Shown: piece by piece, positions 1 to 60,156 of the stretch
Position numbering within the stretch: the first letter of the stretch is position 1
How the letters are laid out: every line of letters starts with the position of its first letter
IMG/VR virus record: IMGVR_UViG_3300010398_000003
Span: 1 to 60,156 of that record
From: a virus
Reading direction: 5' to 3' (one strand)
DNA: 60,156 nt
Position numbers and translations under genes: made by a program
The notes under the pieces: generated by a model
What the model saw: the letters and a program-made list of their open reading frames with translations, nothing else
Databases searched by the model: none
Told to the model about the DNA's origin: nothing

Positions 1-123
1 GAGGAAAGATCATGGCGAGTATCCAGGAGCTGGAGAGCTTCCCTGTCCCGGTCGTCTCCGCCGCGTACACCGCGACCGGCGACACCACCAACGCCGGCCC
101 GGTCATCCCGTTCAAGGGCACTC
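1..123. repeat. terminal overlap copy 1, identical to 60034..60156
   Basis: Read directly: bases 1-123 recur exactly at 60034-60156. The window is therefore one 60,033-bp unit plus a 123-bp overlap, from circular assembly closure or terminal redundancy. Confidence 0.95.
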
Positions 124-422
124 TGGTCTCGGTCCAGTTCGTCCCGTCCGCCGCGATTACCGCGAACGCTTCGAACTTCTCCACCCTGACCGTGCAGAAC
201 AAGGGCACCAACGGTCTGTCCGGTACCACCGCGATGGCCAGCCGCGCCTGGTCGGCCACCAACTCGGTCCAGTCGGTCGCGGAGCTGTTCACCCTGTCGG
301 TTACGGCGGCCAACCTGGAGGTGCTGCCCGGCGACGTACTCCAGATCGTGCAGACGCACGGCGGTACCGGCCTGGCGATCCCGGCCGGCGCGTTCGTGTT
401 CAACATCCGGGCCCACCGGTAG
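12..422 (+). CDS. hypothetical virion protein (follows the capsid gene across the junction)
   Basis: 136-aa ORF. ATG 12 is preceded by GAGGAAAG. The composition is Thr/Ala/Val/Gly-rich and beta-type. It lies between capsid gene 58173..59981 and the head-tail genes. No motif recognised. Confidence 0.6.
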   Translation: MASIQELESFPVPVVSAAYTATGDTTNAGPVIPFKGTLVSVQFVPSAAITANASNFSTLTVQNKGTNGLSGTTAMASRAWSATNSVQSVAELFTLSVTAANLEVLPGDVLQIVQTHGGTGLAIPAGAFVFNIRAHR

Positions 423-428
423 GAGACG

Positions 429-1349
429 ATGGCCCAGCCGCCGCTCGTCCGTGACCCTCTTCCGCCGCTGCCCACGCCGGACGGTCTATTCCGCGTGCTC
501 CGGGAATACGGGGGCCTGAGCACGGAATGGGACCCGCACTACGCCAACGCGGGCGCACTGTGGGTGCCGGACACCTGCGTGGGCGCCGAGGTGTATGCGG
601 CGGCCTGCCTGACCCCGCCGTACTCCAGCTTCACGCTGGACGGGATCGACGGCATCGCCCAGGCGTGGCCGATCGCCGTCTACTCCTCGCTGATCACGGC
701 CGGGCTCGGCATCTCCAACGATGAAGCGCGGCGGCGCGTCGTCCAGCGGCTCTACAACTACGAGCAGAACGTGGTCGAGAAGGCCACCTGGGGCGGCACC
801 GCGACCCTGTTCACGAACCAGCAGAACTACGCCGGCACCGTGGCCCCAGCCGCTGGACAGGCAGGCGTGGCCGGCGGTGTCTTCCAGCAGCTGGTCGGCA
901 CCAGCGGGTACCAGGGCGAGCTGTCCGGCGGTACCGGCGTCGGCGTGGTGGAGGCCGTCAGCCTGCTGGAGCAGAGCGCTGCTGATCACTACTACGGGCA
1001 GGCGCTCATCCACGCCCGGCCACGCATGGCGGCCTACCTGGCGTACCGCAACCAGTTCAAGTTCGTGCCCGTGCCGCCCATCGAGCAGACGTGGAACGAG
1101 GACGCGCTGGTGCTCGGCAACGGGTACACGGGCGTCGGGCCGGCGAACGAGGCGGTAGACGCCACCTCCGAGTACATGTGGACGACCGGCCGGATGATGG
1201 TCTGGCAGAATCCGGACATCTGGGTGTCGCCGCCGGAACAGCTGCTCAACCGCACCAACAACCAGCGCGGCCTGTATGCCTTCCGGCAGTACATCATCGG
1301 CGTGGAGTGCTTCTCGGCGTCCGTCAAGGTCGTCCGGGCGAACGTGTAG
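429..1349 (+). CDS. structural protein, possible second HK97-like coat-fold protein
   Basis: 306-aa ORF with AGGAG at 421-425, starting 6 nt after the upstream stop. The segments LLEQSAADHYYGQALIHARPRMAAYL and NNQRGLYAFRQYIIGVECFSASVKVV resemble conserved coat-protein stretches by eye only. Confidence 0.5.
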   Translation: MAQPPLVRDPLPPLPTPDGLFRVLREYGGLSTEWDPHYANAGALWVPDTCVGAEVYAAACLTPPYSSFTLDGIDGIAQAWPIAVYSSLITAGLGISNDEARRRVVQRLYNYEQNVVEKATWGGTATLFTNQQNYAGTVAPAAGQAGVAGGVFQQLVGTSGYQGELSGGTGVGVVEAVSLLEQSAADHYYGQALIHARPRMAAYLAYRNQFKFVPVPPIEQTWNEDALVLGNGYTGVGPANEAVDATSEYMWTTGRMMVWQNPDIWVSPPEQLLNRTNNQRGLYAFRQYIIGVECFSASVKVVRANV

Positions 1350-1360
1350 GAGAGACGATC

Positions 1361-1678
1361 ATGGCACAGGTGCACTTCGACCCCGACCAGCCGCACGACG
1401 TGCAGGCACAGCGGCTGCTGCGGCTCGCCTTCGCCAACGGCTACGGGCCACACCACGTCGCGTGGGACCCGGCCACCGCGAGCTACGACGCGCCCGACGA
1501 GGTGGCCGACAGCTTCCATGCCGGGCACGACCCGCAGGTGTCGGACGAGGTCGAGCCGGACGACGCGGACGACGCGGGCGAGGACTCCGGCGAGCCCGAG
1601 CAGAAGCCCAAGGGTCGCGGCCGGCGCGCCCGCAACGCGGCCAGTGACGAGGGCGCCGGGGCGCCCGGCGAGGAGTAG
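1361..1678 (+). CDS. hypothetical protein with acidic centre and basic KGRGRRARN tail
   Basis: Internal ATG 1361 of ORF 1091..1678 was chosen. It has AGGAGAGA at 1349-1356 and starts 12 nt after the upstream stop. 105 aa. Confidence 0.55.
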   Translation: MAQVHFDPDQPHDVQAQRLLRLAFANGYGPHHVAWDPATASYDAPDEVADSFHAGHDPQVSDEVEPDDADDAGEDSGEPEQKPKGRGRRARNAASDEGAGAPGEE

Positions 1679-1681
1679 CAG

Positions 1682-2362
1682 GTGGCCACCTACTGCCAGC
1701 GGCCGTTCAAGTGCGTCGCGATCCGGGGCACCAAACTTGACCTGTGCGGCAACGTCGTGCATGGGCTCACCTCCACCGTGGTCTCGCAGGCCCTGACGAA
1801 GGTGACCCTGTCGCCGGTATACGACTCGGCCACCGACTACAACGTGCGCGACGCCAACGACGCACTCGCCGTCAACGAGCAGGGCCAGCCGCCGTTGCGA
1901 TGGTGGGAGGCCACTATCGACTTCATCGCAGTGGACCCCTACTGGATCAACATCGCGCTGGGCTGGCCCCTCGTCCTGGACGACGCGGCCACGCCGAACG
2001 TCGTCGGGTGGCGGTCCGAGGAGGGCGACAGCGCGGCGTTCGCCCTGGAGGGCTGGCAGAATCTGGCCGGCGAGGCGTGCGTGGGCACCACGCGTCCGTA
2101 CGGGTATCGGCTGCTGCCGTTCTTGATCAACTCGCAGGTGTCCGGGGACGTGGTACTGGAGAACGGCGTGGCGTCGTTTTCGATCAAGGCCCACACGCAC
2201 AACAACTCGCCGTGGGGCCAGGGCCCGTACAACATCCGGCTCAATAACTCCAGCGTGGCGTCCCCGCTGCTGACCTCGATCCAGCCGCTCCAGCACTTCC
2301 ACTGGGAGCGGGTACTCGTCGCACCGCCGGCTCCTGTCTGCGGTGCCCAGAACCTGCCCTAA
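1682..2362 (+). CDS. virion structural protein, possible major tail/tube protein
   Basis: 226-aa ORF. GTG 1682 is preceded by GGCGAGGAG. The protein looks beta-rich (KCVAIRGTKLDLCGNVV...FIAVDPYW...FALEGWQNLAGEAC). The tail-tube assignment is a weak pattern-based guess. No other obvious tube candidate lies upstream of the chaperones. Confidence 0.45.
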   Translation: MATYCQRPFKCVAIRGTKLDLCGNVVHGLTSTVVSQALTKVTLSPVYDSATDYNVRDANDALAVNEQGQPPLRWWEATIDFIAVDPYWINIALGWPLVLDDAATPNVVGWRSEEGDSAAFALEGWQNLAGEACVGTTRPYGYRLLPFLINSQVSGDVVLENGVASFSIKAHTHNNSPWGQGPYNIRLNNSSVASPLLTSIQPLQHFHWERVLVAPPAPVCGAQNLP

Positions 2363-2376
2363 CGGAGGGATGAGAG

Positions 2377-2892
2377 ATGGCCCAGACCCTCGACAATCAG
2401 CTGTTCCAGCTGAACGTGCAGGGCACTGTCAACAACCTGCTGGACTGGCAGCTGGCCAGCGCGCCCATGACCTACCCGTACAGCTACCAGCTCGTCTCGG
2501 GTACCGGCGCCAACCAGGCCGACCGCCTGTTCGCCGACACGCGGACCATCGCGGCGTCCGGTACCGACCCGCTGGACGTGTCCGGCGTGCTGGTCGACGC
2601 GATCGGCACCACGCTCCTGTTCGCTCGGATCAAGGGCATGATCGTGCGGGCCGCGCCGGGCAACACCAACAACGTGCTGGTTGGCGGCGCAGGCTCCAAC
2701 CAGTTCGCCACCTGGCTGTCCGCCGCCACCACCAATATCATCGTGCGGCCGGGCGGCATCTTCACCCTCTTCGCGCCCGACGCTACGGCGTACGCGGTGA
2801 CCGCCGGTACCGGCGATATCCTCCAGATCGCCAACTCGGGCGCCGGCACGTCGGTGAACTACGACGTGATCCTGATCGGGTCGAGCGCCTGA
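2377..2892 (+). CDS. hypothetical virion protein
   Basis: 171-aa ORF. ATG 2377 is preceded by GGAGGGA. Gly/Thr/Ala-rich beta-type sequence (FTLFAPDATAYAVTAGTGDILQIANSGAGTSVNYDVILIG). Confidence 0.6.
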   Translation: MAQTLDNQLFQLNVQGTVNNLLDWQLASAPMTYPYSYQLVSGTGANQADRLFADTRTIAASGTDPLDVSGVLVDAIGTTLLFARIKGMIVRAAPGNTNNVLVGGAGSNQFATWLSAATTNIIVRPGGIFTLFAPDATAYAVTAGTGDILQIANSGAGTSVNYDVILIGSSA

Positions 2893-2922
2893 CCTTCTAC
2901 GCTGGGAGCAGGAGGTAGCCAC

Positions 2923-3756
2923 GTGGATGTCCCCTGCTCCTACAGCGACGGCATGGCGCCGGGCTGGAGTCCGAACGTCAATGACCTGTGTTCGGACTGG
3001 ACCACCAACACAGCGATCACCGCGCCCATCCAGGCGTACGCGTCGAACTTCGCCGCGACGATCATGTTCAACGCGACCGGGCGGCAGTTCGGGCTGTGCC
3101 AGACCACCATCCGGCCCTGTTTCAACCAGACGCTGCCTACCTACCTGACGTACCCGAGCCTCTGGAATGCCGGCCAGTACGGCGGCCAGTACGCCTGGGG
3201 GCTCGTGGCGTTCGTCAACGGGGTAGACATTCTCTGGGGCGGCGGGTGCGGCTGCGCCACGGGCTCCTCCTGCGGCTGCATGCCCCCGCAGATCGAGCTG
3301 CCCATGCCGGTGTACCGGGTGCAGTCGGTCACCATCAACGGGGCCACCCTGGACCCGTCGGCGTACCGGGCCGACGGTAACCTCCTGGTCCGCCAGGACG
3401 GCAAGGCGTGGCCGGTCGTCCAGAACCTGGCCCACGTCCTCGGCGACGTAGATACCTGGTCGGTGACGTACCTGAAGGGCACGCCGGTCCCGCAGTATCT
3501 GAACGACGCGGCCGGCATCCTGGCGTGCGAGCTGGCGAAGGCCCGCGTTGGCGCGGACTGCCGGCTGCCGCGCCGGGTGCAGTCGGTGACCCGTAACGGC
3601 ACCACCGTCCAGATGATCAACCTTCAGGATCTGCTGGACAAGGGCCTGACGGGCATCCTAGAGGTGGACCAGGCGATCCTCTCGGCCAACCCGGGCGGTC
3701 TCCGGCAGCGGCCCCGTGTCGTGTCGCCGGATCTTCCCCAGTGGCGTCCCGTGTAG
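2923..3756 (+). CDS. head-to-tail adaptor (gp6-like)
   Basis: GTG 2923 follows GGAGCAGGAGG. The Cys cluster GGGCGCATGSSCGC is followed by PVYRVQSVTINGATLDPSAYRADGNLLVRQDGKAWP and by a C-terminal CRLPRRVQSVTRNG. This is the pattern typical of actinophage head-tail adaptors. Confidence 0.65.
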   Translation: MDVPCSYSDGMAPGWSPNVNDLCSDWTTNTAITAPIQAYASNFAATIMFNATGRQFGLCQTTIRPCFNQTLPTYLTYPSLWNAGQYGGQYAWGLVAFVNGVDILWGGGCGCATGSSCGCMPPQIELPMPVYRVQSVTINGATLDPSAYRADGNLLVRQDGKAWPVVQNLAHVLGDVDTWSVTYLKGTPVPQYLNDAAGILACELAKARVGADCRLPRRVQSVTRNGTTVQMINLQDLLDKGLTGILEVDQAILSANPGGLRQRPRVVSPDLPQWRPV

Positions 3757-4310
3757 GGTGTGCCTCTATGGTCTACGTCGATCCGCTCGTCATGCCCGTC
3801 GTCCAGGACACCCTGGCGGTGCTCGGCGACCAGCTGGAGCTGACCGCGCGCGGTCAGCCGAAGCACCTGCGGGTCGTTCCTGGGGTGGAGGTGGTCATCG
3901 CGCTGGTGGGTTCGGAGTCCGGCATCATCACAGCGGACGAGTGCTGCGAGGGCGTCGCGGCCGTCCGGGTGTCCCGGGTCTTCCCCACCGATGTCTTCCC
4001 CAACGAGGACCAGCGCGCGGCCAGCGAAGGCGGCCCGATCACCTGGGCCGTCGAGATGGAGTTGACCGTGATCCGGTGCGGCAGCCAGCCGGGCCAGAAC
4101 CTGGCACCCACCGACGAACAGCTGACGGCGGACGCGGCCTGGAACCTGGATGACGCAGCGGCCATGCGTTGCGTGGGGCGCCGGCTGAAGCAGATGGGTC
4201 GGATCTACGACTACCGGACCGGGCCGTGGGAGCCGGGCCAGGCCGACGGCGGGTGCCTCGGCGGGACCCTGACGCTCGCCGTCCAGGTCGACTGCGCCGA
4301 GTGCGGATAG
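3741..4310 (+). CDS. head-tail connector region protein, function unknown
   Basis: 189-aa ORF from GTG 3741, overlapping the upstream gene by 16 nt. An alternative in-frame ATG at 3768 lies 12 nt after the upstream stop. Assigned by position in the neck module. Confidence 0.5.
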   Translation: MASRVGCASMVYVDPLVMPVVQDTLAVLGDQLELTARGQPKHLRVVPGVEVVIALVGSESGIITADECCEGVAAVRVSRVFPTDVFPNEDQRAASEGGPITWAVEMELTVIRCGSQPGQNLAPTDEQLTADAAWNLDDAAAMRCVGRRLKQMGRIYDYRTGPWEPGQADGGCLGGTLTLAVQVDCAECG

Positions 4311-4318
4311 GAGATGCC

Positions 4319-4612
4319 ATGCCACCTCGGACCCGAGCAAAGAAGGCACAACCGTCCACTGTGGACGACGATCAAGAGTCTCCCGGGCAGTCCAATGTGG
4401 ACAGTGCAGCCGCGCCGGGGACGTTGCCGCTAAAGGACTTTGGCTCGATCGAGACTCCGGACCCGGAGATCGTTGCGCCGGAGGATCCGTGCTTGTATCG
4501 CGCCACCCACGCCTTCGATGACTGGCGGGAGGACGAGGTGCGCGAGCTGCTGCCCAGTGCTCCCCGGGTGGCCGGGCTCGTAGCCGGTGGCTTCCTCGTC
4601 CAGGTGGACTGA
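4319..4612 (+). CDS. hypothetical protein
   Basis: In-frame ATG 4319 of ORF 4169..4612 with AGGAG at 4308-4312. 97 aa. The stop overlaps the next start (TGATG). Confidence 0.55.
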   Translation: MPPRTRAKKAQPSTVDDDQESPGQSNVDSAAAPGTLPLKDFGSIETPDPEIVAPEDPCLYRATHAFDDWREDEVRELLPSAPRVAGLVAGGFLVQVD

Positions 4613-5073
4613 TGGCCGGACTGCGCGTCACGAAGGTCCGCGTCGAGCTTGATTCGACCTGGGTGTACGCCGTCGGGGTGTCCATGGCGGCGCCCAGGGT
4701 CAATGAAACCACCCAGGCGGTCATGACCCGATCCATGGTGCTCACGCCGGTCCGCACCGGAAACCTGCGCTCCCGGCACCGCAAGGTGATGCGGGCGCGT
4801 AGGACCTCGGTCACCGGTACGGTGGAGAACCGGACCAAGTACGCGATTTACGTCCACGAGGGGACGAAGGCACACCTAATCGTGGCCCGGAAGAAGAAGG
4901 CCCTGCGGTGGACCGAGGACGGTCTGGTCTTCTTCCGGCGCGTCGTGCGGCACCCGGGCACCAAAGGCCGGCCGTTCATGCGGACCGCGCTGTTCGAGGA
5001 GGCGCCCCGGCGCGGGTTCCTGGTGACGGGTGGAGCGCGGGGAACGCTGATCCGGCAGGTCTTCGACGGGTGA
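4612..5073 (+). CDS. HK97 gp10-like neck / tail-completion protein
   Basis: 153 aa with TGNLRSRH, YAIYVHEGT and GTKGRPFMRTAL stretches, characteristic of the HK97 gp10 family. Confidence 0.7.
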   Translation: MAGLRVTKVRVELDSTWVYAVGVSMAAPRVNETTQAVMTRSMVLTPVRTGNLRSRHRKVMRARRTSVTGTVENRTKYAIYVHEGTKAHLIVARKKKALRWTEDGLVFFRRVVRHPGTKGRPFMRTALFEEAPRRGFLVTGGARGTLIRQVFDG

Positions 5074-5094
5074 TCCCGTAGTAGCATCCTCGAC

Positions 5095-5535
5095 ATGGCA
5101 GCCCCTACGCGCCGGCCGCTGAAGCAGGCCATCGCCCCCGTGAACGGGCGCGATCACGCGCCGTTTCCGCTCGGCACCTGGCGCAACCCGGAGACCGACG
5201 AGATCGAGCCGCGCATGGTCGAGATCTATGACCCGGACGAGACCGATATGTTCGTGATCACCCGCGTGCAGAAGCTCATCGAGCAAGCCGAGCGCACCCA
5301 GGACGGGCAGCTCACCATGACCGCGATGGGCCACTTCGGGGACCTGATCGACTCCATGTTCGTCGAGCCGGAGGACCGCCGGTACGCCCTGGACATGCTG
5401 ATCGCCCGGGAGGTCTCACCCACCGAGTACGCCGACGTGGTACTGGCCGCCGTCAAGCATTTCAAGGGCGAACCGGATGAGGCACCCCGCACCGGGCCGC
5501 CGGCCACCAAGCGCGCGGCGCGGAGCCGGCGGTGA
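5095..5535 (+). CDS. putative tail assembly chaperone (gpG-like)
   Basis: 146-aa acidic, helical protein (LIDSMFVEPEDRRYALDMLIAREVSPTEYADVVLAAV) with a basic tail. Both position and composition fit a chaperone rather than a tube protein. Confidence 0.45.
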   Translation: MAAPTRRPLKQAIAPVNGRDHAPFPLGTWRNPETDEIEPRMVEIYDPDETDMFVITRVQKLIEQAERTQDGQLTMTAMGHFGDLIDSMFVEPEDRRYALDMLIAREVSPTEYADVVLAAVKHFKGEPDEAPRTGPPATKRAARSRR

Positions 5536-5906
5536 AGACGATCGCCCTGGACTTCGACGGCGTGATCCACGCCTACTCCCGGGGCTGGCAGGACGGCTCG
5601 ATCTACGACGAGCCGTTGCCCGGCGCCCTGGACGGCATCCGCACCCTCCAGAAGTACTTCGCGGTCTACGTACATACCTCAAGGGATGCGCTGGAGGTGT
5701 GCCGCTGGCTGGAGGAGCGCGGCGTCCCGTCCACCGTCGACATCCCGCCGGACTGTGTGTACCAGTTCTGGGAGAGCCCGAAGATCGTCCTCGTGACGAA
5801 CCGGAAGCTGCCGGCGGTGCTCTACGTGGACGACCGGGGGCTGCGGTTCCAGGACTGGCCACAGACGATGTCGTACGTCCTCGCCTTCCTGCCCGACGAG
5901 GGCTAA
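5532..5906 (+). CDS. HAD-superfamily phosphatase / nucleotidase-like protein
   Basis: GTG 5532 overlaps the upstream stop (GTGA). HAD motif I is IALDFDGVIH and there is a late YVDDRG acidic motif. 124 aa. Confidence 0.7.
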   Translation: MKTIALDFDGVIHAYSRGWQDGSIYDEPLPGALDGIRTLQKYFAVYVHTSRDALEVCRWLEERGVPSTVDIPPDCVYQFWESPKIVLVTNRKLPAVLYVDDRGLRFQDWPQTMSYVLAFLPDEG

Positions 5907-5921
5907 AGGGACGGTGGCGAT

Positions 5922-6152
5922 GTGGGTAAGCCGGCGCGCCGGCCGCGTAGGGACATCCGCTGCCCGGACTGCGGCAAGGGCACGTACCCGTCGCTGAGTG
6001 CCTGCCTCTGGGCCGGCGCGGCGGTCACCTACCGGGACCCCGGGAGGACGCTCTATGCGTACCCGTGCCCGAAGGAGCGCGGCTGGCATATGACGAGCCA
6101 CTGGCAACCGCCCTGGGGTGCGGACATCCGGTTCGAGGAGCTGGCGGCGTGA
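5922..6152 (+). CDS. small zinc-ribbon-like protein
   Basis: 76 aa with a CPDCGK pair and a later YPCPKERGWH. GTG start. The stop overlaps the next start (GTGA). Confidence 0.5.
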   Translation: MGKPARRPRRDIRCPDCGKGTYPSLSACLWAGAAVTYRDPGRTLYAYPCPKERGWHMTSHWQPPWGADIRFEELAA

Positions 6153-6712
6153 CGTTCGATCCGATCGCCGCACTGCACCCCTGCGCCGTTGATATCCAGC
6201 TGGGGGGGTGGGAGTACACGATCCCGGCACTGTCGGCGGCGCGGTGGATTGAGGCGGTGCTGGACCCGGACGGTCTGGCGATTGTGCCCGGCCTGCTGGG
6301 CATCGAGGATCGGCGAGACGTTCTCGGGCAGTGGGTGACGGGCGCCTTCTCGCCGGAGGAGATCGCGGAGACGGCGCGGGCCGCGCTCGGCGCGGCGGCC
6401 GGGCGGCCGTGGTGGCAGGCAGCGAAGCTGATCTACTCGGCGTGCGACGAACGTGCGTGGCCGATCATCTCCGGGACGTTCGCGCGCGGTACCGACCTGG
6501 ACAAGATCGGCATCGGGGCGTTCTGCAACGCGGTGTGGGCCCTCGCCATGCGGAACGCCGACGAGCAGGAGCGGGCGCGCCTGGAGGCGGAGATGTCGAT
6601 CCCGCCGGCTGGCGTCGACCTGGACGAGCTACTCGACGAGGAGGCCGAAGCGGAGGCGTTCGCCGCCGACCTGGCCGAGTACACGGGGTCGCTGGGCGGC
6701 ACGGCGGGTTGA
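6149..6712 (+). CDS. tail assembly chaperone
   Basis: GTG 6149 within ORF 6065..6712. The stretches ALSAARWIEAVLDP, AAAGRPWWQAAKLIYS and DKIGIGAFCNAVWALAM plus an acidic C-terminus match the chaperone pattern found immediately upstream of actinophage tape measure genes. Confidence 0.65.
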   Translation: MTFDPIAALHPCAVDIQLGGWEYTIPALSAARWIEAVLDPDGLAIVPGLLGIEDRRDVLGQWVTGAFSPEEIAETARAALGAAAGRPWWQAAKLIYSACDERAWPIISGTFARGTDLDKIGIGAFCNAVWALAMRNADEQERARLEAEMSIPPAGVDLDELLDEEAEAEAFAADLAEYTGSLGGTAG

Positions 6713-6748
6713 TCGATACCGGCGTGGCCAGCCGGTACGCTCTGGCGC

Positions 6749-9244
6749 ATGGCGGTAGCTCCTCTCGGGAAGGCGTTCATTACGGTGACCGCTGACCTGA
6801 AGGACTTTCCGGCCGAGCTGAAGGCGAAGCTGATCGCGGCGCTGAAGGAGGCCACGGCTGGCGTCGACTGGACCGAGTTCGAGGACAAGGCGCGGGAGGC
6901 CGGCGACGAGGCCGGCGACGCCATCGCGGACGAAGTCGAGAAGAAGACCAATCAGCGTATGAAGGACAGCGGTGACAAGTCTGGGAAGTCCTTCATGTCG
7001 GGATTCCTTGGCGCGTTCAAGTCGATCGGGCCCCTGCTACTGCCGACCCTGATCGCACTCGCGGTGGAGGTAGGCGCCGCGCTACTCCCCGCCGTGTACG
7101 CCCTGGGTGCTGCCCTTCCGGCCGCGATCGGTACCGCCGTGGTGTCGGCCGGTGCGCTCATGCTCGCCTTCCACGGCGTCGGCGCGGCCATCTCCGCCGC
7201 CTTCGCTGGGGACCCGGCCAAGCTGGCCGCCGCCATGCAGAAGCTGGCGCCGGCCGCGCGCGAGGTGGTCGGCGAGGTCGTCGCGCTGAAGGGCCAGCTA
7301 TCCGGACTCCAGCAGGCCGTTCAGCAGGCGTTCTTTGTCCAGCTGGAAGGCTCGGTCAGGCGGCTCGTGACGACGCTGCTGCCGACCCTGCGGTCCGGGC
7401 TGACCGGGCTGGCCTCCGACTTGGGCAGGATGGGTGCCGGCCTGGCGTCGGCGCTCGGGGGGTCCAAGGGCGACCTGGCGCAGGTGTTCGCCGGGGCGCG
7501 TGCGGCGCTGGCGCCGATGATCCCGCTGCTGGGCCAGATGGTGGCTGCGTTCATCAAGCTCGCCGCCCAGGCGGCCCCGTTCGTCGCCGTGTTGTCCCAG
7601 GGGTTCGCGGGCACGCTGGAGCATCTGGTGATCGCGATCAATACGGCTGCGGCTAATGGCGGGCTCCAGCGTCTCTTCGCGGACGGCCTGATCGTGCTGC
7701 GTCAGTTCGGTGACCTGCTGGGCTCCGTGCTCCGGCTGGTCGGTACGTTGCTGAGCGCACTCCAGACGGCCGGCACGCCCGCGCTCGGCGTGCTCGGCGC
7801 GATCGTCAACGAACTGAACGCGTTCTTCTCCTCGGCCCAGGGCAAGGACGCGCTGGTCATCCTGTTCGACCTGCTCAACAACGTGCTGTCGTCGCTGGGC
7901 CAGATCCTGGCGCCGCTGCTTCCGGTGCTCGGCGAGCTGGTTTCGGCGCTCGGCACCGAGCTGATCAACTCGCTATACGTGCTCACTCCGGCGATGGTGA
8001 CGCTGGTGGACGCGGTGGCCAAGCTACTGCCAGTGGTGATTCCGCTCCTTCCGGTCATCACCGCCCTGGCTACCGGTCTGGCCGCGATCGTGCAGTTCCT
8101 CGGCCGGTACCCGGGCTTGATCCAGGCGGTGGTCGTCGGGCTGACCGCGTGGAAGCTGGCGATGATGGCGATCGACGCCTACCAAGCGATCTTCATAGCG
8201 GAAGAGGCGGCCACTCCCTGGGGTCTGATCATCCTGGCCATCGCGGCGATCATCGCGGGTATTACCTTGCTGGTCACGCATTGGAAGGAGGTCACCAAGA
8301 TCGCGTCCGATGCGTGGGGCGCGATCGTCGGCGGCGCGAAGGCGGCAGCCAACTGGATGGAGGGCGTCGCCGGCCAGATCGGCAGCTTCCTGGCCAAGAT
8401 CGGCAAGTTCTTCTACGACCTACCTGGCCAGATCCTGGGCTTCCTGTCGTCTCTACCTGGGATGCTCGTGCAGCAGTTCGAACAGGCCATCGATGGCGTC
8501 GCGTTCGTCGTCGGCGCTGGCATCGGCCTCGTGGTACGCGAGTTCTTCATGCTCCCCAGCCAGATCTGGAATGTCCTGTCGGGCCTGGGCCAGCTGCTCT
8601 GGCACCTGTTCACCGATGCGCTGAACCTCACGATCAACACGACGGTCGCACTCGGCGAACAGCTGGTGGACTTCTTCCGCGCGTTGCCCGGTCGGATCTG
8701 GAGTTTTCTGTCTGGTTTGCCCGGAATGCTCGGTAATGTGTTTCGCAACGCGTGGGACTCCGCGTACAACGCCGTGGTGTCGGCCGGCGAGCGGATCATC
8801 TCGTTCACCATGTCGCTGCCGGGCAGGCTCGTCGGGTTCATGCGCAACGTCGGCTCCGACATCCTGAACGGCCTGAAGGACGCGATCAACGGCGTGATCC
8901 GGTCGTTCAACTCGGGTATCGACAAGGCGGCCGGCCCGCTGCACATCCTCATCCCGCACATCCCGTACCTGGCGCACGGCGCCGTCATCGACTCGCCCAC
9001 CCTCGCGGTGCTCGGCGAGAAGGGCCGCGAGGTTGTGCTCCCCACGGACGACGCGGAGCGGGCGCGCCAGCTTATGGTCCAGTCGGGGCTGGCCAACCTG
9101 CTGGCGGTACCGCAGGGGACGCCGAACATCACCGTCCTGGCCTACTTCGGGCCGAACGGGGAGATGCTGGACGTGATCGACCAGCGGGTAGAGGCCGGAC
9201 TGGACGGCCAGGCTACCGCGCTCAACCAGGGCACCCGGAGGTAG
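6749..9244 (+). CDS. tape measure protein
   Basis: 831-aa ORF. It has a charged helical N-terminus, then long Ala/Gly/Leu-rich hydrophobic helical repeats. It lies between the chaperone and the minor tail genes. Confidence 0.85.
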   Translation: MAVAPLGKAFITVTADLKDFPAELKAKLIAALKEATAGVDWTEFEDKAREAGDEAGDAIADEVEKKTNQRMKDSGDKSGKSFMSGFLGAFKSIGPLLLPTLIALAVEVGAALLPAVYALGAALPAAIGTAVVSAGALMLAFHGVGAAISAAFAGDPAKLAAAMQKLAPAAREVVGEVVALKGQLSGLQQAVQQAFFVQLEGSVRRLVTTLLPTLRSGLTGLASDLGRMGAGLASALGGSKGDLAQVFAGARAALAPMIPLLGQMVAAFIKLAAQAAPFVAVLSQGFAGTLEHLVIAINTAAANGGLQRLFADGLIVLRQFGDLLGSVLRLVGTLLSALQTAGTPALGVLGAIVNELNAFFSSAQGKDALVILFDLLNNVLSSLGQILAPLLPVLGELVSALGTELINSLYVLTPAMVTLVDAVAKLLPVVIPLLPVITALATGLAAIVQFLGRYPGLIQAVVVGLTAWKLAMMAIDAYQAIFIAEEAATPWGLIILAIAAIIAGITLLVTHWKEVTKIASDAWGAIVGGAKAAANWMEGVAGQIGSFLAKIGKFFYDLPGQILGFLSSLPGMLVQQFEQAIDGVAFVVGAGIGLVVREFFMLPSQIWNVLSGLGQLLWHLFTDALNLTINTTVALGEQLVDFFRALPGRIWSFLSGLPGMLGNVFRNAWDSAYNAVVSAGERIISFTMSLPGRLVGFMRNVGSDILNGLKDAINGVIRSFNSGIDKAAGPLHILIPHIPYLAHGAVIDSPTLAVLGEKGREVVLPTDDAERARQLMVQSGLANLLAVPQGTPNITVLAYFGPNGEMLDVIDQRVEAGLDGQATALNQGTRR

Positions 9245-9246
9245 GC

Positions 9247-11289
9247 GTGTCGACCCTCACCGCGACGGCGGACCCGGCAAACTCCTTCATCCGTCTTGAC
9301 CTGGACTATTCGGACGTGCTGGCCACGCATGCCCGGATCACCCGGACCAACGCTGACGGTACCCAGGTGGACGTGCGGCCGAACGCGTTCGCGCGTACGT
9401 TGACCACGACGCCCGCCAACACCAATCAGACGTTTGAGGGTCTGGGCACCGGGTCGGTCCAGGGCTGGTTCAACACGGGCGGCACGGTCGCCCGTGCCGC
9501 CGACCAGACGCACGTCCACAGTGGACTATGGGCGATGATGCTCACACCGAACGGGGTGGCCGCGACGCCGTTCGTAGAGTCCGACAAAATCGCGGTCACG
9601 CCGAGCCAGCAGGTCCAGGGTGCCGCGTGGCTCTACAACGTCGCCGGCTACTCCACCGGGATGCGACTGGGCATTAACTGGTACGACGCGGCCAGTAACT
9701 TCCTGTCCACCTCGTTCCTGTACCCCGGCAGTACCGGGGCCGCGCTGCCGGCCGCGACGTTCACCGCGTATGGCTCGGCGCAGACCGGCATCTATCCCCA
9801 GGCGCCGGCCGGCGCCTTCCAGGCGAGTCTTTCGATCAACTATCTGGGGACGCCGTCGGGCGCCGTCGTGGTGTGGGCCGACGATGCGCGAATCGGCCCG
9901 TACCCGTCGCCGGTGCCGCTGCCGACGGTCGTTGCCCAGGTGCTCGTTGGCGGGAAGATCACGTTGTACGACACCGAGGCGTCCCTGGATCAGAACGTCA
10001 CCTACACTGCCATCGCCTACGCCGACCAGGGTCCGCTGACCAGCGGAAGCCAGACCTACGACCAGGGCCCTGTCATCGGCTCGACCCTGACCGCACAGAC
10101 GACGCTCCTCAGCCAAGGCACCATGTGGCTGAAGGACCCGACGCGGCCGGCCAACTCGATCCGCGTCGGGTTCAACGCGCCCGGCGTCCCGCTGCGCGAG
10201 GCGGTGTCGGGCGTGACCGCTGTGTCCAGCCCGGCCGTGACGTTCCAGGGACTCGACGCCGAGAAGCTGGCCGGCCGGTCCTCCGCCTTCGACGTGAACA
10301 ACCGTAACCGGCCGGTAGCCGTGACGCGGTCCCGGTCTGACCCGTCCGGACAGCTGTTCCTGATCACTCGCACCCTCGCCGACCGGGACGCGCTGACCGC
10401 GTTGCTGCGCCCCGGCGGTCAGGTGCTCCTCCAAGTCCCACCCGTCTACGGAGTGCCGGACTCCTACCTGCTGGTCGGCGATGAGACGATCTCTCGGATC
10501 GGCCAAGACCACCGGTACCCCCGGCGGGTCGTCGGGCTGCCCTACCAGGTGGTGGACCTGCCGCCCGGGCCGAGCCAGGGCGTGGCCGGCGCGCGCTGGT
10601 CCGATCTGTGCAACCGGTACGCTACGGCGGGCGCCCTCATGGCCGGCTCGGCTGGCCTGTGGGACACGTTCACCCGCACGCTGTCCTCCGCGTGGGGTAC
10701 GCCGGATACGGGCGCCGCGTACACGCTCAACGGCTCCGCCGCCGACTTCAGCACCAACGGCGCGTCCGGCGTCATCACCCTGTCGGCGACGAACCTGATC
10801 CGGTCCGCCACCTCGGGGAGCTTCACCAACTCGGACCTGTACGGGGAGTGGACGGTACCGGCTATCGCGGTAGGCGCGGCGCTGTCCGCCGGCCTCGTCA
10901 CTCGCTACACCGACGCGTTGAACTACTACCGGCTGGTTATGGTGTACGGGACGAGCACGGCGGCCCCCACCCTCATCAAGCGGGTAGCCGGCGTGGAGAC
11001 CACCCTCGCCACCGGTACGGCGGTGGCGTATGTGGCCGGTCAGCGGTACCGGGGGCACCTCCAGATCTCTGGCACCGCCATCAAGGCGTCCATCTGGAGT
11101 AACACTGGCGAGCCGGCGGCGTTCCAGCTATCCGTGACCGACTCAGCGCTAGCCGGCCCCGGCAGCTGCGGTGCATTCGCTCTCGCCGCCACCGGTAACA
11201 CCAACGTCTCGCCGGCCTTCACCTTCGACAATCTGCTCGTGCCCGTGGCGCCCACCTGGGCGCAGGTCATGGCACGGGCGTTCGCGTAG
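9247..11289 (+). CDS. minor tail protein (distal tail protein-like with extra domains)
   Basis: GTG 9247 lies 3 nt after the tape measure stop, in frame within ORF 8752..11289. 680 aa. Assigned by its position directly after the tape measure gene. Confidence 0.7.
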   Translation: MSTLTATADPANSFIRLDLDYSDVLATHARITRTNADGTQVDVRPNAFARTLTTTPANTNQTFEGLGTGSVQGWFNTGGTVARAADQTHVHSGLWAMMLTPNGVAATPFVESDKIAVTPSQQVQGAAWLYNVAGYSTGMRLGINWYDAASNFLSTSFLYPGSTGAALPAATFTAYGSAQTGIYPQAPAGAFQASLSINYLGTPSGAVVVWADDARIGPYPSPVPLPTVVAQVLVGGKITLYDTEASLDQNVTYTAIAYADQGPLTSGSQTYDQGPVIGSTLTAQTTLLSQGTMWLKDPTRPANSIRVGFNAPGVPLREAVSGVTAVSSPAVTFQGLDAEKLAGRSSAFDVNNRNRPVAVTRSRSDPSGQLFLITRTLADRDALTALLRPGGQVLLQVPPVYGVPDSYLLVGDETISRIGQDHRYPRRVVGLPYQVVDLPPGPSQGVAGARWSDLCNRYATAGALMAGSAGLWDTFTRTLSSAWGTPDTGAAYTLNGSAADFSTNGASGVITLSATNLIRSATSGSFTNSDLYGEWTVPAIAVGAALSAGLVTRYTDALNYYRLVMVYGTSTAAPTLIKRVAGVETTLATGTAVAYVAGQRYRGHLQISGTAIKASIWSNTGEPAAFQLSVTDSALAGPGSCGAFALAATGNTNVSPAFTFDNLLVPVAPTWAQVMARAFA

Positions 11290-11298
11290 GGGGGCGCC

Positions 11299-12435
11299 GT
11301 GCTCACTGGGGGGCTCGACGCCCGGTACCGCCAGGCCCTCGCCACGGGCGCCGGCTTCACCGCGCGGGTGGACATCACCGACCAGAACGGCAGCGTCCTG
11401 CTGGGCGACGTGCCGTACTCGGCCGGCCAGGTCCAGGCGACCCTCCAGAACCGGGTCACCCGCCAGCTGAACCTGACCGTGGACAGCTCGCTGAAGCCGT
11501 TCACGGCCGGCGGCCTCATCGACTACACGGCGCCGCTGGCCCCGTTCGGCAACCGGATCAAGGCGTATCGGGGGATCGCCTACGGCGACGGCACGGTGTG
11601 GCCGCCGCCGTACGGCTTCCCGGTCTTCTACGGCTGTATCGAGACCGTGGCGGTGGACCACACGGGCGCCGTCCAGGTCACCGCGATGGACCTCGCCAAC
11701 GAGATCGTGACGGCCGGGCTGGAAAACCCAATGAACTCGATCCCCACCAACTCGGTGGCCCAGGAGTTCGTCCGGCTCATCCTGGACGCGCTACCCAGCG
11801 CGACCTTCGGCACCAGCGACCCCTTCACCTGGGGCATCGGCCAGTTGACCTGGACGGACCGGGGGCAAGCCCTGGACGACCTGGGCAAGTCTGTCTCCGG
11901 CCTCTGGTACCCGCTCGCCGACGGTCGATTCGTGCAGCGGCGCACGCCCTGGACGTACCCGGGGCATCAGCCGGTGCTCACCCTCGCCTCCGGTGACACG
12001 GATTCGCTCGGGGTGATCGGCCAGTACAAGGCGATGCTGTCCCGGACCGGCGTGGCGAACACGGTCGCCTACGTGGCCGACAGGCAGGACGGCTTTCCGG
12101 CGCTACGGTCGGTGGCCCGGGACTTGACCACCACGTCCCCGACGTACGTACACGGCAAGTTCGGCAAGAAGGTGCTCCAGGTCCAGGTGCAGGCCGCCCT
12201 CTCGCAAGGCCAGGTGGACGTGGGTGCGCAGAATGAGCTGCACAAGGCCCTCGCGCTCGGCGTGACCTGGAACCCCGTGCAGATCGTCCCGGACGGTTCG
12301 CTGGAGTTAGGCGACCTGGTCACGATCACGGCCGGCGGGGTGACCGGTCAGCAGGTGATCACCGGCTTTACGATGCCGCTACGGGAGAATGGCGCTATGC
12401 CGCTCCAGGTCCGTGCGTACACGCCGCTGTCGTAG
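11299..12435 (+). CDS. minor tail protein
   Basis: 378 aa. The N-terminus LDARYRQAL..FTARVDITDQNGSVLLGDVPYSAGQVQATLQNRVTRQLNLTVD is typical of actinophage baseplate/tip proteins. Confidence 0.65.
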   Translation: MLTGGLDARYRQALATGAGFTARVDITDQNGSVLLGDVPYSAGQVQATLQNRVTRQLNLTVDSSLKPFTAGGLIDYTAPLAPFGNRIKAYRGIAYGDGTVWPPPYGFPVFYGCIETVAVDHTGAVQVTAMDLANEIVTAGLENPMNSIPTNSVAQEFVRLILDALPSATFGTSDPFTWGIGQLTWTDRGQALDDLGKSVSGLWYPLADGRFVQRRTPWTYPGHQPVLTLASGDTDSLGVIGQYKAMLSRTGVANTVAYVADRQDGFPALRSVARDLTTTSPTYVHGKFGKKVLQVQVQAALSQGQVDVGAQNELHKALALGVTWNPVQIVPDGSLELGDLVTITAGGVTGQQVITGFTMPLRENGAMPLQVRAYTPLS

Positions 12436-12445
12436 AGGAGGTGGG

Positions 12446-13000
12446 ATGCCCAGCAACCAGCTTGCTCAGGCCGCACAGGCGCTCTCGACCGACTTCGAGA
12501 TGCGCACGGGCGTAGTGAAGACCGCGTCCGCCCGGTCGGCGAGTGTCGTCGTCACCGTGGACAAGACGGATATCCCCATGCGGTCTGTCGTCTCCGACTG
12601 GTACCTGGTCGGCGACACCGTTACCGTGCTGCGCCAGGACGCGACCTACCTGTGTCTCGGCCGGACCAACCAGGATGCCTTCCACGCTGTTGCCCTCCAG
12701 AGCGGCTGGGGCGGCTTCATCGAGGTCGCGCGCGTGGCTGGCATTCCCGGCGGCTGGCAGCTCGTCGGGATTCCCACGCCCGGCACGAAGACCAACGGCA
12801 CTACGATCGGCCAGCTGCCGGCGGGCATCGGCTGCTTCCCTGGGCGCGCTCAGGGCTTTTCCGGCGTCGACTGCGACGTGACGGTGGCCGGCGGCCAGAG
12901 CCCACACCTGGCGGTCAACACAGACGGGACGCTGGTCTGCTTCGGACTGGGTAGCGCGAACGTCGTCGAGATCAGCGGCTTCTACTCCGTGGACTGGTGA
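12446..13000 (+). CDS. minor tail protein
   Basis: ATG 12446 follows GAGGAGGTGGG, in frame within ORF 12389..13000. 184 aa, beta-rich. Confidence 0.6.
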   Translation: MPSNQLAQAAQALSTDFEMRTGVVKTASARSASVVVTVDKTDIPMRSVVSDWYLVGDTVTVLRQDATYLCLGRTNQDAFHAVALQSGWGGFIEVARVAGIPGGWQLVGIPTPGTKTNGTTIGQLPAGIGCFPGRAQGFSGVDCDVTVAGGQSPHLAVNTDGTLVCFGLGSANVVEISGFYSVDW

Positions 13001-13003
13001 GGC

Positions 13004-13597
13004 ATGCCGGGCAGCACCGCAAACCAGGGCTTCAGCTTTGCCCTCGCCGGTGACGCACCATGCTCGTGGGCGGTCACTGAGCAGCTCTTGGCTTCCCAGG
13101 TGGAGACGAAGTCGGTCGGGTTCGATACTGACTCCGCCCGGGTGGCCGCGAACAACATGGTCAAGATCAGCAAGTCGAACGCTAGCGCGATCGGTTTTCT
13201 CTCCTACGACACGGTGGAATTCAATCGGGGAACGCCTACCGATCTATCCGTGTACAACGGGGTGTTGTTGAATCCGGGCTATTACCTGATCGGCGGTGAG
13301 GCCCAGGTGATTACCACATCGGCCGGCAATAACACCAGCAAGTACTTTAGCGGTGGTATACAGGGTGCGGTCGGGTTCGTCGCGTCGGATATCGCCGCTT
13401 CCGGCTACAGCCTGACGGTCGAGGGGACGTTTAGCAACACGAATGGGCCGGCACCTTGGCCGAATACCGCAGTGGGGGCTAGCGCAGTAGTGCAGGCCAC
13501 CACGCCCAATACCCACATACGGTTCGCCCCGGGGGGAAGCACCATCGACTCCTACCTTTATGTGCAGATGTGGGCGTTCCAGATCGGGGATCTGTAG
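13004..13597 (+). CDS. minor tail / receptor-binding-like protein 1
   Basis: 197 aa, Gly/Ser/Thr/Asn-rich. First of three tandem genes of about 200 aa. Confidence 0.6.
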   Translation: MPGSTANQGFSFALAGDAPCSWAVTEQLLASQVETKSVGFDTDSARVAANNMVKISKSNASAIGFLSYDTVEFNRGTPTDLSVYNGVLLNPGYYLIGGEAQVITTSAGNNTSKYFSGGIQGAVGFVASDIAASGYSLTVEGTFSNTNGPAPWPNTAVGASAVVQATTPNTHIRFAPGGSTIDSYLYVQMWAFQIGDL

Positions 13598-14206
13598 ATG
13601 CGGTACACCACCACGGAGAACTACCCGGCGCCGGATACCTTCGACTTTGCCGACGCACCCAGCGACCTGTTCGCCCTCGCCTCGGGAGTGGATGCCAAGT
13701 TCCCTGGTTGGGACGCCATCTTCGCCGCGTCCACCAAACAGAAGACCTTCCGGGTCCGCTCGACCGTGGACAGTGCGGCCATCACGCCGCTGAACGTCGG
13801 CTTTCTGAAGACCCCTGTCACGATCGACTTCGACAATACCGGGGGGATGCTCAGCACCTCGGGGACATTGTGGAGTCAGCAAAGAGTGGCCGGGGACGGT
13901 CCGAGTTGGTGGTATTTCGGCGGTCTGTTTCTGGTGCTGGAGGCGAGTGCGCCGACCATCGGAAAGCCAGTCGGCGTGAACCTGGCCATCAATGACACCA
14001 ACACTGACACCAATGCGTCGATTACGACCAATATCTATGGCGACTCCCCGGCATCGAATACGTCAGGTGAGTTCGTCGCATTCCAGGGGATCGTCAAGTG
14101 CTACGGGACGGCGTCGGGCATTCCGACATTCAATAACGGCAATACCGTGAACTACGTTGTCAAGGCCGGGTCCATGTTCTGGGGTACGCGATTGGGTGGT
14201 GCGTGA
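13598..14206 (+). CDS. minor tail / receptor-binding-like protein 2
   Basis: 202 aa. The N-terminal RYTTTENYPAPDTFDFADAPSDLFALASGVD motif is typical of actinophage fibre N-termini. It starts directly after the upstream TAG. Confidence 0.6.
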   Translation: MRYTTTENYPAPDTFDFADAPSDLFALASGVDAKFPGWDAIFAASTKQKTFRVRSTVDSAAITPLNVGFLKTPVTIDFDNTGGMLSTSGTLWSQQRVAGDGPSWWYFGGLFLVLEASAPTIGKPVGVNLAINDTNTDTNASITTNIYGDSPASNTSGEFVAFQGIVKCYGTASGIPTFNNGNTVNYVVKAGSMFWGTRLGGA

Positions 14207-14820
14207 TGCCGGGGGTGACGCCGAACCGGTCGATCCGGTATCCGCTTTACGGCGAGGCCGCGCTACCGCCGATCGCCATGGAGGCGACCGCGATCGACAT
14301 CGATACGGCGGCCACCACGACCGACGGCCTCCGAGCGGGTGCCCTACACAAGCCTCGCGCGTCGATCCTGTCTACCTTGGGCATCGGGTCCGGGCAGGCG
14401 ATCACCAAGGCGTCGATCACCGGGCTGACGTTCAACCAGCTGAACTACGACAACACGGCCGCGCAGAACTTCGCCGACCTGGGCAACAACCGGCTCGTGT
14501 GCCGGACGGCCGGCGTCTACTACATTACGGCCGGGGGCACCGCCGACTTCAGCGGCAGCATGACCACCCCGTGCACTCTCCAGATCGCGATCTCGCGCAA
14601 CGGCAACACATCGTCGCTACCGGACTTCCAGCCGCATAAGTACTTTACGCCCGACATGACGGCCGGCTTCCTCGACATCTCGGTGTCGGCCTGGTCCTTT
14701 ATGGTGCTCGCGGTTAACGACCTGATCACCGCGAACTTCTTCTGGAACGCGGCCAACACGCCGACGCTGAACTTCGCCAACGCGTTCCTGAGCGCCACGA
14801 TGCTGTGTACGAACCCGTAG
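14203..14820 (+). CDS. minor tail / receptor-binding-like protein 3
   Basis: 205 aa. The N-terminal IRYPLYGEAALPPIAMEATAIDID is analogous to the neighbouring gene. GTGATG overlap with the upstream stop. Confidence 0.6.
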   Translation: MMPGVTPNRSIRYPLYGEAALPPIAMEATAIDIDTAATTTDGLRAGALHKPRASILSTLGIGSGQAITKASITGLTFNQLNYDNTAAQNFADLGNNRLVCRTAGVYYITAGGTADFSGSMTTPCTLQIAISRNGNTSSLPDFQPHKYFTPDMTAGFLDISVSAWSFMVLAVNDLITANFFWNAANTPTLNFANAFLSATMLCTNP

Positions 14821-14851
14821 GCGGTACCCTCGGCCCAGGAGGGGGGACTGG

Positions 14852-15544
14852 ATGACCAGCTATCTGATCGACGTGGCGTCGCCGTACCAGGACGGGATCG
14901 ACCTGGCCGAGGTGTTGGCGGCCGGGTTCACGCGGGTCAATGTCAAGATCAGTCAGGGCGACTGGTACACCAACCCGAACGCCCAGATGTGGATCACGCG
15001 GGCCCAACAGCTCGGCATGGGCGTGTCCACCTTCCACTGGCTGGACAACTCGGCGAGCGGCAAGGCCCAGGCCCAGTTCGCGCTCGGCCTGATGGATCGC
15101 TACGGCGTCCGGTACGGGGCCGTCCATCAGTGCGACTGCGAGGACACGAAGTCGCCGGCCACCTGGACGATTTGGCGCGACTACATGACCGAAGTCCAGC
15201 AGGGTCTGGGCCGATACGCGATCAACTACACGGGTCACTGGTGGTGGACGGCGGCCGGCCGCAACTGGAATGGCGCGTCGATCACCCCGTACCTCTGGGC
15301 GGCGCCGAACCATGGCTACGACATTGCGTACCCTGGCGACAGTTCGCCGGACTGGAACGCCGGCTACGGAGGGTGGGACCAGTACACGGCGCTCCAGTAC
15401 GCGGTCTCGCCGGTCTGGGGTGCGGGCGGCGGCGAGCTGTCGAAGACGGCGTGGCGGTCCCAGCCGGCCTGGGACGCGCTGACCGGGGTGGCGGCCTCGT
15501 CCGGCACCCGATCATCCAACTGGTGGCTCTGGGAGAACTCATGA
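14852..15544 (+). CDS. endolysin, GH25 muramidase domain
   Basis: AGGAGGGGGG RBS. LIDVASPYQDGIDL is the GH25-type IDVSxxQG signature, with a later HQCDCED acidic cluster. 230 aa. Confidence 0.8.
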   Translation: MTSYLIDVASPYQDGIDLAEVLAAGFTRVNVKISQGDWYTNPNAQMWITRAQQLGMGVSTFHWLDNSASGKAQAQFALGLMDRYGVRYGAVHQCDCEDTKSPATWTIWRDYMTEVQQGLGRYAINYTGHWWWTAAGRNWNGASITPYLWAAPNHGYDIAYPGDSSPDWNAGYGGWDQYTALQYAVSPVWGAGGGELSKTAWRSQPAWDALTGVAASSGTRSSNWWLWENS

Positions 15545-15936
15545 TCTTGACTCACGACGACCCGATGGGCGTCCTGGCCTATCCGACGACCATCGGCGGC
15601 GGCATCGTCTGGGTGTCCATCGGCGCCGACTTCGGTGACTGTGACATCCGACTGGCGTTCCTGCGTCAGAAGCCGGGCACGCCGGCCCCCGTCTGGGAGG
15701 TCGTCACCCTGCCGGTTCGCTCGGCGGCTGGCAACATCGAGTACAAGGTGGACACCGACGGCACCGTGTACCACCGGGTGTCGGCGGAGATCAGCAACAT
15801 CAGCCACGAATGGACGCGGGACTTCGGCGAGAAGGACGACGGCGGCAAGCCGATCCTCCGGCCGTCGAAGTTCGGCGAGAGCCCGTATTGCGGAATCAAG
15901 GTCGCGGTACAGATCATTCCCGACGCGGGGGTGTAA
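15541..15936 (+). CDS. hypothetical protein in lysis cassette
   Basis: ATG 15541 overlaps the upstream stop (ATGA), in frame within ORF 14989..15936. 131 aa. Confidence 0.55.
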   Translation: MILTHDDPMGVLAYPTTIGGGIVWVSIGADFGDCDIRLAFLRQKPGTPAPVWEVVTLPVRSAAGNIEYKVDTDGTVYHRVSAEISNISHEWTRDFGEKDDGGKPILRPSKFGESPYCGIKVAVQIIPDAGV

Positions 15937-16015
15937 CCGGCGAGGCCGCTTCTCCGCCTGACCGGTGGCGGCTACCGTAGGTCAACTTCGGGTTGGGAGG
16001 GGAGCGTGCCGGCGG

Positions 16016-16336
16016 GTGGAGCTGTTCCAATCGGCGTGGGCCCAGGGTGGGGCACTCGGCATTCTGCTGCTGGTGGTGGTACTGGTCTGTACCGGCCGCC
16101 TGGTACCGAGGAGCGTGGCGAAGGCATGGGTGGACCTGGCCAAGACCAACGCGGAGATCCATCAGGCGGCGGCAGCGGCGGCGGACGCGCGGGCCGACAC
16201 CGCCGTGAACGCGATGGTGGAGCAGACGGCGGCTATGCGGGAGATGCAGGGCGTCATGCGGACAATCAACGATCGGCTGGGGACGCCTCCGGTGCCTCCG
16301 CCGGGCTGGATGCCGGCCTCCGCAGGTGGTCCGTGA
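16016..16336 (+). CDS. single-pass membrane protein (holin/spanin-like accessory)
   Basis: GTG 16016 lies about 10 nt after GGGAGGGGAG, in frame with ORF 15965..16336. It has a TM helix GALGILLLVVVLVCTG and an Ala-rich helical tail. The start is uncertain. Confidence 0.45.
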   Translation: MELFQSAWAQGGALGILLLVVVLVCTGRLVPRSVAKAWVDLAKTNAEIHQAAAAAADARADTAVNAMVEQTAAMREMQGVMRTINDRLGTPPVPPPGWMPASAGGP

Positions 16337-16539
16337 TCCGCGCGACGATACGCCGGGTCTGGGTGCGATTGTGGCATCTGGATGGGGACATGGCCGCCCA
16401 GCGCCAGGCCGCCGAGGAGCAGCGCCTCCACCTGGAGACGAAGCTGGAGGCCACGCGCCGCGATACCATTCCCCGCGTACGCCGGCAGACGGACGCCTTC
16501 GCTGCGGAGGTGGAGCGGGCGCTGAGGAGCCTTCGGTGA
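16333..16539 (+). CDS. small coiled-coil protein
   Basis: GTG 16333 overlaps the upstream stop (GTGA). 68 aa with a helical segment AAQRQAAEEQRLHLETKLEATRRD. Confidence 0.45.
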   Translation: MIRATIRRVWVRLWHLDGDMAAQRQAAEEQRLHLETKLEATRRDTIPRVRRQTDAFAAEVERALRSLR

Positions 16540-16874
16540 CCCAGATGCAGGTCATCTACGACGCCGGCAACATCCTCGTGTACGTGCTGGCGGGCGTCTG
16601 CCTCCTGTTCGTCGCCGTCTACTCGGTGCTGGCGCCCTGGTGGCGCTCGGCCGTGGGACGTAACCAGGTGGAGCTGGTGGGGGCGCTAGGACTGATCGCG
16701 GCGCTGGCCATCGTCCGGCAGCTGGCCGGCGGGGACGCCGCCTGGTTTGCCTGGCTGCGCCTGGCCGTGTTCGCGGTCATCCCTTTCGCGGTGGTGCGCC
16801 GGACCGTTCTGCTCGTCGGACTCCAGCTGCGGAGCCGGCGCGCGACGCGGCGCGGCGGACGGCCGGCGCGGTGA
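16536..16874 (+). CDS. multi-pass membrane protein (holin candidate)
   Basis: GTG 16536 overlaps the upstream stop. There are three to four hydrophobic helices (ILVYVLAGVCLLFVAVYSVL, LVGALGLIAALAIV, LRLAVFAVIPFAVV) and a basic tail. Confidence 0.55.
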   Translation: MTQMQVIYDAGNILVYVLAGVCLLFVAVYSVLAPWWRSAVGRNQVELVGALGLIAALAIVRQLAGGDAAWFAWLRLAVFAVIPFAVVRRTVLLVGLQLRSRRATRRGGRPAR

Positions 16875-16903
16875 CCTTGCGGTGGTAGCCTCCCCGTCGA
16901 GGG

Positions 16904-17851
16904 GTGGACTACATCCCACGGAGGTGTGATATCGCAACGAGACGGTACATTCCGAGCACGGATCCGCGCCTGAACCGGCACGTCTGGCACGACCCACACT
17001 CCCGGGCGTACACGCCAGATCTGACCGGGCTTGCGCTGAAGGCGTTCGCCTGGCAGGGGCCGGTCAACGCGCTCGACCAGGGTCAGGTTGGGGCCTGCAC
17101 GTCGGGCGCCAGCGCCACGTGCCTCCTGACTGGGCCGTTCCGGGTCCCGGCGGTCAGCGACCCGTACGGGGCACGGTGGGGGTCGCTCGGTACCACCCCG
17201 GCCATGTACGCCATGTACTCGGCGGAGGAGACGTACGACGGGGACGGACCGTATCCGCCCAACGACAGCGGTTCGACGGGCCTGACGGCCGGTCACGTGC
17301 TGCGCGATGCCGGGGTCATCTCCGGGTGGACGCAGACGTTCACGCTGGAGGACGCGCTGACCGCCGGCACCCAGCAGCCATGGATCACCGGGACCGACTG
17401 GCTCAATTCACAGTTCCAGGTGGATCCGAGGACGGGCCTGGTGACGGTCGACCGGAAGTCCGGGCTGGCTGGCGGCCACGAGTACACCGGCGTCGGGTAC
17501 GACCCGGTGCGCGGCTGGGTCTGGTACCGCCAGGACTGGGGCGACGCGTACGGCGTGGACGGCTCCCTCGTGCCGGTACCAGACGGCCAGGAGCCGCTGA
17601 TCGGTAACGGGTACTTCGCCATGCAGGCGGAGGACTACGGCTGGCTGCTCGGCCAGCAGGGCGACACCACGTTCTTCACGCTGCCTACCGCGCCGGCCCC
17701 GCAGCCCACGCCGGTACCGGTGGACAGCGCCGCGCAGGCGCTCGCCGACACCCTTGTCCACGACGGGTGGTACCGGCAGCATCACATCGGCGGCAATGGC
17801 CGCGTGGCACGGGCCGCCGGCCCGTGGCTCCAGGAGATCGGGAGGACATGA
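16904..17851 (+). CDS. papain-like (C1-type) cysteine peptidase, probable endolysin peptidase
   Basis: QGQVGACTSGA parallels the papain motif QGxCGSC. GGHEYTGVGYD parallels the His motif H..VGY. YRQDWGDAYG parallels NSWG. 315 aa with a Pro-rich linker and a C-terminal domain. Confidence 0.7.
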   Translation: MDYIPRRCDIATRRYIPSTDPRLNRHVWHDPHSRAYTPDLTGLALKAFAWQGPVNALDQGQVGACTSGASATCLLTGPFRVPAVSDPYGARWGSLGTTPAMYAMYSAEETYDGDGPYPPNDSGSTGLTAGHVLRDAGVISGWTQTFTLEDALTAGTQQPWITGTDWLNSQFQVDPRTGLVTVDRKSGLAGGHEYTGVGYDPVRGWVWYRQDWGDAYGVDGSLVPVPDGQEPLIGNGYFAMQAEDYGWLLGQQGDTTFFTLPTAPAPQPTPVPVDSAAQALADTLVHDGWYRQHHIGGNGRVARAAGPWLQEIGRT

Positions 17852-18177
17852 CCATGTGGACGGTGCAGTTCTGGAAGCAGGCCACCGAGCTGGCCATCCG
17901 GCAGGGTGCTGGCGCGCTGATCGCCATGTGGACGGTCGGGCAGGGGTTCAACGTTCTGCACGTGGACTGGTCGGGCGCCCTTGGCGTGACCGCTGGCGCC
18001 ATGGTGCTGTCGTTGCTGGGCTCTATCGTCGCGTCCGGCGTGGGCCAGCCCGGTACCGCGACGTTCACCCGCACGCGCGCCACGCCGGCTGGTCCGGCGC
18101 CCGAGGGCGGGCGACAGTACGGCGGCCGGATCGGTGGAGACGAGCCACCCAGGCCGGGCGCTGGCACCCGCTTCTGA
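17848..18177 (+). CDS. holin
   Basis: ATG 17848 overlaps the upstream stop (ATGA) after GGAGGA. 109 aa with two hydrophobic segments (AGALIAMWTVGQGF, ALGVTAGAMVLSLLGSIVASGV) and a hydrophilic tail. Last gene of the late operon. Confidence 0.6.
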   Translation: MTMWTVQFWKQATELAIRQGAGALIAMWTVGQGFNVLHVDWSGALGVTAGAMVLSLLGSIVASGVGQPGTATFTRTRATPAGPAPEGGRQYGGRIGGDEPPRPGAGTRF

Positions 18178-18188
18178 CGGTTACGCGA

Positions 18189-18222
18189 CAGCGCCACCGG
18201 GTATCCGTCCCCGGTGGCGCTG
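18189..18222. terminator. GC-rich hairpin at the convergence of late and leftward operons
   Basis: CAGCGCCACCGGG (18189-18201) pairs perfectly with CCCGGTGGCGCTG (18210-18222) around an 8-nt loop. The stem is followed by TTCGTTCT. Confidence 0.6.
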
Positions 18223-18363
18223 TTCGTTCTGCTCTGCCTGATCCTCGGGCTCCTGTGCTTCGCGGCCGCCGCGTTCGGAGTGGCCGTCACACGGGTCAAC
18301 CTCGTCACTCTCGGCCTGGCCTTCTGGATCCTGACGGACTTGGTGGCCGCGTGGCCGCGCTGA
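18214..18363 (+). CDS. possible 49-aa two-helix membrane peptide
   Basis: The GTG-initiated ORF VALFVLLCLILGLLCFAAAAFGVAVTRVNLVTLGLAFWILTDLVAAWPR is not in the ORF track because it is under 60 aa. Its start lies inside the terminator stem, so it is doubtful. Confidence 0.25.
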   Translation: MALFVLLCLILGLLCFAAAAFGVAVTRVNLVTLGLAFWILTDLVAAWPR

Positions 18364-18489
18364 TCACTTCGTGGGGCCACACTCGACCGGGCCCCAGTCG
18401 GACTCCAGCATGATCAGGATGGCGACGAACGCCGCCGCCTTCATCCACAACGGAACCAGGGTCCACGCGGCGCCCAGTCTGTAGATCAT
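18364..18489 (-). CDS. 41-aa membrane peptide
   Basis: ATG 18489 overlaps the stop of 18486..19070 (ATGA). Sequence: MIYRLGAAWTLVPLWMKAAAFVAILIMLESDWGPVECGPTK. Confidence 0.4.
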   Translation of the reverse strand: MIYRLGAAWTLVPLWMKAAAFVAILIMLESDWGPVECGPTK

Positions 18490-19070
18490 TCCAACTCCTT
18501 CGCCTTGTCCGCCGCGAACTCCGCCACCTTGCGGAGGTACATCTCGCCGTCGCTCGCCTTGCTCAGCAGCTTCCGCACCGCGTCCAGCACGGCCATACCC
18601 TCACCGAACGGCTCCGCCGTCTCCGGCATGCCCAGCAGCCGGCGGAGCTGACGGTCGTTCCGCTCCCACCACTTGTTGGCGTCCACCGTCTGGGCGAGCT
18701 GGCCGTGCTCCGGACACCTCGGGTCGTCCTCGCGGTCGCCGCTCTCCGGGTCCCCGAAGGACGAGACGGTGGAGCAGGTGCACAGCTCGTACCCGGTGGC
18801 CCAGGCGAATAGGGTAGCGAGACCGACGGCCGCCTTCGCCTCCGGTTCGCGCCCCTCGTCCTCGGCCTGGTACAGGACCACGTACATCTCGGCGCGCGGG
18901 ACGCCGTCGTGCTCGGTGCCGTACCAGTGCGCCGGCCCCATGGCGGTGTCGAACTCGGTCCCCTGAACCCGGGCCGTCACGAGCTGCTCGTCGGGCTCGT
19001 GCCAGTCCGGGCGCACCCGCAGCTCCTTGGCCAGCTCCACCAGCTGATCCCGGCGGATGATCCTCTTCAT
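18486..19070 (-). CDS. hypothetical protein
   Basis: 194-aa ORF, ATGA-coupled to the upstream gene. Coding-like composition. No motif recognised. Confidence 0.65.
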   Translation of the reverse strand: MKRIIRRDQLVELAKELRVRPDWHEPDEQLVTARVQGTEFDTAMGPAHWYGTEHDGVPRAEMYVVLYQAEDEGREPEAKAAVGLATLFAWATGYELCTCSTVSSFGDPESGDREDDPRCPEHGQLAQTVDANKWWERNDRQLRRLLGMPETAEPFGEGMAVLDAVRKLLSKASDGEMYLRKVAEFAADKAKELE

Positions 19071-19372
19071 CGGTGGTACCTCCAGGTGATGTAGGCCGCG
19101 TGCACGGCGGTGGACACGACGACAACGCCGATGATGACGAGCGCGCCGGCCACACTGCCAGTCCAGACCGCGTCCACAGCCCAGGCGAAGAACCGGTCCA
19201 GGGTGTGCACCAGCCAGTCAGCGCAGGCCAGGAACGGCGTCCGTAGGTAGAGGGCGGCGGTGGCGCCCGTGGCGAGCGCCGCGAACGCGCCGCCGGCCAC
19301 GTAGAGGACCGTGGGGTTCACGCCGGCCAGGGCGCGGATCACCCTGGCCGGCCACTGTGACAGCTTGATCAT
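19067..19372 (-). CDS. membrane protein
   Basis: 101 aa with hydrophobic helices (VLYVAGGAFAALATGATAALYL, AGALVIIGVVVVSTAV). ATGA coupling at both ends. Confidence 0.6.
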   Translation of the reverse strand: MIKLSQWPARVIRALAGVNPTVLYVAGGAFAALATGATAALYLRTPFLACADWLVHTLDRFFAWAVDAVWTGSVAGALVIIGVVVVSTAVHAAYITWRYHR

Positions 19373-19872
19373 GCCGTCACCAGCGCTTCCACCTCAGTCA
19401 GGTGCAGGACGCTCGCCGCCGTGGCACCGTCCAGCGAGGTCAGGTCGGCCTCGGCCGCCCCGCAGTAGCAGTCCCAGGCGTACGTGCCGCCGCCGTCGTA
19501 GTGGGCGCCGGCCGCGTGCATCTGGCCGTCGCTGCCCCGGACCAGGCCGGGCTGGAGTACGCCGCCCTCCTCCAGCCATCGCTGGGCGGTGGCCCAGTCC
19601 TCCCGGAGCGCGGCCTGGAGAGCGCCGCTGTAGACGGGGTTCCCGTTGTCCCTTTCCCAACGCTCGCAGGCGTCCAGCCGGTCCCGCTGCTGCCACTTCA
19701 GGCCGAAGTGCTCCTTCAGCGCGGCGTAGGCGTCCATCTGGACGATGGTGTGGAGCTGGGTCGCGAGCTTCTGCTTGGCCAGCTCGGTCTTGACGTACTG
19801 GTCGGCGGTGGGGCTGGTGCCGGTCTCCAGCAGCTCCTTGGTCACCTGCTGGGCCTTCGTCAACTTCGCCAT
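19369..19872 (-). CDS. hypothetical protein
   Basis: Start taken at ATG 19872 (MAKLTKAQQ), 15 nt downstream of dyad element A, after GGAGAGGA. 167 aa. Confidence 0.6.
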   Translation of the reverse strand: MAKLTKAQQVTKELLETGTSPTADQYVKTELAKQKLATQLHTIVQMDAYAALKEHFGLKWQQRDRLDACERWERDNGNPVYSGALQAALREDWATAQRWLEEGGVLQPGLVRGSDGQMHAAGAHYDGGGTYAWDCYCGAAEADLTSLDGATAASVLHLTEVEALVTA

Positions 19873-19887
19873 GGTCCTGATCCTCTC

Positions 19888-19938
19888 CCTGTCGTGCGTA
19901 CCTCTACAGGATAGCACACGCCTTGACTGGGCTGTCAA
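19888..19938 (-). promoter_or_regulatory. promoter/operator A: 23-bp dyad element plus TTGAC-N6-GTCAA palindrome
   Basis: On the minus strand it reads TTGACA(19938-19933)-19 nt-TATCCT(19913-19908), then CCTGTAGAGGTACGCACGACAGG (19910-19888). The palindrome is TTGAC 19923-19927 / GTCAA 19934-19938. Confidence 0.6.
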
Positions 19939-20207
19939 TGCGGGGGAGGGCCGGCGATCCGCATGGTCAGCTCCGCGCCGGCCAGCTCGGCCAGCCGATC
20001 GCCGAACTCGGCCAGGTCCCGAAGCTGCCTCTCCGTCAGGTCATCCAGCTGGATCTTCAGCCCGTCGCTCGCGGCACCCTCGGTCGCGCGGAACCGGGCG
20101 AAGGAGCCACTGACCCGGAAGCCCAGGCCGGCGTCTAGGAGGGCGCGGTTCCACTCCTCGGCCGCCTTCTTCAGTGCGGCCACGATCTCGTCAGCGGCGG
20201 CCGTCAT
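19935..20207 (-). CDS. hypothetical protein
   Basis: ATG 20207 (MTAAADEIVAALKK) in frame within ORF 19935..20327. 90 aa, helical and acidic. Confidence 0.5.
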   Translation of the reverse strand: MTAAADEIVAALKKAAEEWNRALLDAGLGFRVSGSFARFRATEGAASDGLKIQLDDLTERQLRDLAEFGDRLAELAGAELTMRIAGPPPH

Positions 20208-20715
20208 CGGTAGATCCTTCCCGCTGGGCGAGGGCCGCGTACCAGAGCCCTTCGGTGTCGTAGGTGAAGCCCTCGCCGAGGGAGCGTAGGGCGATCTGCT
20301 CCAGATGGCGCTTGACGCCGGGATCAACCGTCACCGAGAAGGTGACGAACCGGCCGCCCTCGTCCAGTTTGGTCCCGGGTGGCGCGTCTTCCTGCCCGAG
20401 CATGATCCCGTGCGCGCGGGACTGGAGCCATCGGGTCAGCCACTCCTGGTTGCGGACCGTGAGTACTTCGATCACCTCGGTCTGGCCGGCCGCGTGGTTC
20501 TTGCGCAGCCACGCCAGGAACGCCTGGAGATCCTCCACCTGGAGACTCGGATTGCTGACCGACGTGGAGCCGGTCATCTCCCCCTTCACGGTCGCGGTGA
20601 TCGCCGTCTGGTTCGCGTCGAACTCGTGCCGCGCCTCGTCCTTCAGGAGCAGGGCCGCCGCCTTCGCCATGGCCTCCGCGTACGCCTTGATCCTCATCAG
20701 GTCGCGCCGGTTCAC
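20191..20715 (-). CDS. hypothetical protein
   Basis: GTG 20715 overlaps the upstream stop (GTGA), in frame within ORF 20191..21030. 174 aa. Confidence 0.55.
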   Translation of the reverse strand: MNRRDLMRIKAYAEAMAKAAALLLKDEARHEFDANQTAITATVKGEMTGSTSVSNPSLQVEDLQAFLAWLRKNHAAGQTEVIEVLTVRNQEWLTRWLQSRAHGIMLGQEDAPPGTKLDEGGRFVTFSVTVDPGVKRHLEQIALRSLGEGFTYDTEGLWYAALAQREGSTDDGRR

Positions 20716-21191
20716 CGCCGCACCTCCACATCCAGCTCGGCGAGGATGGTCTCCACCCGGCCCCACCCGTCCACCCGGATGCCCCGGGTGGACGCGCGGT
20801 ACGCGTGGCCTGGTACGACTGCCATTGCCTGGGTCGTCCTCTGGTCGCTCTCCGGATGGACGAGCGTCACCGAGACGATGACCGGGGCCGCGAGCTGGGC
20901 CTTCAGTTGGCGGATCTTCTGCCTCAGCTCCTTGCGCGTGGGCCGGCGCCTCGGCGCGTCCGCCCCGTACTGGAGGCCGCCGCGCGTGACGCTGACCGGA
21001 GGCAGGAAGGCATCGGCGGGCGCGCACCATCCGCCGTCCGCGTGCACCGGCTCCTTTCGGATCTCCTCGTACCGCGTCAGAATCTTGACCAGGGTGTCGA
21101 CGACGAGGCTGCTTCGGCGCCTGCCGAAGATGAAGCCGACCGCCTCGTCCAGCATGTCGATCAACTCGGCCGGCACCTCGACGCTGATCAC
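20712..21191 (-). CDS. ribbon-helix-helix domain protein
   Basis: GTG 21191 overlaps the ERF stop after AGGAGGGG. The N-terminus VISVEVPAELIDMLDEAVGFIFGRRRSSLVVDTLVKIL fits a CopG/MetJ-type strand-helix-helix. Confidence 0.55.
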   Translation of the reverse strand: MISVEVPAELIDMLDEAVGFIFGRRRSSLVVDTLVKILTRYEEIRKEPVHADGGWCAPADAFLPPVSVTRGGLQYGADAPRRRPTRKELRQKIRQLKAQLAAPVIVSVTLVHPESDQRTTQAMAVVPGHAYRASTRGIRVDGWGRVETILAELDVEVRR

Positions 21192-22780
21192 TTCCCCTCC
21201 TTCAGGTAGAACCGACGGGCGGCCACCCCGGCGTAGGCGCGTTCGGCCAGCTTCGCATCCAGCTGGGGCTCGGCCTGCTGGCGGTCCTTGTTGACCAGCA
21301 GCGTGACGGCGTCCAGCTCCTCCATGGAGATGGCGGTCTCGGCCAGCCACGCCGCGAAGTTGAACAGGTTCAGGTGGACAGCCGGCAGACTACGCAGCAT
21401 CGCATCCAGCGCGGCGTGCTCGTCAGCGGACACCTCGCCGCGCTCGAACAGACCCAGCAGGTCGTCCATCAGGGCGGCGATCGACTTGCCATCGGTCAGC
21501 TCGGGCGAGCGGATCCGCGTCCGCGTGTCCAGATAGGCCACACTCGGCGTGCCGATCGTCGGAGGCCAGAACTCTGGGACCGGCTCGTCGTCGTAGTTCT
21601 CCATGGGCTCGTCCTGCTCGGGTAGCTCGTCCAGGGCCTCGGCGTTGTCCGCGTGCCCGGTACCGGGAAGCGGGCCCATCCTGGCCCGGTCCTCCTCGCG
21701 CTGGAGGGCACCCTGGCGCTCGGCCTGGACGGTGCGCAGCCGCTCGCCGGCCGCCGCGCTTACTCCGCCACCCTGAATGGCGTGGCTGATCCGCTTGTCC
21801 ACGTGGCGCAGGTCGTCGAACGTCCGGCACTCCACGATGGCCAGCTCCAGCTCCTCCGCCAGGGTGCCGTCGGCCGGCTTCCGGGTGGCCTCGGCGAGTA
21901 CCTGGCCGTGTCGGCTGTGCCGCTCAACGGGGCCGACGCCTTCGTGCGACCACGGCAACCGTGCCTCGCCGACCGCGCCCAAGGTCTTGTTCAGCGCTAC
22001 CCACTCGTCCCGGTTGCGCGGCGTCTCGATGATCTCGGCGAGCCGGGCGCCGAACCGGGCCGACATCTCCTCGGTGCGCCCCTCTGGCTCCATCCGCTCC
22101 CAGAACGCCGCCAGATCCTTCGGCTCGGCCCTGGCGATCCGGGCCTGGAAGTCACCCCGGTCGCGTTCCTCGCGCCGGCTCTCGGCCCGCTGGTGGCCCG
22201 CGCTGGCCGCGTCCGCGTCGTCGTCGTCCTCCGCCGGGGCGAGCCCCGTCACGGCCTGGAAGCAGTACCGCCGGGCATAGGTGATGTGCGAGCCGATCGT
22301 CTTCGGATCCGCCGTACCGGGTTTCGGCAGCGGCCAGAAGCCCCCATCCTCCTCGCCGGAGGTGTGTCGGAGGATGTAGGCGAGACCGAAACCCTCCGGC
22401 GTCATGGTCGGCTTGGCCGAGAAGCTTAGACCGTACCGGCCCAACATGCGCATGCCGACCCGGCTCACGTCGGCCAGGTTGGCGTACCGGTACCGGTAGC
22501 TGCGTTTGCCCTCCTTCGCCTCGATGTCCGCCTCGTCCGCCGCGATCACGTCGGGAAGCTGTGACTGGAACAGCGCCAGGGCGGCGGCGAGGGAGGCGGG
22601 GGACTCCGACAGCAGGACGCGGGGAGGGCCGGCTATCGCGCGCTTCAGCAGGTCAGCCAACTGCTCGTCTTCCGGCAGGCTGGCGGGATCGAGGACGACG
22701 GGGGTGGCGGGGCCGAACGTCGCGTCCAGCTCCTCTTCGGTGACCGGGATCTGGCGCCGGTCAGGTTGCGCTCGGGACAT
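21188..22780 (-). CDS. ERF-family single-strand annealing recombinase with long C-terminal extension
   Basis: YRYRYANLADVSRVGMRMLGRYGLSF and GSHITYARRYCFQAVTGLAPAEDDDD match the conserved ERF core. 530 aa. Confidence 0.8.
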   Translation of the reverse strand: MSRAQPDRRQIPVTEEELDATFGPATPVVLDPASLPEDEQLADLLKRAIAGPPRVLLSESPASLAAALALFQSQLPDVIAADEADIEAKEGKRSYRYRYANLADVSRVGMRMLGRYGLSFSAKPTMTPEGFGLAYILRHTSGEEDGGFWPLPKPGTADPKTIGSHITYARRYCFQAVTGLAPAEDDDDADAASAGHQRAESRREERDRGDFQARIARAEPKDLAAFWERMEPEGRTEEMSARFGARLAEIIETPRNRDEWVALNKTLGAVGEARLPWSHEGVGPVERHSRHGQVLAEATRKPADGTLAEELELAIVECRTFDDLRHVDKRISHAIQGGGVSAAAGERLRTVQAERQGALQREEDRARMGPLPGTGHADNAEALDELPEQDEPMENYDDEPVPEFWPPTIGTPSVAYLDTRTRIRSPELTDGKSIAALMDDLLGLFERGEVSADEHAALDAMLRSLPAVHLNLFNFAAWLAETAISMEELDAVTLLVNKDRQQAEPQLDAKLAERAYAGVAARRFYLKEGK

Positions 22781-22820
22781 GTGTCTCTCCTTGCCCGCTG
22801 GTCCGGGTGTCGAGCGTATA

Positions 22821-22843
22821 TCTGTCGAGCGACACTATACAGG
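22821..22843 (-). promoter_or_regulatory. 23-bp dyad element H upstream of the ERF gene
   Basis: The minus strand reads CCTGTATAGTGTCGCTCGACAGA. Its TAG is the stop codon of 22835..23338. It lies 40 nt upstream of ATG 22780. Confidence 0.5.
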
Positions 22844-23338
22844 AGCGACGGCGTCCAGGTCGACCCAGACCCGCAGATCCTCCTCAGTGATCTTCACCCA
22901 GTTCAGGCGTAGCCTCTGGGCCTGCTTCAGGCAGTTGATCGTTCCCGGGCTGTGCGAGCGGCACTGGATGCCCACCACAAGATCCGGCATCTCGGTGCGC
23001 AGCATGAAGCCGTTGCGGGCGCGTCCTGCGTACCGGCCCAGACTCCAGTCCGGCAGGTACGACGGCGGTATCGAGGCGCCACACCGGGCTCCGGCCTCCT
23101 CCGCCCAGGTGTCCACCCCGGACGCACCACCCTGGGCCAGCCGCACCACCTGAGGGCGTCGGCGGGCCACGACCAGGCGTACCACGGCGATGACCACCGG
23201 ACGCCAGATGATCGACATCTCCACGTCGCCTCGCTCCCGGCGCGAGCCGGCCACCACCAACCGGAACTCCTCCCGGACGGGGGTGGCCTTCTCCAGCGCG
23301 CGGTTCACCTTGTCCAGGTAGGCCGGAACCCTGCTCAC
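22835..23338 (-). CDS. DUF2493 / SLOG-like protein
   Basis: LVVAGSRR followed by RLAQGGASGVDTWAEEAGARCG. This is the GGAxGxD glycine-rich loop typical of the phage DUF2493 branch of the SLOG/DprA-like fold. Confidence 0.6.
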   Translation of the reverse strand: MSRVPAYLDKVNRALEKATPVREEFRLVVAGSRRERGDVEMSIIWRPVVIAVVRLVVARRRPQVVRLAQGGASGVDTWAEEAGARCGASIPPSYLPDWSLGRYAGRARNGFMLRTEMPDLVVGIQCRSHSPGTINCLKQAQRLRLNWVKITEEDLRVWVDLDAVAPV

Positions 23339-23778
23339 GCGACCTGCCGTTCCAGGGCCTCCAGGGCACGCTGACGGGCTGCCTCGAACTCGGCCGCCTC
23401 GTCACCCACCAGGCGTGGTGACGCGGTGTCGGGCCGGCGGTGCAGCCGCTGCGGGTCACCCACCCGGCGCGCCAGCCCGGCGATCGCCTGACGGTACTCG
23501 GCGTTGGGTTCGGTGAACTCCCGCGTCCGACGCTCGATGGCCCGGCGCTCCCGGTCGGCGCGGGCCGCCCGGAACTCCAGAGCCCGGCGCCGGATGGAGG
23601 CCGGCAGGAGCTGGCCCTTCTCGTTCAGCCGGAAGTACTCGGCGACGGCTGCCTGGGCGTCCGCAACGTCGATGTTGCGGAACTGTTCCAACCAGACCTC
23701 GGCCGCGCCCTCGGGGAAGGGCCGGCGGTCCTGCGCTTCGATGTGGGCCAGCATGGCCTGGACTTCGCCGATGTTCAT
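23335..23778 (-). CDS. hypothetical helical protein
   Basis: 147-aa ORF, GTGA/ATGA-coupled on both sides. Arg/Glu/Ala-rich. Confidence 0.6.
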   Translation of the reverse strand: MNIGEVQAMLAHIEAQDRRPFPEGAAEVWLEQFRNIDVADAQAAVAEYFRLNEKGQLLPASIRRRALEFRAARADRERRAIERRTREFTEPNAEYRQAIAGLARRVGDPQRLHRRPDTASPRLVGDEAAEFEAARQRALEALERQVA

Positions 23779-24809
23779 GCCGTCACCTCCGGGACGGGTC
23801 CTTCGATCACCTCGGCCACGATCACGTCCGGGTCATTGTACCCAGACCCTCTACGATCGCGCAGGAGTGTTTCGTGGATTCCGTCCACCCTTGCCCAAAA
23901 CGTCTTCGCCTCGGGGGTACCCAGCCGGGGGATCTCGGTACCCTCCTGCTCGCACAGCTTGTCCGCGATGGCGTAGCGCTGGGCGTAGTGCGCATCCCGT
24001 TCACGCCTCTTCTCGGCCGCCGTCTTGAACTCCTGGCGGCCGGCCGGCGGGGCGGACACGGGGCGCCCGGCGCGCTGGATCTCGATGATCACGTTGTCCA
24101 GGAGCCCGGGGCGGCTCTCCTGATGGCGCTCCAGCATGAGCGCGAGTGCCTTCTTGACCGTCCGCTCGTCGAAACCCTGTCCCAGTAGGTCCTTGATCTT
24201 CGCGCCGTAGCGGCCGATGGCCTGCTTGGTCAACGTCACATGTTGTGACGCGCAGTAGTCGATCCAGTCGGCCACTACGGACCCCCCACTCGCCGGCTTG
24301 GGCTCCTGCTCCTCGGATGTCCCCCGGCCCTCGGTAGCCTCCGCGCCAGCGGAAGCTGGCGGCTTAGTCGTCTTCTGGTTGGTCTTCTTAGAGGTGTTCT
24401 TCTTAGTAGCGGATTCTCCGGCGCCGGATTTTCCGTCGCTGGTTTCACCTGCGGAAACGTCCTCTTCTTGCTGGTCAGCTCCAGGGACGGGTTTTCCGTC
24501 GCCGGACCATCCGTCGGTGGGCGCGGTCACCTCGTAGTCGAAACCGGCGGTGCGCCCGTGCTCGTCCCGTAACGGGAGGCGGCGCAGCACTCCGACCTCT
24601 TCCAGCTCGCGTAGCCCGGCGCGCACCGCGTCCCGGGAGTCCTTGCCCTCGGCGATGATCTGCTCGGTGGACAGGCTGTAGTCGGCCGCGTGGCTCATGA
24701 CGTAGGCGAGCAGACCCTTGGCCTTCCAGGTCAGGCGTGGGTCGCGGAGCATGGCGTTGGATATGATCGTGAACTCGTCGGCGGGCACCTTGCCTCGGCG
24801 GATCGCCAT
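23775..24809 (-). CDS. replication organiser / winged-helix DNA-binding protein
   Basis: FTIISNAMLRDPRLTWKAKGLLAYVMSH...STEQIIAEGKDSRDAVRAGLRELEEVGVLRR is a winged-helix initiator-type N-domain. It is followed by a low-complexity linker and a helical C-domain. The start is ATG 24809, or ATG 24881 further upstream. Confidence 0.6.
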   Translation of the reverse strand: MAIRRGKVPADEFTIISNAMLRDPRLTWKAKGLLAYVMSHAADYSLSTEQIIAEGKDSRDAVRAGLRELEEVGVLRRLPLRDEHGRTAGFDYEVTAPTDGWSGDGKPVPGADQQEEDVSAGETSDGKSGAGESATKKNTSKKTNQKTTKPPASAGAEATEGRGTSEEQEPKPASGGSVVADWIDYCASQHVTLTKQAIGRYGAKIKDLLGQGFDERTVKKALALMLERHQESRPGLLDNVIIEIQRAGRPVSAPPAGRQEFKTAAEKRRERDAHYAQRYAIADKLCEQEGTEIPRLGTPEAKTFWARVDGIHETLLRDRRGSGYNDPDVIVAEVIEGPVPEVTA

Positions 24810-24893
24810 GGGGTGCGCTATCCTCTCGCTCGGGTAGGGGTGACGGGAACGGGTCGGCGAGGGGTCGCCGGCCTGTTCCATTTCTCGGGCAGG

Positions 24894-25250
24894 CTACGCC
24901 GCCGCGCGCCGCTCCGAACAGGCCGGCGAATGCTGCCAGCGGTCGGTGGCCACCAGCCAGTCGACGATCTCGGACAGCGGGAACCGCTGGAGGGTCTTGT
25001 TCGCGCTGACCACCACCGCGTGCTTCTCGTCGGGGGTGGGGAACGGGCGCACCTCCTTGCCGTTGCGCATCTTCCGCTCATCCACCGGTTGGGCGTGGCT
25101 GCGCCAGCGCCACTGCTGGACCGTGTTGGCCGGCCGGCCGGCCAGGGCGGCCACCTGGAACTGGTAGAGCAGCGGATCCGCGTCCCGGGACAGCTCCGGC
25201 CACTGCTTATGGATCCACTTCAGGGCGGCCCAGAACGGGTCAGCGGCCAT
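24894..25250 (-). CDS. HTH DNA-binding protein, first gene of the leftward operon (Cro/Xis-like candidate)
   Basis: 118 aa. GAGGAGG RBS on the minus strand. YQFQVAALAGRPANTVQQWRWR is a helix-turn-helix-like segment. Confidence 0.55.
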   Translation of the reverse strand: MAADPFWAALKWIHKQWPELSRDADPLLYQFQVAALAGRPANTVQQWRWRSHAQPVDERKMRNGKEVRPFPTPDEKHAVVVSANKTLQRFPLSEIVDWLVATDRWQHSPACSERRAAA

Positions 25251-25253
25251 TGG

Positions 25254-25295
25254 TGTACCTCCTCGGACTTGACGTGTAGAGGTACACTATACAAT
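25254..25295. promoter_or_regulatory. divergent control region with dyad element J
   Basis: Inverted repeat TGTACCTC (25254-25261) / GAGGTACA (25279-25286). The sequence CGTGTAGAGGTACACTATACAAT (25273-25295) matches the dyad element on both strands. Candidate hexamers are TTGACG 25269-25274 and TACAAT 25290-25295 rightward, and TATAGT leftward. Confidence 0.5.
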
Positions 25296-25333
25296 CATGG
25301 AGCCGGACAGAGAAGCGCCGAGGGAGGCGAGTC

Positions 25334-25741
25334 GTGCGGCTGGAGGTAGCCCAGGATATCGTGCGGGCCCGCTGCTGGGGCCGGTGCGAGGGCTGCGGCG
25401 CCTTCGGCCCGGTGCAAGTGCATCACCGTCGCGCAAGAGGCGTCGGTGGTGTGCACCGTGCGGAGGCCGAGCGGGCCAACGATCCGCGCAACCTGCTCGC
25501 GCTCTGCCCGCCCTGTCACGCCAAGACCGAGGACGCCTCCACCTGGAGACAGTGCGAGGAATTGGGTTGGCGCGTCGAGCACGGCATCCGGGACCCGTAC
25601 GAGATCCCGGCGTACCTGCACACCGTCAACGGCGTGGGCTGGTGGCTGCTGACCGCAGAGGGCGGCTACCGCTGGCAAGACCTTCCGGCCGACCACCGGA
25701 TCACCTGGAGAGAGGACCACGAGGATGGGGACCAAAGCTGA
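25334..25741 (+). CDS. HNH endonuclease
   Basis: CEGCG...VHHRRARGVGG...NLLALCPPCHAKTE is the canonical HNH Cys/His/Asn arrangement. GTG start after GAGGGAGG. Confidence 0.85.
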   Translation: MRLEVAQDIVRARCWGRCEGCGAFGPVQVHHRRARGVGGVHRAEAERANDPRNLLALCPPCHAKTEDASTWRQCEELGWRVEHGIRDPYEIPAYLHTVNGVGWWLLTAEGGYRWQDLPADHRITWREDHEDGDQS

Positions 25742-26897
25742 CGATCTGGTCCAGATCGTCAAGAACATGGAGAAGATGGGCTGGGGTGTGCGCAATGCCC
25801 GGGGCTCCGCCGACGACAAGCTGATCACCGCCCCCAACGGTATGACCATGATGATCAATGTCCGGCCGACATCGAACAACCGTAGCCGCGCCAACTCCCT
25901 GGCCGACATCAAACGTATCGGGTACCACGATGCGTGGGCCCGGTACCAGGAGGCCAACGCCCGGCCAGCCCACCCCAACGGCACCCCGGAGGCGATCGCG
26001 GTGAAGCCCACCGTCCAGGCGGTACCGGTCCAGATGCGGACCGAGAGCGTGCGGGTCACGCGCCGGATGGCCGAGGAGTACCTGTCCCGCCCGCCGGCCC
26101 AGCTGGCCACCGGGGAACGGATCCTCCAGCGCAATCTGGACGGCAACCTGGTGGCCCGGTACGCCGCCTGGATGCGGGCCGGCGAATGGCTCGACAACCA
26201 CCCGCAGGGCTTCGTCTTCGCCCCCGACGGCGGCCTGATCGAGGGCATGCACCGCTGCTGGGCGATCGTCGAATCCGGCCACGAGCCGATCGTGCAGATC
26301 ACCTACGACGCCGACCCGGCCAGCTTCGCCACCATCGACCAGGGCAAGCGGCGCACCTCCGCGAACGTCCTCCAGACCCTCGGCGTCGAACGGGACGCCC
26401 ACCACCTGGCCAGCGCGCTGAAGGTGCTCTGGTGCTGGGACCGCTGGCTGGCCGGCAAGCCAGACGCGGTCGACTGGCGCGGCTGGCACCAGCTGGTCAT
26501 GTCTGCCCCGGAGATGATCGCCACCCGGACCAGGCATCCCCAGCTGGAGGAGTTGGGCGCAGGCGGACGACTCATGGTGGCCCGCATCAGGGGTGTCCCG
26601 GCGGCCGGCGTCGCCGCCCACTACCTGGCCGCCCGTGCCCACCCCGGAGGAGAGAAGGCCCTCGCCGAGTTCGTGACCGGCATCCGGGATGGCGAGATGC
26701 TCGCCAAGGGTGACCCGCGCCTGGCCGTCCGTAACTGGATCCTGGCCCAGCAGGGCATCCGGCAGGTGGATAAGCGGGAAAGGCAGCTGCTCGCGCTGAT
26801 CAAAGCGTGGAACGCCTGGGTGACCGGCAAGAGCATCCGTCAGATGGTCGTCGGCGGCACCGAGCCGCTCTCCCTCCCGTACCACCCGAAGGTCTGA
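25725..26897 (+). CDS. ParB-like N-terminal (nuclease/Srx) domain protein
   Basis: 390 aa. QRNLDGNLVARYAAWMRAGEWLDNHPQGFVFAPDGGLIEGMHRCWAIVESG matches the phage ParB-like core (QR..y...m..G.W....dG.HR..Ai). Confidence 0.6.
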   Translation: MGTKADDLVQIVKNMEKMGWGVRNARGSADDKLITAPNGMTMMINVRPTSNNRSRANSLADIKRIGYHDAWARYQEANARPAHPNGTPEAIAVKPTVQAVPVQMRTESVRVTRRMAEEYLSRPPAQLATGERILQRNLDGNLVARYAAWMRAGEWLDNHPQGFVFAPDGGLIEGMHRCWAIVESGHEPIVQITYDADPASFATIDQGKRRTSANVLQTLGVERDAHHLASALKVLWCWDRWLAGKPDAVDWRGWHQLVMSAPEMIATRTRHPQLEELGAGGRLMVARIRGVPAAGVAAHYLAARAHPGGEKALAEFVTGIRDGEMLAKGDPRLAVRNWILAQQGIRQVDKRERQLLALIKAWNAWVTGKSIRQMVVGGTEPLSLPYHPKV

Positions 26898-26962
26898 ACT
26901 TGACCTATCCCCGTCCGGCCGTCGTACGGTGGCCGGACGGGGGCACCGAGAGGAGAACCATC

Positions 26963-27409
26963 GTGCACGTGCTGTTCGCCCTGTCGATCGCCGTCGGCGT
27001 CGTCGCCGCCCTCGCCCTGCCGCTGCCACTGCTCGGCCGGCACCTGGAGCGCCGCAAGGCCGCCGCCGTGCGGGCCGTCGCTGTCCCGGAGACCGTCGCG
27101 CGTCCATCCGGCCCGGCGCTGGCCGACCTGGACGTGGCCGCCGCGCTCGACGAGTACGAGACCGTGGTCGGCGCCGCGTACCGGCAGTGCGCCAGCCGGA
27201 TCGGCGCCGCCCTCACGCTGTTCGCGGTGAAGGGCCAGATCGAGGTTCCGGCGGTCAGGGCCCTGTCCAGTATCGAGATCGCGTTGCTGCACCTGCGCCA
27301 CGGCGTGCTGGAGCCGGCGTCCGCGTACCGGCCGGCGACCACCGCCACCTCGGAGCACGACTTCGCCGGTCTGCGCGCGCTCCTGGCCGCCGAAGACGCG
27401 CTGGCCTGA
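26963..27409 (+). CDS. membrane-anchored hypothetical protein
   Basis: GTG 26963 lies 8 nt after GAGAGGAG, in frame within ORF 26807..27409. N-terminal TM helix VLFALSIAVGVVAALALPLPLL. Confidence 0.5.
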   Translation: MHVLFALSIAVGVVAALALPLPLLGRHLERRKAAAVRAVAVPETVARPSGPALADLDVAAALDEYETVVGAAYRQCASRIGAALTLFAVKGQIEVPAVRALSSIEIALLHLRHGVLEPASAYRPATTATSEHDFAGLRALLAAEDALA

Positions 27410-27422
27410 TCTCCACCTGGAG

Positions 27423-27464
27423 TTGTCATCGGGGGCGGTCCCGTGTAGAGTGAGTGTCGACAGG
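27423..27464 (+). promoter_or_regulatory. promoter E with 23-bp dyad element
   Basis: TTGTCA (27423-27428)-17 nt-TAGAGT (27446-27451). The dyad element CGTGTAGAGTGAGTGTCGACAGG is at 27442-27464, 23 nt upstream of ATG 27488. Confidence 0.55.
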
Positions 27465-27487
27465 AAAACTCCGGAGAGGGAGTAGCC

Positions 27488-28627
27488 ATGACCGACAACA
27501 TCACCGCCCCCGGCAACTTCGCCGGCACCGCGTGGGCCGACTACCAGCCCACCCAGGACCCCACCGTGGCCAACTGGGGCGGCAGCGACTACGACCGCAT
27601 CGAGAAGGGCATCACGGACGGCCTGGAGAAGACCGCCCAGGGCGCCTCCTTCGCGGCCGTCCGGGCCGGCGGCTGGCACCAGCTCGGCACCGTCTTCGAC
27701 CGCCCGGCCACCGCCGAGGAGCTGCTGGTCACCGCGAACGCCGACTACCCGGTGTTCCTGCGCCCCCTGTACGCCGGCATCGAGGAGGACTCCCAGGTGG
27801 GCACCGCGACCGTGCCGAACATGGCCTCGATCTGCCGGCCCGCCGCCGACGGGGGCGTGCAGGTGCTCGGCGTCGGCTCCAAGAACTACCAGCCGATCAG
27901 CAACCGCGAGGCGTTCGTCCAGCTCGGAGACGCCGTTGTGGACGTGGCCGAGCCCACCGCCGCCACCTGCGGTGTGCTGTATGGCGGTAAGCGCGCGTTC
28001 ATGTGCTGGCGGCTCCCGCAGGGCCTCATGGTCGGCGGCGTGGACGCCCACGAACTGTGGCTGCTGGTCTGCCACTCGCACGACCTGTCGCAGCCGCTGA
28101 TCGCCGCGATCACCCCGCTGCGCACCGTGTGCCAGAACACCGAGCGATACAACCTGCGCAACGTCGTCTCCCGCTGGACCATGAAGAAGACCCGCAACGC
28201 CAAGGTCCAGCTCCAGCAGGTCCGGGACGCCCTGAAGCTGTCCTGGGAGTACACCAACGAGCTGGACAAGATCGCTACCGAGCTGCTCAACACCCCCATG
28301 ACCAATGCCCGCTTCGAGGCGATCATCACCCAGGAGTTCGGCCCCGGTGAGGACGCCGGCAAGCGCGCCGAGAACGCCTGGGACGAGAAGCACACCAAGC
28401 TGATGGAGCTGTTCGCCGTCGCCGACACCCAGGCCAACATCCGGGGCACCGCGTGGGGCGCCGCCCAGGCCGTCGGCGAGTATCAGGACTGGATGACGAA
28501 GGCCATCCAGAAGGGCTGGGACAGCCCCGACGCGTACCGCTTCTGGCGCTCCGTCAGCGGCGAGAAGTCCACCCAGCAGCCCAAGGACGCCATGCTCCGC
28601 GCCGTGCGCGAGTACGCGGGCGTCTAA
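27488..28627 (+). CDS. DUF932-family protein
   Basis: 379 aa. SKNYQPISNREAF, GVLYGGKRAF, LLVCHSHDLSQPL and PLRTVCQNTERYNL match the DUF932 (phage/plasmid-related) conserved blocks. Confidence 0.7.
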   Translation: MTDNITAPGNFAGTAWADYQPTQDPTVANWGGSDYDRIEKGITDGLEKTAQGASFAAVRAGGWHQLGTVFDRPATAEELLVTANADYPVFLRPLYAGIEEDSQVGTATVPNMASICRPAADGGVQVLGVGSKNYQPISNREAFVQLGDAVVDVAEPTAATCGVLYGGKRAFMCWRLPQGLMVGGVDAHELWLLVCHSHDLSQPLIAAITPLRTVCQNTERYNLRNVVSRWTMKKTRNAKVQLQQVRDALKLSWEYTNELDKIATELLNTPMTNARFEAIITQEFGPGEDAGKRAENAWDEKHTKLMELFAVADTQANIRGTAWGAAQAVGEYQDWMTKAIQKGWDSPDAYRFWRSVSGEKSTQQPKDAMLRAVREYAGV

Positions 28628-28633
28628 CCGACC

Positions 28634-28668
28634 GGTGCCCGGTCCGTTCGCAAGGCGGACCGGGCACC
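28634..28668 (+). terminator. hairpin after the DUF932 gene (terminator/attenuator)
   Basis: GGTGCCCGGTCCG (28634-28646) pairs perfectly with CGGACCGGGCACC (28656-28668) around a 9-nt loop. There is no clear T-tract. Confidence 0.45.
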
Positions 28669-28689
28669 TCCATTCGGAGAGGGAGACCA

Positions 28690-29103
28690 ATGGAGGAAGA
28701 CGGATCATTGAGCGCCTACCCCGAGCACGAGAAGCTGAAGCAGTTCAACGCCGGATATGAGTCGGCCACCCAGGCTGTCGGGGACTTCCTGGAATGGATC
28801 GCCAGCCAGCAGTCCGCCCGGCTCATGGTCTTCGCCGAATGGATCGAGGAATTCAAGATCACCTGTCCGAATACGCACTTCACGGCTGGGGGCATCGCCC
28901 ACTGCGAGGTCTGCGACGAGAACGGTAGCGCCGCGACTTCCGAGAAGAAGTCCGGTTGGGTACCCGCCGCCGGTTCCCTCACGGGGTGGCTTGCCGACTG
29001 GTCCGGTGTCGACCTGGCGAAGTTGGAGGCCGAGAAGCGCGCCATGCTCGATGCGATCCGGGCGCAGAATCTTACTACCGAACCGAAGGCGGCCAGCGCA
29101 TGA
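28690..29103 (+). CDS. hypothetical protein
   Basis: ATG 28690 after GGAGAGGGAGA, in frame within ORF 28453..29103. 137 aa. Contains CPNTH...HCEVCDENG. Confidence 0.6.
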   Translation: MEEDGSLSAYPEHEKLKQFNAGYESATQAVGDFLEWIASQQSARLMVFAEWIEEFKITCPNTHFTAGGIAHCEVCDENGSAATSEKKSGWVPAAGSLTGWLADWSGVDLAKLEAEKRAMLDAIRAQNLTTEPKAASA

Positions 29104-29429
29104 CCCGGGACGAAATGCTGGCCAACGCGCTGACTATCGGTCTTACGGCGGGTGAACGGCAGGCGCTGGACGAGTTAATCGCTGAATACGTGGGACCGCC
29201 GGAGACCTGGTCGCGGTGCACCGGCTACGGGCCGTGCGGGGGCTGCGACTCCTGCATCATCGGCCAGGCAACCTACGGATTCGAGGAGCGCGCCAAGGAC
29301 CGATACCGCCGGGCCAAGCTCGGCCTCCTCGTTGCGCCGATACTCCTCCAGTTCCCGCCCTGGATGCTGCCATGGCCTGCGTGCTGCGCCACCTGGGAAC
29401 ACACCGTACGAGTGAGGGAGGACCGATGA
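29100..29429 (+). CDS. hypothetical Cys-rich protein
   Basis: ATG 29100 overlaps the upstream stop (ATGA). 109 aa. Contains CTGYGPCGGCDSC. Confidence 0.55.
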   Translation: MTRDEMLANALTIGLTAGERQALDELIAEYVGPPETWSRCTGYGPCGGCDSCIIGQATYGFEERAKDRYRRAKLGLLVAPILLQFPPWMLPWPACCATWEHTVRVREDR

Positions 29430-29635
29430 ACAGGTCACGGGCCAGGCGACGCCTGTTTGCCTGGATGCGCTACGAGGCCCGATGCTGCCAGGTGGCCGGC
29501 GGGGCGGAGTATGCCCGCCCGCACTGGGGCTACGCGCGAGCCGGTGCGCCATTCTACCGAAACGAGGCCACGTTCCCGTATGGGTGGCATGTCCGGATGT
29601 GGTGGTACGCGGACGAAGTGGCGATCAACCGATGA
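29426..29635 (+). CDS. hypothetical small protein
   Basis: ATG 29426 overlaps the upstream stop (ATGA). 69 aa, Trp/Arg-rich. Confidence 0.5.
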   Translation: MNRSRARRRLFAWMRYEARCCQVAGGAEYARPHWGYARAGAPFYRNEATFPYGWHVRMWWYADEVAINR

Positions 29636-30012
29636 GCGGATCCGAGATCCGGCGCGGCCGGGCGGCCGGCCCGAAGGTCCACGAGGACGTGTTGCCTATC
29701 GACGTGCCGCCGGCCGCCGCCCCGCCGTGGCCGGTCAAGAACAAGCTGTGGGCTGGGATCTCCACCTGGACCACGTACCGGGGCAAGCACCAGCTCTGTC
29801 ACCCTTGCGTCCTCGTCGTCCACGAGCGCGGCATCCAGGCCGCCCCGCCTCCCGCGCCGGCCACCCAGAAGCGCAAAGGACCCAACGGCGAAACGCTGTG
29901 CTGTGGACCGCACGCGGCCGAATGGCAGCGGATGGACGCCGAGGCCGCAAGGGCACGAGCCGACCGCGTCAGGCGGGTCGCCGAGCGGTCCAAGACCCGG
30001 ACCTTCCGATAG
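29632..30012 (+). CDS. hypothetical protein with Cys/His pairs
   Basis: ATG 29632 overlaps the upstream stop (ATGA). 126 aa. Contains LCHPC...LCCGPH. Confidence 0.5.
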   Translation: MSGSEIRRGRAAGPKVHEDVLPIDVPPAAAPPWPVKNKLWAGISTWTTYRGKHQLCHPCVLVVHERGIQAAPPPAPATQKRKGPNGETLCCGPHAAEWQRMDAEAARARADRVRRVAERSKTRTFR

Positions 30013-30275
30013 CACGCGAGGGTTGCGATCTCGCCGTAAACCACGCTAGGCTTCCGGCAGGTTCGAACCGAGGGCGCACTGAGCCGACAAGGCGAGGGAC
30101 GCGTACCCCGGGGCCACCACCGGGGTTGCCCGTAAGGTGGCGGAGGGCAAGCCGATCCAAGAGGGTCTCGGTGAGAGACCTACCCGGGGGGGCTGCGGCG
30201 CCCGGCTTGCCGGGACAGATGGACGGCTTCGCAACCGTCCTGCCCACAGGATCTGCGAGGGATCCGGCACGAGGA

Positions 30276-30348
30276 GCGTCGAAGGTCGGGCGGAACCGAC
30301 CACCGCTGAAGCAGGCGGAGACGCAGGGTTCGACTCCCCGCTGACGCA
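30276..30348 (+). ncRNA. tRNA-like cloverleaf b (non-canonical anticodon arm)
   Basis: Acceptor 30276-82 / 30341-47: 6 of 7 pairs, one of them G-T. D arm GTCG / CGAC with an 8-nt GG loop. T arm CAGGG-TTCGACT-CCCCG with one mismatch. The central arm has only 4 bp and an 8-nt loop TGAAGCAG with no U33-type geometry. Confidence 0.4.
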
Positions 30349-30450
30349 CGGGAACGCTTGACGCCCAGGCTGTGGTGATCGTGGCGACGACACTGACGGC
30401 TGAAAGAGCAGGAACCCGGAGAGTTCGCAGCGCAAAGCGGCGGTCCGGGA

Positions 30451-30524
30451 CGCACGGAAGCTCCAGGGAGAGCGCCGAGGGTGGGTAACTCTCGGAGGCC
30501 GGGGTTCGAGTCCCTACCGTGCAC
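30451..30524 (+). ncRNA. tRNA-like cloverleaf c (extended central hairpin)
   Basis: Acceptor: 6 of 7 pairs. D arm GCTC-CAGGGA-GAGC. T arm CGGGG-TTCGAGT-CCCTA. The central arm CCGAG / CTCGG extends to 7-8 bp, with a loop of 5-7 nt that does not fit an anticodon loop. Confidence 0.4.
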
Positions 30525-30744
30525 GAGCGGCAACGCACGGGAAAGCCCCCAGGTCCGGGACGCCGGGCAGCCTGGTCGAGGCCGGTACCGGTGACACCAG
30601 CTCGGAGCCCACGTCGACGTCCGTGGGGTGTGTCCGGTCCACCACCGCGAGGCGGGTACCGCGTAGCGGATGCGCATGGGGGGACTGGCTTCGATGCCAC
30701 GGACATGCGGAGCGGGACAGCCCTAGCAGAGGCCCCCGCGCCAT

Positions 30745-30804
30745 GGGGCGGTAGCCGGCTGGGACCGGTACTCCGGAGTCCAGGTTCGAATCCTGGCCGC
30801 CCCT
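30745..30804 (+). ncRNA. 60-nt minimal tRNA-like element d
   Basis: Perfect 7-bp acceptor GGGGCGG / CCGCCCC. Perfect T arm CCAGG-TTCGAAT-CCTGG. D-like arm CCGG-CTGGGA-CCGG. The anticodon arm is replaced by the 10-nt palindrome ACTCCGGAGT. No encoded CCA. Confidence 0.5.
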
Positions 30805-31133
30805 CGTAGGACCGGCAGGCCGCGCTTCGGCGCGCGAGGTCTGGGGCTGGGGAATCTGCTCACCCATCCTCGGTAAGAACGCGGCGCGATACGGGCGAGG
30901 CCGCGCACGTCCGGCTAGGGATGAGGCCGGACGCGGAGAGGTCGAGCGGAGCGTCCTGCTGCTCGACCTCTCCACCCGGAGTTCCCGGGCTTGCCCGGGG
31001 GGACTTGCCGGCTGGACCAGATGCAACCGGTGGCCGGCGGACAGCGGCCCGTGATCTACAGGCTGCCGGCCGGCCGGTACCCCAGCGCGGGCATGGGTAT
31101 CGGCCTCGGACATCCACCTGGAGAGGAGTGGAG

Positions 31134-31586
31134 ATGGGGAAGCCCGTCACCCGCGAGAACGCCGTCAGGACGCAGGCCACCCTGCCGGACGAACTGTCGG
31201 GCCCCGGTCAACAGACTCCGCACGGACCCCAGGGCCCGAAGCGGCTCACCCGTGCCGACCGGCGCGCCTACGAGCGGATCCGTGCTCGGCGCAAGCTCCG
31301 TCCGCAGTACGCGGGCGAGACCGGCCGCCAGCGGCGGGAACGGTGGGAGCAGGAGCGACATCAGGAGTTGGCGCGCGCCGGCCACCGCCTCGGCGTCGGT
31401 GAGATGTTCACCGTGGGTGACCGGAAGCGGATCGTGATCGCGCTCAACCAGGAGGCCGCCGAACGGGCTGGGTTGACCAACGCCCAGTGGGCCTGCATGA
31501 ACCGGAAGCAGCGGGCCGAGACGCTCGATCGGGTACGCCACGAGGCCCTGTCCGAGTACATCGCGGCCACCGGGAGCACCTGGTGA
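31134..31586 (+). CDS. hypothetical basic protein
   Basis: ATG 31134 after GGAGAGGAGTGGAG, in frame within ORF 30921..31586. 150 aa, Arg/Glu-rich and helical. Confidence 0.6.
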   Translation: MGKPVTRENAVRTQATLPDELSGPGQQTPHGPQGPKRLTRADRRAYERIRARRKLRPQYAGETGRQRRERWEQERHQELARAGHRLGVGEMFTVGDRKRIVIALNQEAAERAGLTNAQWACMNRKQRAETLDRVRHEALSEYIAATGSTW

Positions 31587-31804
31587 GGATCCTTCACTAC
31601 CCGAGCCCGCCCGACGTGGGCACCATCGTCGGCCCTGGCCTGGATGGCCGGTGGTGGATGGTCGTTGGTCAGGACGGGCAGGACACCCAGCTGGAACAGG
31701 CCGGCTTCTGGTCCCTCATGGACGCGCCGCTGGCCATCACCGCGCCGCGTTCGATGACCGAGTTCGACTACCACGCGATGCGTTCGAGGAGGAGGTTCCG
31801 GTGA
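31583..31804 (+). CDS. hypothetical small protein
   Basis: GTG 31583 overlaps the upstream stop (GTGA). 73 aa. Confidence 0.5.
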   Translation: MRILHYPSPPDVGTIVGPGLDGRWWMVVGQDGQDTQLEQAGFWSLMDAPLAITAPRSMTEFDYHAMRSRRRFR

Positions 31805-32424
31805 GGTACTGGTACGACTTCGAGTTCCTGGAGGACGGCCGGACCATCGACCCGATCTCCGTCGGCGTGGTCGCGGAGGACGGCCGCGAGTATTACGCGG
31901 TGTGGGACAACATCAACGACGAGCCGCTGTACTCACGCATCTGCGAGCATCGCTGGCTGGTGAAGAACGTGGTGCCGCACCTGCCGCTCGTACCGCAGCC
32001 GGACGGTGAGCTGGTCCACCTGGAAGGCGCACAGCGGAAGGTCCTCGGCGCCACGGTGCCCTACTACTACGAGAAGACCCGATGGGCGCTGGACATGGAC
32101 AGCACGGTCGTCAAGCCGCGCCGGCTGATCCGCGCCGAGCTGCGGGGGTTCTTCCTGGCCGACGAGGAGCCGGAGCTGTGGGCGTGGTACGCGGCCTACG
32201 ACCACGTGGCGCTCGCCCAGCTCTGGCGGCCGATGGCCGATCTCCCGGCCAACCTGCCGATGTATACGAACGATCTACGGCAGACGGTCCGCCAGGTAGG
32301 CATCCGTGAGCAGGACCTCCCGACCCTCCCGCCCGGCGCCGCGCACCACCCGCTTTCCGACGCCCACAACCTGCGGGATCGGTTCTACTACGTCGCCGAG
32401 TACTGCGACGGGCGACAGTTGTGA
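31801..32424 (+). CDS. DEDDh 3'-5' exonuclease (DnaQ-like fold)
   Basis: GTG 31801 overlaps the upstream stop. YDFEFLEDGRTIDPISVGVVAEDGREYYAV is Exo I. WAWYAAYDHVAL is Exo II. HHPLSDAHNL is Exo III of the H-x4-D type. Confidence 0.75.
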   Translation: MRYWYDFEFLEDGRTIDPISVGVVAEDGREYYAVWDNINDEPLYSRICEHRWLVKNVVPHLPLVPQPDGELVHLEGAQRKVLGATVPYYYEKTRWALDMDSTVVKPRRLIRAELRGFFLADEEPELWAWYAAYDHVALAQLWRPMADLPANLPMYTNDLRQTVRQVGIREQDLPTLPPGAAHHPLSDAHNLRDRFYYVAEYCDGRQL

Positions 32425-32786
32425 ACCCGCGCCAAGCTAACGACCAGGCCCTGGAGTGGGCCATCGTACTGGCCCGGGGCGTCAGCGTCGGGTGCGCGAT
32501 TAGCGCCCTTATGACGCTAGTACTGGCCGCGCTGTGGTTGTCGCCGCCGGTCGCCTACGCGGGCGGTGTCCAGCTGGTCGGCGCCGGCCTGATTGGCTGG
32601 TTCGGCTGGTGGCAGTACGGCAACCCGGAGTGGCGCGGCGGTATCCAGGTGCGCCCCGACGTGTGCAACGTCGTCCACCTGGAGAGCGGCCTGGTCTGCC
32701 GGGTCCGGATCACGCCCGGCCACGCCCACCCCGGCTCGCACTGGGACTCTGTGGCCGACCCTGAAGGGAAGTCCAGGTGGAGCTGA
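32421..32786 (+). CDS. membrane protein
   Basis: GTG 32421 overlaps the upstream stop. 121 aa with two hydrophobic helices (AISALMTLVLAALWL, GGVQLVGAGLIGWFGWW). Confidence 0.55.
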   Translation: MNPRQANDQALEWAIVLARGVSVGCAISALMTLVLAALWLSPPVAYAGGVQLVGAGLIGWFGWWQYGNPEWRGGIQVRPDVCNVVHLESGLVCRVRITPGHAHPGSHWDSVADPEGKSRWS

Positions 32787-32974
32787 AGATGTATCTCTGG
32801 AAGGCCCTGGACTTCGTGCCGGCCGAGTCCCGCCACGATGCCGTGGACACCACCATGGCCGCCTTCATGGCCTGGCTGCGCGAGGGCGCGCGCCAGCACC
32901 AGGAAAGCGGCCGTCCGCAGACCGCCCAGGTGCTGCGGGGCGTCGCCGGACTCGTCGAGTTCGAGCGCACCTGA
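32777..32974 (+). CDS. hypothetical small protein
   Basis: 65-aa ORF. The start is GTG 32777 or ATG 32789 (MYLWKAL). Confidence 0.45.
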   Translation: MELKMYLWKALDFVPAESRHDAVDTTMAAFMAWLREGARQHQESGRPQTAQVLRGVAGLVEFERT

Positions 32975-33252
32975 TGGCCCGGCCCGCCAGCGAGGAGATC
33001 GCCTGGGTGTCGGCCGAACTGGCCATGCGCGCCCTGGAGAAGGCGGCGGCGGCCGAACCGCGCCTGCTCGCCCAAGCGTTCGTCGACTGGTTCCCGGACG
33101 CTGACGGGTCGATGCAGCGCGCCGAGATGGCGGCCGGCGTGGCCACCGCGCTGCGCGGCTACGCCCGGCTCATCCAACAGCGCATGAACAAGATGGTAGC
33201 CAGGGGCGATATGCGTAAGCCCGGTTCAACCCCAGATGGAGAGGTGACGTGA
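32974..33252 (+). CDS. hypothetical small protein
   Basis: ATG 32974 overlaps the upstream stop (TGATG), in frame within ORF 32593..33252. 92 aa, helical. Confidence 0.5.
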   Translation: MARPASEEIAWVSAELAMRALEKAAAAEPRLLAQAFVDWFPDADGSMQRAEMAAGVATALRGYARLIQQRMNKMVARGDMRKPGSTPDGEVT

Positions 33253-33488
33253 TGGGCTACCTCCAGCAGATCGTCCAGCCGACGCCGAAGATCCGCCGGC
33301 TCTACACCCCCGCCGAGGTCGCCGCGATCTTCCGCGTCGACCCGAAGACCGTCACCCGGTGGGCAGCCAAGGGCACGATGATCCTCCAGGACGGCACGCC
33401 CGTCGAGATCATCCGCACGCCTGGTGGTCATCGCCGCTTCGACGCCCTCCAGGTGGACCAGCTGCGCCGTGAGACCGTAGGCCAGTGA
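33249..33488 (+). CDS. MerR/excisionase-type HTH DNA-binding protein
   Basis: LYTPAEVAAIFRVDPKTVTRWAAKG...IRTPGGHRRF is the excisionase-family/MerR-like HTH signature. 79 aa. Confidence 0.7.
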   Translation: MMGYLQQIVQPTPKIRRLYTPAEVAAIFRVDPKTVTRWAAKGTMILQDGTPVEIIRTPGGHRRFDALQVDQLRRETVGQ

Positions 33489-34120
33489 TCTCCCAGCAAC
33501 CCGGCGCGGACGGCACCTACGGCCAGCGGCTGGCCACCCGACGCAAGGCCGCCCAGGAGCGCCAGAACAAGGTGCTGGAGATGCTGGTCGCCGGCTACAC
33601 CAACATGCAGATGGCGGGCGCCCTCGGCGTCGCCTCCAGCACCATCTCCCGCGACGTGGAGGCGGTACTGGAGCGGCGTCGGGAAGAGACCAACCCGGAC
33701 CTGGTCAGGGCGCGCGAAATCCACGCCCTGCGCCTCGGCCAGCTGCTGGCCGCCTGGTGGCCCCTCGCCACCGGCACGTACGAGATCGAGAACGAGCGGA
33801 CCGGTGAGGCAGACACGTTGCCGCCGGACCCGAAGGCGGCCGAAGTCGTGCTGAAGATCCTCGACCGGATGGCGTCCGGTGGCCTGCCCCAGCCGGAGAC
33901 CAACGTGACCAATGTCGGGGTATTCGTCGGGAATGTCCTGGAGAAGGACGCGGCGGTCAGCAAGATCATGACGACCCTTGCGCAAATAGCCGACAAGCGC
34001 GACGCAATAGAGGGAGAACTCGCCAACGTCGGCACCACCGTCGGCCAGCTCACCGGTACCGAACAAGCCGACGACCGGCCACCACCCCCACCCACCCAAG
34101 GAGAGGACCAGAAAGCATGA
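33485..34120 (+). CDS. HTH protein, possible terminase small subunit
   Basis: 211 aa. VLEMLVAGYTNMQMAGALGVASSTISRDV is an HTH. It is followed by REIHALRLGQLLAAWWP and PDPKAAEVVLKILDRM helical segments, as in actinophage small terminases. It lies 7 kb from terL. Confidence 0.45.
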   Translation: MISQQPGADGTYGQRLATRRKAAQERQNKVLEMLVAGYTNMQMAGALGVASSTISRDVEAVLERRREETNPDLVRAREIHALRLGQLLAAWWPLATGTYEIENERTGEADTLPPDPKAAEVVLKILDRMASGGLPQPETNVTNVGVFVGNVLEKDAAVSKIMTTLAQIADKRDAIEGELANVGTTVGQLTGTEQADDRPPPPPTQGEDQKA

Positions 34121-34314
34121 ACGTCAGCGTCATGATCGACGGCATCATCAACCGCAACGGTGCATCCATCGCGGTCAGTGTCAGCGAGGCTGTCCGCACC
34201 GACGACGTGGTCACAACGGGCGAGATGTACGAACTGAAGGGCCGCATCTCCGACGCCATCGAGCGTCTGGGCAGCGAGATCACTCCTCTGGTAGACGAGG
34301 CGATGTCCCGGTGA
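34117..34314 (+). CDS. hypothetical small protein
   Basis: 65-aa ORF, ATGA-coupled upstream and GTGA-coupled downstream. Confidence 0.5.
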   Translation: MNVSVMIDGIINRNGASIAVSVSEAVRTDDVVTTGEMYELKGRISDAIERLGSEITPLVDEAMSR

Positions 34315-34607
34315 GCCAGGTCGACGACTTCCCGATCAAGCCGGTTGAGCACCCGATCACCGAGCCGGCCACCCCGCCCCTCCCGGTATCGTTCCCGCCG
34401 GCCGTCGTGGTCAAGGACACCGAACTGCGGCCCGGCGACCGGGTGGTGTACTGCCTGCGCCACGCGGCTCCGCTTGACCTCCTGGACACCTTGCGGGCCG
34501 AGCTGTCCCGCGCTCTGCCCGGCGTGGAGATCTTCCTGGTCGCTGGTGTCGAATCCGTCCAGGTGTACCGCAATTCGTCTGGCGCCACCGTTACGGACGA
34601 GTCGTGA
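34311..34607 (+). CDS. hypothetical protein
   Basis: 98-aa ORF with GTGA coupling at both ends. Confidence 0.5.
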   Translation: MSQVDDFPIKPVEHPITEPATPPLPVSFPPAVVVKDTELRPGDRVVYCLRHAAPLDLLDTLRAELSRALPGVEIFLVAGVESVQVYRNSSGATVTDES

Positions 34608-34792
34608 GGACCCCGGGACCCGGCGGGGTACGCAAGCACGTCCTGGCCGTCCGGCTCACCAAGGACGAATGGGCCCGGCTCCAGCGGCGTGCCCGCCGCA
34701 CCAGGCGGTCCGCCTCGGACCTGGTCAGGGACGCCCTATTCGACCGACCCGACGAGGAGCCTTACGCGGCGCTGGCCAGGGAGGCGACGTGA
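34604..34792 (+). CDS. ribbon-helix-helix (MobC/CopG-like) small protein
   Basis: HVLAVRLTKDEWARLQRRARRTRRSASDLVRDALF fits the strand-helix-helix pattern. 62 aa. Confidence 0.55.
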   Translation: MRTPGPGGVRKHVLAVRLTKDEWARLQRRARRTRRSASDLVRDALFDRPDEEPYAALAREAT

Positions 34793-35337
34793 CCCCCTGC
34801 GGAAAGCCGGTCGCGGACGAGCCGTGCGGTCTGGGCCGGGGGCACACCGCCCCGTGCATCCCCGTCAGCGAGATCGCCGCGCTGCGGGACGCCGCCATGG
34901 ACCGGGGCCGGCGCTGCAACGCCCAGCATCCCGCCAGCTCGGACCGTGGCGCCAGGATCGTGGAATGCCACCTCCAGCGGGGTCACCCTGGCGAGCACGA
35001 GGAAGCCGAGACGGGGATCACCTGGATGCCCCAGGCTCCGGTACACCATGCGCCGTACCAGTTCACGCCGATGGCCCAGGCCATGTGCTGGGACGGTACG
35101 GAAGAATCCGCCAACGAGATCCGTGGCTGGCTGTCGGACTCCCTGGTTGGCGCGTGGTCGGTGTCGCGGACCCTGGACTTGCGCTCAGACGAGGACCACT
35201 CGCCGTGGATGCAGATCCGGATCATGTGCGTGGCGGTGGACTCGCGCAAGGCGTCGGCGGTCGAGGCTCTGGTACTCCCTGGCCTCTGGGTGGTGCTCTA
35301 CCTTGGCCAGGTCTACGTCCTGCCGTCTCCGGCATAG
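34789..35337 (+). CDS. hypothetical Cys/His-rich protein
   Basis: GTG 34789 overlaps the upstream stop, in frame within ORF 34345..35337. 182 aa. Confidence 0.5.
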   Translation: MTPCGKPVADEPCGLGRGHTAPCIPVSEIAALRDAAMDRGRRCNAQHPASSDRGARIVECHLQRGHPGEHEEAETGITWMPQAPVHHAPYQFTPMAQAMCWDGTEESANEIRGWLSDSLVGAWSVSRTLDLRSDEDHSPWMQIRIMCVAVDSRKASAVEALVLPGLWVVLYLGQVYVLPSPA

Positions 35338-35490
35338 CGTCACCGAACGTGATACTTCTTCTGGCCTGGGGAAATGCTTGTTACCGACCGGTACGGGTGC
35401 CGGGATTCCCGGGCCGAGACGGCGGAGACGGTGCCAGGAGACCAACTTAACGGTTACTGAACATACCCAGAGTAGTTTTCGGGAGGACGA

Positions 35491-35985
35491 ATGACGCAGG
35501 TCTGCCGCTATTGCGAAGATCCGCTGTCCTGGTGGGCGCGGGTGCTCCGGTTCACCGCCTGCAAGGACTGCGTGTACCGGATGTCCCACGGCGAAAGCCC
35601 CGTGACCCCCGAGGGCCGGCGGCGCACGCTGGCTGCGCTCCGGCAGGCCACTCGGCGCCCTTGGTCGGGCCTCTCCGGGCAGGAGGCAGAACTGATGCGC
35701 GCCCATCCCTTTGACCGGCCGGCGCCGGAGTTCTCAGCGCTCCAGGCCGCCGCGCGGGGGCTCGGGCTGCGGTACTACGGGTCCGAGGGCACCATTCACC
35801 AGTCCGGCGAGGTCAACGTGGAGGTGTTCAACGGCGAACCGGTGGCCGTCTGGTTCCGCTGCCAGATGGTCCCGTTCGACTTCACTCCGGTCGACGAGAA
35901 GCGAGCCAACGAGATGCTGGACATGGCGATCAGCCCGCGCGATCCCCGGCTGGTCGGGCTCGTGCTGAAGGACGTCGATGGATGA
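35491..35985 (+). CDS. hypothetical protein with N-terminal zinc-ribbon-like CxxC pairs
   Basis: ATG 35491 after GGGAGGA. CRYCEDP...CKDCVY. 164 aa. It is preceded by a 153-nt, relatively AT-richer spacer. Confidence 0.6.
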   Translation: MTQVCRYCEDPLSWWARVLRFTACKDCVYRMSHGESPVTPEGRRRTLAALRQATRRPWSGLSGQEAELMRAHPFDRPAPEFSALQAAARGLGLRYYGSEGTIHQSGEVNVEVFNGEPVAVWFRCQMVPFDFTPVDEKRANEMLDMAISPRDPRLVGLVLKDVDG

Positions 35986-36232
35986 CGAATACGAGCGCCT
36001 GAAGACGGAGGCCTACAAGCTGCTCTCCGACCTAGACCGGTGCGTTCACGGCCGGCACGCTCTGGATTCCTGTTTCAACTGTCCCGGCGGCCACTCGGCA
36101 GGCAATCCGCACCTGAAGCCCGGCCAGGTGGTGGGCTACGACTACACCGGCCGGCCGTACGCGGTACCGGTCGTAGGTGAGCTGCGGCGCCGCGCGGATT
36201 GGCTAAGCACTGGAGGGGTAGTGACGAAATGA
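35978..36232 (+). CDS. hypothetical small protein
   Basis: 84-aa ORF overlapping the upstream gene by 8 nt. Contains CVHGRH...CFNCPGGH. Confidence 0.5.
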   Translation: MDDEYERLKTEAYKLLSDLDRCVHGRHALDSCFNCPGGHSAGNPHLKPGQVVGYDYTGRPYAVPVVGELRRRADWLSTGGVVTK

Positions 36233-36387
36233 TCGCCTGGATCGTGATGCTGGTGGCCGGCGTGGTGATGTTCGCTGTCGGCCTGCCCGGCCTGCTGCTG
36301 ACCCGGGAGGCCAAGATGCTGGGCCGCTGGTTCCTGGTCATCGTCGGGGGCATCCTGCTGGCCGCGCTCGCGCTTGCTATGCTGTAG
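36229..36387 (+). CDS. 52-aa membrane peptide
   Basis: ATG 36229 overlaps the upstream stop (ATGA). Two hydrophobic helices. Its TAG stop lies inside dyad element F. Confidence 0.45.
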   Translation: MIAWIVMLVAGVVMFAVGLPGLLLTREAKMLGRWFLVIVGGILLAALALAML

Positions 36388-36403
36388 ATCATAGCTCGAC
36401 AGG
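36381..36403 (+). promoter_or_regulatory. 23-bp dyad element F
   Basis: GCTGTAGATCATAGCTCGACAGG, preceded by CTAT as in elements B and C. It lies 12 nt upstream of ATG 36416 and runs into the GGAGAGGAGAGG RBS. Confidence 0.55.
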
Positions 36404-36415
36404 AGAGGAGAGGAC

Positions 36416-37081
36416 ATGAGACACAGGCCATTCGCCGAGCTGCTCGACGTGGAGGCTCGGTACCGGGCGGCGGTCTCGGAGATGCTGCTGGCGACCCACG
36501 AGCGCTACCCGCGCCGGGAACGCGTCCTGATCAATCGTTTGCACCGGGATGACGGCGGGAAGATCCAGGCCGGGATCAACCACCTGCGCCGGATCCGTTG
36601 GTCGGACGTCTGGCCGGCGCGGCACCGGACGCGCAGTCCCCGGCAGATCGCTGGGGGACGGCTGGCGCGGCGCGAGGTGCGCATGCTGCCGATGTTCAAG
36701 GACTTTGGACTGGACCGCCACGGACTGCCCTACGTGGAGAACGTAGAGGTTCGGTGGGGTACCGACATGGTAGCCGTGCACACCATCGTGAGCGGCCTCG
36801 GCCATCAGCTACACCTGGATCAGAAGTACCCGCCGAACCACGTCGCGCGGGCCCACGACATCCGTCGGGCGTTCCCGCCGGCTCCGCTGTCCGGTACCCC
36901 GGCGAAGATGCGGGCCGCGATGGCGGCCGGCGACCGAGGTATCCATGCGGCGCCGTTGACCGCCGAGGAGCGCCGCGCCAACTATGTGCAGCGCGGTGGC
37001 TGCCGTTGGCCTACGCCGCGCCAGCGGCGCCGGCTCGCGCACAAGCAGAACCTGGCCGACCTTCGGGCCACGGGTACGTGA
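36416..37081 (+). CDS. hypothetical basic protein
   Basis: 221-aa ORF, first gene after element F. Arg-rich. No motif recognised. Confidence 0.6.
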   Translation: MRHRPFAELLDVEARYRAAVSEMLLATHERYPRRERVLINRLHRDDGGKIQAGINHLRRIRWSDVWPARHRTRSPRQIAGGRLARREVRMLPMFKDFGLDRHGLPYVENVEVRWGTDMVAVHTIVSGLGHQLHLDQKYPPNHVARAHDIRRAFPPAPLSGTPAKMRAAMAAGDRGIHAAPLTAEERRANYVQRGGCRWPTPRQRRRLAHKQNLADLRATGT

Positions 37082-38499
37082 CCGAGATCGTAGTCCGGGG
37101 GCCGTCTACCCACTCGATCGAGGACCCGACTACCGGCGAGCGGTTCGACGCCTGGGCCTGGCACGCGGAAGCCCAGGTGGATGGGGTTGTGTACGGCGAA
37201 GTGTTGATCTCCGGCCCGGACCTGCCCGAGGTCGAATGGCCACGCATGCGAACAGCTGTGCGGCGCGCACTGCTTAACAAGATCAACGAGATCAGGAGGA
37301 AGCCCATGCCCGTACCGGGCAGCAGTGACCGGCGGTGGACGCAGCCCAACGCCATCGACCAGTGGACCGCGCACCACCCGCCGGCCACGCCCGCCGTCGC
37401 GCGGGTCCACGAACAGGTCCGAGTCAGCTTCCGGACCCTGATGCACCTGATGAACGACGTCCTCCCGGAAGCGCCGATGAAGACCGACGTGCTGAACGGT
37501 CTTCGGGAGGTGATGTGGGCGGCCAATGCGACGGTGGCCGTCCACGGCAACTACGACCAGTTGTGGGTCCAGCTCGCCGAGGACGGCTTCACCTGGGGTG
37601 AGACCCAGCATCCGGACGCGGCGGCCGTGGACGAGCTGGCCACCTGGCTGGCGCGGGAGTTCCCGCGTGAGACGGTCCAGGCCAACGAGGACGGCGTGGG
37701 CGCCACCGAGCTGGCCGAACGGCTGCTGGGCGCGGCCAAGACCAATCTCGCCACGATCAACAACCAGCTGGCGGCCGACAACCGCTCCATTTCCGCCTAC
37801 CAGCAGTTGCTCAACCAGCTGGGCGAGTTCCTGGCCACGCACTACCAGATCACGATCCTGCGCCTGGAAGACCCGATCAAGGAGGCCATCCGGCTCCTGT
37901 CCGTCGCCGACTCGCCGGCCCACCGTGCGGCCCACGACTCGGAGGGCCTGGCTCGCCAGTTCCACGAGACGTACGAGCGGCTGGCGCCGGAGTACGGGTA
38001 CGAGACCCGGCGCGAGTCTGCGGTGCCGTGGGACCAGGTGCCGGAGCAGAACCGGCATTTGATGATCGCAGTGGCCCGCGAGATCCTGACTGGTCCGGTG
38101 CTGGAGATGGTGGCCGGCACGTTCAGTCCCGGGACGCCCGACTGGTTGAGGGGGATCACCGACGAGCAGCTGGCGGCGGAGCTGCTCCGGCGCTCCCGGG
38201 CGGATCGTGTCACCCTCTACGCGAACACGGCGGCCGGTCGGTCGCTGGCCGTCCAGGACGACAACGTGGACGGTACGGGCGTGCCGATGCGACAGGTCTA
38301 CACGCTCACGGGGCCTGCCGGATGGAAGCCTGGCATGCCGCCGCTGTTCGAGCTGGACCAGTCCGTGGATATCCCGGTGCGGCCCGGCCCCGACGAGGAG
38401 CGCGCGGCCGGTCTCATCTCCAACGACGAGTACGAGGCGATTAAGGCGCGGGCCGAGCGGGAGTCGCGCCTCGGCAAGCTCGCGGATCCGGAGTACTGA
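37078..38499 (+). CDS. large hypothetical protein with RyR-like repeat
   Basis: GTG 37078 overlaps the upstream stop, in frame within ORF 36598..38499. 473 aa. LARQFHETYERLAPEYGYETRRESAVPWDQVPEQNRHLMIAVAREIL resembles the phage RyR-domain consensus. Confidence 0.55.
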   Translation: MTEIVVRGPSTHSIEDPTTGERFDAWAWHAEAQVDGVVYGEVLISGPDLPEVEWPRMRTAVRRALLNKINEIRRKPMPVPGSSDRRWTQPNAIDQWTAHHPPATPAVARVHEQVRVSFRTLMHLMNDVLPEAPMKTDVLNGLREVMWAANATVAVHGNYDQLWVQLAEDGFTWGETQHPDAAAVDELATWLAREFPRETVQANEDGVGATELAERLLGAAKTNLATINNQLAADNRSISAYQQLLNQLGEFLATHYQITILRLEDPIKEAIRLLSVADSPAHRAAHDSEGLARQFHETYERLAPEYGYETRRESAVPWDQVPEQNRHLMIAVAREILTGPVLEMVAGTFSPGTPDWLRGITDEQLAAELLRRSRADRVTLYANTAAGRSLAVQDDNVDGTGVPMRQVYTLTGPAGWKPGMPPLFELDQSVDIPVRPGPDEERAAGLISNDEYEAIKARAERESRLGKLADPEY

Positions 38500-38834
38500 T
38501 GGGCCAGCCGAACGGACAGCCGGCGCAGCCCGGCGTACAGCAGCTCTCCGTCCAGGGAGCGGTCATCCAGGGCAACGTGATCCTGATGCTCGGTGTCGGG
38601 ATGGCCCTGTTCCAGGTGGGCCTCGGTACCGATCCGGACCAGGCCGACCGGGTGGCCGACTTCATCGCTGGCAAGATCAGGGAGGGGGCGGCCGAGTTGC
38701 GCCGGCAGAAGTCTGGCATCCAGCTCCCCGGCATGCCCGGCTTCCCCCTCGGCCAGTTCCCCGGCGCTGAGCGGCTGCCGGAGATGGGTGCGCCTGGCGA
38801 GCCGCCACCCGGTCACCCCGACCGGATGGGATGA
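38499..38834 (+). CDS. hypothetical protein
   Basis: 111-aa ORF. ATG overlaps the upstream stop (TGATG). It has a Gly/Pro-rich tail and one hydrophobic segment. Confidence 0.5.
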   Translation: MGQPNGQPAQPGVQQLSVQGAVIQGNVILMLGVGMALFQVGLGTDPDQADRVADFIAGKIREGAAELRRQKSGIQLPGMPGFPLGQFPGAERLPEMGAPGEPPPGHPDRMG

Positions 38835-38846
38835 GAGGAGATCCAG

Positions 38847-39128
38847 ATGGAAGAGGACGAGAGCATGGACTTCAGCGAGGCGCTGCGGCTCATGACCCGC
38901 GAGCACAAGATGCTGACCCGCGCCGGCTGGAACGCGTCAGGCCAGTGGGTGGGTATGGCGCAGAGCATATCGGCTACCTTCGGCTACCGCGCGGCCGGTC
39001 CGGATGGCGAGGGCCGCTTCGAGACCGAGCCGTTCTTGATCCTGAAGAACGCCCAGGAGCAGATGGTGGCCTGGGTGCCGTCAACGGGCGACCTGTTCGC
39101 CGAGGACTGGCAGCTCTACACGGTGTAG
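38847..39128 (+). CDS. DUF2829 protein (Tad2-like)
   Basis: MDFSEALRLM..KMLTRAGWNASGQW...EPFLILKNAQEQMVAWVPSTGDLFAEDWQLY matches the DUF2829 pattern M.F.eAl..gkk..R.gW......W.ps..DllAeDW. The start is ATG 38847 or ATG 38865. Confidence 0.75.
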   Translation: MEEDESMDFSEALRLMTREHKMLTRAGWNASGQWVGMAQSISATFGYRAAGPDGEGRFETEPFLILKNAQEQMVAWVPSTGDLFAEDWQLYTV

Positions 39129-39147
39129 CGCAACCGTTGATCAACAA

Positions 39148-39189
39148 CCGAGGCCCGGTCCCCCTCCTGCCGTGGGGACCGGGCCTCGG
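39148..39189. terminator. bidirectional terminator hairpin
   Basis: CCGAGGCCCGGTCCCC (39148-39163) pairs perfectly with GGGGACCGGGCCTCGG (39174-39189) around a 10-nt loop. It is flanked by TGTGGTT on the plus strand and TTGTTGAT on the minus strand, between convergent genes. Confidence 0.75.
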
Positions 39190-39212
39190 TGTGGTTAGGA
39201 GCCCGTCGTACG

Positions 39213-39235
39213 ACTGTCGTGTGCCGGCCTACAGC
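39213..39235 (-). promoter_or_regulatory. orphan 23-bp dyad element K
   Basis: The minus strand reads GCTGTAGGCCGGCACACGACAGT. Its TAG is the stop codon of 39229..39735. It points at the terminator with no downstream gene. Confidence 0.4.
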
Positions 39236-39735
39236 AACTCCTCCGGCCGGCGCGGACTGAGCGCCTCGTCGGTGGTCAGGGGCTCCATGGGGCGCCCGGT
39301 CCAGCGGTCGCGCCTCAGCTCGTCAACCCGATCGGCTATCCAGCCCCGTGCGGTCTCCTGGTGCGCCTCGTTGGCGGCCGTGTACGCCTGGTCATGCCGT
39401 ATGTCCTTCACCCGGAGACAGGTCGGACAGACCTCCACGGTCATCCGTGTGGGGCCCTCGGCGACGTGGCGCAGGTGGGCCGCGTGCTCCGGCGAGCGTG
39501 CGTATTCCTCGACGGCACGCGCCTGGATCTGGTTCTCCACCTCTATCAGCCGCTCCAGCTTGGCAGCCAGCTCGGCGGCGAAGACCCGGTGGTCGTCGAT
39601 CCCCAGCGTGAATGAGCCGTTAAGGTTGCGCGCTCCGGCGGTCACGCCGTGCGTGCACCCCTCCTCGTCGCAGTCCCGCGAGGCGGTGGCCATCCGCTCG
39701 ACCGCCTCGCGGATCAGCTCCTCCAAGTGGTTCAC
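39229..39735 (-). CDS. hypothetical protein
   Basis: GTG 39735 overlaps the upstream stop (GTGA), in frame within ORF 39229..40089. 168 aa. Contains CDEEGCTHG...CPTC. Confidence 0.6.
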   Translation of the reverse strand: MNHLEELIREAVERMATASRDCDEEGCTHGVTAGARNLNGSFTLGIDDHRVFAAELAAKLERLIEVENQIQARAVEEYARSPEHAAHLRHVAEGPTRMTVEVCPTCLRVKDIRHDQAYTAANEAHQETARGWIADRVDELRRDRWTGRPMEPLTTDEALSPRRPEELL

Positions 39736-40031
39736 GCGGCTACCTTGGGCCGGGGCTCGATCTTCACGAGGGTGTTGTGATCGGTGTACTGGTAGACGCC
39801 GGCCGGCTTGCCCGAGTCCACGTGGATGACCTCGGCGTACAGGATGTGTGGCGGCTCGCTCGGGCCGGAGTAGGTGGCGTCCGGCTGGGTGGTCTTGAGG
39901 GTGACGCGGTACCGACCGACCGACTTGACCAGCGTCGGGTCCGTGTCCACGTGGAAGGGCAGGATGACGTCCCCCTCCCGCAAGTCCCGGGCGTGGACGG
40001 TCTCGTACTGGATGGGCGTGGGCTGGGACAT
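39732..40031 (-). CDS. hypothetical protein
   Basis: ATG 40031 after AGGAGGAGAG (minus strand), in frame within ORF 39732..40064. 99 aa, beta-type. Confidence 0.6.
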   Translation of the reverse strand: MSQPTPIQYETVHARDLREGDVILPFHVDTDPTLVKSVGRYRVTLKTTQPDATYSGPSEPPHILYAEVIHVDSGKPAGVYQYTDHNTLVKIEPRPKVAA

Positions 40032-40072
40032 GGGCTCTCCTCCTGGGGTTTGCCTTGCGGGCATCCGCTACC

Positions 40073-40099
40073 CTACAGTGTAGACGCACATCCTACAGG
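40073..40099. promoter_or_regulatory. divergent control region I with dyad element
   Basis: Core palindrome CTACA-G-TGTAG at 40073-40083. The rightward element AGTGTAGACGCACATCCTACAGG at 40077-40099 lies 14 nt upstream of ATG 40114. A leftward half-site faces ATG 40031. Confidence 0.5.
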
Positions 40100-40113
40100 A
40101 AGAGGTGGGGAGC

Positions 40114-40392
40114 ATGCAGCCCGTACGGCGGCACGTACCGCTGGGTTGCGCCATCCCGCTGGCCATCATCGGAGCACCCATCATCGGCGGCCTGCTCATC
40201 ATCGCCGCCGTCCTCGACCTGATCCGGTGGACCAACCGGGCCCACCAGGCGATCAAGCGGCGCAAAGCATGGAGAAAGGAGGTGGCGTACCGGTGGGAAG
40301 GCCCACGGCACGCCAGTACGGCGCGGCCCGCAGCACCTGGACCGCGCTCGGGAGCGAGACGCCCGTCCAGGAGCGTCTCGACAAGGCCGTAG
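40114..40392 (+). CDS. membrane protein with basic tail
   Basis: ATG 40114 after GGAAGAGGTGGGG. TM helix PLAIIGAPIIGGLLIIAAVL. The C-terminal third is Arg/Pro/Ser-rich and overlaps the next gene, so the true end is uncertain. Confidence 0.45.
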   Translation: MQPVRRHVPLGCAIPLAIIGAPIIGGLLIIAAVLDLIRWTNRAHQAIKRRKAWRKEVAYRWEGPRHASTARPAAPGPRSGARRPSRSVSTRP

Positions 40393-40502
40393 AGGCGGCC
40401 ATCGCCCAGAGGTCTGACGACGCGATCGGCTGGCCCGGCGTCGTGCTGGTGCTCGGCATCGTGGCGGCCATGGTGCTGATCGTCTGGCTGGCGGTCCGGT
40501 GA
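40269..40502 (+). CDS. small membrane protein
   Basis: Frame of ORF 39777..40502. The start is ATG 40269, or GTG 40293 lying 10 nt after AAAGGAGG. C-terminal TM helix GVVLVLGIVAAMVLIVWLAV. Confidence 0.45.
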   Translation: MEKGGGVPVGRPTARQYGAARSTWTALGSETPVQERLDKAVEAAIAQRSDDAIGWPGVVLVLGIVAAMVLIVWLAVR

Positions 40503-40699
40503 AGGTCAACGCGAGCCAGGCGGATGGCCTGGGTGACTTCCTGGACCGGCTCACCTCGCTGTGCCAGGAGACCTGCTGGTTCCCCGTGTCCGGCACCCAG
40601 ATCTTCGCCGGCACGCCGGACGGGGTCGACCCGGAAGAGGGATACCTACGCCTGGCCTACGATCAGGAGGGCCGGAGGTTCCAGGTGGAGATGGAGTGA
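40499..40699 (+). CDS. hypothetical small protein
   Basis: 66-aa ORF. GTG overlaps the upstream stop (GTGA). Confidence 0.5.
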   Translation: MKVNASQADGLGDFLDRLTSLCQETCWFPVSGTQIFAGTPDGVDPEEGYLRLAYDQEGRRFQVEME

Positions 40700-40800
40700 G
40701 TGACCAGACCAAGGAATGGATCTCGGTAGTCGTCGGAGTCATCGTGGCGTTGGGCATCCTGGCGTTCGTCGCCTGGGTACCGGTGGGAGGGCACCAGTGA
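40696..40800 (+). CDS. 34-aa membrane peptide
   Basis: GTG 40696 overlaps the upstream stop (GTGA). Sequence: VSDQTKEWISVVVGVIVALGILAFVAWVPVGGHQ. Below the ORF-track size cut-off. Confidence 0.4.
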   Translation: MSDQTKEWISVVVGVIVALGILAFVAWVPVGGHQ

Positions 40801-40895
40801 GGGACATGTGCTGGAACTGCGCGGCCGGGCAGCACTGCGGGAACTGTGCGTGCTGCAAGCCGAAGAAGTACACGGCCGTTGGGTCGTCGAAGTGA
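40797..40895 (+). CDS. 32-aa Cys-rich peptide
   Basis: GTG 40797 overlaps the upstream stop. An in-frame ATG is at 40806. Sequence: (VRD)MCWNCAAGQHCGNCACCKPKKYTAVGSSK. Confidence 0.35.
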   Translation: MRDMCWNCAAGQHCGNCACCKPKKYTAVGSSK

Positions 40896-40984
40896 ATCTT
40901 GACCGAGGAGTGATCCTGGTGCTGGCCTGCGTGGTGCTGATCGGGCTGGCTGGTCTCACGGTGGTACTGGCTAGCATCCTGTAG
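40892..40984 (+). CDS. 30-aa hydrophobic peptide
   Basis: GTG 40892 overlaps the upstream stop. Sequence: VNLDRGVILVLACVVLIGLAGLTVVLASIL. Its TAG stop lies inside dyad element G. Confidence 0.35.
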   Translation: MNLDRGVILVLACVVLIGLAGLTVVLASIL

Positions 40985-41000
40985 AGGGTGCCTTGACAGG
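40978..41000 (+). promoter_or_regulatory. 23-bp dyad element G
   Basis: CCTGTAGAGGGTGCCTTGACAGG, 73 nt upstream of ATG 41074 and about 335 nt upstream of terL. Confidence 0.5.
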
Positions 41001-41073
41001 AGCGCCAAGATCGAGCTACCGTTGACTCCAGCTGAATGTCTGCCCGCGAAGCAGGCCATGACTGGGGGTCACG

Positions 41074-41256
41074 ATGAGCACGTTCCTGCACGCCTACCGC
41101 GTCGACTGGCGGATCCGACTCGCCGTCGCGCTCGTCCTGTTCGCGCTCGTCCTGATCGCTAGCACGGCCGCCGGACACCGGTACTACACCACGCTACCGT
41201 TCCTGCTGACCCTGCCATCCCGCAAGGAGATCGCCCGCCGGACGGCGGTACGCTAA
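41074..41256 (+). CDS. small membrane protein
   Basis: 60-aa ORF with TM helix LAVALVLFALVLIASTAA. First ORF after element G. Confidence 0.45.
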   Translation: MSTFLHAYRVDWRIRLAVALVLFALVLIASTAAGHRYYTTLPFLLTLPSRKEIARRTAVR

Positions 41257-41276
41257 CCGGGCGTCTGTGGAAGTCC

Positions 41277-41313
41277 CGAAGCCCCGACCCGTCTCTACCG
41301 GGCCGGGGCTTCG
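41277..41313 (+). other. imperfect long hairpin immediately upstream of terL
   Basis: CGAAGCCCCG (41277-41286) pairs with CGGGGCTTCG (41304-41313). There is an inner 4-bp helix in the 17-nt loop. It ends 21 nt before ATG 41335. Confidence 0.45.
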
Positions 41314-41334
41314 CCGTGATCTACCCTTGCCGCC

Positions 41335-42828
41335 ATGGCGCTCAGCCCCCAGGACGAGCTGGCCGGCATCCCGCCGGAACATCAGGCCGCCTGGCTGGCG
41401 TCGCAGCCCGACTGGGCGATCCAGGACATGGTGCGTGGCGAATGGTGGTGGACCGGCCGGCCGGAGCAGCAACCACCCCCCGGTGACTGGTTCGTCTGGC
41501 TGCTGCTGTCCGGCCGGGGCTTCGGCAAGACCCGCACCGCCGCCGAGTGGCTGGTCGATCGGATGCTGCGGTATCCGGTGGATACGACTGGCTTCCGCAC
41601 CGAGTGGGGGCTGGTCGCCGAAGACCTCCCCGACGCGATGGCCATGTGCGTGCGCGGTCCGGCCGGTATCGCCAGGGTGCTGGAGCGCCGGCTGGGCCCG
41701 GAGAAGCGCCACGCCCGGGATGCCTCGGGGAAGTGGCGGATCGGCCAGGTCGAAGGCAAGCCGAAGATCTTCTTGGACGACGGCCAGATCGTGCACGTCG
41801 AAGGTGCCAAGGATGAGGACGTGGCGCGCGGGTTCAACTGGGCCGGCGCCTGGCTGGATGAGTTCGCGAAGTGGAAGCACCCTGACGGCTCCTGGGCGGA
41901 GGGCATCCTCCCGTCGCTTCGCCAGGACATCCCCGGCGACTACCCGCGCGTCATCGTGGCCACCACGCCGAAGCTGGTCGTCCAGCTGGTCGAGTGGCGG
42001 CGCACCACGGACGGCTCGGTGGCCCTCACCACCGGGTCTACCTACGACAATGCGGCCAACCTGTCCCCGAAGATGTTGGCCGCCTTCCACCGCAAGTACC
42101 ACGGCACCCGACTCGGGCGCCAGGAGCTACACGGCGAGCTGATCGAGGAGATCGAGGGCGCCCTGTGGCGCCTGGACTGGATCGAACGCTGGCGGGTCAA
42201 GAGCATCCCCGCCATGGTGCAGGTCGACATCGGCATGGACCCGGCCTCCACCGGAGTGGGCGACGAGACGGGCCTCATTGCCGCCGGGCGGGGCGTCGAT
42301 GGCATCGACTACGTGCTCGGTGACTGGTCGAAGCAGATCGCCGGCAACGCGGCGGCCCGGCGTGCCTGGGAGATGTACATCGCCTACGGGGCCAGCTGGC
42401 TGATCGTCGAGGACAACGTGGCCAAGAAGTGGCTGTGGGACGTACTGGCCAGGGCCTATGACGACATGCGCAAGGAGGGTCTGTTCCCGTCTGGCGGTTC
42501 GCCGCCGATCCGTACCGAGACGGCGAAGGTGGGCAAGAAGCTACGCGCGGAGCCGGTGGCCGCCCGGTACGAGCAGGGATTCAACAACAATAGTGGGCTG
42601 GTGCGGCACGCCGCGAAGCTGGGCGACCTGGAGACACAGATGGTCTCGTGGGTACCGCAGGAAGCCCCCGAGTCCCCGGACCGGGTGGATGCCCTCGTGT
42701 ACGCCATGCTCCACCTGGGCAAGCTGGATCGCCGGCACGCCGAGGCCGCCGACCCCGGCAAGGCCACCCTCCCGCGCACCGAGCTGTCGCCGCTCGCCAC
42801 CGCGCTCCCGGCGCCCTACGGGCGGTAG
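41335..42828 (+). CDS. terL: terminase large subunit
   Basis: 497 aa. Walker A-like LLLSGRGFGKTRTAAEW. Later WLDEFAKW (Walker B/coupling) and nuclease-half acidic motifs (IGMDPASTG, LIVEDNVAKKW). Located upstream of the portal gene. Confidence 0.9.
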   Translation: MALSPQDELAGIPPEHQAAWLASQPDWAIQDMVRGEWWWTGRPEQQPPPGDWFVWLLLSGRGFGKTRTAAEWLVDRMLRYPVDTTGFRTEWGLVAEDLPDAMAMCVRGPAGIARVLERRLGPEKRHARDASGKWRIGQVEGKPKIFLDDGQIVHVEGAKDEDVARGFNWAGAWLDEFAKWKHPDGSWAEGILPSLRQDIPGDYPRVIVATTPKLVVQLVEWRRTTDGSVALTTGSTYDNAANLSPKMLAAFHRKYHGTRLGRQELHGELIEEIEGALWRLDWIERWRVKSIPAMVQVDIGMDPASTGVGDETGLIAAGRGVDGIDYVLGDWSKQIAGNAAARRAWEMYIAYGASWLIVEDNVAKKWLWDVLARAYDDMRKEGLFPSGGSPPIRTETAKVGKKLRAEPVAARYEQGFNNNSGLVRHAAKLGDLETQMVSWVPQEAPESPDRVDALVYAMLHLGKLDRRHAEAADPGKATLPRTELSPLATALPAPYGR

Positions 42829-42944
42829 GCTCCGGGCAAGGCCCCGGCCGTCCCCCCCGTTCGGTCCGGACCGAAGTCGCCGGCCGCCTGCTCCCATCCA
42901 GGTGGCCGGCGCGCCACTGCTCAGCTGGTGATCCACCGCGTACC

Positions 42945-43400
42945 ATGCGAGCCATGCAGCCGTGGGTCGTCGCCGTGTACGCGCTCGCGGCGGCCCGCGT
43001 CGTCCGTTTCGTTGTCGCCGATGACCTCTCGGCCGGCCTACGCCTGAAGGTGATCAACCGGATCTATCTCTGGCGGCACCCATGGATCCGCGAGGGAGCC
43101 CGGCGGAAGGCCGACGCCACACGCGACAAGCTGGACGCGACGGCCGCACTCCGGGCCCAGGCATGGGTCCGCGCCTATGGCAACGAGGTGCGCGAGAGTC
43201 TGGTGCTGGCCCGCAACGGCGGCGATGAGCCAAAGCTGGTCACGCTGCTGACCTGCCCGTGGTGCGCGTCCATCTGGATCGGTGCCGCCGCCGCGCCGCT
43301 CGCCTGGTTCGTTGGCCGGTCGCCGTGGCTGCTGGTGCCGGCGTTGGCCCTCGCGTTCAGCTACGTCACGGGCTGGCTGGCCGGCCACGAGGGGAAGTGA
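42945..43400 (+). CDS. DUF1360-like membrane protein
   Basis: In-frame ATG 42945 (or 42954) of ORF 42648..43400. VVAVYALAAARVVRFVVADDL and CPWCASIWIGAAAAPLAW are typical DUF1360 helices. Confidence 0.6.
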   Translation: MRAMQPWVVAVYALAAARVVRFVVADDLSAGLRLKVINRIYLWRHPWIREGARRKADATRDKLDATAALRAQAWVRAYGNEVRESLVLARNGGDEPKLVTLLTCPWCASIWIGAAAAPLAWFVGRSPWLLVPALALAFSYVTGWLAGHEGK

Positions 43401-43403
43401 CGC

Positions 43404-45377
43404 GTGGCCCACCGCCGCCCCGCCGCCGTAGCGCCCGAGCCGAAGCAGGAGATCATCCTGTCCTCGGACACTCCACCGCGCTCCCTGGTCGCCGCTGCCG
43501 CCGCCATTAAGCTGGACGGGCCCAGCATCCAGCGGATGCGGGTCTACGACCAGGAGTGGCAGTCCGAGGCGTGGCGTCATTACGACATCTGCGGTGAGCT
43601 GCGATTCGTCGCCAACCGGCACGCCGCCGCCATGTCCAGGGCCAAGCTGTACGTGGCCGACGTGGACGAGAACGGCAACATCCTCGGGCCCTGCAAGGAC
43701 AAGGACGTGCAGGCGCTCGCGGCGGCTCCGTTCGGTAACCAGGCGGCCCGCGCCGAAGGCATCCGCAACATCGCCATCCAGGAGTACATCGCCGGGGAGT
43801 GCTACCTGGTGGCCCTCGGTGGGACCGCCAATGACGGCCAGCCGGACCCGGACAACGACAAGTGGTTCGTGGTCTCCCGGAAGGAGATCCGCAAGCAGGG
43901 CGGGTTCATACAGGTGAAGCAGCCGCTGAACCTGGGCGGTGAATGGGCCACCCTGACGCAGGGCCGCGACCTATTCATGCGGATCTGGATGCCGCACCCG
44001 CGCCTCACCGACGTGGCCGACTCGCCTACCCGCGCGGTACTCCCCACCCTGCGCGAGATTGAGCGGCTGACGATGCTGGCGTTTAGCCAGATCGACTCTC
44101 GGCTCATCTCCGCCGGCCTGCTCCTGCTGCCCGAGGGCATCGACTTCCCGAAGACCGACGATCAGAAGTCCGGCATCCAGGGCCTTATGGACATGATCCT
44201 GGAGGCGGCCCGCGCGCAGCTCCAGGGCGCCGGTACCGCCGCCGGCCTCGTTCCGATCATGGCCACGGTGCCGCTGGCCGGCGTCGAAGGACGCGGCTCT
44301 ATCGCGAACTCCTTCGCCCACATCAAGTTCGACACGCCGCTGACCGCCGAGATTGAGAAGAAGCTGGACCAGGCGATCCGTCGGCTGGCCCTCGGGCTCG
44401 ATGTGGCCCCGGAGGATCTGCTCGGACAGGGTGACGCGAACCACTGGGCCGGCTGGCAGATCGAAGAGTCCTCGATCAAGATGTTCATTGAGCCGGCGCT
44501 GGTCCGGCTCTGTGGGGCCCTGAACGAAGGCTACCTGAACGCGGCCGTCAAGTCGTTGGGCAAGGACCCGGCCCGGTACGCGTTCTGGTACGACGCGGCC
44601 GAGCTGGTGGTGCGGCCCAACCGTCAGGCCGACGCGGTCACCCTGTACGAGAACGAGGCGCTGTCCGGCGATGCTCTGCGGGCGGCCGGCGCGTGGGACC
44701 CGGCCGACAAGCCGAGCGCCAAGGAGGTGCTGGAGCGGCGCACCTGGGCTCTCGTCCAGCTGAACCCGGCGCTCATCGCCGACCCACAGATCGCCGAGAT
44801 CCTCGGCTTCCCCCAGGGCATCCAGGTCCCCGGCGGGATGGGCCAAGGGCCACCCGGTGCGAACCCATCCCCGGAGGAGCTGGCCGCCCAGGGCGACCAG
44901 AACGCGCTACCCGACGCCGGCCAGGACCAGCGGCAGCTCCCGACCCAGCCGACCGACCAGGAGAGCCCGGCCCAGAACTCGGTGACGGCGGCCGGCATCC
45001 CAGTGCGCCGGGTCGGTACCGCGTTCATCACCGTGCTGCCCGGCGCGGAACAGGCCGTCCTCGGCGCGCTGTCCCGGGCCGGCGCGCGGCTGCTGGACCG
45101 GTCGAACCGGGGCCAGTACGCGGACGTGCCGCATCACGACCTGCACACGCGGATCAAGGTGAAGGACAAGGAGCACGCGCGCCAGCTGGTCTCGGGCGCG
45201 TTCGCGCACGTCCCGGAGCTGGCCAACCACTTCCAGCTGGACTCAAGGCAGCTGGAAGAGTTGCTCTCCGGATATTGCGTCGAGCTGCTCGCCCAGGGCT
45301 ACCCGCACAGCGCGCCGCTGCTCGACACCCTCCTTGCCAAGGCCGCCCCGCGCCTACGGGAGCGGGTGCCCGCGTGA
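43404..45377 (+). CDS. portal protein
   Basis: 657-aa ORF directly downstream of terL and upstream of the MuF-like gene. Size, position and an acidic Gln/Pro-rich C-terminal part fit a portal. No single diagnostic motif was read. Confidence 0.8.
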   Translation: MAHRRPAAVAPEPKQEIILSSDTPPRSLVAAAAAIKLDGPSIQRMRVYDQEWQSEAWRHYDICGELRFVANRHAAAMSRAKLYVADVDENGNILGPCKDKDVQALAAAPFGNQAARAEGIRNIAIQEYIAGECYLVALGGTANDGQPDPDNDKWFVVSRKEIRKQGGFIQVKQPLNLGGEWATLTQGRDLFMRIWMPHPRLTDVADSPTRAVLPTLREIERLTMLAFSQIDSRLISAGLLLLPEGIDFPKTDDQKSGIQGLMDMILEAARAQLQGAGTAAGLVPIMATVPLAGVEGRGSIANSFAHIKFDTPLTAEIEKKLDQAIRRLALGLDVAPEDLLGQGDANHWAGWQIEESSIKMFIEPALVRLCGALNEGYLNAAVKSLGKDPARYAFWYDAAELVVRPNRQADAVTLYENEALSGDALRAAGAWDPADKPSAKEVLERRTWALVQLNPALIADPQIAEILGFPQGIQVPGGMGQGPPGANPSPEELAAQGDQNALPDAGQDQRQLPTQPTDQESPAQNSVTAAGIPVRRVGTAFITVLPGAEQAVLGALSRAGARLLDRSNRGQYADVPHHDLHTRIKVKDKEHARQLVSGAFAHVPELANHFQLDSRQLEELLSGYCVELLAQGYPHSAPLLDTLLAKAAPRLRERVPA

Positions 45378-46267
45378 CGCAGCCCCAGACGCAGCAACTC
45401 CCGGCCCAGCCTCAGGAGCATCCGGTCGCGGCCACCGTCACCACCGCCGTGGCGCTCGACGCGATCCGGCGCGGCCTGCCCGACCCGTTCCTGCCACTGC
45501 GATGGGCCCGGCTCGCTAGCGTCGTGCGGGCGGAACGGCGTGTGCTCGGCCAGTACCGCGCCGCGATCGCCGACTGGACGCCGGCCGTGGCCCGGCGTGT
45601 CGTCCAGCATGGTGCCATCGATCCGCATGCCGTCCGGTTCGCCGCCCGGGGATTCGAGACCGCCGCCCGGCCGATCGTAGAGATCGAGCTGCGCGAGGTG
45701 TTCGAGACTGCCTTTCGCGAGGCCAGCGAGGCCGACTGGACGCCGGACGCTGACGCCTACCTGAAGCGGTACCTGGACGGTGCCTGGAACCGGCTGCGCG
45801 CCACCCCTGACCGCGTCTACAGCCTGATCACGCGCGAGGTGGCAACCGCCAGCCGCAACGGAGACGACATGGACACTCTGGCCGCCAAGATCGATGGCTT
45901 GTTCGCCGAGCACGACGTACCTACCTGGACGAACCGGGGGCTCACCGTGGCCCGCACCGAGGCCATCTCCGCGCACAACGCCGGCAACTTCGCCTCCTAC
46001 GTGGCCATGGCGAAGCAGGACGGCGGCGCCTGGGACAAGGTCTGGCTCGCCACCGAAGACGAGCGGACGCGGCCCACGCACGTGCGCGCCGACCTCCAGC
46101 GGGTGCCACTGCACGCCCCGTTCACCGTCGGCGGATTCCCCGGCATGTTCCCCGGCGACCCGACGCTACCCGCCCGGGAAGTGATCAACTGCCGGTGCGC
46201 GCCGCTCGCGGTCCGGGCCGGCGAGAAGATCGACCTGTCGCACCGCCAGTTCAAGGAGGCCGCGTGA
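45374..46267 (+). CDS. MuF-like (SPP1 gp7 family) head morphogenesis protein
   Basis: GTG 45374 overlaps the portal stop. GLTVARTEAISAHNAGNF...ATEDERTRPTHVRADLQRVPL...VINCRCAP is the Phage_Mu_F signature. Confidence 0.85.
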   Translation: MTQPQTQQLPAQPQEHPVAATVTTAVALDAIRRGLPDPFLPLRWARLASVVRAERRVLGQYRAAIADWTPAVARRVVQHGAIDPHAVRFAARGFETAARPIVEIELREVFETAFREASEADWTPDADAYLKRYLDGAWNRLRATPDRVYSLITREVATASRNGDDMDTLAAKIDGLFAEHDVPTWTNRGLTVARTEAISAHNAGNFASYVAMAKQDGGAWDKVWLATEDERTRPTHVRADLQRVPLHAPFTVGGFPGMFPGDPTLPAREVINCRCAPLAVRAGEKIDLSHRQFKEAA

Positions 46268-49200
46268 CCGCGTCGCTTGACCTCTACGCGCTCACCGCGC
46301 ACACGCCGGAGGGGTCGCGGGTGGTACTCGACCTGTACGCGGTCGGGGCGCAGGCCGGCGCGCTGCTCGCTGCCACCGTCCCCGTCGTCCAGCTGGACGA
46401 GACCGACCTGTACGGGCTCGACGTCGACAACTGGCTGTACGGGCTCGTCCACTTCGAGCACCAGGGCTGCGAGACCGGTGAGTACTGCCGTAACCCCCTG
46501 CATCCGGGTCCCTGCAAGGGCTGGAAGCACATGCTGCACAGCGTGGCGCCCGGCGCGTACCACGCCTACGAGCAGCAGAGGGTCGCGAAGCTGAACGAGG
46601 CGCGCCAGGCTCGGATAGCGGAGCTGAAGGCCGCCGGCAAGGCGGTCCCGAAGCATCTGCTGAAGCCGATCACCTACCAGCAGGTGCCCACCGCGCCGGC
46701 CGGGATCCCGTTCAAGCCACCCACTCCGAAGGAAGCCGAGGCGGCCCTCCCGACTACCGCGAAGGAGATCGCCCAGAAGATCGCGATGAAGCATGCTGAC
46801 ATCGCAGCCGCCCAGGCCAAGGCGAAGAAGGCGCTCCCCGGCCAGGGCGCGGCGGGATTCGCCACTCCGAAGGATGTCGATACCTACCTGCACGACTTCG
46901 AAGCGGACCCCAACCTCGCGGCGATGCCGGCGCTGAGCAAGGCCGTGTACAGCAAAAAGCTAGCCCAGATTGTCGATGACCCCAAGGCCACGCCCGAGCA
47001 GGTGGCGAAGGCCAAAGCGATCCTGGAGAAGATGGGCGCACCGAAGGCTGCTCCGCCTGTCGGGTCGTCGGCCAGCAAGGCCGCGAAGCTTGCAGCCGGT
47101 CAGGCCGGCAGCGTGATGATGCATAATGCCAAGCTCGGGCCGCCTGACAAGCCGATCATCCAGGCCGCCCTGGAGGCGCTGCACGATCACTCGAAGACGC
47201 CGGCCGCGCGCCTGGCCGCGTATGGCAGCCTGGAGCCGAAGCACGTTCAGGCCCTACCGCCGGACGTGGCCGAGGGGATCAGGAAGGATCTTGAGCACCT
47301 GGCGGGTGGTGGGTCCCACCTGGGCGGTGCGTCTATCGGGGCTAAGGCGGCCGATATCCACGGCAAGCTGTTCCCGCCGACCGCCGGGCCGGCCGGGAAG
47401 GTGTCGGGACCGCTCGCGCATCCGGACATGATGGCTGTGTCTGACCTGGCCAAGATGCCTAACGTCAGCCCCGCCCAGTTGGCGAAGGCGTTGGAGAAGC
47501 CTGGGGTGTCGAAGACGGAGCTGGATAAGCTACCGAATCCCACCAAGTTCAAGATCATGGATGCCATCCAGGCGGCGTACCAGAAGGAGCCGGCAGGTAC
47601 ATCCGATGGCTCGACCCTGGCATATATGCACGCGAAGCTGTTCGGGGAGCTGCCGCCGGCCAAGCTGCCTGCTCAGCGGGTGCAGTCCTCGGTCTCTGGT
47701 GGTGAGCCACACCCGGACATGGCGCATGCGCTGGAGATGTTGGCGGATTACCCGTCCCTCACCAAGGGGATCAATGCCCTAGATAAGACCACTATCACGA
47801 AGGCCGAGTATGCCAAGCTGGCCCCCGAGGATCAGCAGCTGATCAAGGATTTCCTGGCTGAGCACATCGGTGATGCGCCGGCCAGCGTCGATCACCTCGC
47901 CTACAAGCTGGGTATCGATAAGCTTGACTTGATCACGCCGACGGGCGAGAAGCCCAAGGTGGGCGCGGCCCAGGCCGCTCTGGCGGCGATCGACGCTGGT
48001 AAGCCGATGCTATCCAAGATCAAGAAGATCACGCCAGCTGAGTACGAGGCCCTTTCGGGAGCCGACCAGAAGAAGATCCACGACGTGCTGAAGGAGGAAC
48101 ACGACGCGGGGCACCCGAAGGTCGCCGCCGAGATTGCGGCCGGGCTGGGCCCGAAGGCGGTCATGAACCACACGCTGGCCGTGACCGGGTACACGCCGAC
48201 GAAGCGGGCGGCCCCCGGTGAGCCACACCCCGCGCTCCTCGACGCCCTGTTGTCGCTGAAGTCGAACAGTTCCAAGTCGATGGCGCTCAGCCACCTGGAC
48301 GACCCAGGCGTGACGGCGGCGCAGTTCGATGCGCTGCCGGAGGATGACCGTCAGCAGATCATGGACTTCCTCCACGAGGCAGCCCAGGCTAAGGGGCCGG
48401 CGACCAAGGCGAAGGCGAAGACTGTCGCGGCGAAGCTCGGCATCTCGTTGGCCGGCGAGGAGCCGGTACACGAGCGACCGTCGTCAACCAAGGGCGCGGC
48501 CAAGGTGGGTGGCGACGAGCTACTCCCCGGTTCGCCGGCGCATGTGATAGCCGCCCACGCTCTGGCCACCGGACTGACCTACGGCACCGCAACGAAGAAG
48601 CTGGCCGCCTACGGCAAGCTGTCCGCCGAGGAGTTCCACTCCCTGCCCGAGAACGCCCAGAAGGCCATCGTCTCCGACCTGAAGCAGGCCCATGACAAGT
48701 TCCTGGACCCGAAGAAGAAGAACCAGGTGCTGAACCTGCTGGAGAAGCTGAAGACCTCCGAGGCGATCCTGGAGACCCCGTCCGGTGGCGTCACCCCGCA
48801 GGGGAAGATGATCGCCAAGGCGCACGCGGCGATCCTGCCGCTCCTCGGCAACATGGCCGCACCGGTCACTCAGCATGAGCTGGAGCAGAACTACAGCAGT
48901 CCCGGGGCCAGTCTGCCTGACGAGGCGATGGCCCTCGCCAACGCCTGGTACGCCCATCACGTCCTCGATGGCGGCGTCGGTACCGCGCTCAGCCCGGACG
49001 ATCACGCCAAGGTGCTCCAGAAGGCCGAGGACGAGATCCTGCACATGCTCCAGACGGGCACGACGAAGCCGCCCAGCGACGGCGTCCTGGAGAACGCCGA
49101 CATCGCCGACAAGAACCTGCACGGCGCCAATAAGGCGGCCATGAAGGCGTCCCTCCTGAAGCAGGCGGCGAACAAGCAGACTGGGGCCGGCGGTAGCAGC

Positions 49201-50238
49201 CACGGGGGCGGCACTGCCGCGAAGGTCGAGGAGGCGGCGAAGAGCGCCGGGGTGCCCAAGGCTGTCAAGGACGAGGTGCTGGGCGCATTCAAGATGCACA
49301 CCCAGGGTGCCCAGCTGAAGGACCCGCCCGAGCAGGCGTACCAGGCGCTGCTGAACGTGGCGGCGGCGGCCAGTAAGAAGCCGGGCTGGCCCGACCTGTC
49401 GCTGCGCCAGATCATGCAGATCATCGACGAGCAGCACGCCAAGAACCTGGGCGTCACGAATCAGGGCCTGCTCGAACAGAAGATGGTCACCTGGCTCGGC
49501 ACTGCCGAGGGCAAAGCGGCGGCTGCCAACATGAAGCCGGACGCTGCGACGGTCAAGAAGCTGACCGGCGGCGTCGAGCTGCCCAAGGGCGTCAAGCTGA
49601 AGGCCGGCCAGAAGGTTCAGAACGTTGGCGGTCCCGGCGGGTACAAGAAGACCGACGGGCCGTTCCATGGCTACACCTCGGACCAGGCCATCGCCGAGCG
49701 CGACGCCTACCAGGCGCAGACCGGTCAGAAGTGGACCAAGGCTCAGCACGACGCCCTGTATTCCTACACGTACGCATCCGGCTCGATGAACAACTACCTG
49801 CGCAACGAGGCCGGCGCAGACACCTCGACCAAACAGAAGATTATCGATGCCCAGTCGGCGATGCAGCCGCTCCAGCACGACCATCTGCTCGGGCGCGGCA
49901 CCGGGTGGAGCGCGGTGCCGCCCGAGTTCCGGGGCTGGCCCGAAGCGCAGGGAATGGTCGGTAAGACCATCTCCGACCCGGCGTTCCTGTCCACGTCGGT
50001 AACTGGATCGCATCACGGCTTTTCTGGCCACGTGGTGTGGATCATCGAAGCGCCCGCCGGCACGATGGGCGCGTTCGTGGATGATTTCAGCAAGTTCCAT
50101 GGAGAGGCGGAGATGCTGCTCGCCGCCGGGACCCAGCTGAAGATCCTGGGTGTCGAGCAGTACGGCGATGGCATCCGCGTCCGGGCGCGCGTCGTATCTG
50201 GCTCGAAGACGGCGATCTCGACGGGGAAGAAGATATGA
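46264..50238 (+). CDS. giant virion-module protein with C-terminal R-S-ExE ADP-ribosyltransferase domain
   Basis: GTG 46264 overlaps the MuF stop (GTGA). 1,324 aa. ART triad: LLGRG (Arg codon 49894-49896), FLSTS (49990-49998), GEAEM (50104-50112). The ART domain spans roughly 49672-50199. There are six degenerate internal repeats. Confidence 0.85.
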   Translation: MTASLDLYALTAHTPEGSRVVLDLYAVGAQAGALLAATVPVVQLDETDLYGLDVDNWLYGLVHFEHQGCETGEYCRNPLHPGPCKGWKHMLHSVAPGAYHAYEQQRVAKLNEARQARIAELKAAGKAVPKHLLKPITYQQVPTAPAGIPFKPPTPKEAEAALPTTAKEIAQKIAMKHADIAAAQAKAKKALPGQGAAGFATPKDVDTYLHDFEADPNLAAMPALSKAVYSKKLAQIVDDPKATPEQVAKAKAILEKMGAPKAAPPVGSSASKAAKLAAGQAGSVMMHNAKLGPPDKPIIQAALEALHDHSKTPAARLAAYGSLEPKHVQALPPDVAEGIRKDLEHLAGGGSHLGGASIGAKAADIHGKLFPPTAGPAGKVSGPLAHPDMMAVSDLAKMPNVSPAQLAKALEKPGVSKTELDKLPNPTKFKIMDAIQAAYQKEPAGTSDGSTLAYMHAKLFGELPPAKLPAQRVQSSVSGGEPHPDMAHALEMLADYPSLTKGINALDKTTITKAEYAKLAPEDQQLIKDFLAEHIGDAPASVDHLAYKLGIDKLDLITPTGEKPKVGAAQAALAAIDAGKPMLSKIKKITPAEYEALSGADQKKIHDVLKEEHDAGHPKVAAEIAAGLGPKAVMNHTLAVTGYTPTKRAAPGEPHPALLDALLSLKSNSSKSMALSHLDDPGVTAAQFDALPEDDRQQIMDFLHEAAQAKGPATKAKAKTVAAKLGISLAGEEPVHERPSSTKGAAKVGGDELLPGSPAHVIAAHALATGLTYGTATKKLAAYGKLSAEEFHSLPENAQKAIVSDLKQAHDKFLDPKKKNQVLNLLEKLKTSEAILETPSGGVTPQGKMIAKAHAAILPLLGNMAAPVTQHELEQNYSSPGASLPDEAMALANAWYAHHVLDGGVGTALSPDDHAKVLQKAEDEILHMLQTGTTKPPSDGVLENADIADKNLHGANKAAMKASLLKQAANKQTGAGGSSHGGGTAAKVEEAAKSAGVPKAVKDEVLGAFKMHTQGAQLKDPPEQAYQALLNVAAAASKKPGWPDLSLRQIMQIIDEQHAKNLGVTNQGLLEQKMVTWLGTAEGKAAAANMKPDAATVKKLTGGVELPKGVKLKAGQKVQNVGGPGGYKKTDGPFHGYTSDQAIAERDAYQAQTGQKWTKAQHDALYSYTYASGSMNNYLRNEAGADTSTKQKIIDAQSAMQPLQHDHLLGRGTGWSAVPPEFRGWPEAQGMVGKTISDPAFLSTSVTGSHHGFSGHVVWIIEAPAGTMGAFVDDFSKFHGEAEMLLAAGTQLKILGVEQYGDGIRVRARVVSGSKTAISTGKKI
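47140..48702 (+). repeat. six tandem degenerate protein repeats (84-104 aa units) inside the giant gene
   Basis: Each unit has (G)EPHPxxxxALxxL followed by (S/T)xxE(F/Y)xxLPxxxxxxIxxxLxxxH. Examples: TPAARLAAYGSLEPKHVQALPPDVAEGIRKDLEH, KKLAAYGKLSAEEFHSLPENAQKAIVSDLKQAH, ITKAEYAKLAPEDQQLIKDFLAEH, VTAAQFDALPEDDRQQIMDFLHE. Confidence 0.7.
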
Positions 50239-50414
50239 CCGATCAGCCGATGGGGACGCCGGAGAGCCCGGAGCCGCTCGACGAACCGCGCTTCCAGGTG
50301 GTGGACGACGTGCCGGACGCCGAGGAAGATCAGGGCATGACCGACCGGGAGGTCCAGGAGTTCCTGGACGCGCCCTGGTCGCAGCACCAGGCGAATGAGG
50401 GGACCGGGCCATGA
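50235..50414 (+). CDS. 59-aa acidic protein
   Basis: ATG 50235 overlaps the upstream stop, and its own stop overlaps ATG 50411 (ATGA at both ends). Sequence begins MTDQPMGTPESPEPLDEPRFQVVDDVPDAEEDQG. Below the ORF-track cut-off. Confidence 0.5.
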   Translation: MTDQPMGTPESPEPLDEPRFQVVDDVPDAEEDQGMTDREVQEFLDAPWSQHQANEGTGP

Positions 50415-52633
50415 CCGCACCGTGTACCGACTGCGACCAGCCGGCGGACGACTTCGTGGCGGTCACCGCTGACGACGAGGACCAGGTGGACGAGAACGTG
50501 GATCCGCGCGGTACCAAGGTCCGCGTGTTCGGCCCGATGCTCATCGCCCCGTACGGGAAGAAGACCGGCGACCGGCGGCGCTTCGCCGCGCAGTCCCTCA
50601 CCAACCGGGACACCCCGCTCGCGGTGAAGTGGCAGCGCGCTGACGAAAAGGGGCACTCCACCAGTGTCGTCGTGGCCGCGATCGACGAGATCGAGCACCG
50701 TGACGACGGTGTATACGGCTCCGGAATCATCTTCGATCCGGACCCCGACCAGCTGCCCCGCCTCGCCGAGGACGTGGCCGAGTTCAACCTCCTGGCCTCC
50801 CAGGGCGTCCTGGGCCCGTCGGTGGACCTGGACGCGATGGAGTTCCGCGCGCTGCCGCCCGAGGGCGACGAGCATGCGGGCGAACTAGCGGCCGGCGAGG
50901 AGCGTCCGGAGATCGAGGTCACCTCGGGTCGGATCTCCGCCGTCACCGCCGTGGTCATCCCGGCCTTCGCCGAGGTGGACCGGTTCGCGATCCGCGAGGA
51001 GGATGCGGGCGAGTACGCGGCCCGCAAGGAGGCGGCGTACTCCGCCCTCACGGCGGCCGTGCGGGCGACCGGCTGGACCGATATGCCCTTGGCCGCGCCC
51101 GGTACCGCGTGGGACGCGGAGGCCGCCCAGCAGCGGATCAAGTCGTGGGCCGGTGGCGACATGGGCAAGTATGCCCAGGCGTTCCTCTGGAGCGGCGAGC
51201 CGGCGCAAAACCTGACCTCGTACAAGTTCCCCCTCGCCGACGTGATCGGTGGCCAGCTCAAGCTGGTCCCGAAGGCCGTCACCGCCGCGTCCGGTGTGTT
51301 GGCCGGTGCGATGGGTGGCACGAGCCTGCCCATGGCCGACCAGGCACGCATGCACGGCGTCCTCGTCGCACTGAAGTCACGCTTCGACCCGGATCAGGAC
51401 GGCGACGACGACCGGGACGACCTGAGCGAGAACGGCGAGGGCGCGCACGGGCTCGATGCGACCACCTTCACCGCGCTGGTGGATGAGCTGGGGCCGGAGC
51501 TGGACGGCGAGGCGGCCACCTTCGGCGCGCGGTTCGACGCGATCGTAGCGAAGCTACGTGGACGCAAGGGGATCGCGGACCCGGCAGCCGTCGCCGCCTC
51601 CATCGGCCGGGCGAAGTATGGCAAGAAGGGCATGGCCCGGCTGCGGGCCGGCGTCAGCCCGAGCAAGGTGAAGCCGCTCGCGGCCAGTGGCCGGCTGACC
51701 GCGCTGATCGCAGCGGCCGTGACCGGTGACTGGGCCGGCGTGGAGGAGGACGACGTGCGCGAGCTGGCCAGCCTGACCGCGAGTGGCTACGTGCCGGCGG
51801 CCGTGGACTCCACCTGGTTCGACAACCCGAAGCTGGACCGGCCCACTCCGCTCCGGATCACCGAGGACGGCCGGGTGTTTGGGCATGTCGCCGACTGGAA
51901 GACCTGCCACACGGCCTTCGCCGGCTGCGTGCGCGCCCCGAAGTCCAAGAGCAACTATGCGTACTTCCACGTGGGCGAGACGCTCACCGACAAAGGCCCC
52001 CTCGCAGTCGGGAAGCTGACCATCGGTGGTGGCCATGCAGACGGCCAGTTCGGGTACCGTGCGGCGGCAGCCCACTACGACGACGTGGCGACTGCCGTCG
52101 CCGAGGTGCGGGCCGGCGAGGACAAGCACGGCATCTGGGTGGCCGGCCGGCTCCTGCCCGGTGTGCAGGGTACCGAGCGGGAGGCCGAGCTGCGTCGCTC
52201 GCCGCTGTCCGGTGACTGGCGTCCCATCGGTGGCCACCTGGAGATGATCGCCGCGCTGGGGGTCAACTCGCCGGGCTTCCCGATCCCGCGCGTGGCCTTG
52301 GCCGCCTCCGGCGCGGTCGATCCGGAGGCGGAAGGCCAGGTGGTCTCGCTCGTCGCGGCCGGCGTCCTGGCACCCGCCCGGCCGGCGATGACATTCGACC
52401 TGGAGCAGGTACAGACGGTGGCCCGCGCGGCGGCCCAGGCTGTCCTGGACGAGCAGGCGGCGGCCGGCCGGCGCGCCAAGGCCCAGGGACTGTTCGCTGT
52501 GATGGACGACACCGACGACCAGCAGAACCTGGTCATGCGGCGCCGGAAGGCCAAGAAGGCGGCCATGGCCGTATCCTCGGGCGCGAAGGCGGTCGGCGCG
52601 CGGTCGGCCGGCGGCGACTACCAGGGGGGGTAG
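50411..52633 (+). CDS. prohead (capsid maturation) protease with long C-terminal extension
   Basis: 740 aa. KWQRADEKGHSTSVVVAAIDEIEHRDDGVYG, GVLGPSVDLD and ISAVTAVVIPAFAEV parallel the HK97/S78 protease His, Ser and strand motifs. A second similar block lies near AGEDKHGIWVAGRLL...LSGDWRP...VNSPGFPIPR. Confidence 0.75.
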   Translation: MTAPCTDCDQPADDFVAVTADDEDQVDENVDPRGTKVRVFGPMLIAPYGKKTGDRRRFAAQSLTNRDTPLAVKWQRADEKGHSTSVVVAAIDEIEHRDDGVYGSGIIFDPDPDQLPRLAEDVAEFNLLASQGVLGPSVDLDAMEFRALPPEGDEHAGELAAGEERPEIEVTSGRISAVTAVVIPAFAEVDRFAIREEDAGEYAARKEAAYSALTAAVRATGWTDMPLAAPGTAWDAEAAQQRIKSWAGGDMGKYAQAFLWSGEPAQNLTSYKFPLADVIGGQLKLVPKAVTAASGVLAGAMGGTSLPMADQARMHGVLVALKSRFDPDQDGDDDRDDLSENGEGAHGLDATTFTALVDELGPELDGEAATFGARFDAIVAKLRGRKGIADPAAVAASIGRAKYGKKGMARLRAGVSPSKVKPLAASGRLTALIAAAVTGDWAGVEEDDVRELASLTASGYVPAAVDSTWFDNPKLDRPTPLRITEDGRVFGHVADWKTCHTAFAGCVRAPKSKSNYAYFHVGETLTDKGPLAVGKLTIGGGHADGQFGYRAAAAHYDDVATAVAEVRAGEDKHGIWVAGRLLPGVQGTEREAELRRSPLSGDWRPIGGHLEMIAALGVNSPGFPIPRVALAASGAVDPEAEGQVVSLVAAGVLAPARPAMTFDLEQVQTVARAAAQAVLDEQAAAGRRAKAQGLFAVMDDTDDQQNLVMRRRKAKKAAMAVSSGAKAVGARSAGGDYQGG

Positions 52634-52635
52634 CG

Positions 52636-52812
52636 ATGGCGTGCGGATGCCAGGGTGGGCAGTACGGCACGGTGGCGGAGCCGGCGCAGAAGGCGTACGA
52701 GTCGGCCCCGAAGGACGCGCCCGTGCGGCGGTTCGAAGGCGTGGACGCGTACAGCGAGGCACGGCAGTACGCAGCCCGTAACGGTGGCGGACGCGTCCGC
52801 GAGGTGGACTGA
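52636..52812 (+). CDS. 58-aa hypothetical protein
   Basis: ATG 52636 lies 3 nt after the protease stop. Sequence begins MACGCQGGQYGTVAEPAQKAYESAPKD. Below the ORF-track cut-off. Confidence 0.4.
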   Translation: MACGCQGGQYGTVAEPAQKAYESAPKDAPVRRFEGVDAYSEARQYAARNGGGRVREVD

Positions 52813-52817
52813 TCCAG

Positions 52818-53213
52818 GTGGACGCGGCTGAACTGTACGCGGCCCGGCGTGCCAACGAGGACGTCGACTGGCTGGTGGCTCAGCTTGCCGTCCTCGCCCT
52901 GGAGCCGGCGCTGAGGCCGGAGACGCGCGCGCTCGGCGCCGATCCGACCGCCCAGGGCTGGCCGGCCGAGTTCGCTTCGACGGGCACCGCGCTACACCCG
53001 GCCTCGACCGAACGGCTCATGGAGTACTGGTCGCACGGTGAGGGCGCGGCGAAGGTGCGCTGGCCGGAGCCGTGTGCGTTCTGCCGCTGCCTGGACCACC
53101 TGGCTAAGTACTTCCCGAAGGACCCGAAAGGGCTCTGCGCCAACCTGGAGCGGCGAGCGACCGGGCACTGGCCGAACCCCGAGCATCACCGGACCCACCA
53201 CTGCCCGTGCTGA
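52818..53213 (+). CDS. hypothetical protein of the head module
   Basis: 131 aa. GTG follows GAGGTGG. LMEYWSHGEGAAKVRWPEPCAFCRCLDHLAKYFPKDPKGLCANL is a block I recall as commonly encoded near capsid genes in actinophages. Function unknown. Confidence 0.6.
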   Translation: MDAAELYAARRANEDVDWLVAQLAVLALEPALRPETRALGADPTAQGWPAEFASTGTALHPASTERLMEYWSHGEGAAKVRWPEPCAFCRCLDHLAKYFPKDPKGLCANLERRATGHWPNPEHHRTHHCPC

Positions 53214-53301
53214 CGCGGTAGTCCACAATGGACATACGTGAGCGCGCATGAGCTGGTGATGCACTGGGTATATGGCGGGAAACCTCCGAGAGGACACCGT
53301 C

Positions 53302-53511
53302 ATGGTCAAGAAGGACGCCCAGAAGGACCCGACCGAGGCTCAGGCCGCCGACCCGGAACGGCAGGCGCCGGACACCACCCAGCGGGAGCAGAGCGCCCCG
53401 ACCCGGGGCCCAGCCGGTGAGGTGGTCGGGGAGCGGCCCCTTTCGGCCGACGAGCGCCGACTGATGCACGAGCAGGACGTCGAGCGGGGGGCGGCCGACG
53501 TCGGCATGTAG
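53302..53511 (+). CDS. hypothetical small hydrophilic protein
   Basis: ATG 53302 after GAGAGGA, in frame within ORF 53272..53511. 69 aa. Confidence 0.45.
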   Translation: MVKKDAQKDPTEAQAADPERQAPDTTQREQSAPTRGPAGEVVGERPLSADERRLMHEQDVERGAADVGM

Positions 53512-53543
53512 GCTGGGCGCGACCCAGCTGGGACCGGACAGAG

Positions 53544-53577
53544 CGAGGCCCCCACCGACCTTACGGTGGGGGCCTCG
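53544..53577. terminator. bidirectional terminator between the late genes and the inverted island
   Basis: CGAGGCCCCCACCG (53544-53557) pairs perfectly with CGGTGGGGGCCTCG (53564-53577) around a 6-nt loop, followed by TCGTATTGT. Confidence 0.75.
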
Positions 53578-53585
53578 TCGTATTG

Positions 53586-53864
53586 TCAGGCGGACGCGCG
53601 GCGGCACGGTCGCGTACCGCAGTGCGCGCAGAAGCCGGTCAGGCTAGCTGGCTCTGTCAGCTCGTACATCCCATCTGGGATGTGCTCCGAGTACCGGGAC
53701 GGCGATTCACGGGGGCTTCCGTCCCGGTCAAGGTAGTAGTTCCCGCTGTGAAGGCGCAGCACGGTGATCCCACGTGCGCGGGATCGCGTCACGTCCCCGT
53801 CGATCACTGTCGCGAGCCCGGCGGCGATTCGGACTAGGCTGCCATTCGGTGGGCGGTCCTTCAC
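53586..53864 (-). CDS. hypothetical protein, last gene of the island
   Basis: GTG 53864 overlaps the glycohydrolase stop (GTGA), in frame within ORF 53586..54071. 92 aa. C-terminal CAHCGTRPC. Confidence 0.5.
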   Translation of the reverse strand: MKDRPPNGSLVRIAAGLATVIDGDVTRSRARGITVLRLHSGNYYLDRDGSPRESPSRYSEHIPDGMYELTEPASLTGFCAHCGTRPCRRASA

Positions 53865-54856
53865 GCCGTCGCCCCCTCCAGCTCCTGGCGAAACTCGATC
53901 TTGCTGTACCAGTCGGCCGGCCAGGCGGTGAAGCCGTACGCGGCGCCGGCCAGCGCGCCCGTGATCGCCGCGATCGAGTCGCTGTCGCCGCCCGTCGCGG
54001 CGGCCCGCCGGATCGCCAACACCGGGTCGCCGGGAAATAGGAGCAGGCAGGCCAGCGCGGTGGCCAGGCACTGCTCGGCCGTCCAGCCTTCACCCGTTAT
54101 CACGCACGGGTCCGCGTACCGGTCGTCCACCTGGAGCGCGGTCTCGACTGACCAGAGTGCGTCCTGGCATTCGAACCATCCCATGCGGGCCACCTGGAGC
54201 GGACGCGGGAACGCGCCCTCGCGGGTCGCCATCGCCCAGTCCTGGCACTCGCTGACCAGGTAGGGCAGCAGATCACTCAGCGAGCAGCCGGTGGCGAGGG
54301 CCCGGACCGCCTGGGCGGTCAGCTGCGCGGCGGCTACGGCCGTGGGATGCCGGTGGGTGATGACCGCCTGCATACGCGCGGCGTAGATCATGTCCATCTC
54401 GCCCCACGGCAAGAGCGCGACTGGTGCCACCCGCATGTTGGCACCGCAGCCCTTGGACAACTGGTCGCCAGCCCGGAATAGAGGGGCACCACCGGCCAGC
54501 CGGCGCAGCGAGGTCATTACGGTCATGCCCGGGTGGCGCCCGTCGTGGCCACCGTACCGGCCGTCCAGGTAGGCAAGAAACTCGGTCCGGACCGCCTCGC
54601 GGAGAAGGTACGAACGTCCCAGATCGGTCATGAGCGGCGCAGTCTGACGGGTGGCGGACGCGATGGCCTCGGCCAGGGCCAGCGTCATCTGGGTGTCGTC
54701 GGTGACCCTCCAGTCGTGAACGGCGGGTGTGGCTGGCCCGAGTTGGCCGTACCTGTGCAGGATCTCGCCGTAGCGCATGAACTCGGTCTCCGCGCCGAGC
54801 GCGTCGCCGTAGGCGGTGCCGAACAGGACACCCATCCTGGTGTTGTGGTCGATCAT
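53861..54856 (-). CDS. ADP-ribosylglycohydrolase (ARH/DraG family)
   Basis: ATG 54856 after AGGAGAGGAG. 331 aa. GTAYGDALGAETE, VTDDTQMTLALAEA and TGGDSDSIAAITGALAGAAYG are the metal-binding signature blocks of the ARH family, and all are intact. Confidence 0.9.
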   Translation of the reverse strand: MIDHNTRMGVLFGTAYGDALGAETEFMRYGEILHRYGQLGPATPAVHDWRVTDDTQMTLALAEAIASATRQTAPLMTDLGRSYLLREAVRTEFLAYLDGRYGGHDGRHPGMTVMTSLRRLAGGAPLFRAGDQLSKGCGANMRVAPVALLPWGEMDMIYAARMQAVITHRHPTAVAAAQLTAQAVRALATGCSLSDLLPYLVSECQDWAMATREGAFPRPLQVARMGWFECQDALWSVETALQVDDRYADPCVITGEGWTAEQCLATALACLLLFPGDPVLAIRRAAATGGDSDSIAAITGALAGAAYGFTAWPADWYSKIEFRQELEGATA

Positions 54857-54929
54857 CTCGGTCTCCTCTCCTGAGACTCCAGTGCGGCGCCCGGTCCACC
54901 CCTCCGGGACCGGGCGCCGCACAAGGGCG

Positions 54930-55301
54930 TCAGTGGGCGGTCAGGTTTAGCGCGGTGATCCAGCGGCCGGTGCGGGGGACCACGTAGGTAGCCACGGTCT
55001 CGGGGATGATGTGCAGCTGGATGCCCTCGGGGATCTTGATGCCCTCCACGGTCGCGGAGTCATCCGCGAAGACCTCGTAGGCGCCGAGCGCCGCGTTGCC
55101 GTTGGTGACGACACCTTCACCGCTCTCGCCCTCCCGGACGATCACGATCTGGTGCTCGTCGCCGGCCTCGTCCACCAGGGCGTCGAAGGTGTAAGGCCCC
55201 TGGCCGCCGCGCCCGTCCATGGTGAAGCGGTACCGGGCGACTGTGCCCTCGGTGTCGACGTAGGCGAAAAACCCGTGCTGGCTGTGGGTCTTGATCTCCA
55301 T
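54930..55301 (-). CDS. hypothetical protein, first gene of the ARH sub-operon
   Basis: ATG 55301 after AGGAGG, in frame within ORF 54930..55886. 123 aa, beta-type. It lies 19 nt downstream of element B. Confidence 0.6.
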   Translation of the reverse strand: MEIKTHSQHGFFAYVDTEGTVARYRFTMDGRGGQGPYTFDALVDEAGDEHQIVIVREGESGEGVVTNGNAALGAYEVFADDSATVEGIKIPEGIQLHIIPETVATYVVPRTGRWITALNLTAH

Positions 55302-55320
55302 GGTGACCTCCTGGTCGGTC

Positions 55321-55372
55321 CCTGTCGTGCGTACCTCTACAGCATAGCCCGCCTTGACGCACCCGTCAAGGC
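55321..55372 (-). promoter_or_regulatory. promoter/operator B: sigma70-like hexamers, palindrome and dyad element
   Basis: The minus strand reads TTGACG (55369-55364)-17 nt-TATGCT (55346-55341), then GCTGTAGAGGTACGCACGACAGG (55343-55321). The palindrome GCCTTGACG / CGTCAAGGC at 55351-55372 contains TTGAC-N6-GTCAA. It lies inside the 3' end of CDS 55337..55804. Confidence 0.65.
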
Positions 55373-55804
55373 GTCCCACTGGGCCCGGTACGCATCCCGC
55401 AACATCTCTGCCGTGAACCCGCCGACACGGCGTACCCGATCGTGGACCGCCTGCCGGCTGATATCCAGCACCTCGGCCACCACCTCGCGCGGAACATCCT
55501 GCTGGTAGTAGCCAATGTGCCAGGCGCATGCCCGGCCCAGCGGCGTACCCCACCAGCGGAAGTCCGGTTGGACGTGCAGTTCGGTCGCGATGTCGTGGGC
55601 GGCCTGGCGCGCCCGGGTGGCCAGCGTGGTCTCGTCGGCGTCCGGGGTATCCATGGCCAGCTCGCGCCAGTAGAAGCGGGAGACTCCGGCCACCGTCGCC
55701 TCGCACTGCTCGCCAAGGATGGCGCGGGCTCGCCGGTACAGCACCGCGATCTCGCGGGTCAGCTGCGCGTGCACGGTCCGGCCGGTGGCGGGATTCGGGA
55801 TCAC
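55337..55804 (-). CDS. HTH-containing protein (regulator candidate)
   Basis: 155 aa. REVVAEVLDISRQAVHDRVRRVGG is an HTH-like segment. The stop TAG lies inside element B. Confidence 0.55.
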   Translation of the reverse strand: MIPNPATGRTVHAQLTREIAVLYRRARAILGEQCEATVAGVSRFYWRELAMDTPDADETTLATRARQAAHDIATELHVQPDFRWWGTPLGRACAWHIGYYQQDVPREVVAEVLDISRQAVHDRVRRVGGFTAEMLRDAYRAQWDALTGASRRAML

Positions 55805-56106
55805 GGTACGTCCTTTCCGACGGTCCGGCGCTTGAGCATCGGCCGGGCCGCGTCCGCCTCGCAGGCGTTACGGACCACGTTGGCAAAGTGGGCGTTAGCG
55901 ATCAGGGATACCAGCTCGTTTTCGGCGAGCTGCGCGTGCATGTGGTACGTCTCGTAGTCCGGGGCGGCCCGTTCCGGCAATGAACGGACGCGGTGGGCTG
56001 CCCGCATGATCTCTCCGGCCGCCTGCCCCATCCGCGTTGCCAACTCCGCCAGCTGCTCGCCGAGTTGCTCGGCGCGTTGGGCCTCGATGTCGATAGCCAT
56101 GATCAT
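55801..56106 (-). CDS. hypothetical helical protein
   Basis: ATG 56106 overlaps the upstream stop (ATGA) after AGGAGAGGA, in frame within ORF 55801..56403. 101 aa. Confidence 0.55.
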   Translation of the reverse strand: MIMAIDIEAQRAEQLGEQLAELATRMGQAAGEIMRAAHRVRSLPERAAPDYETYHMHAQLAENELVSLIANAHFANVVRNACEADAARPMLKRRTVGKDVP

Positions 56107-56348
56107 TCCTCTCCTGCGCGCTGGCGGCCCACTGAGGGCCACGCCGGAGCCGCGTAACCGATAACCTGGACGAACCGCCAGCGCTCGTTCAGTTCGATGG
56201 TGATGCCGGCGCCGGGCTTGTCGCTCAGCGCTGCGCCTCCGCTGGCCTCGTCGCCGAACTTGCCGACAACGGTCACGCCGACCGGCATGTCCGGGCCGTC
56301 GAGCAGCGCGCGGGCCAACTCGTGGGTGGTCATGGGCTTGGGGTCCAT
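56103..56348 (-). CDS. hypothetical protein
   Basis: ATG 56348 after GAGGAGGCAAGGA, in frame within ORF 56103..56384. 81 aa. It lies 23 nt downstream of element C. Confidence 0.55.
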   Translation of the reverse strand: MDPKPMTTHELARALLDGPDMPVGVTVVGKFGDEASGGAALSDKPGAGITIELNERWRFVQVIGYAAPAWPSVGRQRAGEE

Positions 56349-56371
56349 CAAAATCCTTGCCTCCTCGAACG

Positions 56372-56430
56372 CCTGTCGTGTCATGCTCTACAGCATAGGC
56401 CACCTTGACGGTGATGTCAAGGTGGCCTAT
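56372..56430 (-). promoter_or_regulatory. promoter/operator C: sigma70-like hexamers, 15-bp-arm palindrome and dyad element
   Basis: The minus strand reads TTGACA (56420-56415)-17 nt-TATGCT (56397-56392), then GCTGTAGAGCATGACACGACAGG (56394-56372). A perfect palindrome ATAGGCCACCTTGAC-N6-GTCAAGGTGGCCTAT spans 56395-56430. Confidence 0.65.
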
Positions 56431-56440
56431 GCGTGGCAGG

Positions 56441-56830
56441 TCAGAAGCCGGGCGGCCGACGCCCCTGGAAACCGTGCGGTGGGGAGTGCGGATGCCAGAG
56501 CCTGATCGCCACCACCGAATGGAGGGGGATGTTGTAGTAGTGGCCCGAGTACCGCCAGTCCCGGTCGTTGCCGTGCTCGTCCTTGCCGCCGGGGATGTAC
56601 CGCGCCAGGACGATCTCCCACAGCCCGTTGAACTCGATGAGATCGATCATCTGGCCTTCGATGAAGGTATCGTCCCGGGCACGTCCGGACGGTGACCAGT
56701 GGATCCGCACGAAGTGACGGAGGTAGGTGCGCGTCGTCGCGCGTTGGGCCTCGGGGGTGGCGTAGTCGTTCATGTAGATGATGCGCTCGGGTGAACCCCG
56801 GGGGCGCCGTCCGCGCTTCTCTCCACTCAT
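56441..56830 (-). CDS. hypothetical protein (paralogue of 56827..57195)
   Basis: ATG 56830 overlaps the upstream stop (ATGA) after GGAGG. 129 aa. It shares the block RDWRYSGHYYNIPLHSVVAIRLW with the neighbour's RDRWYRGEQTVAIPLWAIKSIRRW. Confidence 0.55.
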   Translation of the reverse strand: MSGEKRGRRPRGSPERIIYMNDYATPEAQRATTRTYLRHFVRIHWSPSGRARDDTFIEGQMIDLIEFNGLWEIVLARYIPGGKDEHGNDRDWRYSGHYYNIPLHSVVAIRLWHPHSPPHGFQGRRPPGF

Positions 56831-57195
56831 ATCGGCCTCCGTGGTGGTGGTACCCGCCGCCGTGGGGGTGGCGCCGGGGGAGTCCAACGCCGGATCGACT
56901 TGATCGCCCAGAGTGGTATCGCGACGGTCTGTTCGCCCCGGTACCACCTGTCCCTGGCCTGGTACCACGGCTCGATCACGATCTCGGGCATGCCGCTACC
57001 GCGCCCCACCCACAGCACCGTGCCGTGCGTGGTCTGATCGCTGATCTCCGCGCTAGGTATCGTCCACTCGACCTGGACGCCTTTCTCCAGGAACCACTTC
57101 GCCACACGGATCCGGTCATCATCCGTGCGGCGCCGGGTCATGTCGATGAAGCCGGGGGGCGGCCGGTCCGGACGCCCCCCTTCCCGCCCGGTCAC
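56827..57195 (-). CDS. hypothetical protein (paralogue of 56441..56830)
   Basis: GTG 57195 overlaps the upstream stop (GTGA). 122 aa with a Pro/Arg-rich tail. Confidence 0.5.
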   Translation of the reverse strand: MTGREGGRPDRPPPGFIDMTRRRTDDDRIRVAKWFLEKGVQVEWTIPSAEISDQTTHGTVLWVGRGSGMPEIVIEPWYQARDRWYRGEQTVAIPLWAIKSIRRWTPPAPPPRRRVPPPRRPI

Positions 57196-57557
57196 ACCGC
57201 CCGCGTGATGAAGCTGCGCAGAAGCGTCAGCACATGCTCGATGGCGCCGAGCTGGTCGTCGATCTGCTCGGCCATGAGCGAGAGCGCCGCGCCCTGTTCG
57301 TCCAGCTTTTGGCCCACCTCGGCCAGGGCGGCGGCGATGCCGGCCCCGGTGATATGCGCGACGTGGCTCGGCAAGGTGATCTGCGCCATCTCCGCCGCAT
57401 ACCTGGTCTGCGTGCCGGCGAGCGACAGGCTACTGATCATGGGATCCTGGAGTGCATCCCGGGCCAGCAGGAATGCCGTCTTGACCTCGTTCTCAATGAA
57501 TGCGATAAGCGCCAGTACCGCAGGCTGGAAGTCGTCCAGCCCCGCGTATCCGGTCAC
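57192..57557 (-). CDS. hypothetical all-helical protein
   Basis: GTG 57557 after GGAGAGAGGGG. 121 aa, Ala/Leu/Gln-rich. Confidence 0.55.
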   Translation of the reverse strand: MTGYAGLDDFQPAVLALIAFIENEVKTAFLLARDALQDPMISSLSLAGTQTRYAAEMAQITLPSHVAHITGAGIAAALAEVGQKLDEQGAALSLMAEQIDDQLGAIEHVLTLLRSFITRAV

Positions 57558-57593
57558 GGCTACGCCCCTCTCTCCTATCGGGAATTGCGCGGA

Positions 57594-57788
57594 TCAGCGG
57601 TCGGGCATCTCGTTCGGCAGATCCTTGACGTAGCGGTCCGGGTTGCCCAGAGGGCCGCTCACGTCCTCGGGCTTGACGGGCTGGGCCTTCGCCTGCCGCT
57701 CGCGCGCCTCCTCGTTCTCCTTGACGCGGCGGGCCAGGTCGGCGTCGGACTTGGCGGTGAGGCGTGGCTGCCTGCGCCAGTTGACCAT
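57594..57788 (-). CDS. hypothetical small charged protein
   Basis: ATG 57788 after GGGAGA, in frame within ORF 57594..57851. 64 aa. First ORF after element D. Confidence 0.45.
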   Translation of the reverse strand: MVNWRRQPRLTAKSDADLARRVKENEEARERQAKAQPVKPEDVSGPLGNPDRYVKDLPNEMPDR

Positions 57789-57910
57789 GGTGATCTCCCA
57801 TTCCTGATAGAGGACTGGTGCGGGCGGGGGGCCGGTCTTGGTTGTGGGCACGGACCGATGTCCGGCACCCTGCCGGGTGCGCCCTGGCGGCAGCCTGCCC
57901 CGCCCGCTTA

Positions 57911-57933
57911 CCTGTCGAGTATACCTCTACAGG
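57911..57933 (-). promoter_or_regulatory. 23-bp dyad element D at the outer edge of the island
   Basis: The minus strand reads CCTGTAGAGGTATACTCGACAGG. A possible TGGACC-17 nt-TATACT hexamer pair overlaps it. Confidence 0.5.
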
Positions 57934-57957
57934 GAGATCGGGTCCACACAGAGATGT

Positions 57958-57985
57958 GGCCCGCCGGTGACCAGGCCGGCGGGCC
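57958..57985. other. GC hairpin between the island and the capsid gene
   Basis: GGCCCGCCGG (57958-57967) pairs perfectly with CCGGCGGGCC (57976-57985) around an 8-nt loop. No T-tract. Confidence 0.4.
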
Positions 57986-58067
57986 GAGACACATCCCCGG
58001 AGAGGAGGAGGTGTCCACCACGGTACGGCACCCGTGCGATACCGCGCCACTTCGAGATCTTCGGTCG

Positions 58068-58097
58068 TTGCGTCCCACCTGGAGGAATGCGTACAGT
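58068..58097 (+). promoter_or_regulatory. possible sigma70-like promoter for the capsid-tail-lysis operon
   Basis: TTGCGT (58068-58073)-18 nt-TACAGT (58092-58097), about 75 nt upstream of ATG 58173. This is a hexamer match only. Confidence 0.25.
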
Positions 58098-58172
58098 AGC
58101 GGCCAGCAACGTTGACGGTGCTGGCGGGAGGGCCGGCCGCGACGTGTGGAGCGAACGTGAGGACAGCTCCCC

Positions 58173-59981
58173 ATGGACGTGGCAGAGATCCAACTCCCCA
58201 CCAATCTGAGTGCCACCAACGCCGACGGCGCGTACGCGGTCACCGACGAGACCCTGGACGAGCTGTACGACACCGCCTTCGCCGCCGCCAAGCCCCTCGC
58301 GGACAAGGTCAACGCGGGCGAGGACATCCCCGACGCCGAACTGGACACGCTGACGCGCCTGTCCGCCGTCGTCACCGGGGTCGGCGAGGAGCGCACCCGG
58401 CGCACCGAGGCCGACACCGCCAGCGCCGTACGGTCCGCGAAGGCCAAGGACGCCGCCGCCCAGTTCGCCACCAAGCCGGCCGCCAAGCCGGACGGTGACG
58501 ACGAGCCCGATGGCGACGAGGGTGGCGACAAGCCGGCGGCCCGCAAGAAGGTCGGCGTGGCCGCCGTGGCCGCCTCCGCCGGCAAGGGGCCAGCCGACAA
58601 GGCGCCCGAGGTGGAAGAGGACCGGCAGCACTACGGCACGCTCGTCTCGTCTGCCGACTCGGCGAACGCGGGCGTCACCCCGGGCCAGAAGTTCAAGGAC
58701 TGGAAGCAGGTCGGCCAGGCGCTCGACGAGCAGATGGACATCCTGCGCTCGATGGCCGAGGGCGGCATGCAGGCCAGCGCGCGCCGGCACGTCCTCCAGG
58801 TCCGCCGGGAGTATCCGGCCGAGCTGCGGTTGATGCCGGGCGACAACGAGGAGGCCGCGTACCAGAAGCTGGAGCACGCGGTCAGCATGGGTCGGCTCCC
58901 GGGCGGGGCCCTGACGGCCGCTGCTGGCTGGTGCGCGCCGTCGCAGATCCTGTACGACCTGTACGAGATCGAGAACGGTACGGACGGCATGTACGACGTG
59001 CCGGAACTCCAGATCAGCAGGGGCGGCATCCAGTACACCGCCGGCCCGGACTTCTCCGCCATCTGGGGTGGTTCCTCGTCGAGCCCCGCATGGCCCCAGG
59101 GCTACTGGCACCAGACGGAGGCCCAGGTCCAGGCGGCCACGTCCAAGCCGACCATGGTCGTGCCGTGTCCGTCCTTCACGAACACGCGGCTGGAGGTCGA
59201 CGGCGTCCAGATCACCGGGGCCTTCCTCCAGGACCGGGGATACCCGGAACTGGTGGCCCGGTTCAGCCGTGGCGCCATGGTGGTGCACAACCGGCGGATG
59301 AACGCGTTCAAATTGAACGTGGTCACCGACGGCAGCACGGTGATCGACCTGACCGGCGCGAACTGGCCCGGTACCGTCGTCGAGTCCAAGGACCTGACCA
59401 CGGTGTCCCGGCTGCTGGCCGCCTTCGGCATCCAGGCGATGGACTACCGGTACCGGTACCGGATGGGCCTGACCGACCAGATCGAGGTCATCCTGCCGTA
59501 CTGGGTGGTCGAGTACGTGCGGGCCGACATCCAGCGCCGGACGTTCATGAGTCCGGACGACGCGTTCACGATCGCCGTGTCCCAGCTGACCGCCTGGTTC
59601 AACGCGCGGAACATGCGTCTCCAGCTGGTCTACGACTGGCAGGACGCGTTCAACACGCCGACCACCGCCAACCAGTGGGGTAGCGGCCGGTTCACCACCG
59701 ACACGCACACCAACGTCGGCAACCCGGCCGCGCAGATCTACACGCTGCCCACCACCGTCTACGGCCTGATGTACGCGCCGGGGACCTGGGTGGCCGGCGT
59801 CTCCGACGTAATCCGGCTCGACACCGTGTACGACGCGGCGAACCTGGCCCTCAACCAGTACGTCCAGCTGTTCACGGAAGAGGGCATCCTGATGGCGAAG
59901 CGTGGCTACGAGTCGCGCCTCCTGAAGGTCACCATCGAGCCCTCGGGCACCACCTCCGCCACCACCTCGATGACGGTGTAG
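58173..59981 (+). CDS. major capsid protein with N-terminal scaffold-like (delta) region
   Basis: 602 aa. The first 230 aa or so are charged, low-complexity and coiled (KPAAKPDGDDEPDGDEGGDKPAARKK). The C-terminal 370 aa or so carry AAAGWCAPSQILYDLYEI, PELQISRGGIQY and NQYVQLFTEEGILMAKRGYESRLLKV, which read like an HK97-fold coat protein. Confidence 0.7.
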   Translation: MDVAEIQLPTNLSATNADGAYAVTDETLDELYDTAFAAAKPLADKVNAGEDIPDAELDTLTRLSAVVTGVGEERTRRTEADTASAVRSAKAKDAAAQFATKPAAKPDGDDEPDGDEGGDKPAARKKVGVAAVAASAGKGPADKAPEVEEDRQHYGTLVSSADSANAGVTPGQKFKDWKQVGQALDEQMDILRSMAEGGMQASARRHVLQVRREYPAELRLMPGDNEEAAYQKLEHAVSMGRLPGGALTAAAGWCAPSQILYDLYEIENGTDGMYDVPELQISRGGIQYTAGPDFSAIWGGSSSSPAWPQGYWHQTEAQVQAATSKPTMVVPCPSFTNTRLEVDGVQITGAFLQDRGYPELVARFSRGAMVVHNRRMNAFKLNVVTDGSTVIDLTGANWPGTVVESKDLTTVSRLLAAFGIQAMDYRYRYRMGLTDQIEVILPYWVVEYVRADIQRRTFMSPDDAFTIAVSQLTAWFNARNMRLQLVYDWQDAFNTPTTANQWGSGRFTTDTHTNVGNPAAQIYTLPTTVYGLMYAPGTWVAGVSDVIRLDTVYDAANLALNQYVQLFTEEGILMAKRGYESRLLKVTIEPSGTTSATTSMTV

Positions 59982-60033
59982 CGGATCCAGGAATCGCTGG
60001 GGGCCGGCTCGCGGCCGGCCCCCGCAGCCCGAG

Positions 60034-60156
60034 GAGGAAAGATCATGGCGAGTATCCAGGAGCTGGAGAGCTTCCCTGTCCCGGTCGTCTCCGCCGCGTA
60101 CACCGCGACCGGCGACACCACCAACGCCGGCCCGGTCATCCCGTTCAAGGGCACTC
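60034..60156. repeat. terminal overlap copy 2, identical to 1..123
   Basis: An exact 123-nt repeat of the window start. It contains the RBS and the first 37 codons of CDS 12..422 (ATG at 60045), so that partial ORF is a duplicate and not a separate gene. Confidence 0.95.

Follow-up and report, generated by a model that had tools for sequence, protein, structure and literature searches.

Candidate non-decoding tRNA mimics in the tRNA island of an uncultivated phage family

Introduction

The purpose of phage tRNA genes is once more under debate, and current ideas centre on the escape from host nucleases that cut tRNAs. The locus described here asks what a tRNA-shaped gene may do for a phage if it cannot read a codon. 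It belongs to a 60,156-nt stretch of phage DNA, analysed as a whole and hereafter called the window, in which an initial annotation had recognised three tRNA-like cloverleaves, modules b, c and d, whose central arms do not form a canonical anticodon loop. On balance, these modules, and probably a longer neighbour, module a, are best read as functional non-decoding tRNA mimics, a reading that is based on their pattern of substitutions and that we hold with some reserve. The locus would thus carry at least three and probably four tRNA-shaped RNA genes in which a closed hairpin stands for the anticodon arm.

The tRNA island of a divergent phage family

The window phage comes from soil, is known from metagenome assemblies only and belongs to a family of uncultivated, ~60-kb, high-GC phages. 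Its terminase is at most 36% identical to that of any cultured phage. Modules a, b, c and d are housed on the + strand in a non-coding gap of ~1.1 kb, which is syntenic in every fetched family member whose sequence reaches that locus. A DNA search of cultured phages with this gap and a 20-kb segment gave no match. Genes involved in replication and recombination are found nearby, including those encoding a replication initiator (23775–24809), an ERF protein (21188–22780) and a DUF932 protein.

The GC content at third codon positions (GC3) is 0.63–0.76 in the gap versus 0.87–0.97 in the genes, and translated similarity in the gap is limited to fragments scattered over all six frames. Therefore, the gap is non-coding and the 245-aa minus-strand ORF that the gene caller laid over the modules (29969–30706) is false. 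A 38-codon ORF of the + strand that ends at the TAA of the module c loop was also rejected, as a 2-nt indel shifts its frame in the relative L007 and it is not conserved.

In the same slot, some relatives carry canonical genes for tRNA-Lys(CUU), two tRNA-Met and tRNA-Arg, and relatives also have tRNA matches that pass Rfam (44–50 bits). The gap is therefore the tRNA island of this phage family, and it sits on the strand of the surrounding operon. The same N73-C-G context follows every element, canonical tRNAs included. Modules are exchanged among relatives in a mosaic manner, b being common to the window and L006, c and d to the window and L007. Furthermore, the modules are not isolated, since they are accompanied by at least one further tRNA-like element (30143–30248) and by conserved, structured spacers.

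A scan for sigma-70 promoters and intrinsic terminators, ill-suited to high-GC actinobacterial signals, recognised neither. Exact-pattern scans of IMG/VR with the cores of b, c and d gave zero matches, and close-relative scans with three neighbouring proteins gave nothing useful (L001 is a chance match of 10 residues). When metagenomes were scanned with the spacer 20-mer GTGGTGATCGTGGCGACGAC, all 35 of 35 matches proved to be unrelated coding sequence for a VVIVATT-type peptide (L015–L049, irrelevant here). No comparable array was found around DUF932 in 47 Actinomycetota genome loci.

Architecture of modules b, c and d

The three modules comprise the following features, all on the + strand.

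30276–30348, + strand: module b, tRNA-like cloverleaf (minimum-energy fold and L006 homologue)
30276–30282/30341–30347, + strand: b acceptor GCGUCG(A)/(C)UGACGC, 6 bp plus an A7.C66 mismatch
30285–30300, + strand: b D arm GUCGG-GCGGAA-CCGAC
30303–30318, + strand: b central arm CCGC-UGAAGCAG-GCGG
30324–30340, + strand: b T arm CAGGG-UUCGACU-CCCCG, with an A.C mismatch (A50.C64)
30348, + strand: b discriminator A
30451–30524, + strand: module c, tRNA-like cloverleaf (minimum-energy fold and L007 homologue)
30451–30457/30517–30523, + strand: c acceptor (C)GCACGG/CCGUGC(A), with a 1:72 C.A mismatch
30460–30473, + strand: c D arm GCUC-CAGGGA-GAGC
30475–30495, + strand: c central hairpin CCGAGGG-UGGGUAA-CUCUCGG, 7–8 bp
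30500–30516, + strand: c T arm CGGGG-UUCGAGU-CCCUA, with a mismatch at 49:65
30524, + strand: c 3' residue C
30745–30804, + strand: module d, 60-nt mini tRNA-like RNA (L007 homologue and class alignment)
30745–30751/30797–30803, + strand: d acceptor GGGGCGG/CCGCCCC, perfectly paired
30754–30769, + strand: d D arm GCCGG-CUGGGA-CCGGU
30770–30779, + strand: palindromic 10-nt mini-arm ACUCCGGAGU of d, which replaces the anticodon arm
30780–30796, + strand: d T arm CCAGG-UUCGAAU-CCUGG, perfectly paired
30804, + strand: d discriminator U

All three stack a seven-layer acceptor on a 5-bp T stem closed by a T loop of the GTTCRANYC type. The acceptor and T arms of d are indeed flawless, as had been claimed, and those of b and c carry mismatches. 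The D arms share a 6-nt loop, NNGGRA (GCGGAA, CAGGGA and CUGGGA), which bears the announced GG, and their stems covary; the uniform 4 bp initially proposed must be given up, as these stems range from 4 to 6 bp. Modules b and c have A at position 8, and d has U there (C in its L007 homologue); A14 is not evident.

The cloverleaf is the unconstrained minimum-energy fold of both b and c. In the energy-model fold of d, three copies of CCGG compete, and covariation with L007 selects the D-arm pairing. The stable fold of the b central arm has 4–5 bp and a 6–8-nt loop, with no U where U33 belongs. Sequence reading, folding and homologues therefore agree with the initial description of cloverleaves with aberrant central arms, and none of the three modules encodes CCA, as it had also stated.

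Response of tRNA predictors

ARAGORN with default settings, in tRNA and tmRNA modes, found 0 genes, and Rfam at gathering thresholds reported nothing. Against the Rfam tRNA clan, b reaches 13.8 bits at best, c <5 and d 19.3, versus 29 required for RF00005; the best match of d is to tRNA-Sec (E 0.87), whose threshold is 47. A BLAST search of annotated tRNAs gave no match to b. Neither default ARAGORN nor Rfam returned canonical tRNAs with normal anticodon loops, the outcome that the initial annotation had named as contrary to its folds.

With thresholds lowered by 5% (option -ps), ARAGORN gives strained calls for two modules. It reads b as tRNA-Phe(GAA), with C32 U33 GAA G37 and two of the five anticodon-stem pairs mismatched, and c as tRNA-Thr(GGU), with G33. 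Module d is never a standard tRNA call, whether settings are default or relaxed. The relaxed setting also yields two matches inside coding regions of the window and ~0.4 per shuffled window. A canonical 5-bp anticodon stem with a 7-nt U33 loop is thus absent from b, c and d, and appears in b only if two of the five pairs are allowed to mismatch. In a further class found in relatives (acceptor GACCGCC/GGCGGUU), homologues receive differing ARAGORN "anticodons", Pro, Arg and Asn.

Chance and selection

The T-loop motif GGTTCGANTCC occurs three times in the 60-kb window, always on the + strand and always within b, c or d, for an expectation of 0.19; three occurrences were reached in none of 100 shuffles. 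Likewise, a finder combining acceptor and T arm gave three matches within 600 nt of one strand in none of 300 shuffles. The T-loop-anchored finder is too permissive alone (~1 match per shuffled window) and was used for clustering and for delimiting elements only. The tRNA-like shape of the modules is not a product of chance.

Comparison with the nearest homologues, one close homologue per window module, covers 64 modelled pairs. Of these, 6 have changed on both sides in a compensatory manner, 3 show a wobble-compatible change, one mismatch has been repaired and no pair is broken. Module b differs from its L006 homologue (11030–11102) by 1 compensatory change, 2 one-sided compatible changes and the repaired mismatch, 24 nt around its central arm being identical. 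Module c differs from its L007 homologue (11029–11099) by 2 compensatory changes and 1 one-sided change, and d from its own (11453–11512) by 3 compensatory changes, with an identical palindrome. When the same substitutions are redistributed at random, 10.7 pairs are broken on average; 0 broken pairs, or at least 6 compensatory changes, were never obtained in 20,000 trials (P < 1/20,000).

The class alignments were hand-registered to the proposed structure, which biases towards it the pair counts that follow: 92.5% of cells are paired in the c class (n = 7), with two-sided changes in 14 of its 21 pairs, and 100% in the d class (n = 5), whose D and T stems covary. The covariation score of the c class is 0.785 versus 0.219 in shuffles (0/500), and slid controls give at most 0.16. 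The centres of the c and d classes vary. The 7-nt loop UGGGUAA of c, which has G33, becomes a GGGA tetraloop (4 nt) in L007 while its stem covaries; in the c class, a C32-G38 pair closes loops of 4–5 nt, all of them lacking U33. In the d class, the centre spans 10 to ~50 nt.

Some acceptor features are, conversely, constant within a class. The 1:72 position is unpaired in all seven members of the c class. Two more members of the d class, in L111 and L112, have the same acceptor, so that GGGGCGG/CCGCCCC and U73 are unchanged in 6 of 7 genomes; the other, L012, shows one wobble change and A73. Taken together, the compensatory record and the variation of the c loop and of the d-class centre argue that the modules are neither decaying tRNA genes nor decoders. 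This pattern of substitutions shows that the tRNA-like structure is preserved by selection, apparently after decoding was lost.

Module a, spacers and the rest of the gap

The remainder of the gap contains the following features, also on the + strand.

30013–30142, + strand: conserved 5' part of the gap (blocks kept in the window, L006, L007 and L008)
30020–30030, + strand: conserved block GGGUUGCGAUC
30058–30069, + strand: conserved CAGGUUCGAACC, which contains a palindrome
30143–30248, + strand: module a, longer fourth tRNA-like element (acceptor covariation)
30221–30240, + strand: T-arm-like hairpin GGACGG-CUUCGCAA-CCGUCC of module a
30349–30450, + strand: structured b–c spacer (conservation and RNAalifold)
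30379–30390, + strand: hairpin UCGU-GGCG-ACGA, within a longer helix of the b–c spacer
30525–30744, + strand: structured c–d spacer (conservation and RNAalifold)
30525–30540/30588–30603, + strand: c–d trailer GAGCGGCAACGCACGG, paired with CCGGUGACACCAGCUC
30687–30698, + strand: conserved T-loop-like hairpin GGC-UUCGAU-GCC in the c–d spacer
30997–31039, + strand: 43-nt block GGGGGGACUUGCCGGCUGGACCAGAUGCAACCGGUGGCCGGCG, 100% identical in L006 and 94% in L008

Module a has an acceptor GAGGGCA/UGCCCAC with a conserved A2.A71 mismatch and two internal hairpins. Its acceptor strands covary, reading GAGGGCA/TGCCCAC in the window, GAGGGCG/CGCCCAC in L006 and GAGGACA/TGTCCAC in L007. The case for it is weaker than for b, c and d, given a degenerate T loop and a comparison limited to three sequences.

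In conservation, the spacers equal or exceed the modules (~96% identity versus 87–88%). The b–c spacer is 95.8% identical to L007 over 71 nt, versus 87% for module c itself, and RNAalifold (window, L007 and L008) predicts 27 pairs in it, 6 of them with two-sided changes. One 51-nt block of the c–d spacer is 96% identical to L007, and 58 pairs, 18 with two-sided changes, were obtained for this spacer from three sequences only. The 5' part of the gap includes a covarying hairpin CCCCGG-GGCCACCA-CCGGGG, and four sequences give 37 pairs, 10 with two-sided changes. Globally, covarying local helices are found in every segment examined (3–4 alignable sequences), with no single global fold established. 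Rfam gave no support for an RNase P RNA in the gap.

The 43-nt block resembles the 5' half of a d-type element, with a G-rich acceptor strand followed by GCCGG/CCGGU around a loop starting with CUGG. One stem pair changes in a compensatory manner in L008 (CCGG/CCGG to GCGG/CCGC); a matching T arm or 3' acceptor strand was not found for this block. A long-range pairing of GGUUGCGAUCU (~30021–30031) with AGAUGCAACC (~31021–31030), 10 bp with one bulge in the window, was rejected: it shows no compensatory change in L006 or L008, and its 5' block also occurs in relatives without the 3' block.

Proposed explanation and its alternatives

According to the reading that we favour, the modules would be transcribed on the + strand within a long rightward operon. 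Host RNase P would cut their 5' ends, RNase Z or exonucleases would cut after the discriminator, and the CCA-adding enzyme would complete the 3' ends. The same cuts would break up a 1.1-kb precursor, releasing separate tRNA-shaped RNAs as well as the conserved structured spacers as RNAs of their own, a scheme that fits the conservation and the covarying helices of the spacers. What is retained is the seven-layer acceptor stacked on the 5-bp T stem, the consensus T loop and a D arm whose two Gs would lock the elbow; the anticodon stem-loop has gone, and its place is taken by a closed hairpin or, in module d, by the 10-nt mini-arm. Without a 7-nt anticodon loop, the modules would be unable to read codons, and any action of theirs would depend on the acceptor end and the elbow, in which they resemble a tRNA. 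We infer transcription, processing, CCA addition and the downstream role, the excision by RNase P and RNase Z and the CCA addition being suggested by the anatomy and by the YrlA precedent in Mycobacterium smegmatis (see below). Owing to the mismatches of b and c and to 6-nt D loops without a clear A14, elbow formation and efficient recognition by RNase P are assumed. Moreover, RNase P needs no particular acceptor sequence, so that processing alone would not account for the constant acceptor of the d class or for the 1:72 mismatch of the c class. The later role of these mimics may be that of a decoy, of punctuation or of a charged mimic. The roles suggested by the initial annotation, namely processing signals, decoys for the CCA-adding enzyme or a synthetase, and mimics insensitive to anticodon nucleases, remain hypotheses to which the present evidence gives different weights.

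A first, rather unlikely but substantial, alternative is that the modules are primarily decoys, serving anti-defence or host takeover, the excised look-alikes titrating host proteins that read the acceptor end and the elbow. Candidate targets are VapC-type anticodon nucleases, toxins that modify aminoacyl-tRNAs, a synthetase or maturation enzymes. As they have no cleavable anticodon loop, such mimics would be inert competitive inhibitors. This would account for class-specific acceptor features that are conserved beyond folding needs (6 of 7 genomes in the d class, the 1:72 position in 7 of 7 for the c class) and for central arms, in b and d, that are identical between genomes whose stems have diverged. 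The d class is, furthermore, closest to actinophage tRNA-Trp: the T arm is identical to that of the tRNA-Trp of phage Steamy and, among 12 references, tRNA-Trp ranks first for each of the 4 d-type elements tested, with BLAST E values (0.05–4) that are statistically weak. The 3' half and the whole length are tRNA-Trp-like, and the 5' part weakly tRNA-Val-like. The c-class loops CCCCAAG and CCCAAAG resemble the tRNA-Trp loop CUCCAAA of phage Rowa with U33C and A38G, but the isotype resemblance of the c class in BLAST and reference comparisons is mixed. Several mycobacterial VapC toxins cleave tRNA-Trp(CCA) (PMC5175351), and anticodon-loop changes in phage tRNAs have been proposed to evade such nucleases (PMC10264068). 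However, known anticodon nucleases read the anticodon loop, so that a loop-less mimic may not bind them, and none of the ~50 proteins scanned in the window suggests a partner.

A wider, equally tentative view extends to the whole 1.1-kb gap, which could be a single, undescribed unit: an array of anticodon-less mimics with fixed class-specific acceptors, combined with structured spacers. Such a unit might soak up, in a multivalent manner, host factors of defence or translation that bind tRNA. Alternatively, it might assemble into one large RNA to which the tRNA-like heads are covalently attached, reminiscent of the tRNAs in the GOLLD linker. Its acceptor identities would include GGGGCGG/CCGCCCC with U73, for which tRNA-Trp is a possible origin, and a 1:72 pair that must stay open.

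It is also unlikely, on present evidence, that the modules have no function of their own and are pure processing punctuation, as RNase P/RNase Z cassettes that free spacer RNAs or that separate or stabilise flanking mRNAs, by analogy with mitochondrial tRNA punctuation or with the MALAT1/mascRNA cut. What all classes have in common is limited to the features that RNase P and RNase Z read, the central arms varying freely; the structured spacers are conserved above the modules, the modules are exchanged between relatives, and all elements share the N73-C-G context. Nevertheless, one cassette would suffice to separate mRNAs and 3–6 are kept per genome. Moreover, punctuation leaves unexplained the d-class acceptor and discriminator and the c-class 1:72 mismatch, as well as the conservation of the central arms of b and d.

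A DNA-level element is very improbable. It could be an attachment site copying the 3' halves of host tRNAs, tRNA genes being frequent integration sites of phages. It could also be an origin of replication, or a signal for initiation on single strands, whose hairpins form in DNA, as the region is large, gene-free, rich in repeats and palindromes (GGTTCGAACC, ACTCCGGAGT) and close to replication and recombination genes. However, no integrase was found among the ~50 proteins scanned, the cloverleaves are complete, with both acceptor strands rather than 3' halves alone, and the T-loop consensus and the G.U-compatible one-sided changes of the + strand indicate RNA. The T stems of relatives also differ by compensatory changes, which would be unexpected if the identity with a host tRNA were the constraint.

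That the modules decode in an unusual way, b as tRNA-Phe(GAA) or as a frameshift or quadruplet decoder with an 8-nt loop and c as tRNA-Thr(GGU), is just as hard to believe. The relaxed ARAGORN calls, the canonical length of b and c (73–74 nt) and the central arm of b, identical in L006, would agree with decoding. Against this, the stable fold of b has no U33 and its 7-nt loop costs two of five pairs, the loop of c has G33 and shrinks to GGGA in L007, d has no anticodon arm, tRNA-clan scores stay at or below 19 bits versus 29 required, and the relaxed calls extend to coding regions and shuffles. Least credible of all is the neutral drift of relics of a former tRNA cluster: real tRNAs do occur in the island of some relatives, and b and c have stem mismatches and are missed by tRNA predictors, but 17 paired positions were substituted since the split with no pair broken and six pairs changed on both sides, and the aberrant central arms, shared with L006 and L007, predate that split. 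The initial annotation had doubted simple decay on account of the flawless stems of d. Both the c and the d class have also been maintained in genomes so distant that their DUF932 proteins share only 40–59% identity.

Significance

If non-decoding mimicry is the right reading, the island separates the two halves of a tRNA: the half recognised by enzymes and maturation would be kept by selection and the codon-reading half discarded. Within this divergent phage family, different members repeat the kept-half pattern. Should the modules be made and matured as predicted, the supply of codon-reading tRNAs cannot be their purpose, and they would lend themselves well to testing what phage "tRNAs" do outside translation, be it as decoys, as processing cassettes or as charged carriers. 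Because these genes are invisible to default ARAGORN and Rfam and lie under a false 245-aa ORF, the content of such islands in uncultivated actinophages is probably under-counted. The c and d classes could become covariance models for RNA family libraries.

Comparison with known systems

The closest setting is that of the tRNA islands of actinobacteriophages, which also occupy an intergenic slot of an operon on the same strand. The modules share with their tRNAs the 7-bp acceptor, the D arm with GG, the UUCGANU loop, the absence of an encoded CCA and the N73-C-G trailer. Unlike canonical phage tRNAs, they have no 5-bp stem with a 7-nt U33 loop, the length of the central arm varies within a homologous class, and they score at most 19 bits in the RF00005 clan versus 44–50 for their canonical neighbours.

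In design, the modules recall mascRNA and menRNA (MALAT1, NEAT1; RF01684), ~60-nt cloverleaves with a stunted anticodon arm that lie within a longer non-coding transcript. RNase P and RNase Z release these small RNAs, which then receive a CCA tail, and the flanking RNA is matured by the same cleavage. RF01684 is the only non-tRNA model that matches repeatedly (b 14.0, c 15.3 and an L012 element 24.0 bits, for a threshold of 42.5). However, mascRNA is a vertebrate nuclear RNA, and the likeness is one of design, with no homology.

The tRNA-like domain of tmRNA also combines an acceptor stem and a T arm without anticodon and is handled by RNase P and by the CCA and aminoacylation machineries; some actinophages encode a tmRNA. 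A tmRNA, including a two-piece one, was nevertheless rejected, as there is no G3.U70 (3:70 is G-C in b and d, C-G in c) and no pseudoknot domain. No typical tag peptide before a stop was found in 9 gaps, the Rfam tmRNA models gave no match, and two sub-threshold "permuted tmRNA" calls of ARAGORN in relatives have implausible tags. The 3' tRNA-like structures of plant RNA viruses are likewise viral mimics of the acceptor/T-arm half, and they are substrates of the CCA-adding enzyme and of synthetases. One such family (Tymo_tRNA-like, RF00233) matches b weakly (12.7 bits, threshold 40); these structures differ in being terminal on RNA genomes, in their pseudoknotted acceptor and in an unrelated biology.

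YrlA, a bacterial Y RNA, is a tRNA mimic found in bacteria and some phages. In M. smegmatis, RNase P cleaves a YrlA module that has a 7-bp acceptor, and CCA is added to this module in vivo (PMC4201824), a precedent which shows, by analogy, that an actinobacterial host may process such mimics. The ends of YrlA, however, form a Ro60-binding stem at the place of the anticodon arm and its gene lies beside rsr/Ro60, whereas the modules end in the acceptor; no Ro60/TROVE protein was found among the ~50 proteins scanned, and the Rfam Y-RNA search gave no match.

At a larger scale, the conserved ~1.1-kb gap with its tRNA-like modules is comparable to GOLLD and ROOL, which are likewise large, structured and non-coding and which phages and prophages carry at their tRNA islands. 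The covariance models of GOLLD and ROOL gave no match over 29900–31250, even at E<=10. The linker of GOLLD sometimes contains tRNAs, and GOLLD has a place in tRNA arrays of Mycobacterium (PMC12286853).

Finally, the tRNAs described by van den Berg et al. in 2023 (PMC10264068) are also genes of actinophage islands, and their anticodon loops depart from the host consensus in a way read as an adaptation to defence. These tRNAs keep a 7-nt loop and still decode, whereas in the modules described here the loop is closed, shortened or deleted.

Anatomy of the modules and response of annotation tools

Three tRNA-like cloverleaves devoid of a canonical anticodon loop, modules b, c and d, are found together with a fourth, longer tRNA-like element, module a, in a 1.1-kb intergenic gap of the phage DNA:

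29632-30012, + strand: gene flanking the gap on its left
30013-31133: gap holding the modules
30143-30248, upstream of b: module a, 106 nt
30276-30348, + strand: module b
30349-30450: spacer between b and c
30451-30524, + strand: module c
30525-30744: spacer between c and d
30745-30804, + strand: module d
31134-31586, + strand: gene flanking the gap on its right

The acceptor, D-like and T arms and the aberrant central arms described in the initial annotation are present in all three modules. The 60 kb contain just three copies of the GGTTCGANTCC motif, always on the + strand and always within b, c or d, against 0.19 copies expected, and none of 100 shuffles reached three copies. Likewise, three candidates combining an acceptor stem and a T arm, at most 600 nt apart on one strand, were found in none of 300 shuffles. 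For b and c, the cloverleaf is also the unconstrained minimum-energy structure.

Standard predictors reject these modules. In the window, ARAGORN made no calls at default settings and Rfam gave no matches at gathering thresholds, the best tRNA-clan scores being 13.8 bits for b, below 5 for c and 19.3 for d against the 29 bits required by the tRNA model. With thresholds lowered by 5%, a setting at which ARAGORN also matches coding regions and makes about 0.4 calls per shuffled window, b is called tRNA-Phe(GAA) with two mismatches in the five-pair anticodon stem and c is called tRNA-Thr(GGU) with a G at position 33. Canonical tRNAs with normal anticodon loops, which the initial annotation had named as the outcome that would contradict its folds, were thus returned neither by ARAGORN at default settings nor by Rfam. 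As the anatomy is confirmed and the predictors reject the modules, the observation stands. The modules are genuine, conserved features whose structure is under selection, and standard tools mis-annotate them.

Selection on structure

Each module of the window was compared with its nearest homologue in L006 or L007, two related metagenomic loci, over a total of 64 modelled pairs.

Changes in modelled pairs between window modules and their nearest homologues
Comparison; two-sided compensatory; one-sided compatible; mismatch repaired; broken
Module b vs L006; 1; 2; 1; 0
Module c vs L007; 2; 1; 0; 0
Module d vs L007; 3; 0; 0; 0

When the same numbers of substitutions were scattered randomly, 10.7 pairs were broken on average, and none of 20,000 trials gave zero broken pairs or at least six compensatory changes. 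In each comparison, the aberrant central arm is common to both genomes and is therefore older than their split. Together with the lack of broken pairs, this indicates that the fold was selected after the loss of decoding. Simple decay of tRNA genes, which the initial annotation considered not obvious, is therefore ruled out, since selection on the fold continued once decoding was gone. Both the module structures and the selection acting on them are established. Furthermore, a compensatory change in the D stem of d (CCGG/CCGG to CCGA/UCGG) settles the choice among three competing CCGG pairings.

A non-coding tRNA island in a phage family

All the genes around the gap lie on the same strand, and the island is located about 4.7 kb into a rightward operon. 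Public gene calls place a 245-aa minus-strand ORF (29969-30706) across the tRNA-like array; this ORF is spurious: it has a GC3 of 0.66, its frame is not conserved, and it bears no relation to the call that is its equivalent in the related locus L011. GC3 ranges from 0.63 to 0.76 for all ORFs of the gap versus 0.87 to 0.97 for the neighbouring genes, and the translated similarity of the gap to its relatives consists of short fragments in all six frames. The gap is therefore conserved at the nucleic-acid level and not as protein-coding sequence.

Homologues of the neighbouring DUF932 protein (40-59% identity) were found on metagenomic contigs of 55-63 kb, and eleven distinct genomes fetched through this protein constitute the family sample. 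Every fetched locus that reaches the site displays the same gene order, with a gap of 0.7-1.4 kb devoid of genes at the same position, and the family gaps carry one to six elements, each with an acceptor stem and a T arm. Some are canonical: the gap of L054 carries a tRNA-Lys(CUU) with the loop CUCUUAA, and that of L111 carries two tRNA-Met and a tRNA-Arg. Other elements have odd central arms yet score above the Rfam tRNA threshold (39-50 bits). The presence of canonical or threshold-passing tRNAs in syntenic gaps therefore identifies the gap as the tRNA island of this phage family; the modules themselves descend from phage tRNA genes.

The gap of the window is a mosaic, b and a 43-nt block being common to L006, and c, d and the spacers to L007. 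In the islands, each element, canonical or mimic, is followed by a discriminator-C-G triplet (such as A-C-G or U-C-G; for example L054 8226-8299, L111 5895-6354 and window b, c and d), and the absence of an encoded CCA, initially reported for b, c and d, extends to every island element, none of which encodes the full CCA. At lowered thresholds, ARAGORN also makes 'permuted tmRNA' calls in L011 (7285-7618) and L012 (7535-7875), with implausible tags (AGEGVDHQRAGQ and ARRQATATRGRRRRPPAGG) and no Rfam support; these calls probably arise spuriously from tRNA-like arms that lie side by side.

Element classes across the family

The elements were grouped into classes by their acceptor ends, two of which are named after c and d. 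The c-class alignment comprises window c and elements from six relatives (L007, L008, L012, L014, L054 and L056). In this class, 92.5% of the cells are paired versus 65% in shuffles, 14 of the 21 pairs show two-sided changes, the outer five pairs of the central stem all covary, and the covariation score is 0.785 versus 0.219 in shuffles (reached in 0/500), slid controls giving no more than 0.16. The 1:72 pair is open in all seven members. The central loops are GGGUA/UGGGUAA, GGGA, CCAAA (twice), CCCAA (twice) and GCAA; a C32-G38 closing pair is usual and U33 occurs in none. The trailing context would also suit a 6-bp acceptor stem with A as the discriminator, which leaves the register of this class ambiguous.

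The d class, for which window d was aligned with elements of L007, L006, L052 and L012 and which has further members in L111 and L112, is 100% paired, and its D and T stems covary. Six of the seven members carry exactly the same acceptor (GGGGCGG/CCGCCCC) and trailing U-C-G; the seventh, in L012, has one wobble-compatible change and A-C in place of U-C-G. The centre is variable, the extremes being the 10-nt palindrome of the window and branched inserts about 40-50 nt long. Elements 79-97 nt in length, none of them in the window, form another class, with GACCGCC/GGCGGUU as acceptor and a following A; ARAGORN assigns different anticodons (Pro, Arg, Asn) to its homologous members. The class alignments were fitted manually to the proposed structure, which favours that structure, but the slid controls and the independent pairwise test argue that the covariation signal is real.

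Other elements of the gap

The acceptor strands of module a covary among three genomes (GAGGGCA/UGCCCAC in the window, GAGGGCG/CGCCCAC in L006 and GAGGACA/UGUCCAC in L007) with a conserved A2.A71 mismatch, and its T-like hairpin, GGACGG-CUUCGCAA-CCGUCC, has a degenerate T loop, CUUCGCAA. The two spacers are about 96% identical to those of L007, versus 87-88% for the modules. Helices of the spacers and gap show compensatory changes, among only three to four sequences:

spacer hairpin UCGU-GGCG-ACGA
trailer GAGCGGCAACGCACGG paired with CCGGUGACACCAGCUC
hairpin CCCCGG...CCGGGG

The spacers may be functional small RNAs themselves.

Several other sequences of the gap are repeated, complementary or conserved. 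The 43-nt block (30997-31039; L006 11385-11427; L008 about 10342-10380) is 100% identical in L006 and 94% in L008, where it precedes the tRNA-like elements instead of following them as in the window. It resembles the 5' half of a d-type element (G-rich strand, stem GCCGG/CCGGU, loop starting with CUGG); neither a T arm nor a 3' acceptor strand was found for it. The sequence GGGUUGCGAUC (30020-30030) is nearly complementary to AGAUGCAACC (about 31021-31030), some 1 kb further downstream, over 10 bp with a single bulge. Four of five relatives keep the 5' block, the 3' partner is absent from some, and this pairing shows no covariation. Two perfect 10-nt palindromes, GGTTCGAACC (30058-30069) and ACTCCGGAGT (30770-30779), are notable for their conservation, such palindromes not being rare by chance, and could serve in RNA-RNA dimerisation or in binding of a dimeric protein. 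A 16-bp G+C-rich hairpin, GGAGAGGTCGAGCGG...CTGCTCGACCTCTCC (30935-30973), and a second one just past d (30818-30841) both lack a U tract, and the Rfam matches overlapping them are all sub-threshold; they may be factor-independent terminators of actinobacterial type or more structured RNA. Lastly, the 11-mer GTCCGGGACGC is present at 30443-30453, covering the leader and 5' acceptor strand of c, and 110 nt downstream at 30553-30563, which may be the trace of a tandem duplication of a module-plus-trailer unit; in relatives, several elements are trailed by a similar ACGAG..GCAACGCACGGGAAAG.

The phage and its gene content

The window is an essentially complete phage genome of about 60 kb (68.6% G+C), represented only by two assemblies (60,174 and 60,063 bp) from one metagenome sample. 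It has no DNA-level relative among cultured phages, and its terminase shares no more than 36% identity with that of any of them. Since Actinomycetota genomes contain DUF932 homologues (up to 37% identity), the host is probably an actinobacterium. Besides the large terminase, major head protein, GH25 lysin, ERF recombinase, replication initiator and DUF932 protein, the genome encodes:

31801-32424, two genes downstream of the array: DEDD 3'-5' exonuclease (Pfam Rv2179c-like; PHROG label 'RNase H')
46195-50238: 1347-aa virion-associated protein with a C-terminal ADP-ribosyltransferase toxin domain
53861-54922, - strand: ADP-ribosylglycohydrolase

Structured RNAs are targets of some ADP-ribosyltransferases. 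A scan of about 50 window proteins found no gene for tRNA modification, repair or a ligase, for Ro60 or for an integrase. The only candidate partner gene nearby is that of the DEDD exonuclease, whose counterpart lies downstream of the gap in most relatives and upstream of it in L112; this enzyme could act on RNA by trimming 3' ends, or it could just be an exonuclease of DNA.

Probable maturation and possible roles

RNase P, RNase Z and the CCA-adding enzyme read the acceptor/T stack, the T loop and the elbow of tRNAs. Every class keeps the 12-layer acceptor/T stack and the T loop, to which b, c and d add a GG-containing D loop, and the decoding part of the tRNA is replaced. A precedent exists in an actinobacterium, where the tRNA-like module of YrlA, with its 7-bp acceptor stem, undergoes RNase P cleavage and CCA tailing in vivo (PMC4201824). 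Given these determinants, this precedent and the same-strand operon, the modules are probably transcribed within the rightward operon, then excised and finished like tRNAs, which would yield tRNA-shaped RNAs unable to decode; the same cuts would dissect a structured precursor.

A role as processing punctuation, in which the modules serve as cleavage cassettes, fits the fact that maturation determinants alone are universal among the classes, the conservation of the spacers and the swapping of modules among genomes. It explains, however, neither the retention of three to six cassettes, nor the invariant acceptor and discriminator of the d class beside other stems that covary, nor the constantly open 1:72 pair of the c class, nor the central arm of b and palindrome of d, unchanged between diverged genomes. 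Such features suggest that the modules are recognised by a partner with sequence specificity, for example a synthetase, a nuclease or some other protein that binds tRNA.

A possible connection with tRNA-Trp is suggested by the T arm of d, identical to that of the tRNA-Trp of phage Steamy, this tRNA being the best of 12 reference tRNAs for all four d-type elements tested; several c-class loops also resemble the tRNA-Trp loop CUCCAAA with U33C and A38G. Several mycobacterial VapC toxins cut tRNA-Trp (PMC5175351), and nuclease-resistant loops have been proposed to evolve in phage tRNAs (PMC10264068). With statistically weak similarities (E 0.05-4) and mixed results for the c class, this likeness is a lead only.

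Comparison with known systems

Judging from a small number of homologues and hand-made alignments, the modules are most likely tRNA-derived mimics. In the literature, incompletely covered, no account was found of phage tRNA islands that contain conserved tRNA mimics lacking an anticodon. None of the covariance models of the mascRNA, tmRNA, YrlA, plant-virus and GOLLD systems reaches threshold on the modules, from which the defining features of these systems are absent. By design, mascRNA-type tRNA-like RNAs, the tRNA-like domain of tmRNA, YrlA, the tRNA-like structures of plant viruses and the tRNAs embedded in GOLLD are the closest to the modules.

What the first reader, a model, noticed from the sequence alone, without database searches (positions are those of the whole stretch)
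46264..54856. Phage encodes both an ADP-ribosyltransferase and an intact ADP-ribosylglycohydrolase under separate control
The ART has its Arg, STS and ExE motifs all present and is encoded in the late virion module. About 3.6 kb downstream on the opposite strand lies an ARH/DraG-family hydrolase with all signature blocks (GDALG, TDDT, GGDSDSIAAITGALAGA). It is driven by its own strong promoter, which carries a palindromic operator (element B). A writer/eraser pair in one phage resembles toxin-immunity pairs such as ART effectors with ARH-type immunity proteins, and the DraT/DraG logic. Two models seem possible. In the first, the injected ART modifies a host target early and the ARH reverses it or protects the producer cell. 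In the second, the ARH independently removes host defence-imposed ADP-ribosylation. I am not aware of this pairing having been characterised as a phage system.
Basis: partly seen in the sequence, partly recalled or inferred. Interest (0 to 1): 0.8.

Follow-up and report, generated by a model that had tools for sequence, protein, structure and literature searches.

The report
Phage ADP-ribosylation toxin and eraser pair
An uncultured actinobacterial phage encodes an enzyme that tags proteins with ADP-ribose and a second enzyme that removes the tag; about 100 related phage contigs show the two genes travel together, as in toxin-immunity pairs already described in other phages, so this is a new variant of a known arrangement.

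Summary
Both genes are real and look catalytically intact. The ART is the C-terminal domain of a 1324-aa protein (46264-50238, +) with R1211, S1243-T-S1245 and E1281-x-E1283. It sits between the MuF gene and the head protease gene. The ARH (53861-54856, -) is a full-length PF03747 protein with every ARH1-type catalytic residue. The promoter with the palindrome is real. However, it lies 485 nt upstream of the ARH start, in front of a 123-aa gene. It is one of six copies of a genome-wide motif, and a strong conserved hairpin separates that gene from the ARH.

Comparative data support a functional writer/eraser link. In related 55-60 kb phage contigs the same cargo protein ends either in an ART or in a NUDIX domain. 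An ARH is present in 13 of 18 ART-type relatives and in 0 of 12 NUDIX-type relatives (p = 9e-5). The two types are interleaved on a portal tree. Unrelated low-GC phages show MuF::ART, then a small ORF, then an ARH.

The pairing is not new. Bxa/BAH/Bsi (prophage, 2024), Tre1/Tri1 and Lmo0066/67 are characterised or solved ART plus ARH-immunity pairs. I rate it a new variant of a known kind, of moderate interest.

The parts
45374..46267 (+). MuF-like head morphogenesis gene (297 aa). It is a separate polypeptide; its stop overlaps the ART start (GTGA).
   Evidence: PF04233 Phage_Mu_F, E 2.2e-9; gene call in the identical contig L003; junction sequence.
46264..50238 (+). Giant cargo protein (1324 aa) with a C-terminal ADP-ribosyltransferase domain.
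   Evidence: GC3 is 0.87.
46450..46677 (+). Conserved N-terminal Cys/His motif of the cargo protein (aa 63-138, ..CRNPLHPGPCKGWKH..). It is the family signature and a candidate head-targeting domain (inferred).
   Evidence: 52-88% identical across relatives. Used as a probe, it recovered 104 viral stretches.
46741..48693 (+). Ala/Lys/Pro-rich region with about 7 repeats of 80-100 aa (xALPxxxxxxIxxxLxxxH).
   Evidence: Regex and composition only. Not tested further.
49729..50193 (+). ART catalytic domain (aa 1156-1310). R1211 is at 49894-49896, STS at 49990-49998 and ExE at 50104-50112.
50235..50414 (+). Acidic 59-aa ORF, translationally coupled to the ART (ATGA overlap). Candidate cognate small partner (immunity or adaptor; inferred).
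   Evidence: It aligns with the 66-68-aa ORF that follows type-A ARTs in 9 relatives. A different 47-51-aa ORF follows type-D ARTs.
50411..52633 (+). Head maturation protease-like / virion structural gene (740 aa). It shows that the ART lies inside the head module.
   Evidence: phrog_18402, phrog_29860 and phrog_859.
53545..53576 (.). Bidirectional terminator-like hairpin between the convergent head operon and the ARH operon.
   Evidence: dG -53 kcal/mol, z -4.2. No Rfam family.
53586..53864 (-). Doubtful 92-aa ORF that overlaps the ARH stop (GTGA).
   Evidence: Called in L003, but GC3 is only 0.77, it is absent in L002 and it has no family hits.
53861..54856 (-). ADP-ribosylglycohydrolase (331 aa), ARH1/DraG/Tri1-like, with all catalytic residues present.
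54882..54922 (-). 16-bp perfect stem-loop between orf123 and the ARH ribosome-binding site. Likely an attenuator, partial terminator or RNA-stability element (inferred).
   Evidence: A hairpin at the same place in L002 has a different sequence, i.e. compensatory changes.
54930..55301 (-). orf123, a small beta-rich protein and the first gene of the ARH operon. In the clade its family is found only next to ART-type cargo.
   Evidence: Its N-terminal half resembles Ig-like repeats. The AF2 model was unusable.
55321..55376 (-). Sigma-70-like promoter (TTGACG-17-TATGCT) with its -35 inside an 8-bp-arm palindrome, followed by the conserved leader CTGTAGAG-N8-GACAGG.
   Evidence: The same element precedes the orf123 homologue in L002.
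55337..55804 (-). HTH155, a small helix-turn-helix protein (YlxM/sigma-region-4-like). It is conserved next to the ARH in relatives but also occurs in NUDIX-type relatives.

Best explanation
This is a phage-borne ADP-ribosylation toxin/immunity-type module. A 1324-aa cargo protein is made from the head-morphogenesis operon and is translationally coupled to MuF. It carries a C-terminal R-S-ExE ADP-ribosyltransferase, which is probably arginine-specific. The protein is most likely loaded into the capsid and delivered with the DNA; this step is inferred. The ARH is an ARH1/DraG/Tri1-like, probably arginine-ADP-ribose, hydrolase. It acts as the cognate eraser: in any cell that expresses the phage genome it strips the ADP-ribose that the phage's own ART puts on cellular (or phage) proteins. 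This lets the ART be produced for packaging without poisoning virion production. Small linked ORFs (orf59 directly after the ART, and orf123 in front of the ARH) may add non-enzymatic inhibition, as Bsi does for Bxa. In this phage and its closest relative the orf123-ARH unit has moved to a leftward cassette read from sigma-70-like, operator-bearing promoters. The eraser can therefore be made independently of, and probably before, the late-expressed writer.

Shown: the gene order, the intact motifs, the co-occurrence and the promoter and hairpin anatomy. Inferred: packaging, arginine specificity, the direction of protection and the timing.
For: 1. Both enzymes look intact, and their nearest characterised relatives are the two halves of ART/ARH-immunity complexes. 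For the ART these are Lmo0066 (8ZA7_B, 3.7e-12) and Tre1 (6DRE_B, 1e-3). For the ARH they are ARH1 (8e-19), DraG (1.5e-17), Tri1 (6DRE_A, 1.7e-13) and Lmo0067 (8ZA7_A, 2.6e-8).

2. The closest relative (ARH 58% identical, a 55.7 kb contig) keeps the same layout, even though its ART domain is too diverged for tblastn to detect.

3. About 20 further 55-60 kb contigs have portal, MuF, giant ART, tiny ORF, orf123 family, HTH155 family, ARH and protease, all co-directional and tightly packed.

4. A scan that was blind to ART and ARH, using the cargo protein's N-terminal motif, found two cargo types. ART-type relatives have an ARH in 13 of 18 cases. NUDIX-type relatives have one in 0 of 12 cases. 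Fisher's exact p is 8.7e-5. None of the NUDIX-type contigs appears among the contigs returned by the collection-wide ARH scan (one search compared).

5. On a portal tree (595 columns) the two types are interleaved at distances of 0.12-0.17. The ARH therefore tracked the ART through several cargo swaps.

6. Independent low-GC phage lineages show portal, a MuF::ART fusion, a 72-94-aa ORF and then an ARH. In 33 of the 37 ART-positive ARH loci, the ART ends 0.27-1.65 kb upstream of the ARH on the same strand.

7. There is an experimental precedent. The prophage MuF::ART toxin Bxa is neutralised enzymatically by the adjacent ARH1-like BAH (the E15A mutant is dead) and physically by the small protein Bsi (PMC11699363).
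Against: There is no experiment on these proteins. Toxicity, target, packaging and ARH specificity are all inferred.

The ARH is not obligatory for virion-module ARTs. Five of 18 ART-type relatives lack it; two of these have a NADAR gene in the same slot. Of the 67 cultured actinophage records with a homologous ART, 66 have no detectable ARH.

The ARH also occurs in phages without a nearby ART of this family. This holds for 44 of the 81 ARH loci, although many of those contigs are truncated. The closest cellular homologues (45-48% identical) are orphans.

The co-occurrence counts come from related metagenomic contigs and are not fully independent. The NJ trees are rough.

In this window the two genes are 3.6 kb apart on opposite strands, so linkage here rests on comparison with other contigs, not on adjacency.
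Confidence: 0.7

Rival explanations
1. Timed writer/eraser switch. The ART is ejected into the new host with the DNA and modifies a host target during the first minutes, for example to shut off or redirect host functions as T4 Alt does. The ARH is then transcribed by host RNA polymerase from the sigma-70-like promoters and deliberately erases the mark, so that the target works again for the later phase of infection. The purpose is temporal control, not self-protection.
For: In this window and in L002 the ARH operon has host-type promoters with operator-like palindromes and its own terminator. It is uncoupled from the head operon that encodes the ART. No integrase or lysogeny module was found among the ORFs scanned, so lysogen immunity is not an obvious role.
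Against: In most relatives the ARH lies directly downstream of the ART, tightly packed in the same operon (intergenic gaps of 23-47 nt). It would then be made together with the writer, late in infection, and not before it. The promoter motif is absent from those relatives. This reading overlaps with the best explanation and cannot be separated from it by sequence alone.
Confidence: 0.17
2. Independent counter-defence. The ARH removes ADP-ribose that host defence or host regulatory ARTs put on phage or host molecules, and it has no functional tie to the phage's own ART.
For: ARH genes occur in other phages with no ART of this family within 10 kb, for example the Rhodococcus phages Trina and Weasels2 and some jumbo-phage contigs. 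The nearest cellular homologues are stand-alone genes, and such orphan ARGs have been proposed to act on extrinsic modifications (PMC9503650).
Against: Within this phage clade the ARH is present only with ART-type cargo (13 of 18 compared with 0 of 12) and follows it through swaps. The ART-then-ARH order, with 0.3-1.6 kb spacing, recurs in unrelated lineages. No PADLOC defence or anti-defence model matches.
Confidence: 0.08
3. The ARH acts on a small molecule or on the ART itself rather than on ART targets. Candidates are free ADP-ribose derivatives, O-acetyl-ADP-ribose, or removal of auto-ADP-ribosylation so that the cargo stays active.
For: Some ARH-family members (ARH3) hydrolyse O-acetyl-ADP-ribose (PMC9503650). 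The alternative cargo type carries a NUDIX domain, which is also an ADP-ribose/NAD-processing fold. This suggests the module as a whole deals with NAD/ADPr chemistry.
Against: The best matches are the arginine-specific protein hydrolases ARH1, DraG and Tri1, not ARH3. The experimentally studied analogue BAH acts on modified proteins.
Confidence: 0.05

Closest known systems
Bxa / BAH / Bsi of the Bacteroides stercoris prophage PhiBxa (Alexei et al., J Biol Chem 2024, PMC11699363)
   Same: A phage head-module ART toxin is accompanied by an ARH1-like hydrolase that has the catalytic Glu and the Mg-binding Asp residues. One or more small ORFs sit between or next to them. The toxin belongs to a polymorphic family whose C-termini vary among relatives.
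   Different: Bxa's ART is fused directly to a MuF domain. Here MuF is a separate protein, and the ART ends a 1324-aa protein with its own conserved N-terminal motif and a long repeat region. BAH is adjacent to bxa, whereas here the ARH is 3.6 kb away on the other strand behind its own promoter. The host phylum differs (Actinomycetota-like, 68% GC), no lysogeny genes were found, and there are no experiments.
Tre1 / Tri1 (Serratia proteamaculans T6SS; PDB 6DRE/6DRH; NCBIfam NF041672 'ADP-ribosylarginine hydrolase Tri1')
   Same: An R-S-E ART effector is neutralised by an ARH-fold immunity enzyme that removes arginine-linked ADP-ribose. Both window proteins hit the two chains of this complex.
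   Different: Delivery is by T6SS (a PAAR protein), not by a phage particle. From my own knowledge, Tri1 also blocks Tre1 with an N-terminal extension; no terminal extension is seen in the phage ARHs, whose longer versions carry an internal insertion. The score is far below the Tri1 equivalog cut-off (61 compared with 490 bits).
Lmo0066 / Lmo0067 of Listeria monocytogenes (PDB 8ZA7)
   Same: Lmo0066 is the best solved-structure match of the ART domain (3.7e-12, with R, STS and ExE aligned). Its partner chain Lmo0067 matches the C-terminus of the ARH.
   Different: It is a chromosomal bacterial locus, not a phage head module. No paper describing it was found in the library, so its biology is not known to me.
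MuF polymorphic toxins of temperate phages (Jamet et al., BMC Biol 2017, PMC5576092)
   Same: The toxin is encoded beside the portal and MuF genes in the packaging/head module. The C-termini are variable (14% are ARTs), a small ORF follows downstream, and delivery with the ejected DNA has been proposed.
   Different: The defining MuF-toxin fusion is absent here. The cargo uses a different conserved N-terminal domain. No evidence of temperate life style was found in this genome.
Phage T4 Alt (a capsid-packaged ART that is ejected with the DNA; from my own knowledge, also cited in PMC5576092 and PMC9503650)
   Same: It is an Alt/VIP2-clade arginine ART associated with the phage head and is thought to act on the newly infected cell.
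   Different: T4 encodes no ARH eraser for Alt. Alt is a small protein with a capsid-targeting sequence, not a giant repeat-containing cargo.
DraT / DraG (reversible ADP-ribosylation of nitrogenase reductase)
   Same: A writer/eraser logic operates on an arginine. The ARH matches the DraG model (TIGR02662, 9e-26) and DraG structures (1.5e-17).
   Different: It is a cellular metabolic regulator. DraT is unrelated in role to a head-module toxin. The score is far below the DraG equivalog cut-off (91 compared with 337 bits), so the phage ARH is not a DraG orthologue.

Membership tests
R-S-E (cholera-toxin-like, VIP2/Alt/C2-type) ADP-ribosyltransferases, Pfam PF03496 | Significant match to the family model, above the curated cut-off | tested here: met
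   PF03496 scores 57.9 bits against a cut-off of 23.4, E 1.1e-15. phrog_3895 'ADP-ribosyltransferase exoenzyme toxin', 2.4e-9.
R-S-E (cholera-toxin-like, VIP2/Alt/C2-type) ADP-ribosyltransferases, Pfam PF03496 | Catalytic Arg, Ser-Thr-Ser and Glu-x-Glu motifs in the right order and spacing | tested here: met
   R1211, S1243-T-S1245 and E1281-A-E1283. They align with the same motifs of Lmo0066 and fall in the invariant columns among 10-19 phage ART domains.
R-S-E (cholera-toxin-like, VIP2/Alt/C2-type) ADP-ribosyltransferases, Pfam PF03496 | NAD-dependent transfer of ADP-ribose to a defined acceptor (arginine is expected from ExE) | not testable with these tools
   Biochemistry is required.
ADP-ribosylglycohydrolase (ARH/DraG) superfamily, Pfam PF03747 | Full-length match to the family model | tested here: met
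   212.5 bits, E 1.3e-62, profile positions 1-286 of 287.
ADP-ribosylglycohydrolase (ARH/DraG) superfamily, Pfam PF03747 | Catalytic Glu, the (S/T)DDT and GDSDS metal-binding aspartates, and the TH motif | tested here: met
   E25, T52-D53-D54-T55, T167-H168, H170 and D291-S-D293 are invariant in alignments A1 and A6 and align to the ARH1 blocks.
DraG or Tri1 orthologue (NCBIfam equivalogs TIGR02662, NF041672) | Score above the curated equivalog cut-off | tested here: not met
   90.7 compared with 337 bits for DraG, and 61.3 compared with 490 bits for Tri1. It is a distinct ARH subfamily with many actinobacterial, Ktedonobacteria and cyanobacterial members at 43-50% identity.
MuF polymorphic toxins (Jamet 2017) | N-terminal MuF domain fused in one polypeptide to a C-terminal toxin domain | tested here: not met
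   MuF (45374-46267) ends with TGA, and the ART ORF starts at an overlapping GTG. The two are also separate in L002 and are separated by gaps in L010 and others.
MuF polymorphic toxins (Jamet 2017) | Position in the packaging/head module next to portal and MuF, with variable C-terminal domains among relatives | tested here: met
   The order is TerL, portal, MuF, cargo, protease. The C-termini comprise at least 4 ART sequence types, or NUDIX plus an unknown domain.
ART toxin with ARH-type enzymatic immunity (Tre1/Tri1, Bxa/BAH kind) | Genomic linkage or co-occurrence of the ART and ARH beyond chance | tested here: met
   13 of 18 compared with 0 of 12, p = 8.7e-5. The types are interleaved on a portal tree. 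The ART-then-ARH order recurs in independent lineages.
ART toxin with ARH-type enzymatic immunity (Tre1/Tri1, Bxa/BAH kind) | Immunity gene immediately adjacent to the toxin gene | tested here: not met
   In this window the genes are 3.6 kb apart on opposite strands. The feature is met in most relatives, at 0.3-1.6 kb on the same strand.
ART toxin with ARH-type enzymatic immunity (Tre1/Tri1, Bxa/BAH kind) | The ART is toxic, and the ARH reverses its modification and rescues growth | not testable with these tools
   Requires co-expression and de-ADP-ribosylation assays.

The most novel reading that the evidence does not exclude
The pair is a built-in timer rather than mere self-protection. A capsid-delivered ART imposes an arginine-ADP-ribose mark on a host target at the moment of entry. 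The eraser is transcribed by host polymerase from operator-controlled promoters and removes the mark on schedule. Phage development is then gated by a reversible post-translational modification that the phage both writes and erases. More broadly, the giant 'HPGPCKGWK' cargo proteins, with their swappable ART or NUDIX heads and matching ARH or NADAR erasers, would be a previously undescribed MuF-independent family of phage-delivered polymorphic effectors in soil actinophages.
Probability: 0.2. Interest if true: 0.7.

Novelty: new variant of a known kind. Interest (0 to 1): 0.45.

Why it matters
Phage-delivered ARTs are widespread. It is still unclear what they do in the infected cell and why some need an eraser. 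This clade offers a natural experiment. Nearly identical phage backbones carry either an ART cargo with an ARH or a NUDIX cargo without one. The eraser sits either inside the late operon or behind its own host-type promoter. If relatives are cultured or the genes are synthesised, one could test directly whether the eraser protects the producing cell, times the effect of an injected enzyme, or both. It also extends the ART plus ARH-immunity logic, shown experimentally for one Bacteroides prophage and for T6SS effectors, to actinobacterial phages and to a cargo protein that is not fused to MuF.

Tried and rejected
- Megablast of the 8.7-kb region against 50,697 phage records found no match. The phage is only distantly related to cultured ones; the best portal match is Actinoplanes phage phiAsp2 at 32%.
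- An exact look-up of the 353-aa ARH ORF found nothing because the true start is the ATG at 54856. The 331-aa form was found.
- Single-protein scans of viral contigs with the ARH and with the ART domain found nothing. An alignment of very diverse ART domains was too variable to scan with. Alignments of the ARH, of the major capsid protein and of the cargo N-terminal motif did work.
- AlphaFold2 of orf123 from a single sequence gave pLDDT 36 and is unusable, so no fold search was run. Relatives taken from loci may not be used in that tool, so no MSA-based or complex model of the ART with orf59 or orf123 was possible.
- The word-indexed homologue search found only orf123 itself and found nothing for the first 150 aa of the cargo protein. 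An exhaustive HMMER search gave only 9 orf123 relatives.
- PADLOC gave no defence-system match for any of the six proteins tested. Rfam gave no family for the hairpins. There are no tRNA genes.
- The unknown C-terminal domain of the NUDIX-type cargo has no PDB, Pfam or PHROG match.
- I considered and rejected that HTH155 is an ART-specific partner, because it also occurs in NUDIX-type relatives.
- I considered and rejected that the promoter is private to the ARH, because the motif occurs six times in the genome and sits in front of orf123.
- No integrase or repressor module was found among the roughly 20 largest ORFs. The life style stays open, although related capsid genes occur in prophages of Streptomyces, Micromonospora, Actinoplanes, Rhodococcus and Gordonia.

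Full report
WHAT THE WINDOW IS. The window (68% GC) is essentially a whole uncultured phage genome in circular permutation. The ARH protein is found, identical, on contigs of 60,174 and 60,063 bp. On those contigs the genes at the right end of the window continue into the genes at its left end. The large terminase (41335-42828), portal (43404-45377) and MuF (45374-46267) are followed by the cargo/ART gene, a protease-like head gene (50411-52633) and three small genes. A 4.3-kb leftward cassette (53586-57851) then interrupts the structural genes. After it come the major capsid protein (58173-59981, phrog_777) and, at the window's left end, tail genes including the tape measure (6749-9244). There is no near match among 50,697 phage records. 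The best portal match is Actinoplanes phage phiAsp2 at 32%. No integrase was found among the large ORFs.

THE OBSERVATION: THE TWO ENZYMES. The ART is the C-terminal domain of a 1324-aa protein (46264-50238). Its GTG start overlaps the MuF stop (GTGA), and its stop overlaps the start of a 59-aa ORF (ATGA). The domain matches PF03496 (E 1.1e-15), a PHROG of ART toxins and, best among solved structures, Lmo0066 of entry 8ZA7 (3.7e-12). R1211, S1243-T-S1245 and E1281-A-E1283 align with the catalytic motifs and are the invariant columns among diverged phage ART domains. The ARH (53861-54856, minus strand, 331 aa from the ATG at 54856) covers the whole PF03747 model (E 1.3e-62). It keeps E25, TDDT 52-55, the TH motif and DSD 291-293, which are invariant in two alignments. 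These residues align to the corresponding blocks of human ARH1. Its best structural relatives by sequence are the arginine-specific hydrolases ARH1, DraG and Tri1, ahead of ARH3. It scores far below the DraG and Tri1 equivalog cut-offs, so it belongs to a separate subfamily. That subfamily has thousands of cellular members at 43-50% identity.

THE OBSERVATION: THE PROMOTER. The promoter claim needs correcting. A TTGACG-17-TATGCT site, with its -35 inside a palindrome, lies at 55369-55341. It precedes a 123-aa ORF (55301-54930), not the ARH. Between that ORF and the ARH ribosome-binding site there is a perfect 16-bp hairpin (54882-54922; -52 kcal/mol, z -4.1). The -10 element and the following leader (TATGCTGTAGAG-N7-CGACAGG) occur six times in the genome, where about 0.01 copies would be expected by chance. 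One degenerate copy lies just upstream of the terminase operon. The closest relative, L002, has the same promoter, then a small ORF, a hairpin and the ARH. Its hairpin has a different sequence, so the structure is conserved rather than the bases. The operon ends at a strong bidirectional hairpin (53545-53576). Neither hairpin matches an Rfam family.

RELATIVES SELECTED BY THE ARH. A profile scan of IMG/VR returned 129 stretches, of which 80 loci were kept. About 25 of these are high-GC contigs of the same phage type. All those with enough flank carry the giant cargo protein ending in an R-S-ExE ART. In most, the order is portal, MuF, cargo/ART, a 47-68-aa ORF, an orf123-family gene, an HTH155-family gene, the ARH and the protease. 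These genes share one strand, with gaps of tens of bases. The window, L002 and L004/L005 instead have the ARH unit inverted on the far side of the protease. The ART domains fall into at least four sequence types that do not find each other by tblastn, yet all keep R, S and ExE. The tiny ORF directly after the ART changes with the ART type, while orf123, HTH155 and the ARH stay the same. Of the 81 ARH loci, 37 have an ART within 10 kb (22 of the 38 with at least 5 kb of flank on both sides). In 33 of these 37 loci, the ART ends 0.27-1.65 kb upstream of the ARH on the same strand. These include several unrelated low-GC lineages with the order portal, MuF::ART fusion, a 72-94-aa ORF and the ARH.

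RELATIVES SELECTED WITHOUT REFERENCE TO ART OR ARH. The cargo protein has a strongly conserved N-terminal motif (..NPLHPGPCKGWK..). Scanning IMG/VR with it gave 104 stretches, of which 80 loci were kept. Of the 45 complete cargo ORFs, 26 end in an ART. Sixteen of the other 19 end in a NUDIX domain (PF00293) followed by an unassignable domain of about 200 aa. Among loci with a complete cargo gene and at least 4.6 kb of downstream sequence, the ART type has an ARH in 13 of 18 cases and the NUDIX type in 0 of 12 (Fisher p = 8.7e-5). None of the NUDIX-type contigs, several of them 55-61 kb long, is among the contigs returned by the collection-wide ARH scan (one search compared). On a neighbour-joining tree of the portal protein (595 columns), ART+ARH genomes and NUDIX genomes without an ARH are interleaved at distances of 0.12-0.17. 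The eraser has therefore followed the writer through several cargo exchanges. The tree is rough, and the contigs are not independent samples. The orf123 family is likewise seen only in ART-type loci, whereas HTH155 also occurs in NUDIX-type loci. Two of the five ARH-less ART-type contigs carry a NADAR gene (PF08719, another ADP-ribose-removing fold) next to the HTH155 homologue. One NUDIX-type relative on the same branch also has it.

WIDER CONTEXT. Prophages with the same capsid and head module in Streptomyces, Micromonospora, Actinoplanes, Rhodococcus, Gordonia and Nocardia genomes mostly lack both genes. Of 31, none has an ARH, 4 have MuF::ART-like proteins and none has the giant cargo protein. 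Cultured Arthrobacter and Microbacterium phages carry 'MuF/protease plus VIP2-like ART toxin' fusions without an ARH. Only Gordonia phage Morgana appears in both the ART hit list and the ARH hit list. An ARH is therefore an optional companion of virion-module ARTs. Within this clade, however, it is never seen without one. The closest cellular ARHs are stand-alone genes.

MECHANISM. I infer that the cargo protein is a head-associated effector, from three points. It sits between MuF and the protease, it is translationally coupled to both neighbours, and it has a conserved N-terminal domain with exchangeable C-terminal 'warheads'. This is the logic of MuF polymorphic toxins, which are proposed to be ejected with the DNA (PMC5576092), and of T4 Alt. 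Packaging itself is not shown. The ExE motif and the nearest relatives suggest arginine as the acceptor; this is an inference from family knowledge. The ARH most likely erases the marks made by this ART in the cell that expresses the phage genome. An experimental precedent exists: the prophage MuF::ART toxin Bxa is neutralised by the adjacent ARH1-like enzyme BAH, whose catalytic-Glu mutant is inactive, and by the small binding protein Bsi (PMC11699363). By analogy, orf59 (which co-varies with ART type) and orf123 (which is ART-linked and Ig-like) are candidate non-enzymatic partners. This is unproven, and the structure prediction failed. In the window's sub-lineage the eraser unit sits behind host-type, operator-bearing promoters. 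It could therefore be made before the late-expressed writer. That arrangement fits pre-emptive protection and equally fits a deliberate erase-after-entry timer. The co-directional, tightly packed arrangement in most relatives favours plain producer-cell protection as the ancestral role.

COMPARISON WITH WHAT IS KNOWN, AND NOVELTY. The ART plus ARH-immunity principle is established for T6SS (Tre1/Tri1, PDB 6DRE), for a Listeria locus (8ZA7) and, experimentally, for a prophage (Bxa/BAH/Bsi, 2024). ART-ARG pairs in Aeromonas phages and sporadic ARGs in actinophages were noted in a 2022 survey (PMC9503650). The statement that this pairing has not been characterised in phages is therefore out of date. 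What differs here is fourfold. The cargo protein is not fused to MuF and has its own conserved N-terminal domain and a long repeat region. The family alternates between ART and NUDIX warheads, with the ARH tracking the ART. The eraser comes with two conserved small genes. In this genome it has been moved under separate promoter control. I classify it as a new variant of a known kind, of moderate interest (0.45).

Noticed in passing
window 19888-19913(-), 36378-36403(+), 40975-41000(+), 55321-55346(-), 56372-56397(-), 57911-57936(-): A conserved promoter/leader motif, TAT(G/C)CTGTAGAG-N7-(C/T)GACAGG, occurs six times, each a few to about 15 nt before a ribosome-binding site. Three copies have a TTGAC -35 inside a palindrome of 8-17 bp arms. 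One degenerate copy lies just upstream of the terminase/head operon. It looks like a phage-wide regulon of operator-controlled promoters or start-associated sequences. It is present in relative L002 and absent from the other relatives.
   Followed up: partly
window 46741-48693 (cargo protein aa 160-810): The N-terminal two thirds of the ART protein is Ala/Lys/Leu/Pro-rich. It contains about 7 repeats, spaced 78-103 aa apart, with the motif xALPxxxxxxIxxxLxxxH. It has no family match. Its function is unknown (spacer, internal head protein or ejection conduit are possibilities).
   Followed up: partly
L119, L122, L126, L132, L137, L142, L144, L149, L160, L168, L173, L175, L179, L182, L188, L190 (cargo ORFs, e.g. 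L119:9263-14587): Relatives of the cargo protein with the same N-terminal HPGPCKGWK motif end in a NUDIX domain plus a conserved domain of about 200 aa, instead of an ART. That extra domain has no Pfam, PDB or PHROG match. These genomes have no ARH.
   Followed up: partly
L195:14788-15393(-), L193:17394-18182(-), L137:17970-18647(-): A NADAR-domain protein (PF08719, E ~1e-24) sits next to the HTH155 homologue in a deep-branching sub-clade that lacks the ARH. Two of these contigs have ART cargo and one has NUDIX cargo. It may be a non-homologous replacement of the eraser.
   Followed up: partly
L011:2-1807, L013:1-1521, L040:2784-4112 (same contig as L167:8145-9473), L171:5649-7478, L177:7674-9017: Several relatives carry two ART cargo proteins: a short one of 440-610 aa (in at least three of them N-terminal motif plus ART, without the repeat region) directly before the giant one.
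   Followed up: no
window 54930-55301(-) and 55337-55804(-): orf123 (beta-rich; its N-terminal half resembles Ig-like repeats of Pom152, invasin and filamin type; only 9 relatives among 1.8 billion representative proteins) and HTH155 (YlxM/sigma-region-4-like HTH) accompany the ARH in 21 related contigs. orf123 is restricted to ART-type genomes. HTH155 is not.
   Followed up: partly
window 53586-57851 (minus strand): A 4.3-kb leftward cassette of about 9 small genes splits the head protease from the major capsid gene. It has three copies of the promoter motif and its own terminator. Relatives also have a leftward cassette at this spot with different content (for example a 611-aa gene in L012 and an FAD-binding monooxygenase-like gene in L130), so this is a hot spot for accessory genes.
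   Followed up: partly
window 53586-53864(-): A 92-aa ORF overlaps the ARH stop codon (GTGA) and ends in a CxxC..C motif. Its GC3 is only 0.77, it has no homologues and it is absent in L002, so it may not be a gene.
   Followed up: partly
window 1-60156: The window is a circularly permuted complete genome of about 60.1 kb. It has Erf-type recombinase (21188-22780), a replication-initiator-like gene (23775-24881), DUF932 (27488-28627) and an Rv2179c-like exonuclease (31651-32424). It has no tRNA genes, and no integrase was detected.
   Followed up: partly
L001 (Mycobacterium phage McProf 58991-60001) and related M. abscessus prophages: The annotated 'ADP-ribosyl glycohydrolase' genes of the McProf-type prophages (32-33% identical to the window ARH) are not next to an annotated ART. 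The polymorphic toxin cassette of McProf about 5 kb away is a WXG-100/Tde-like DNase with Tdi-like immunity.
   Followed up: no
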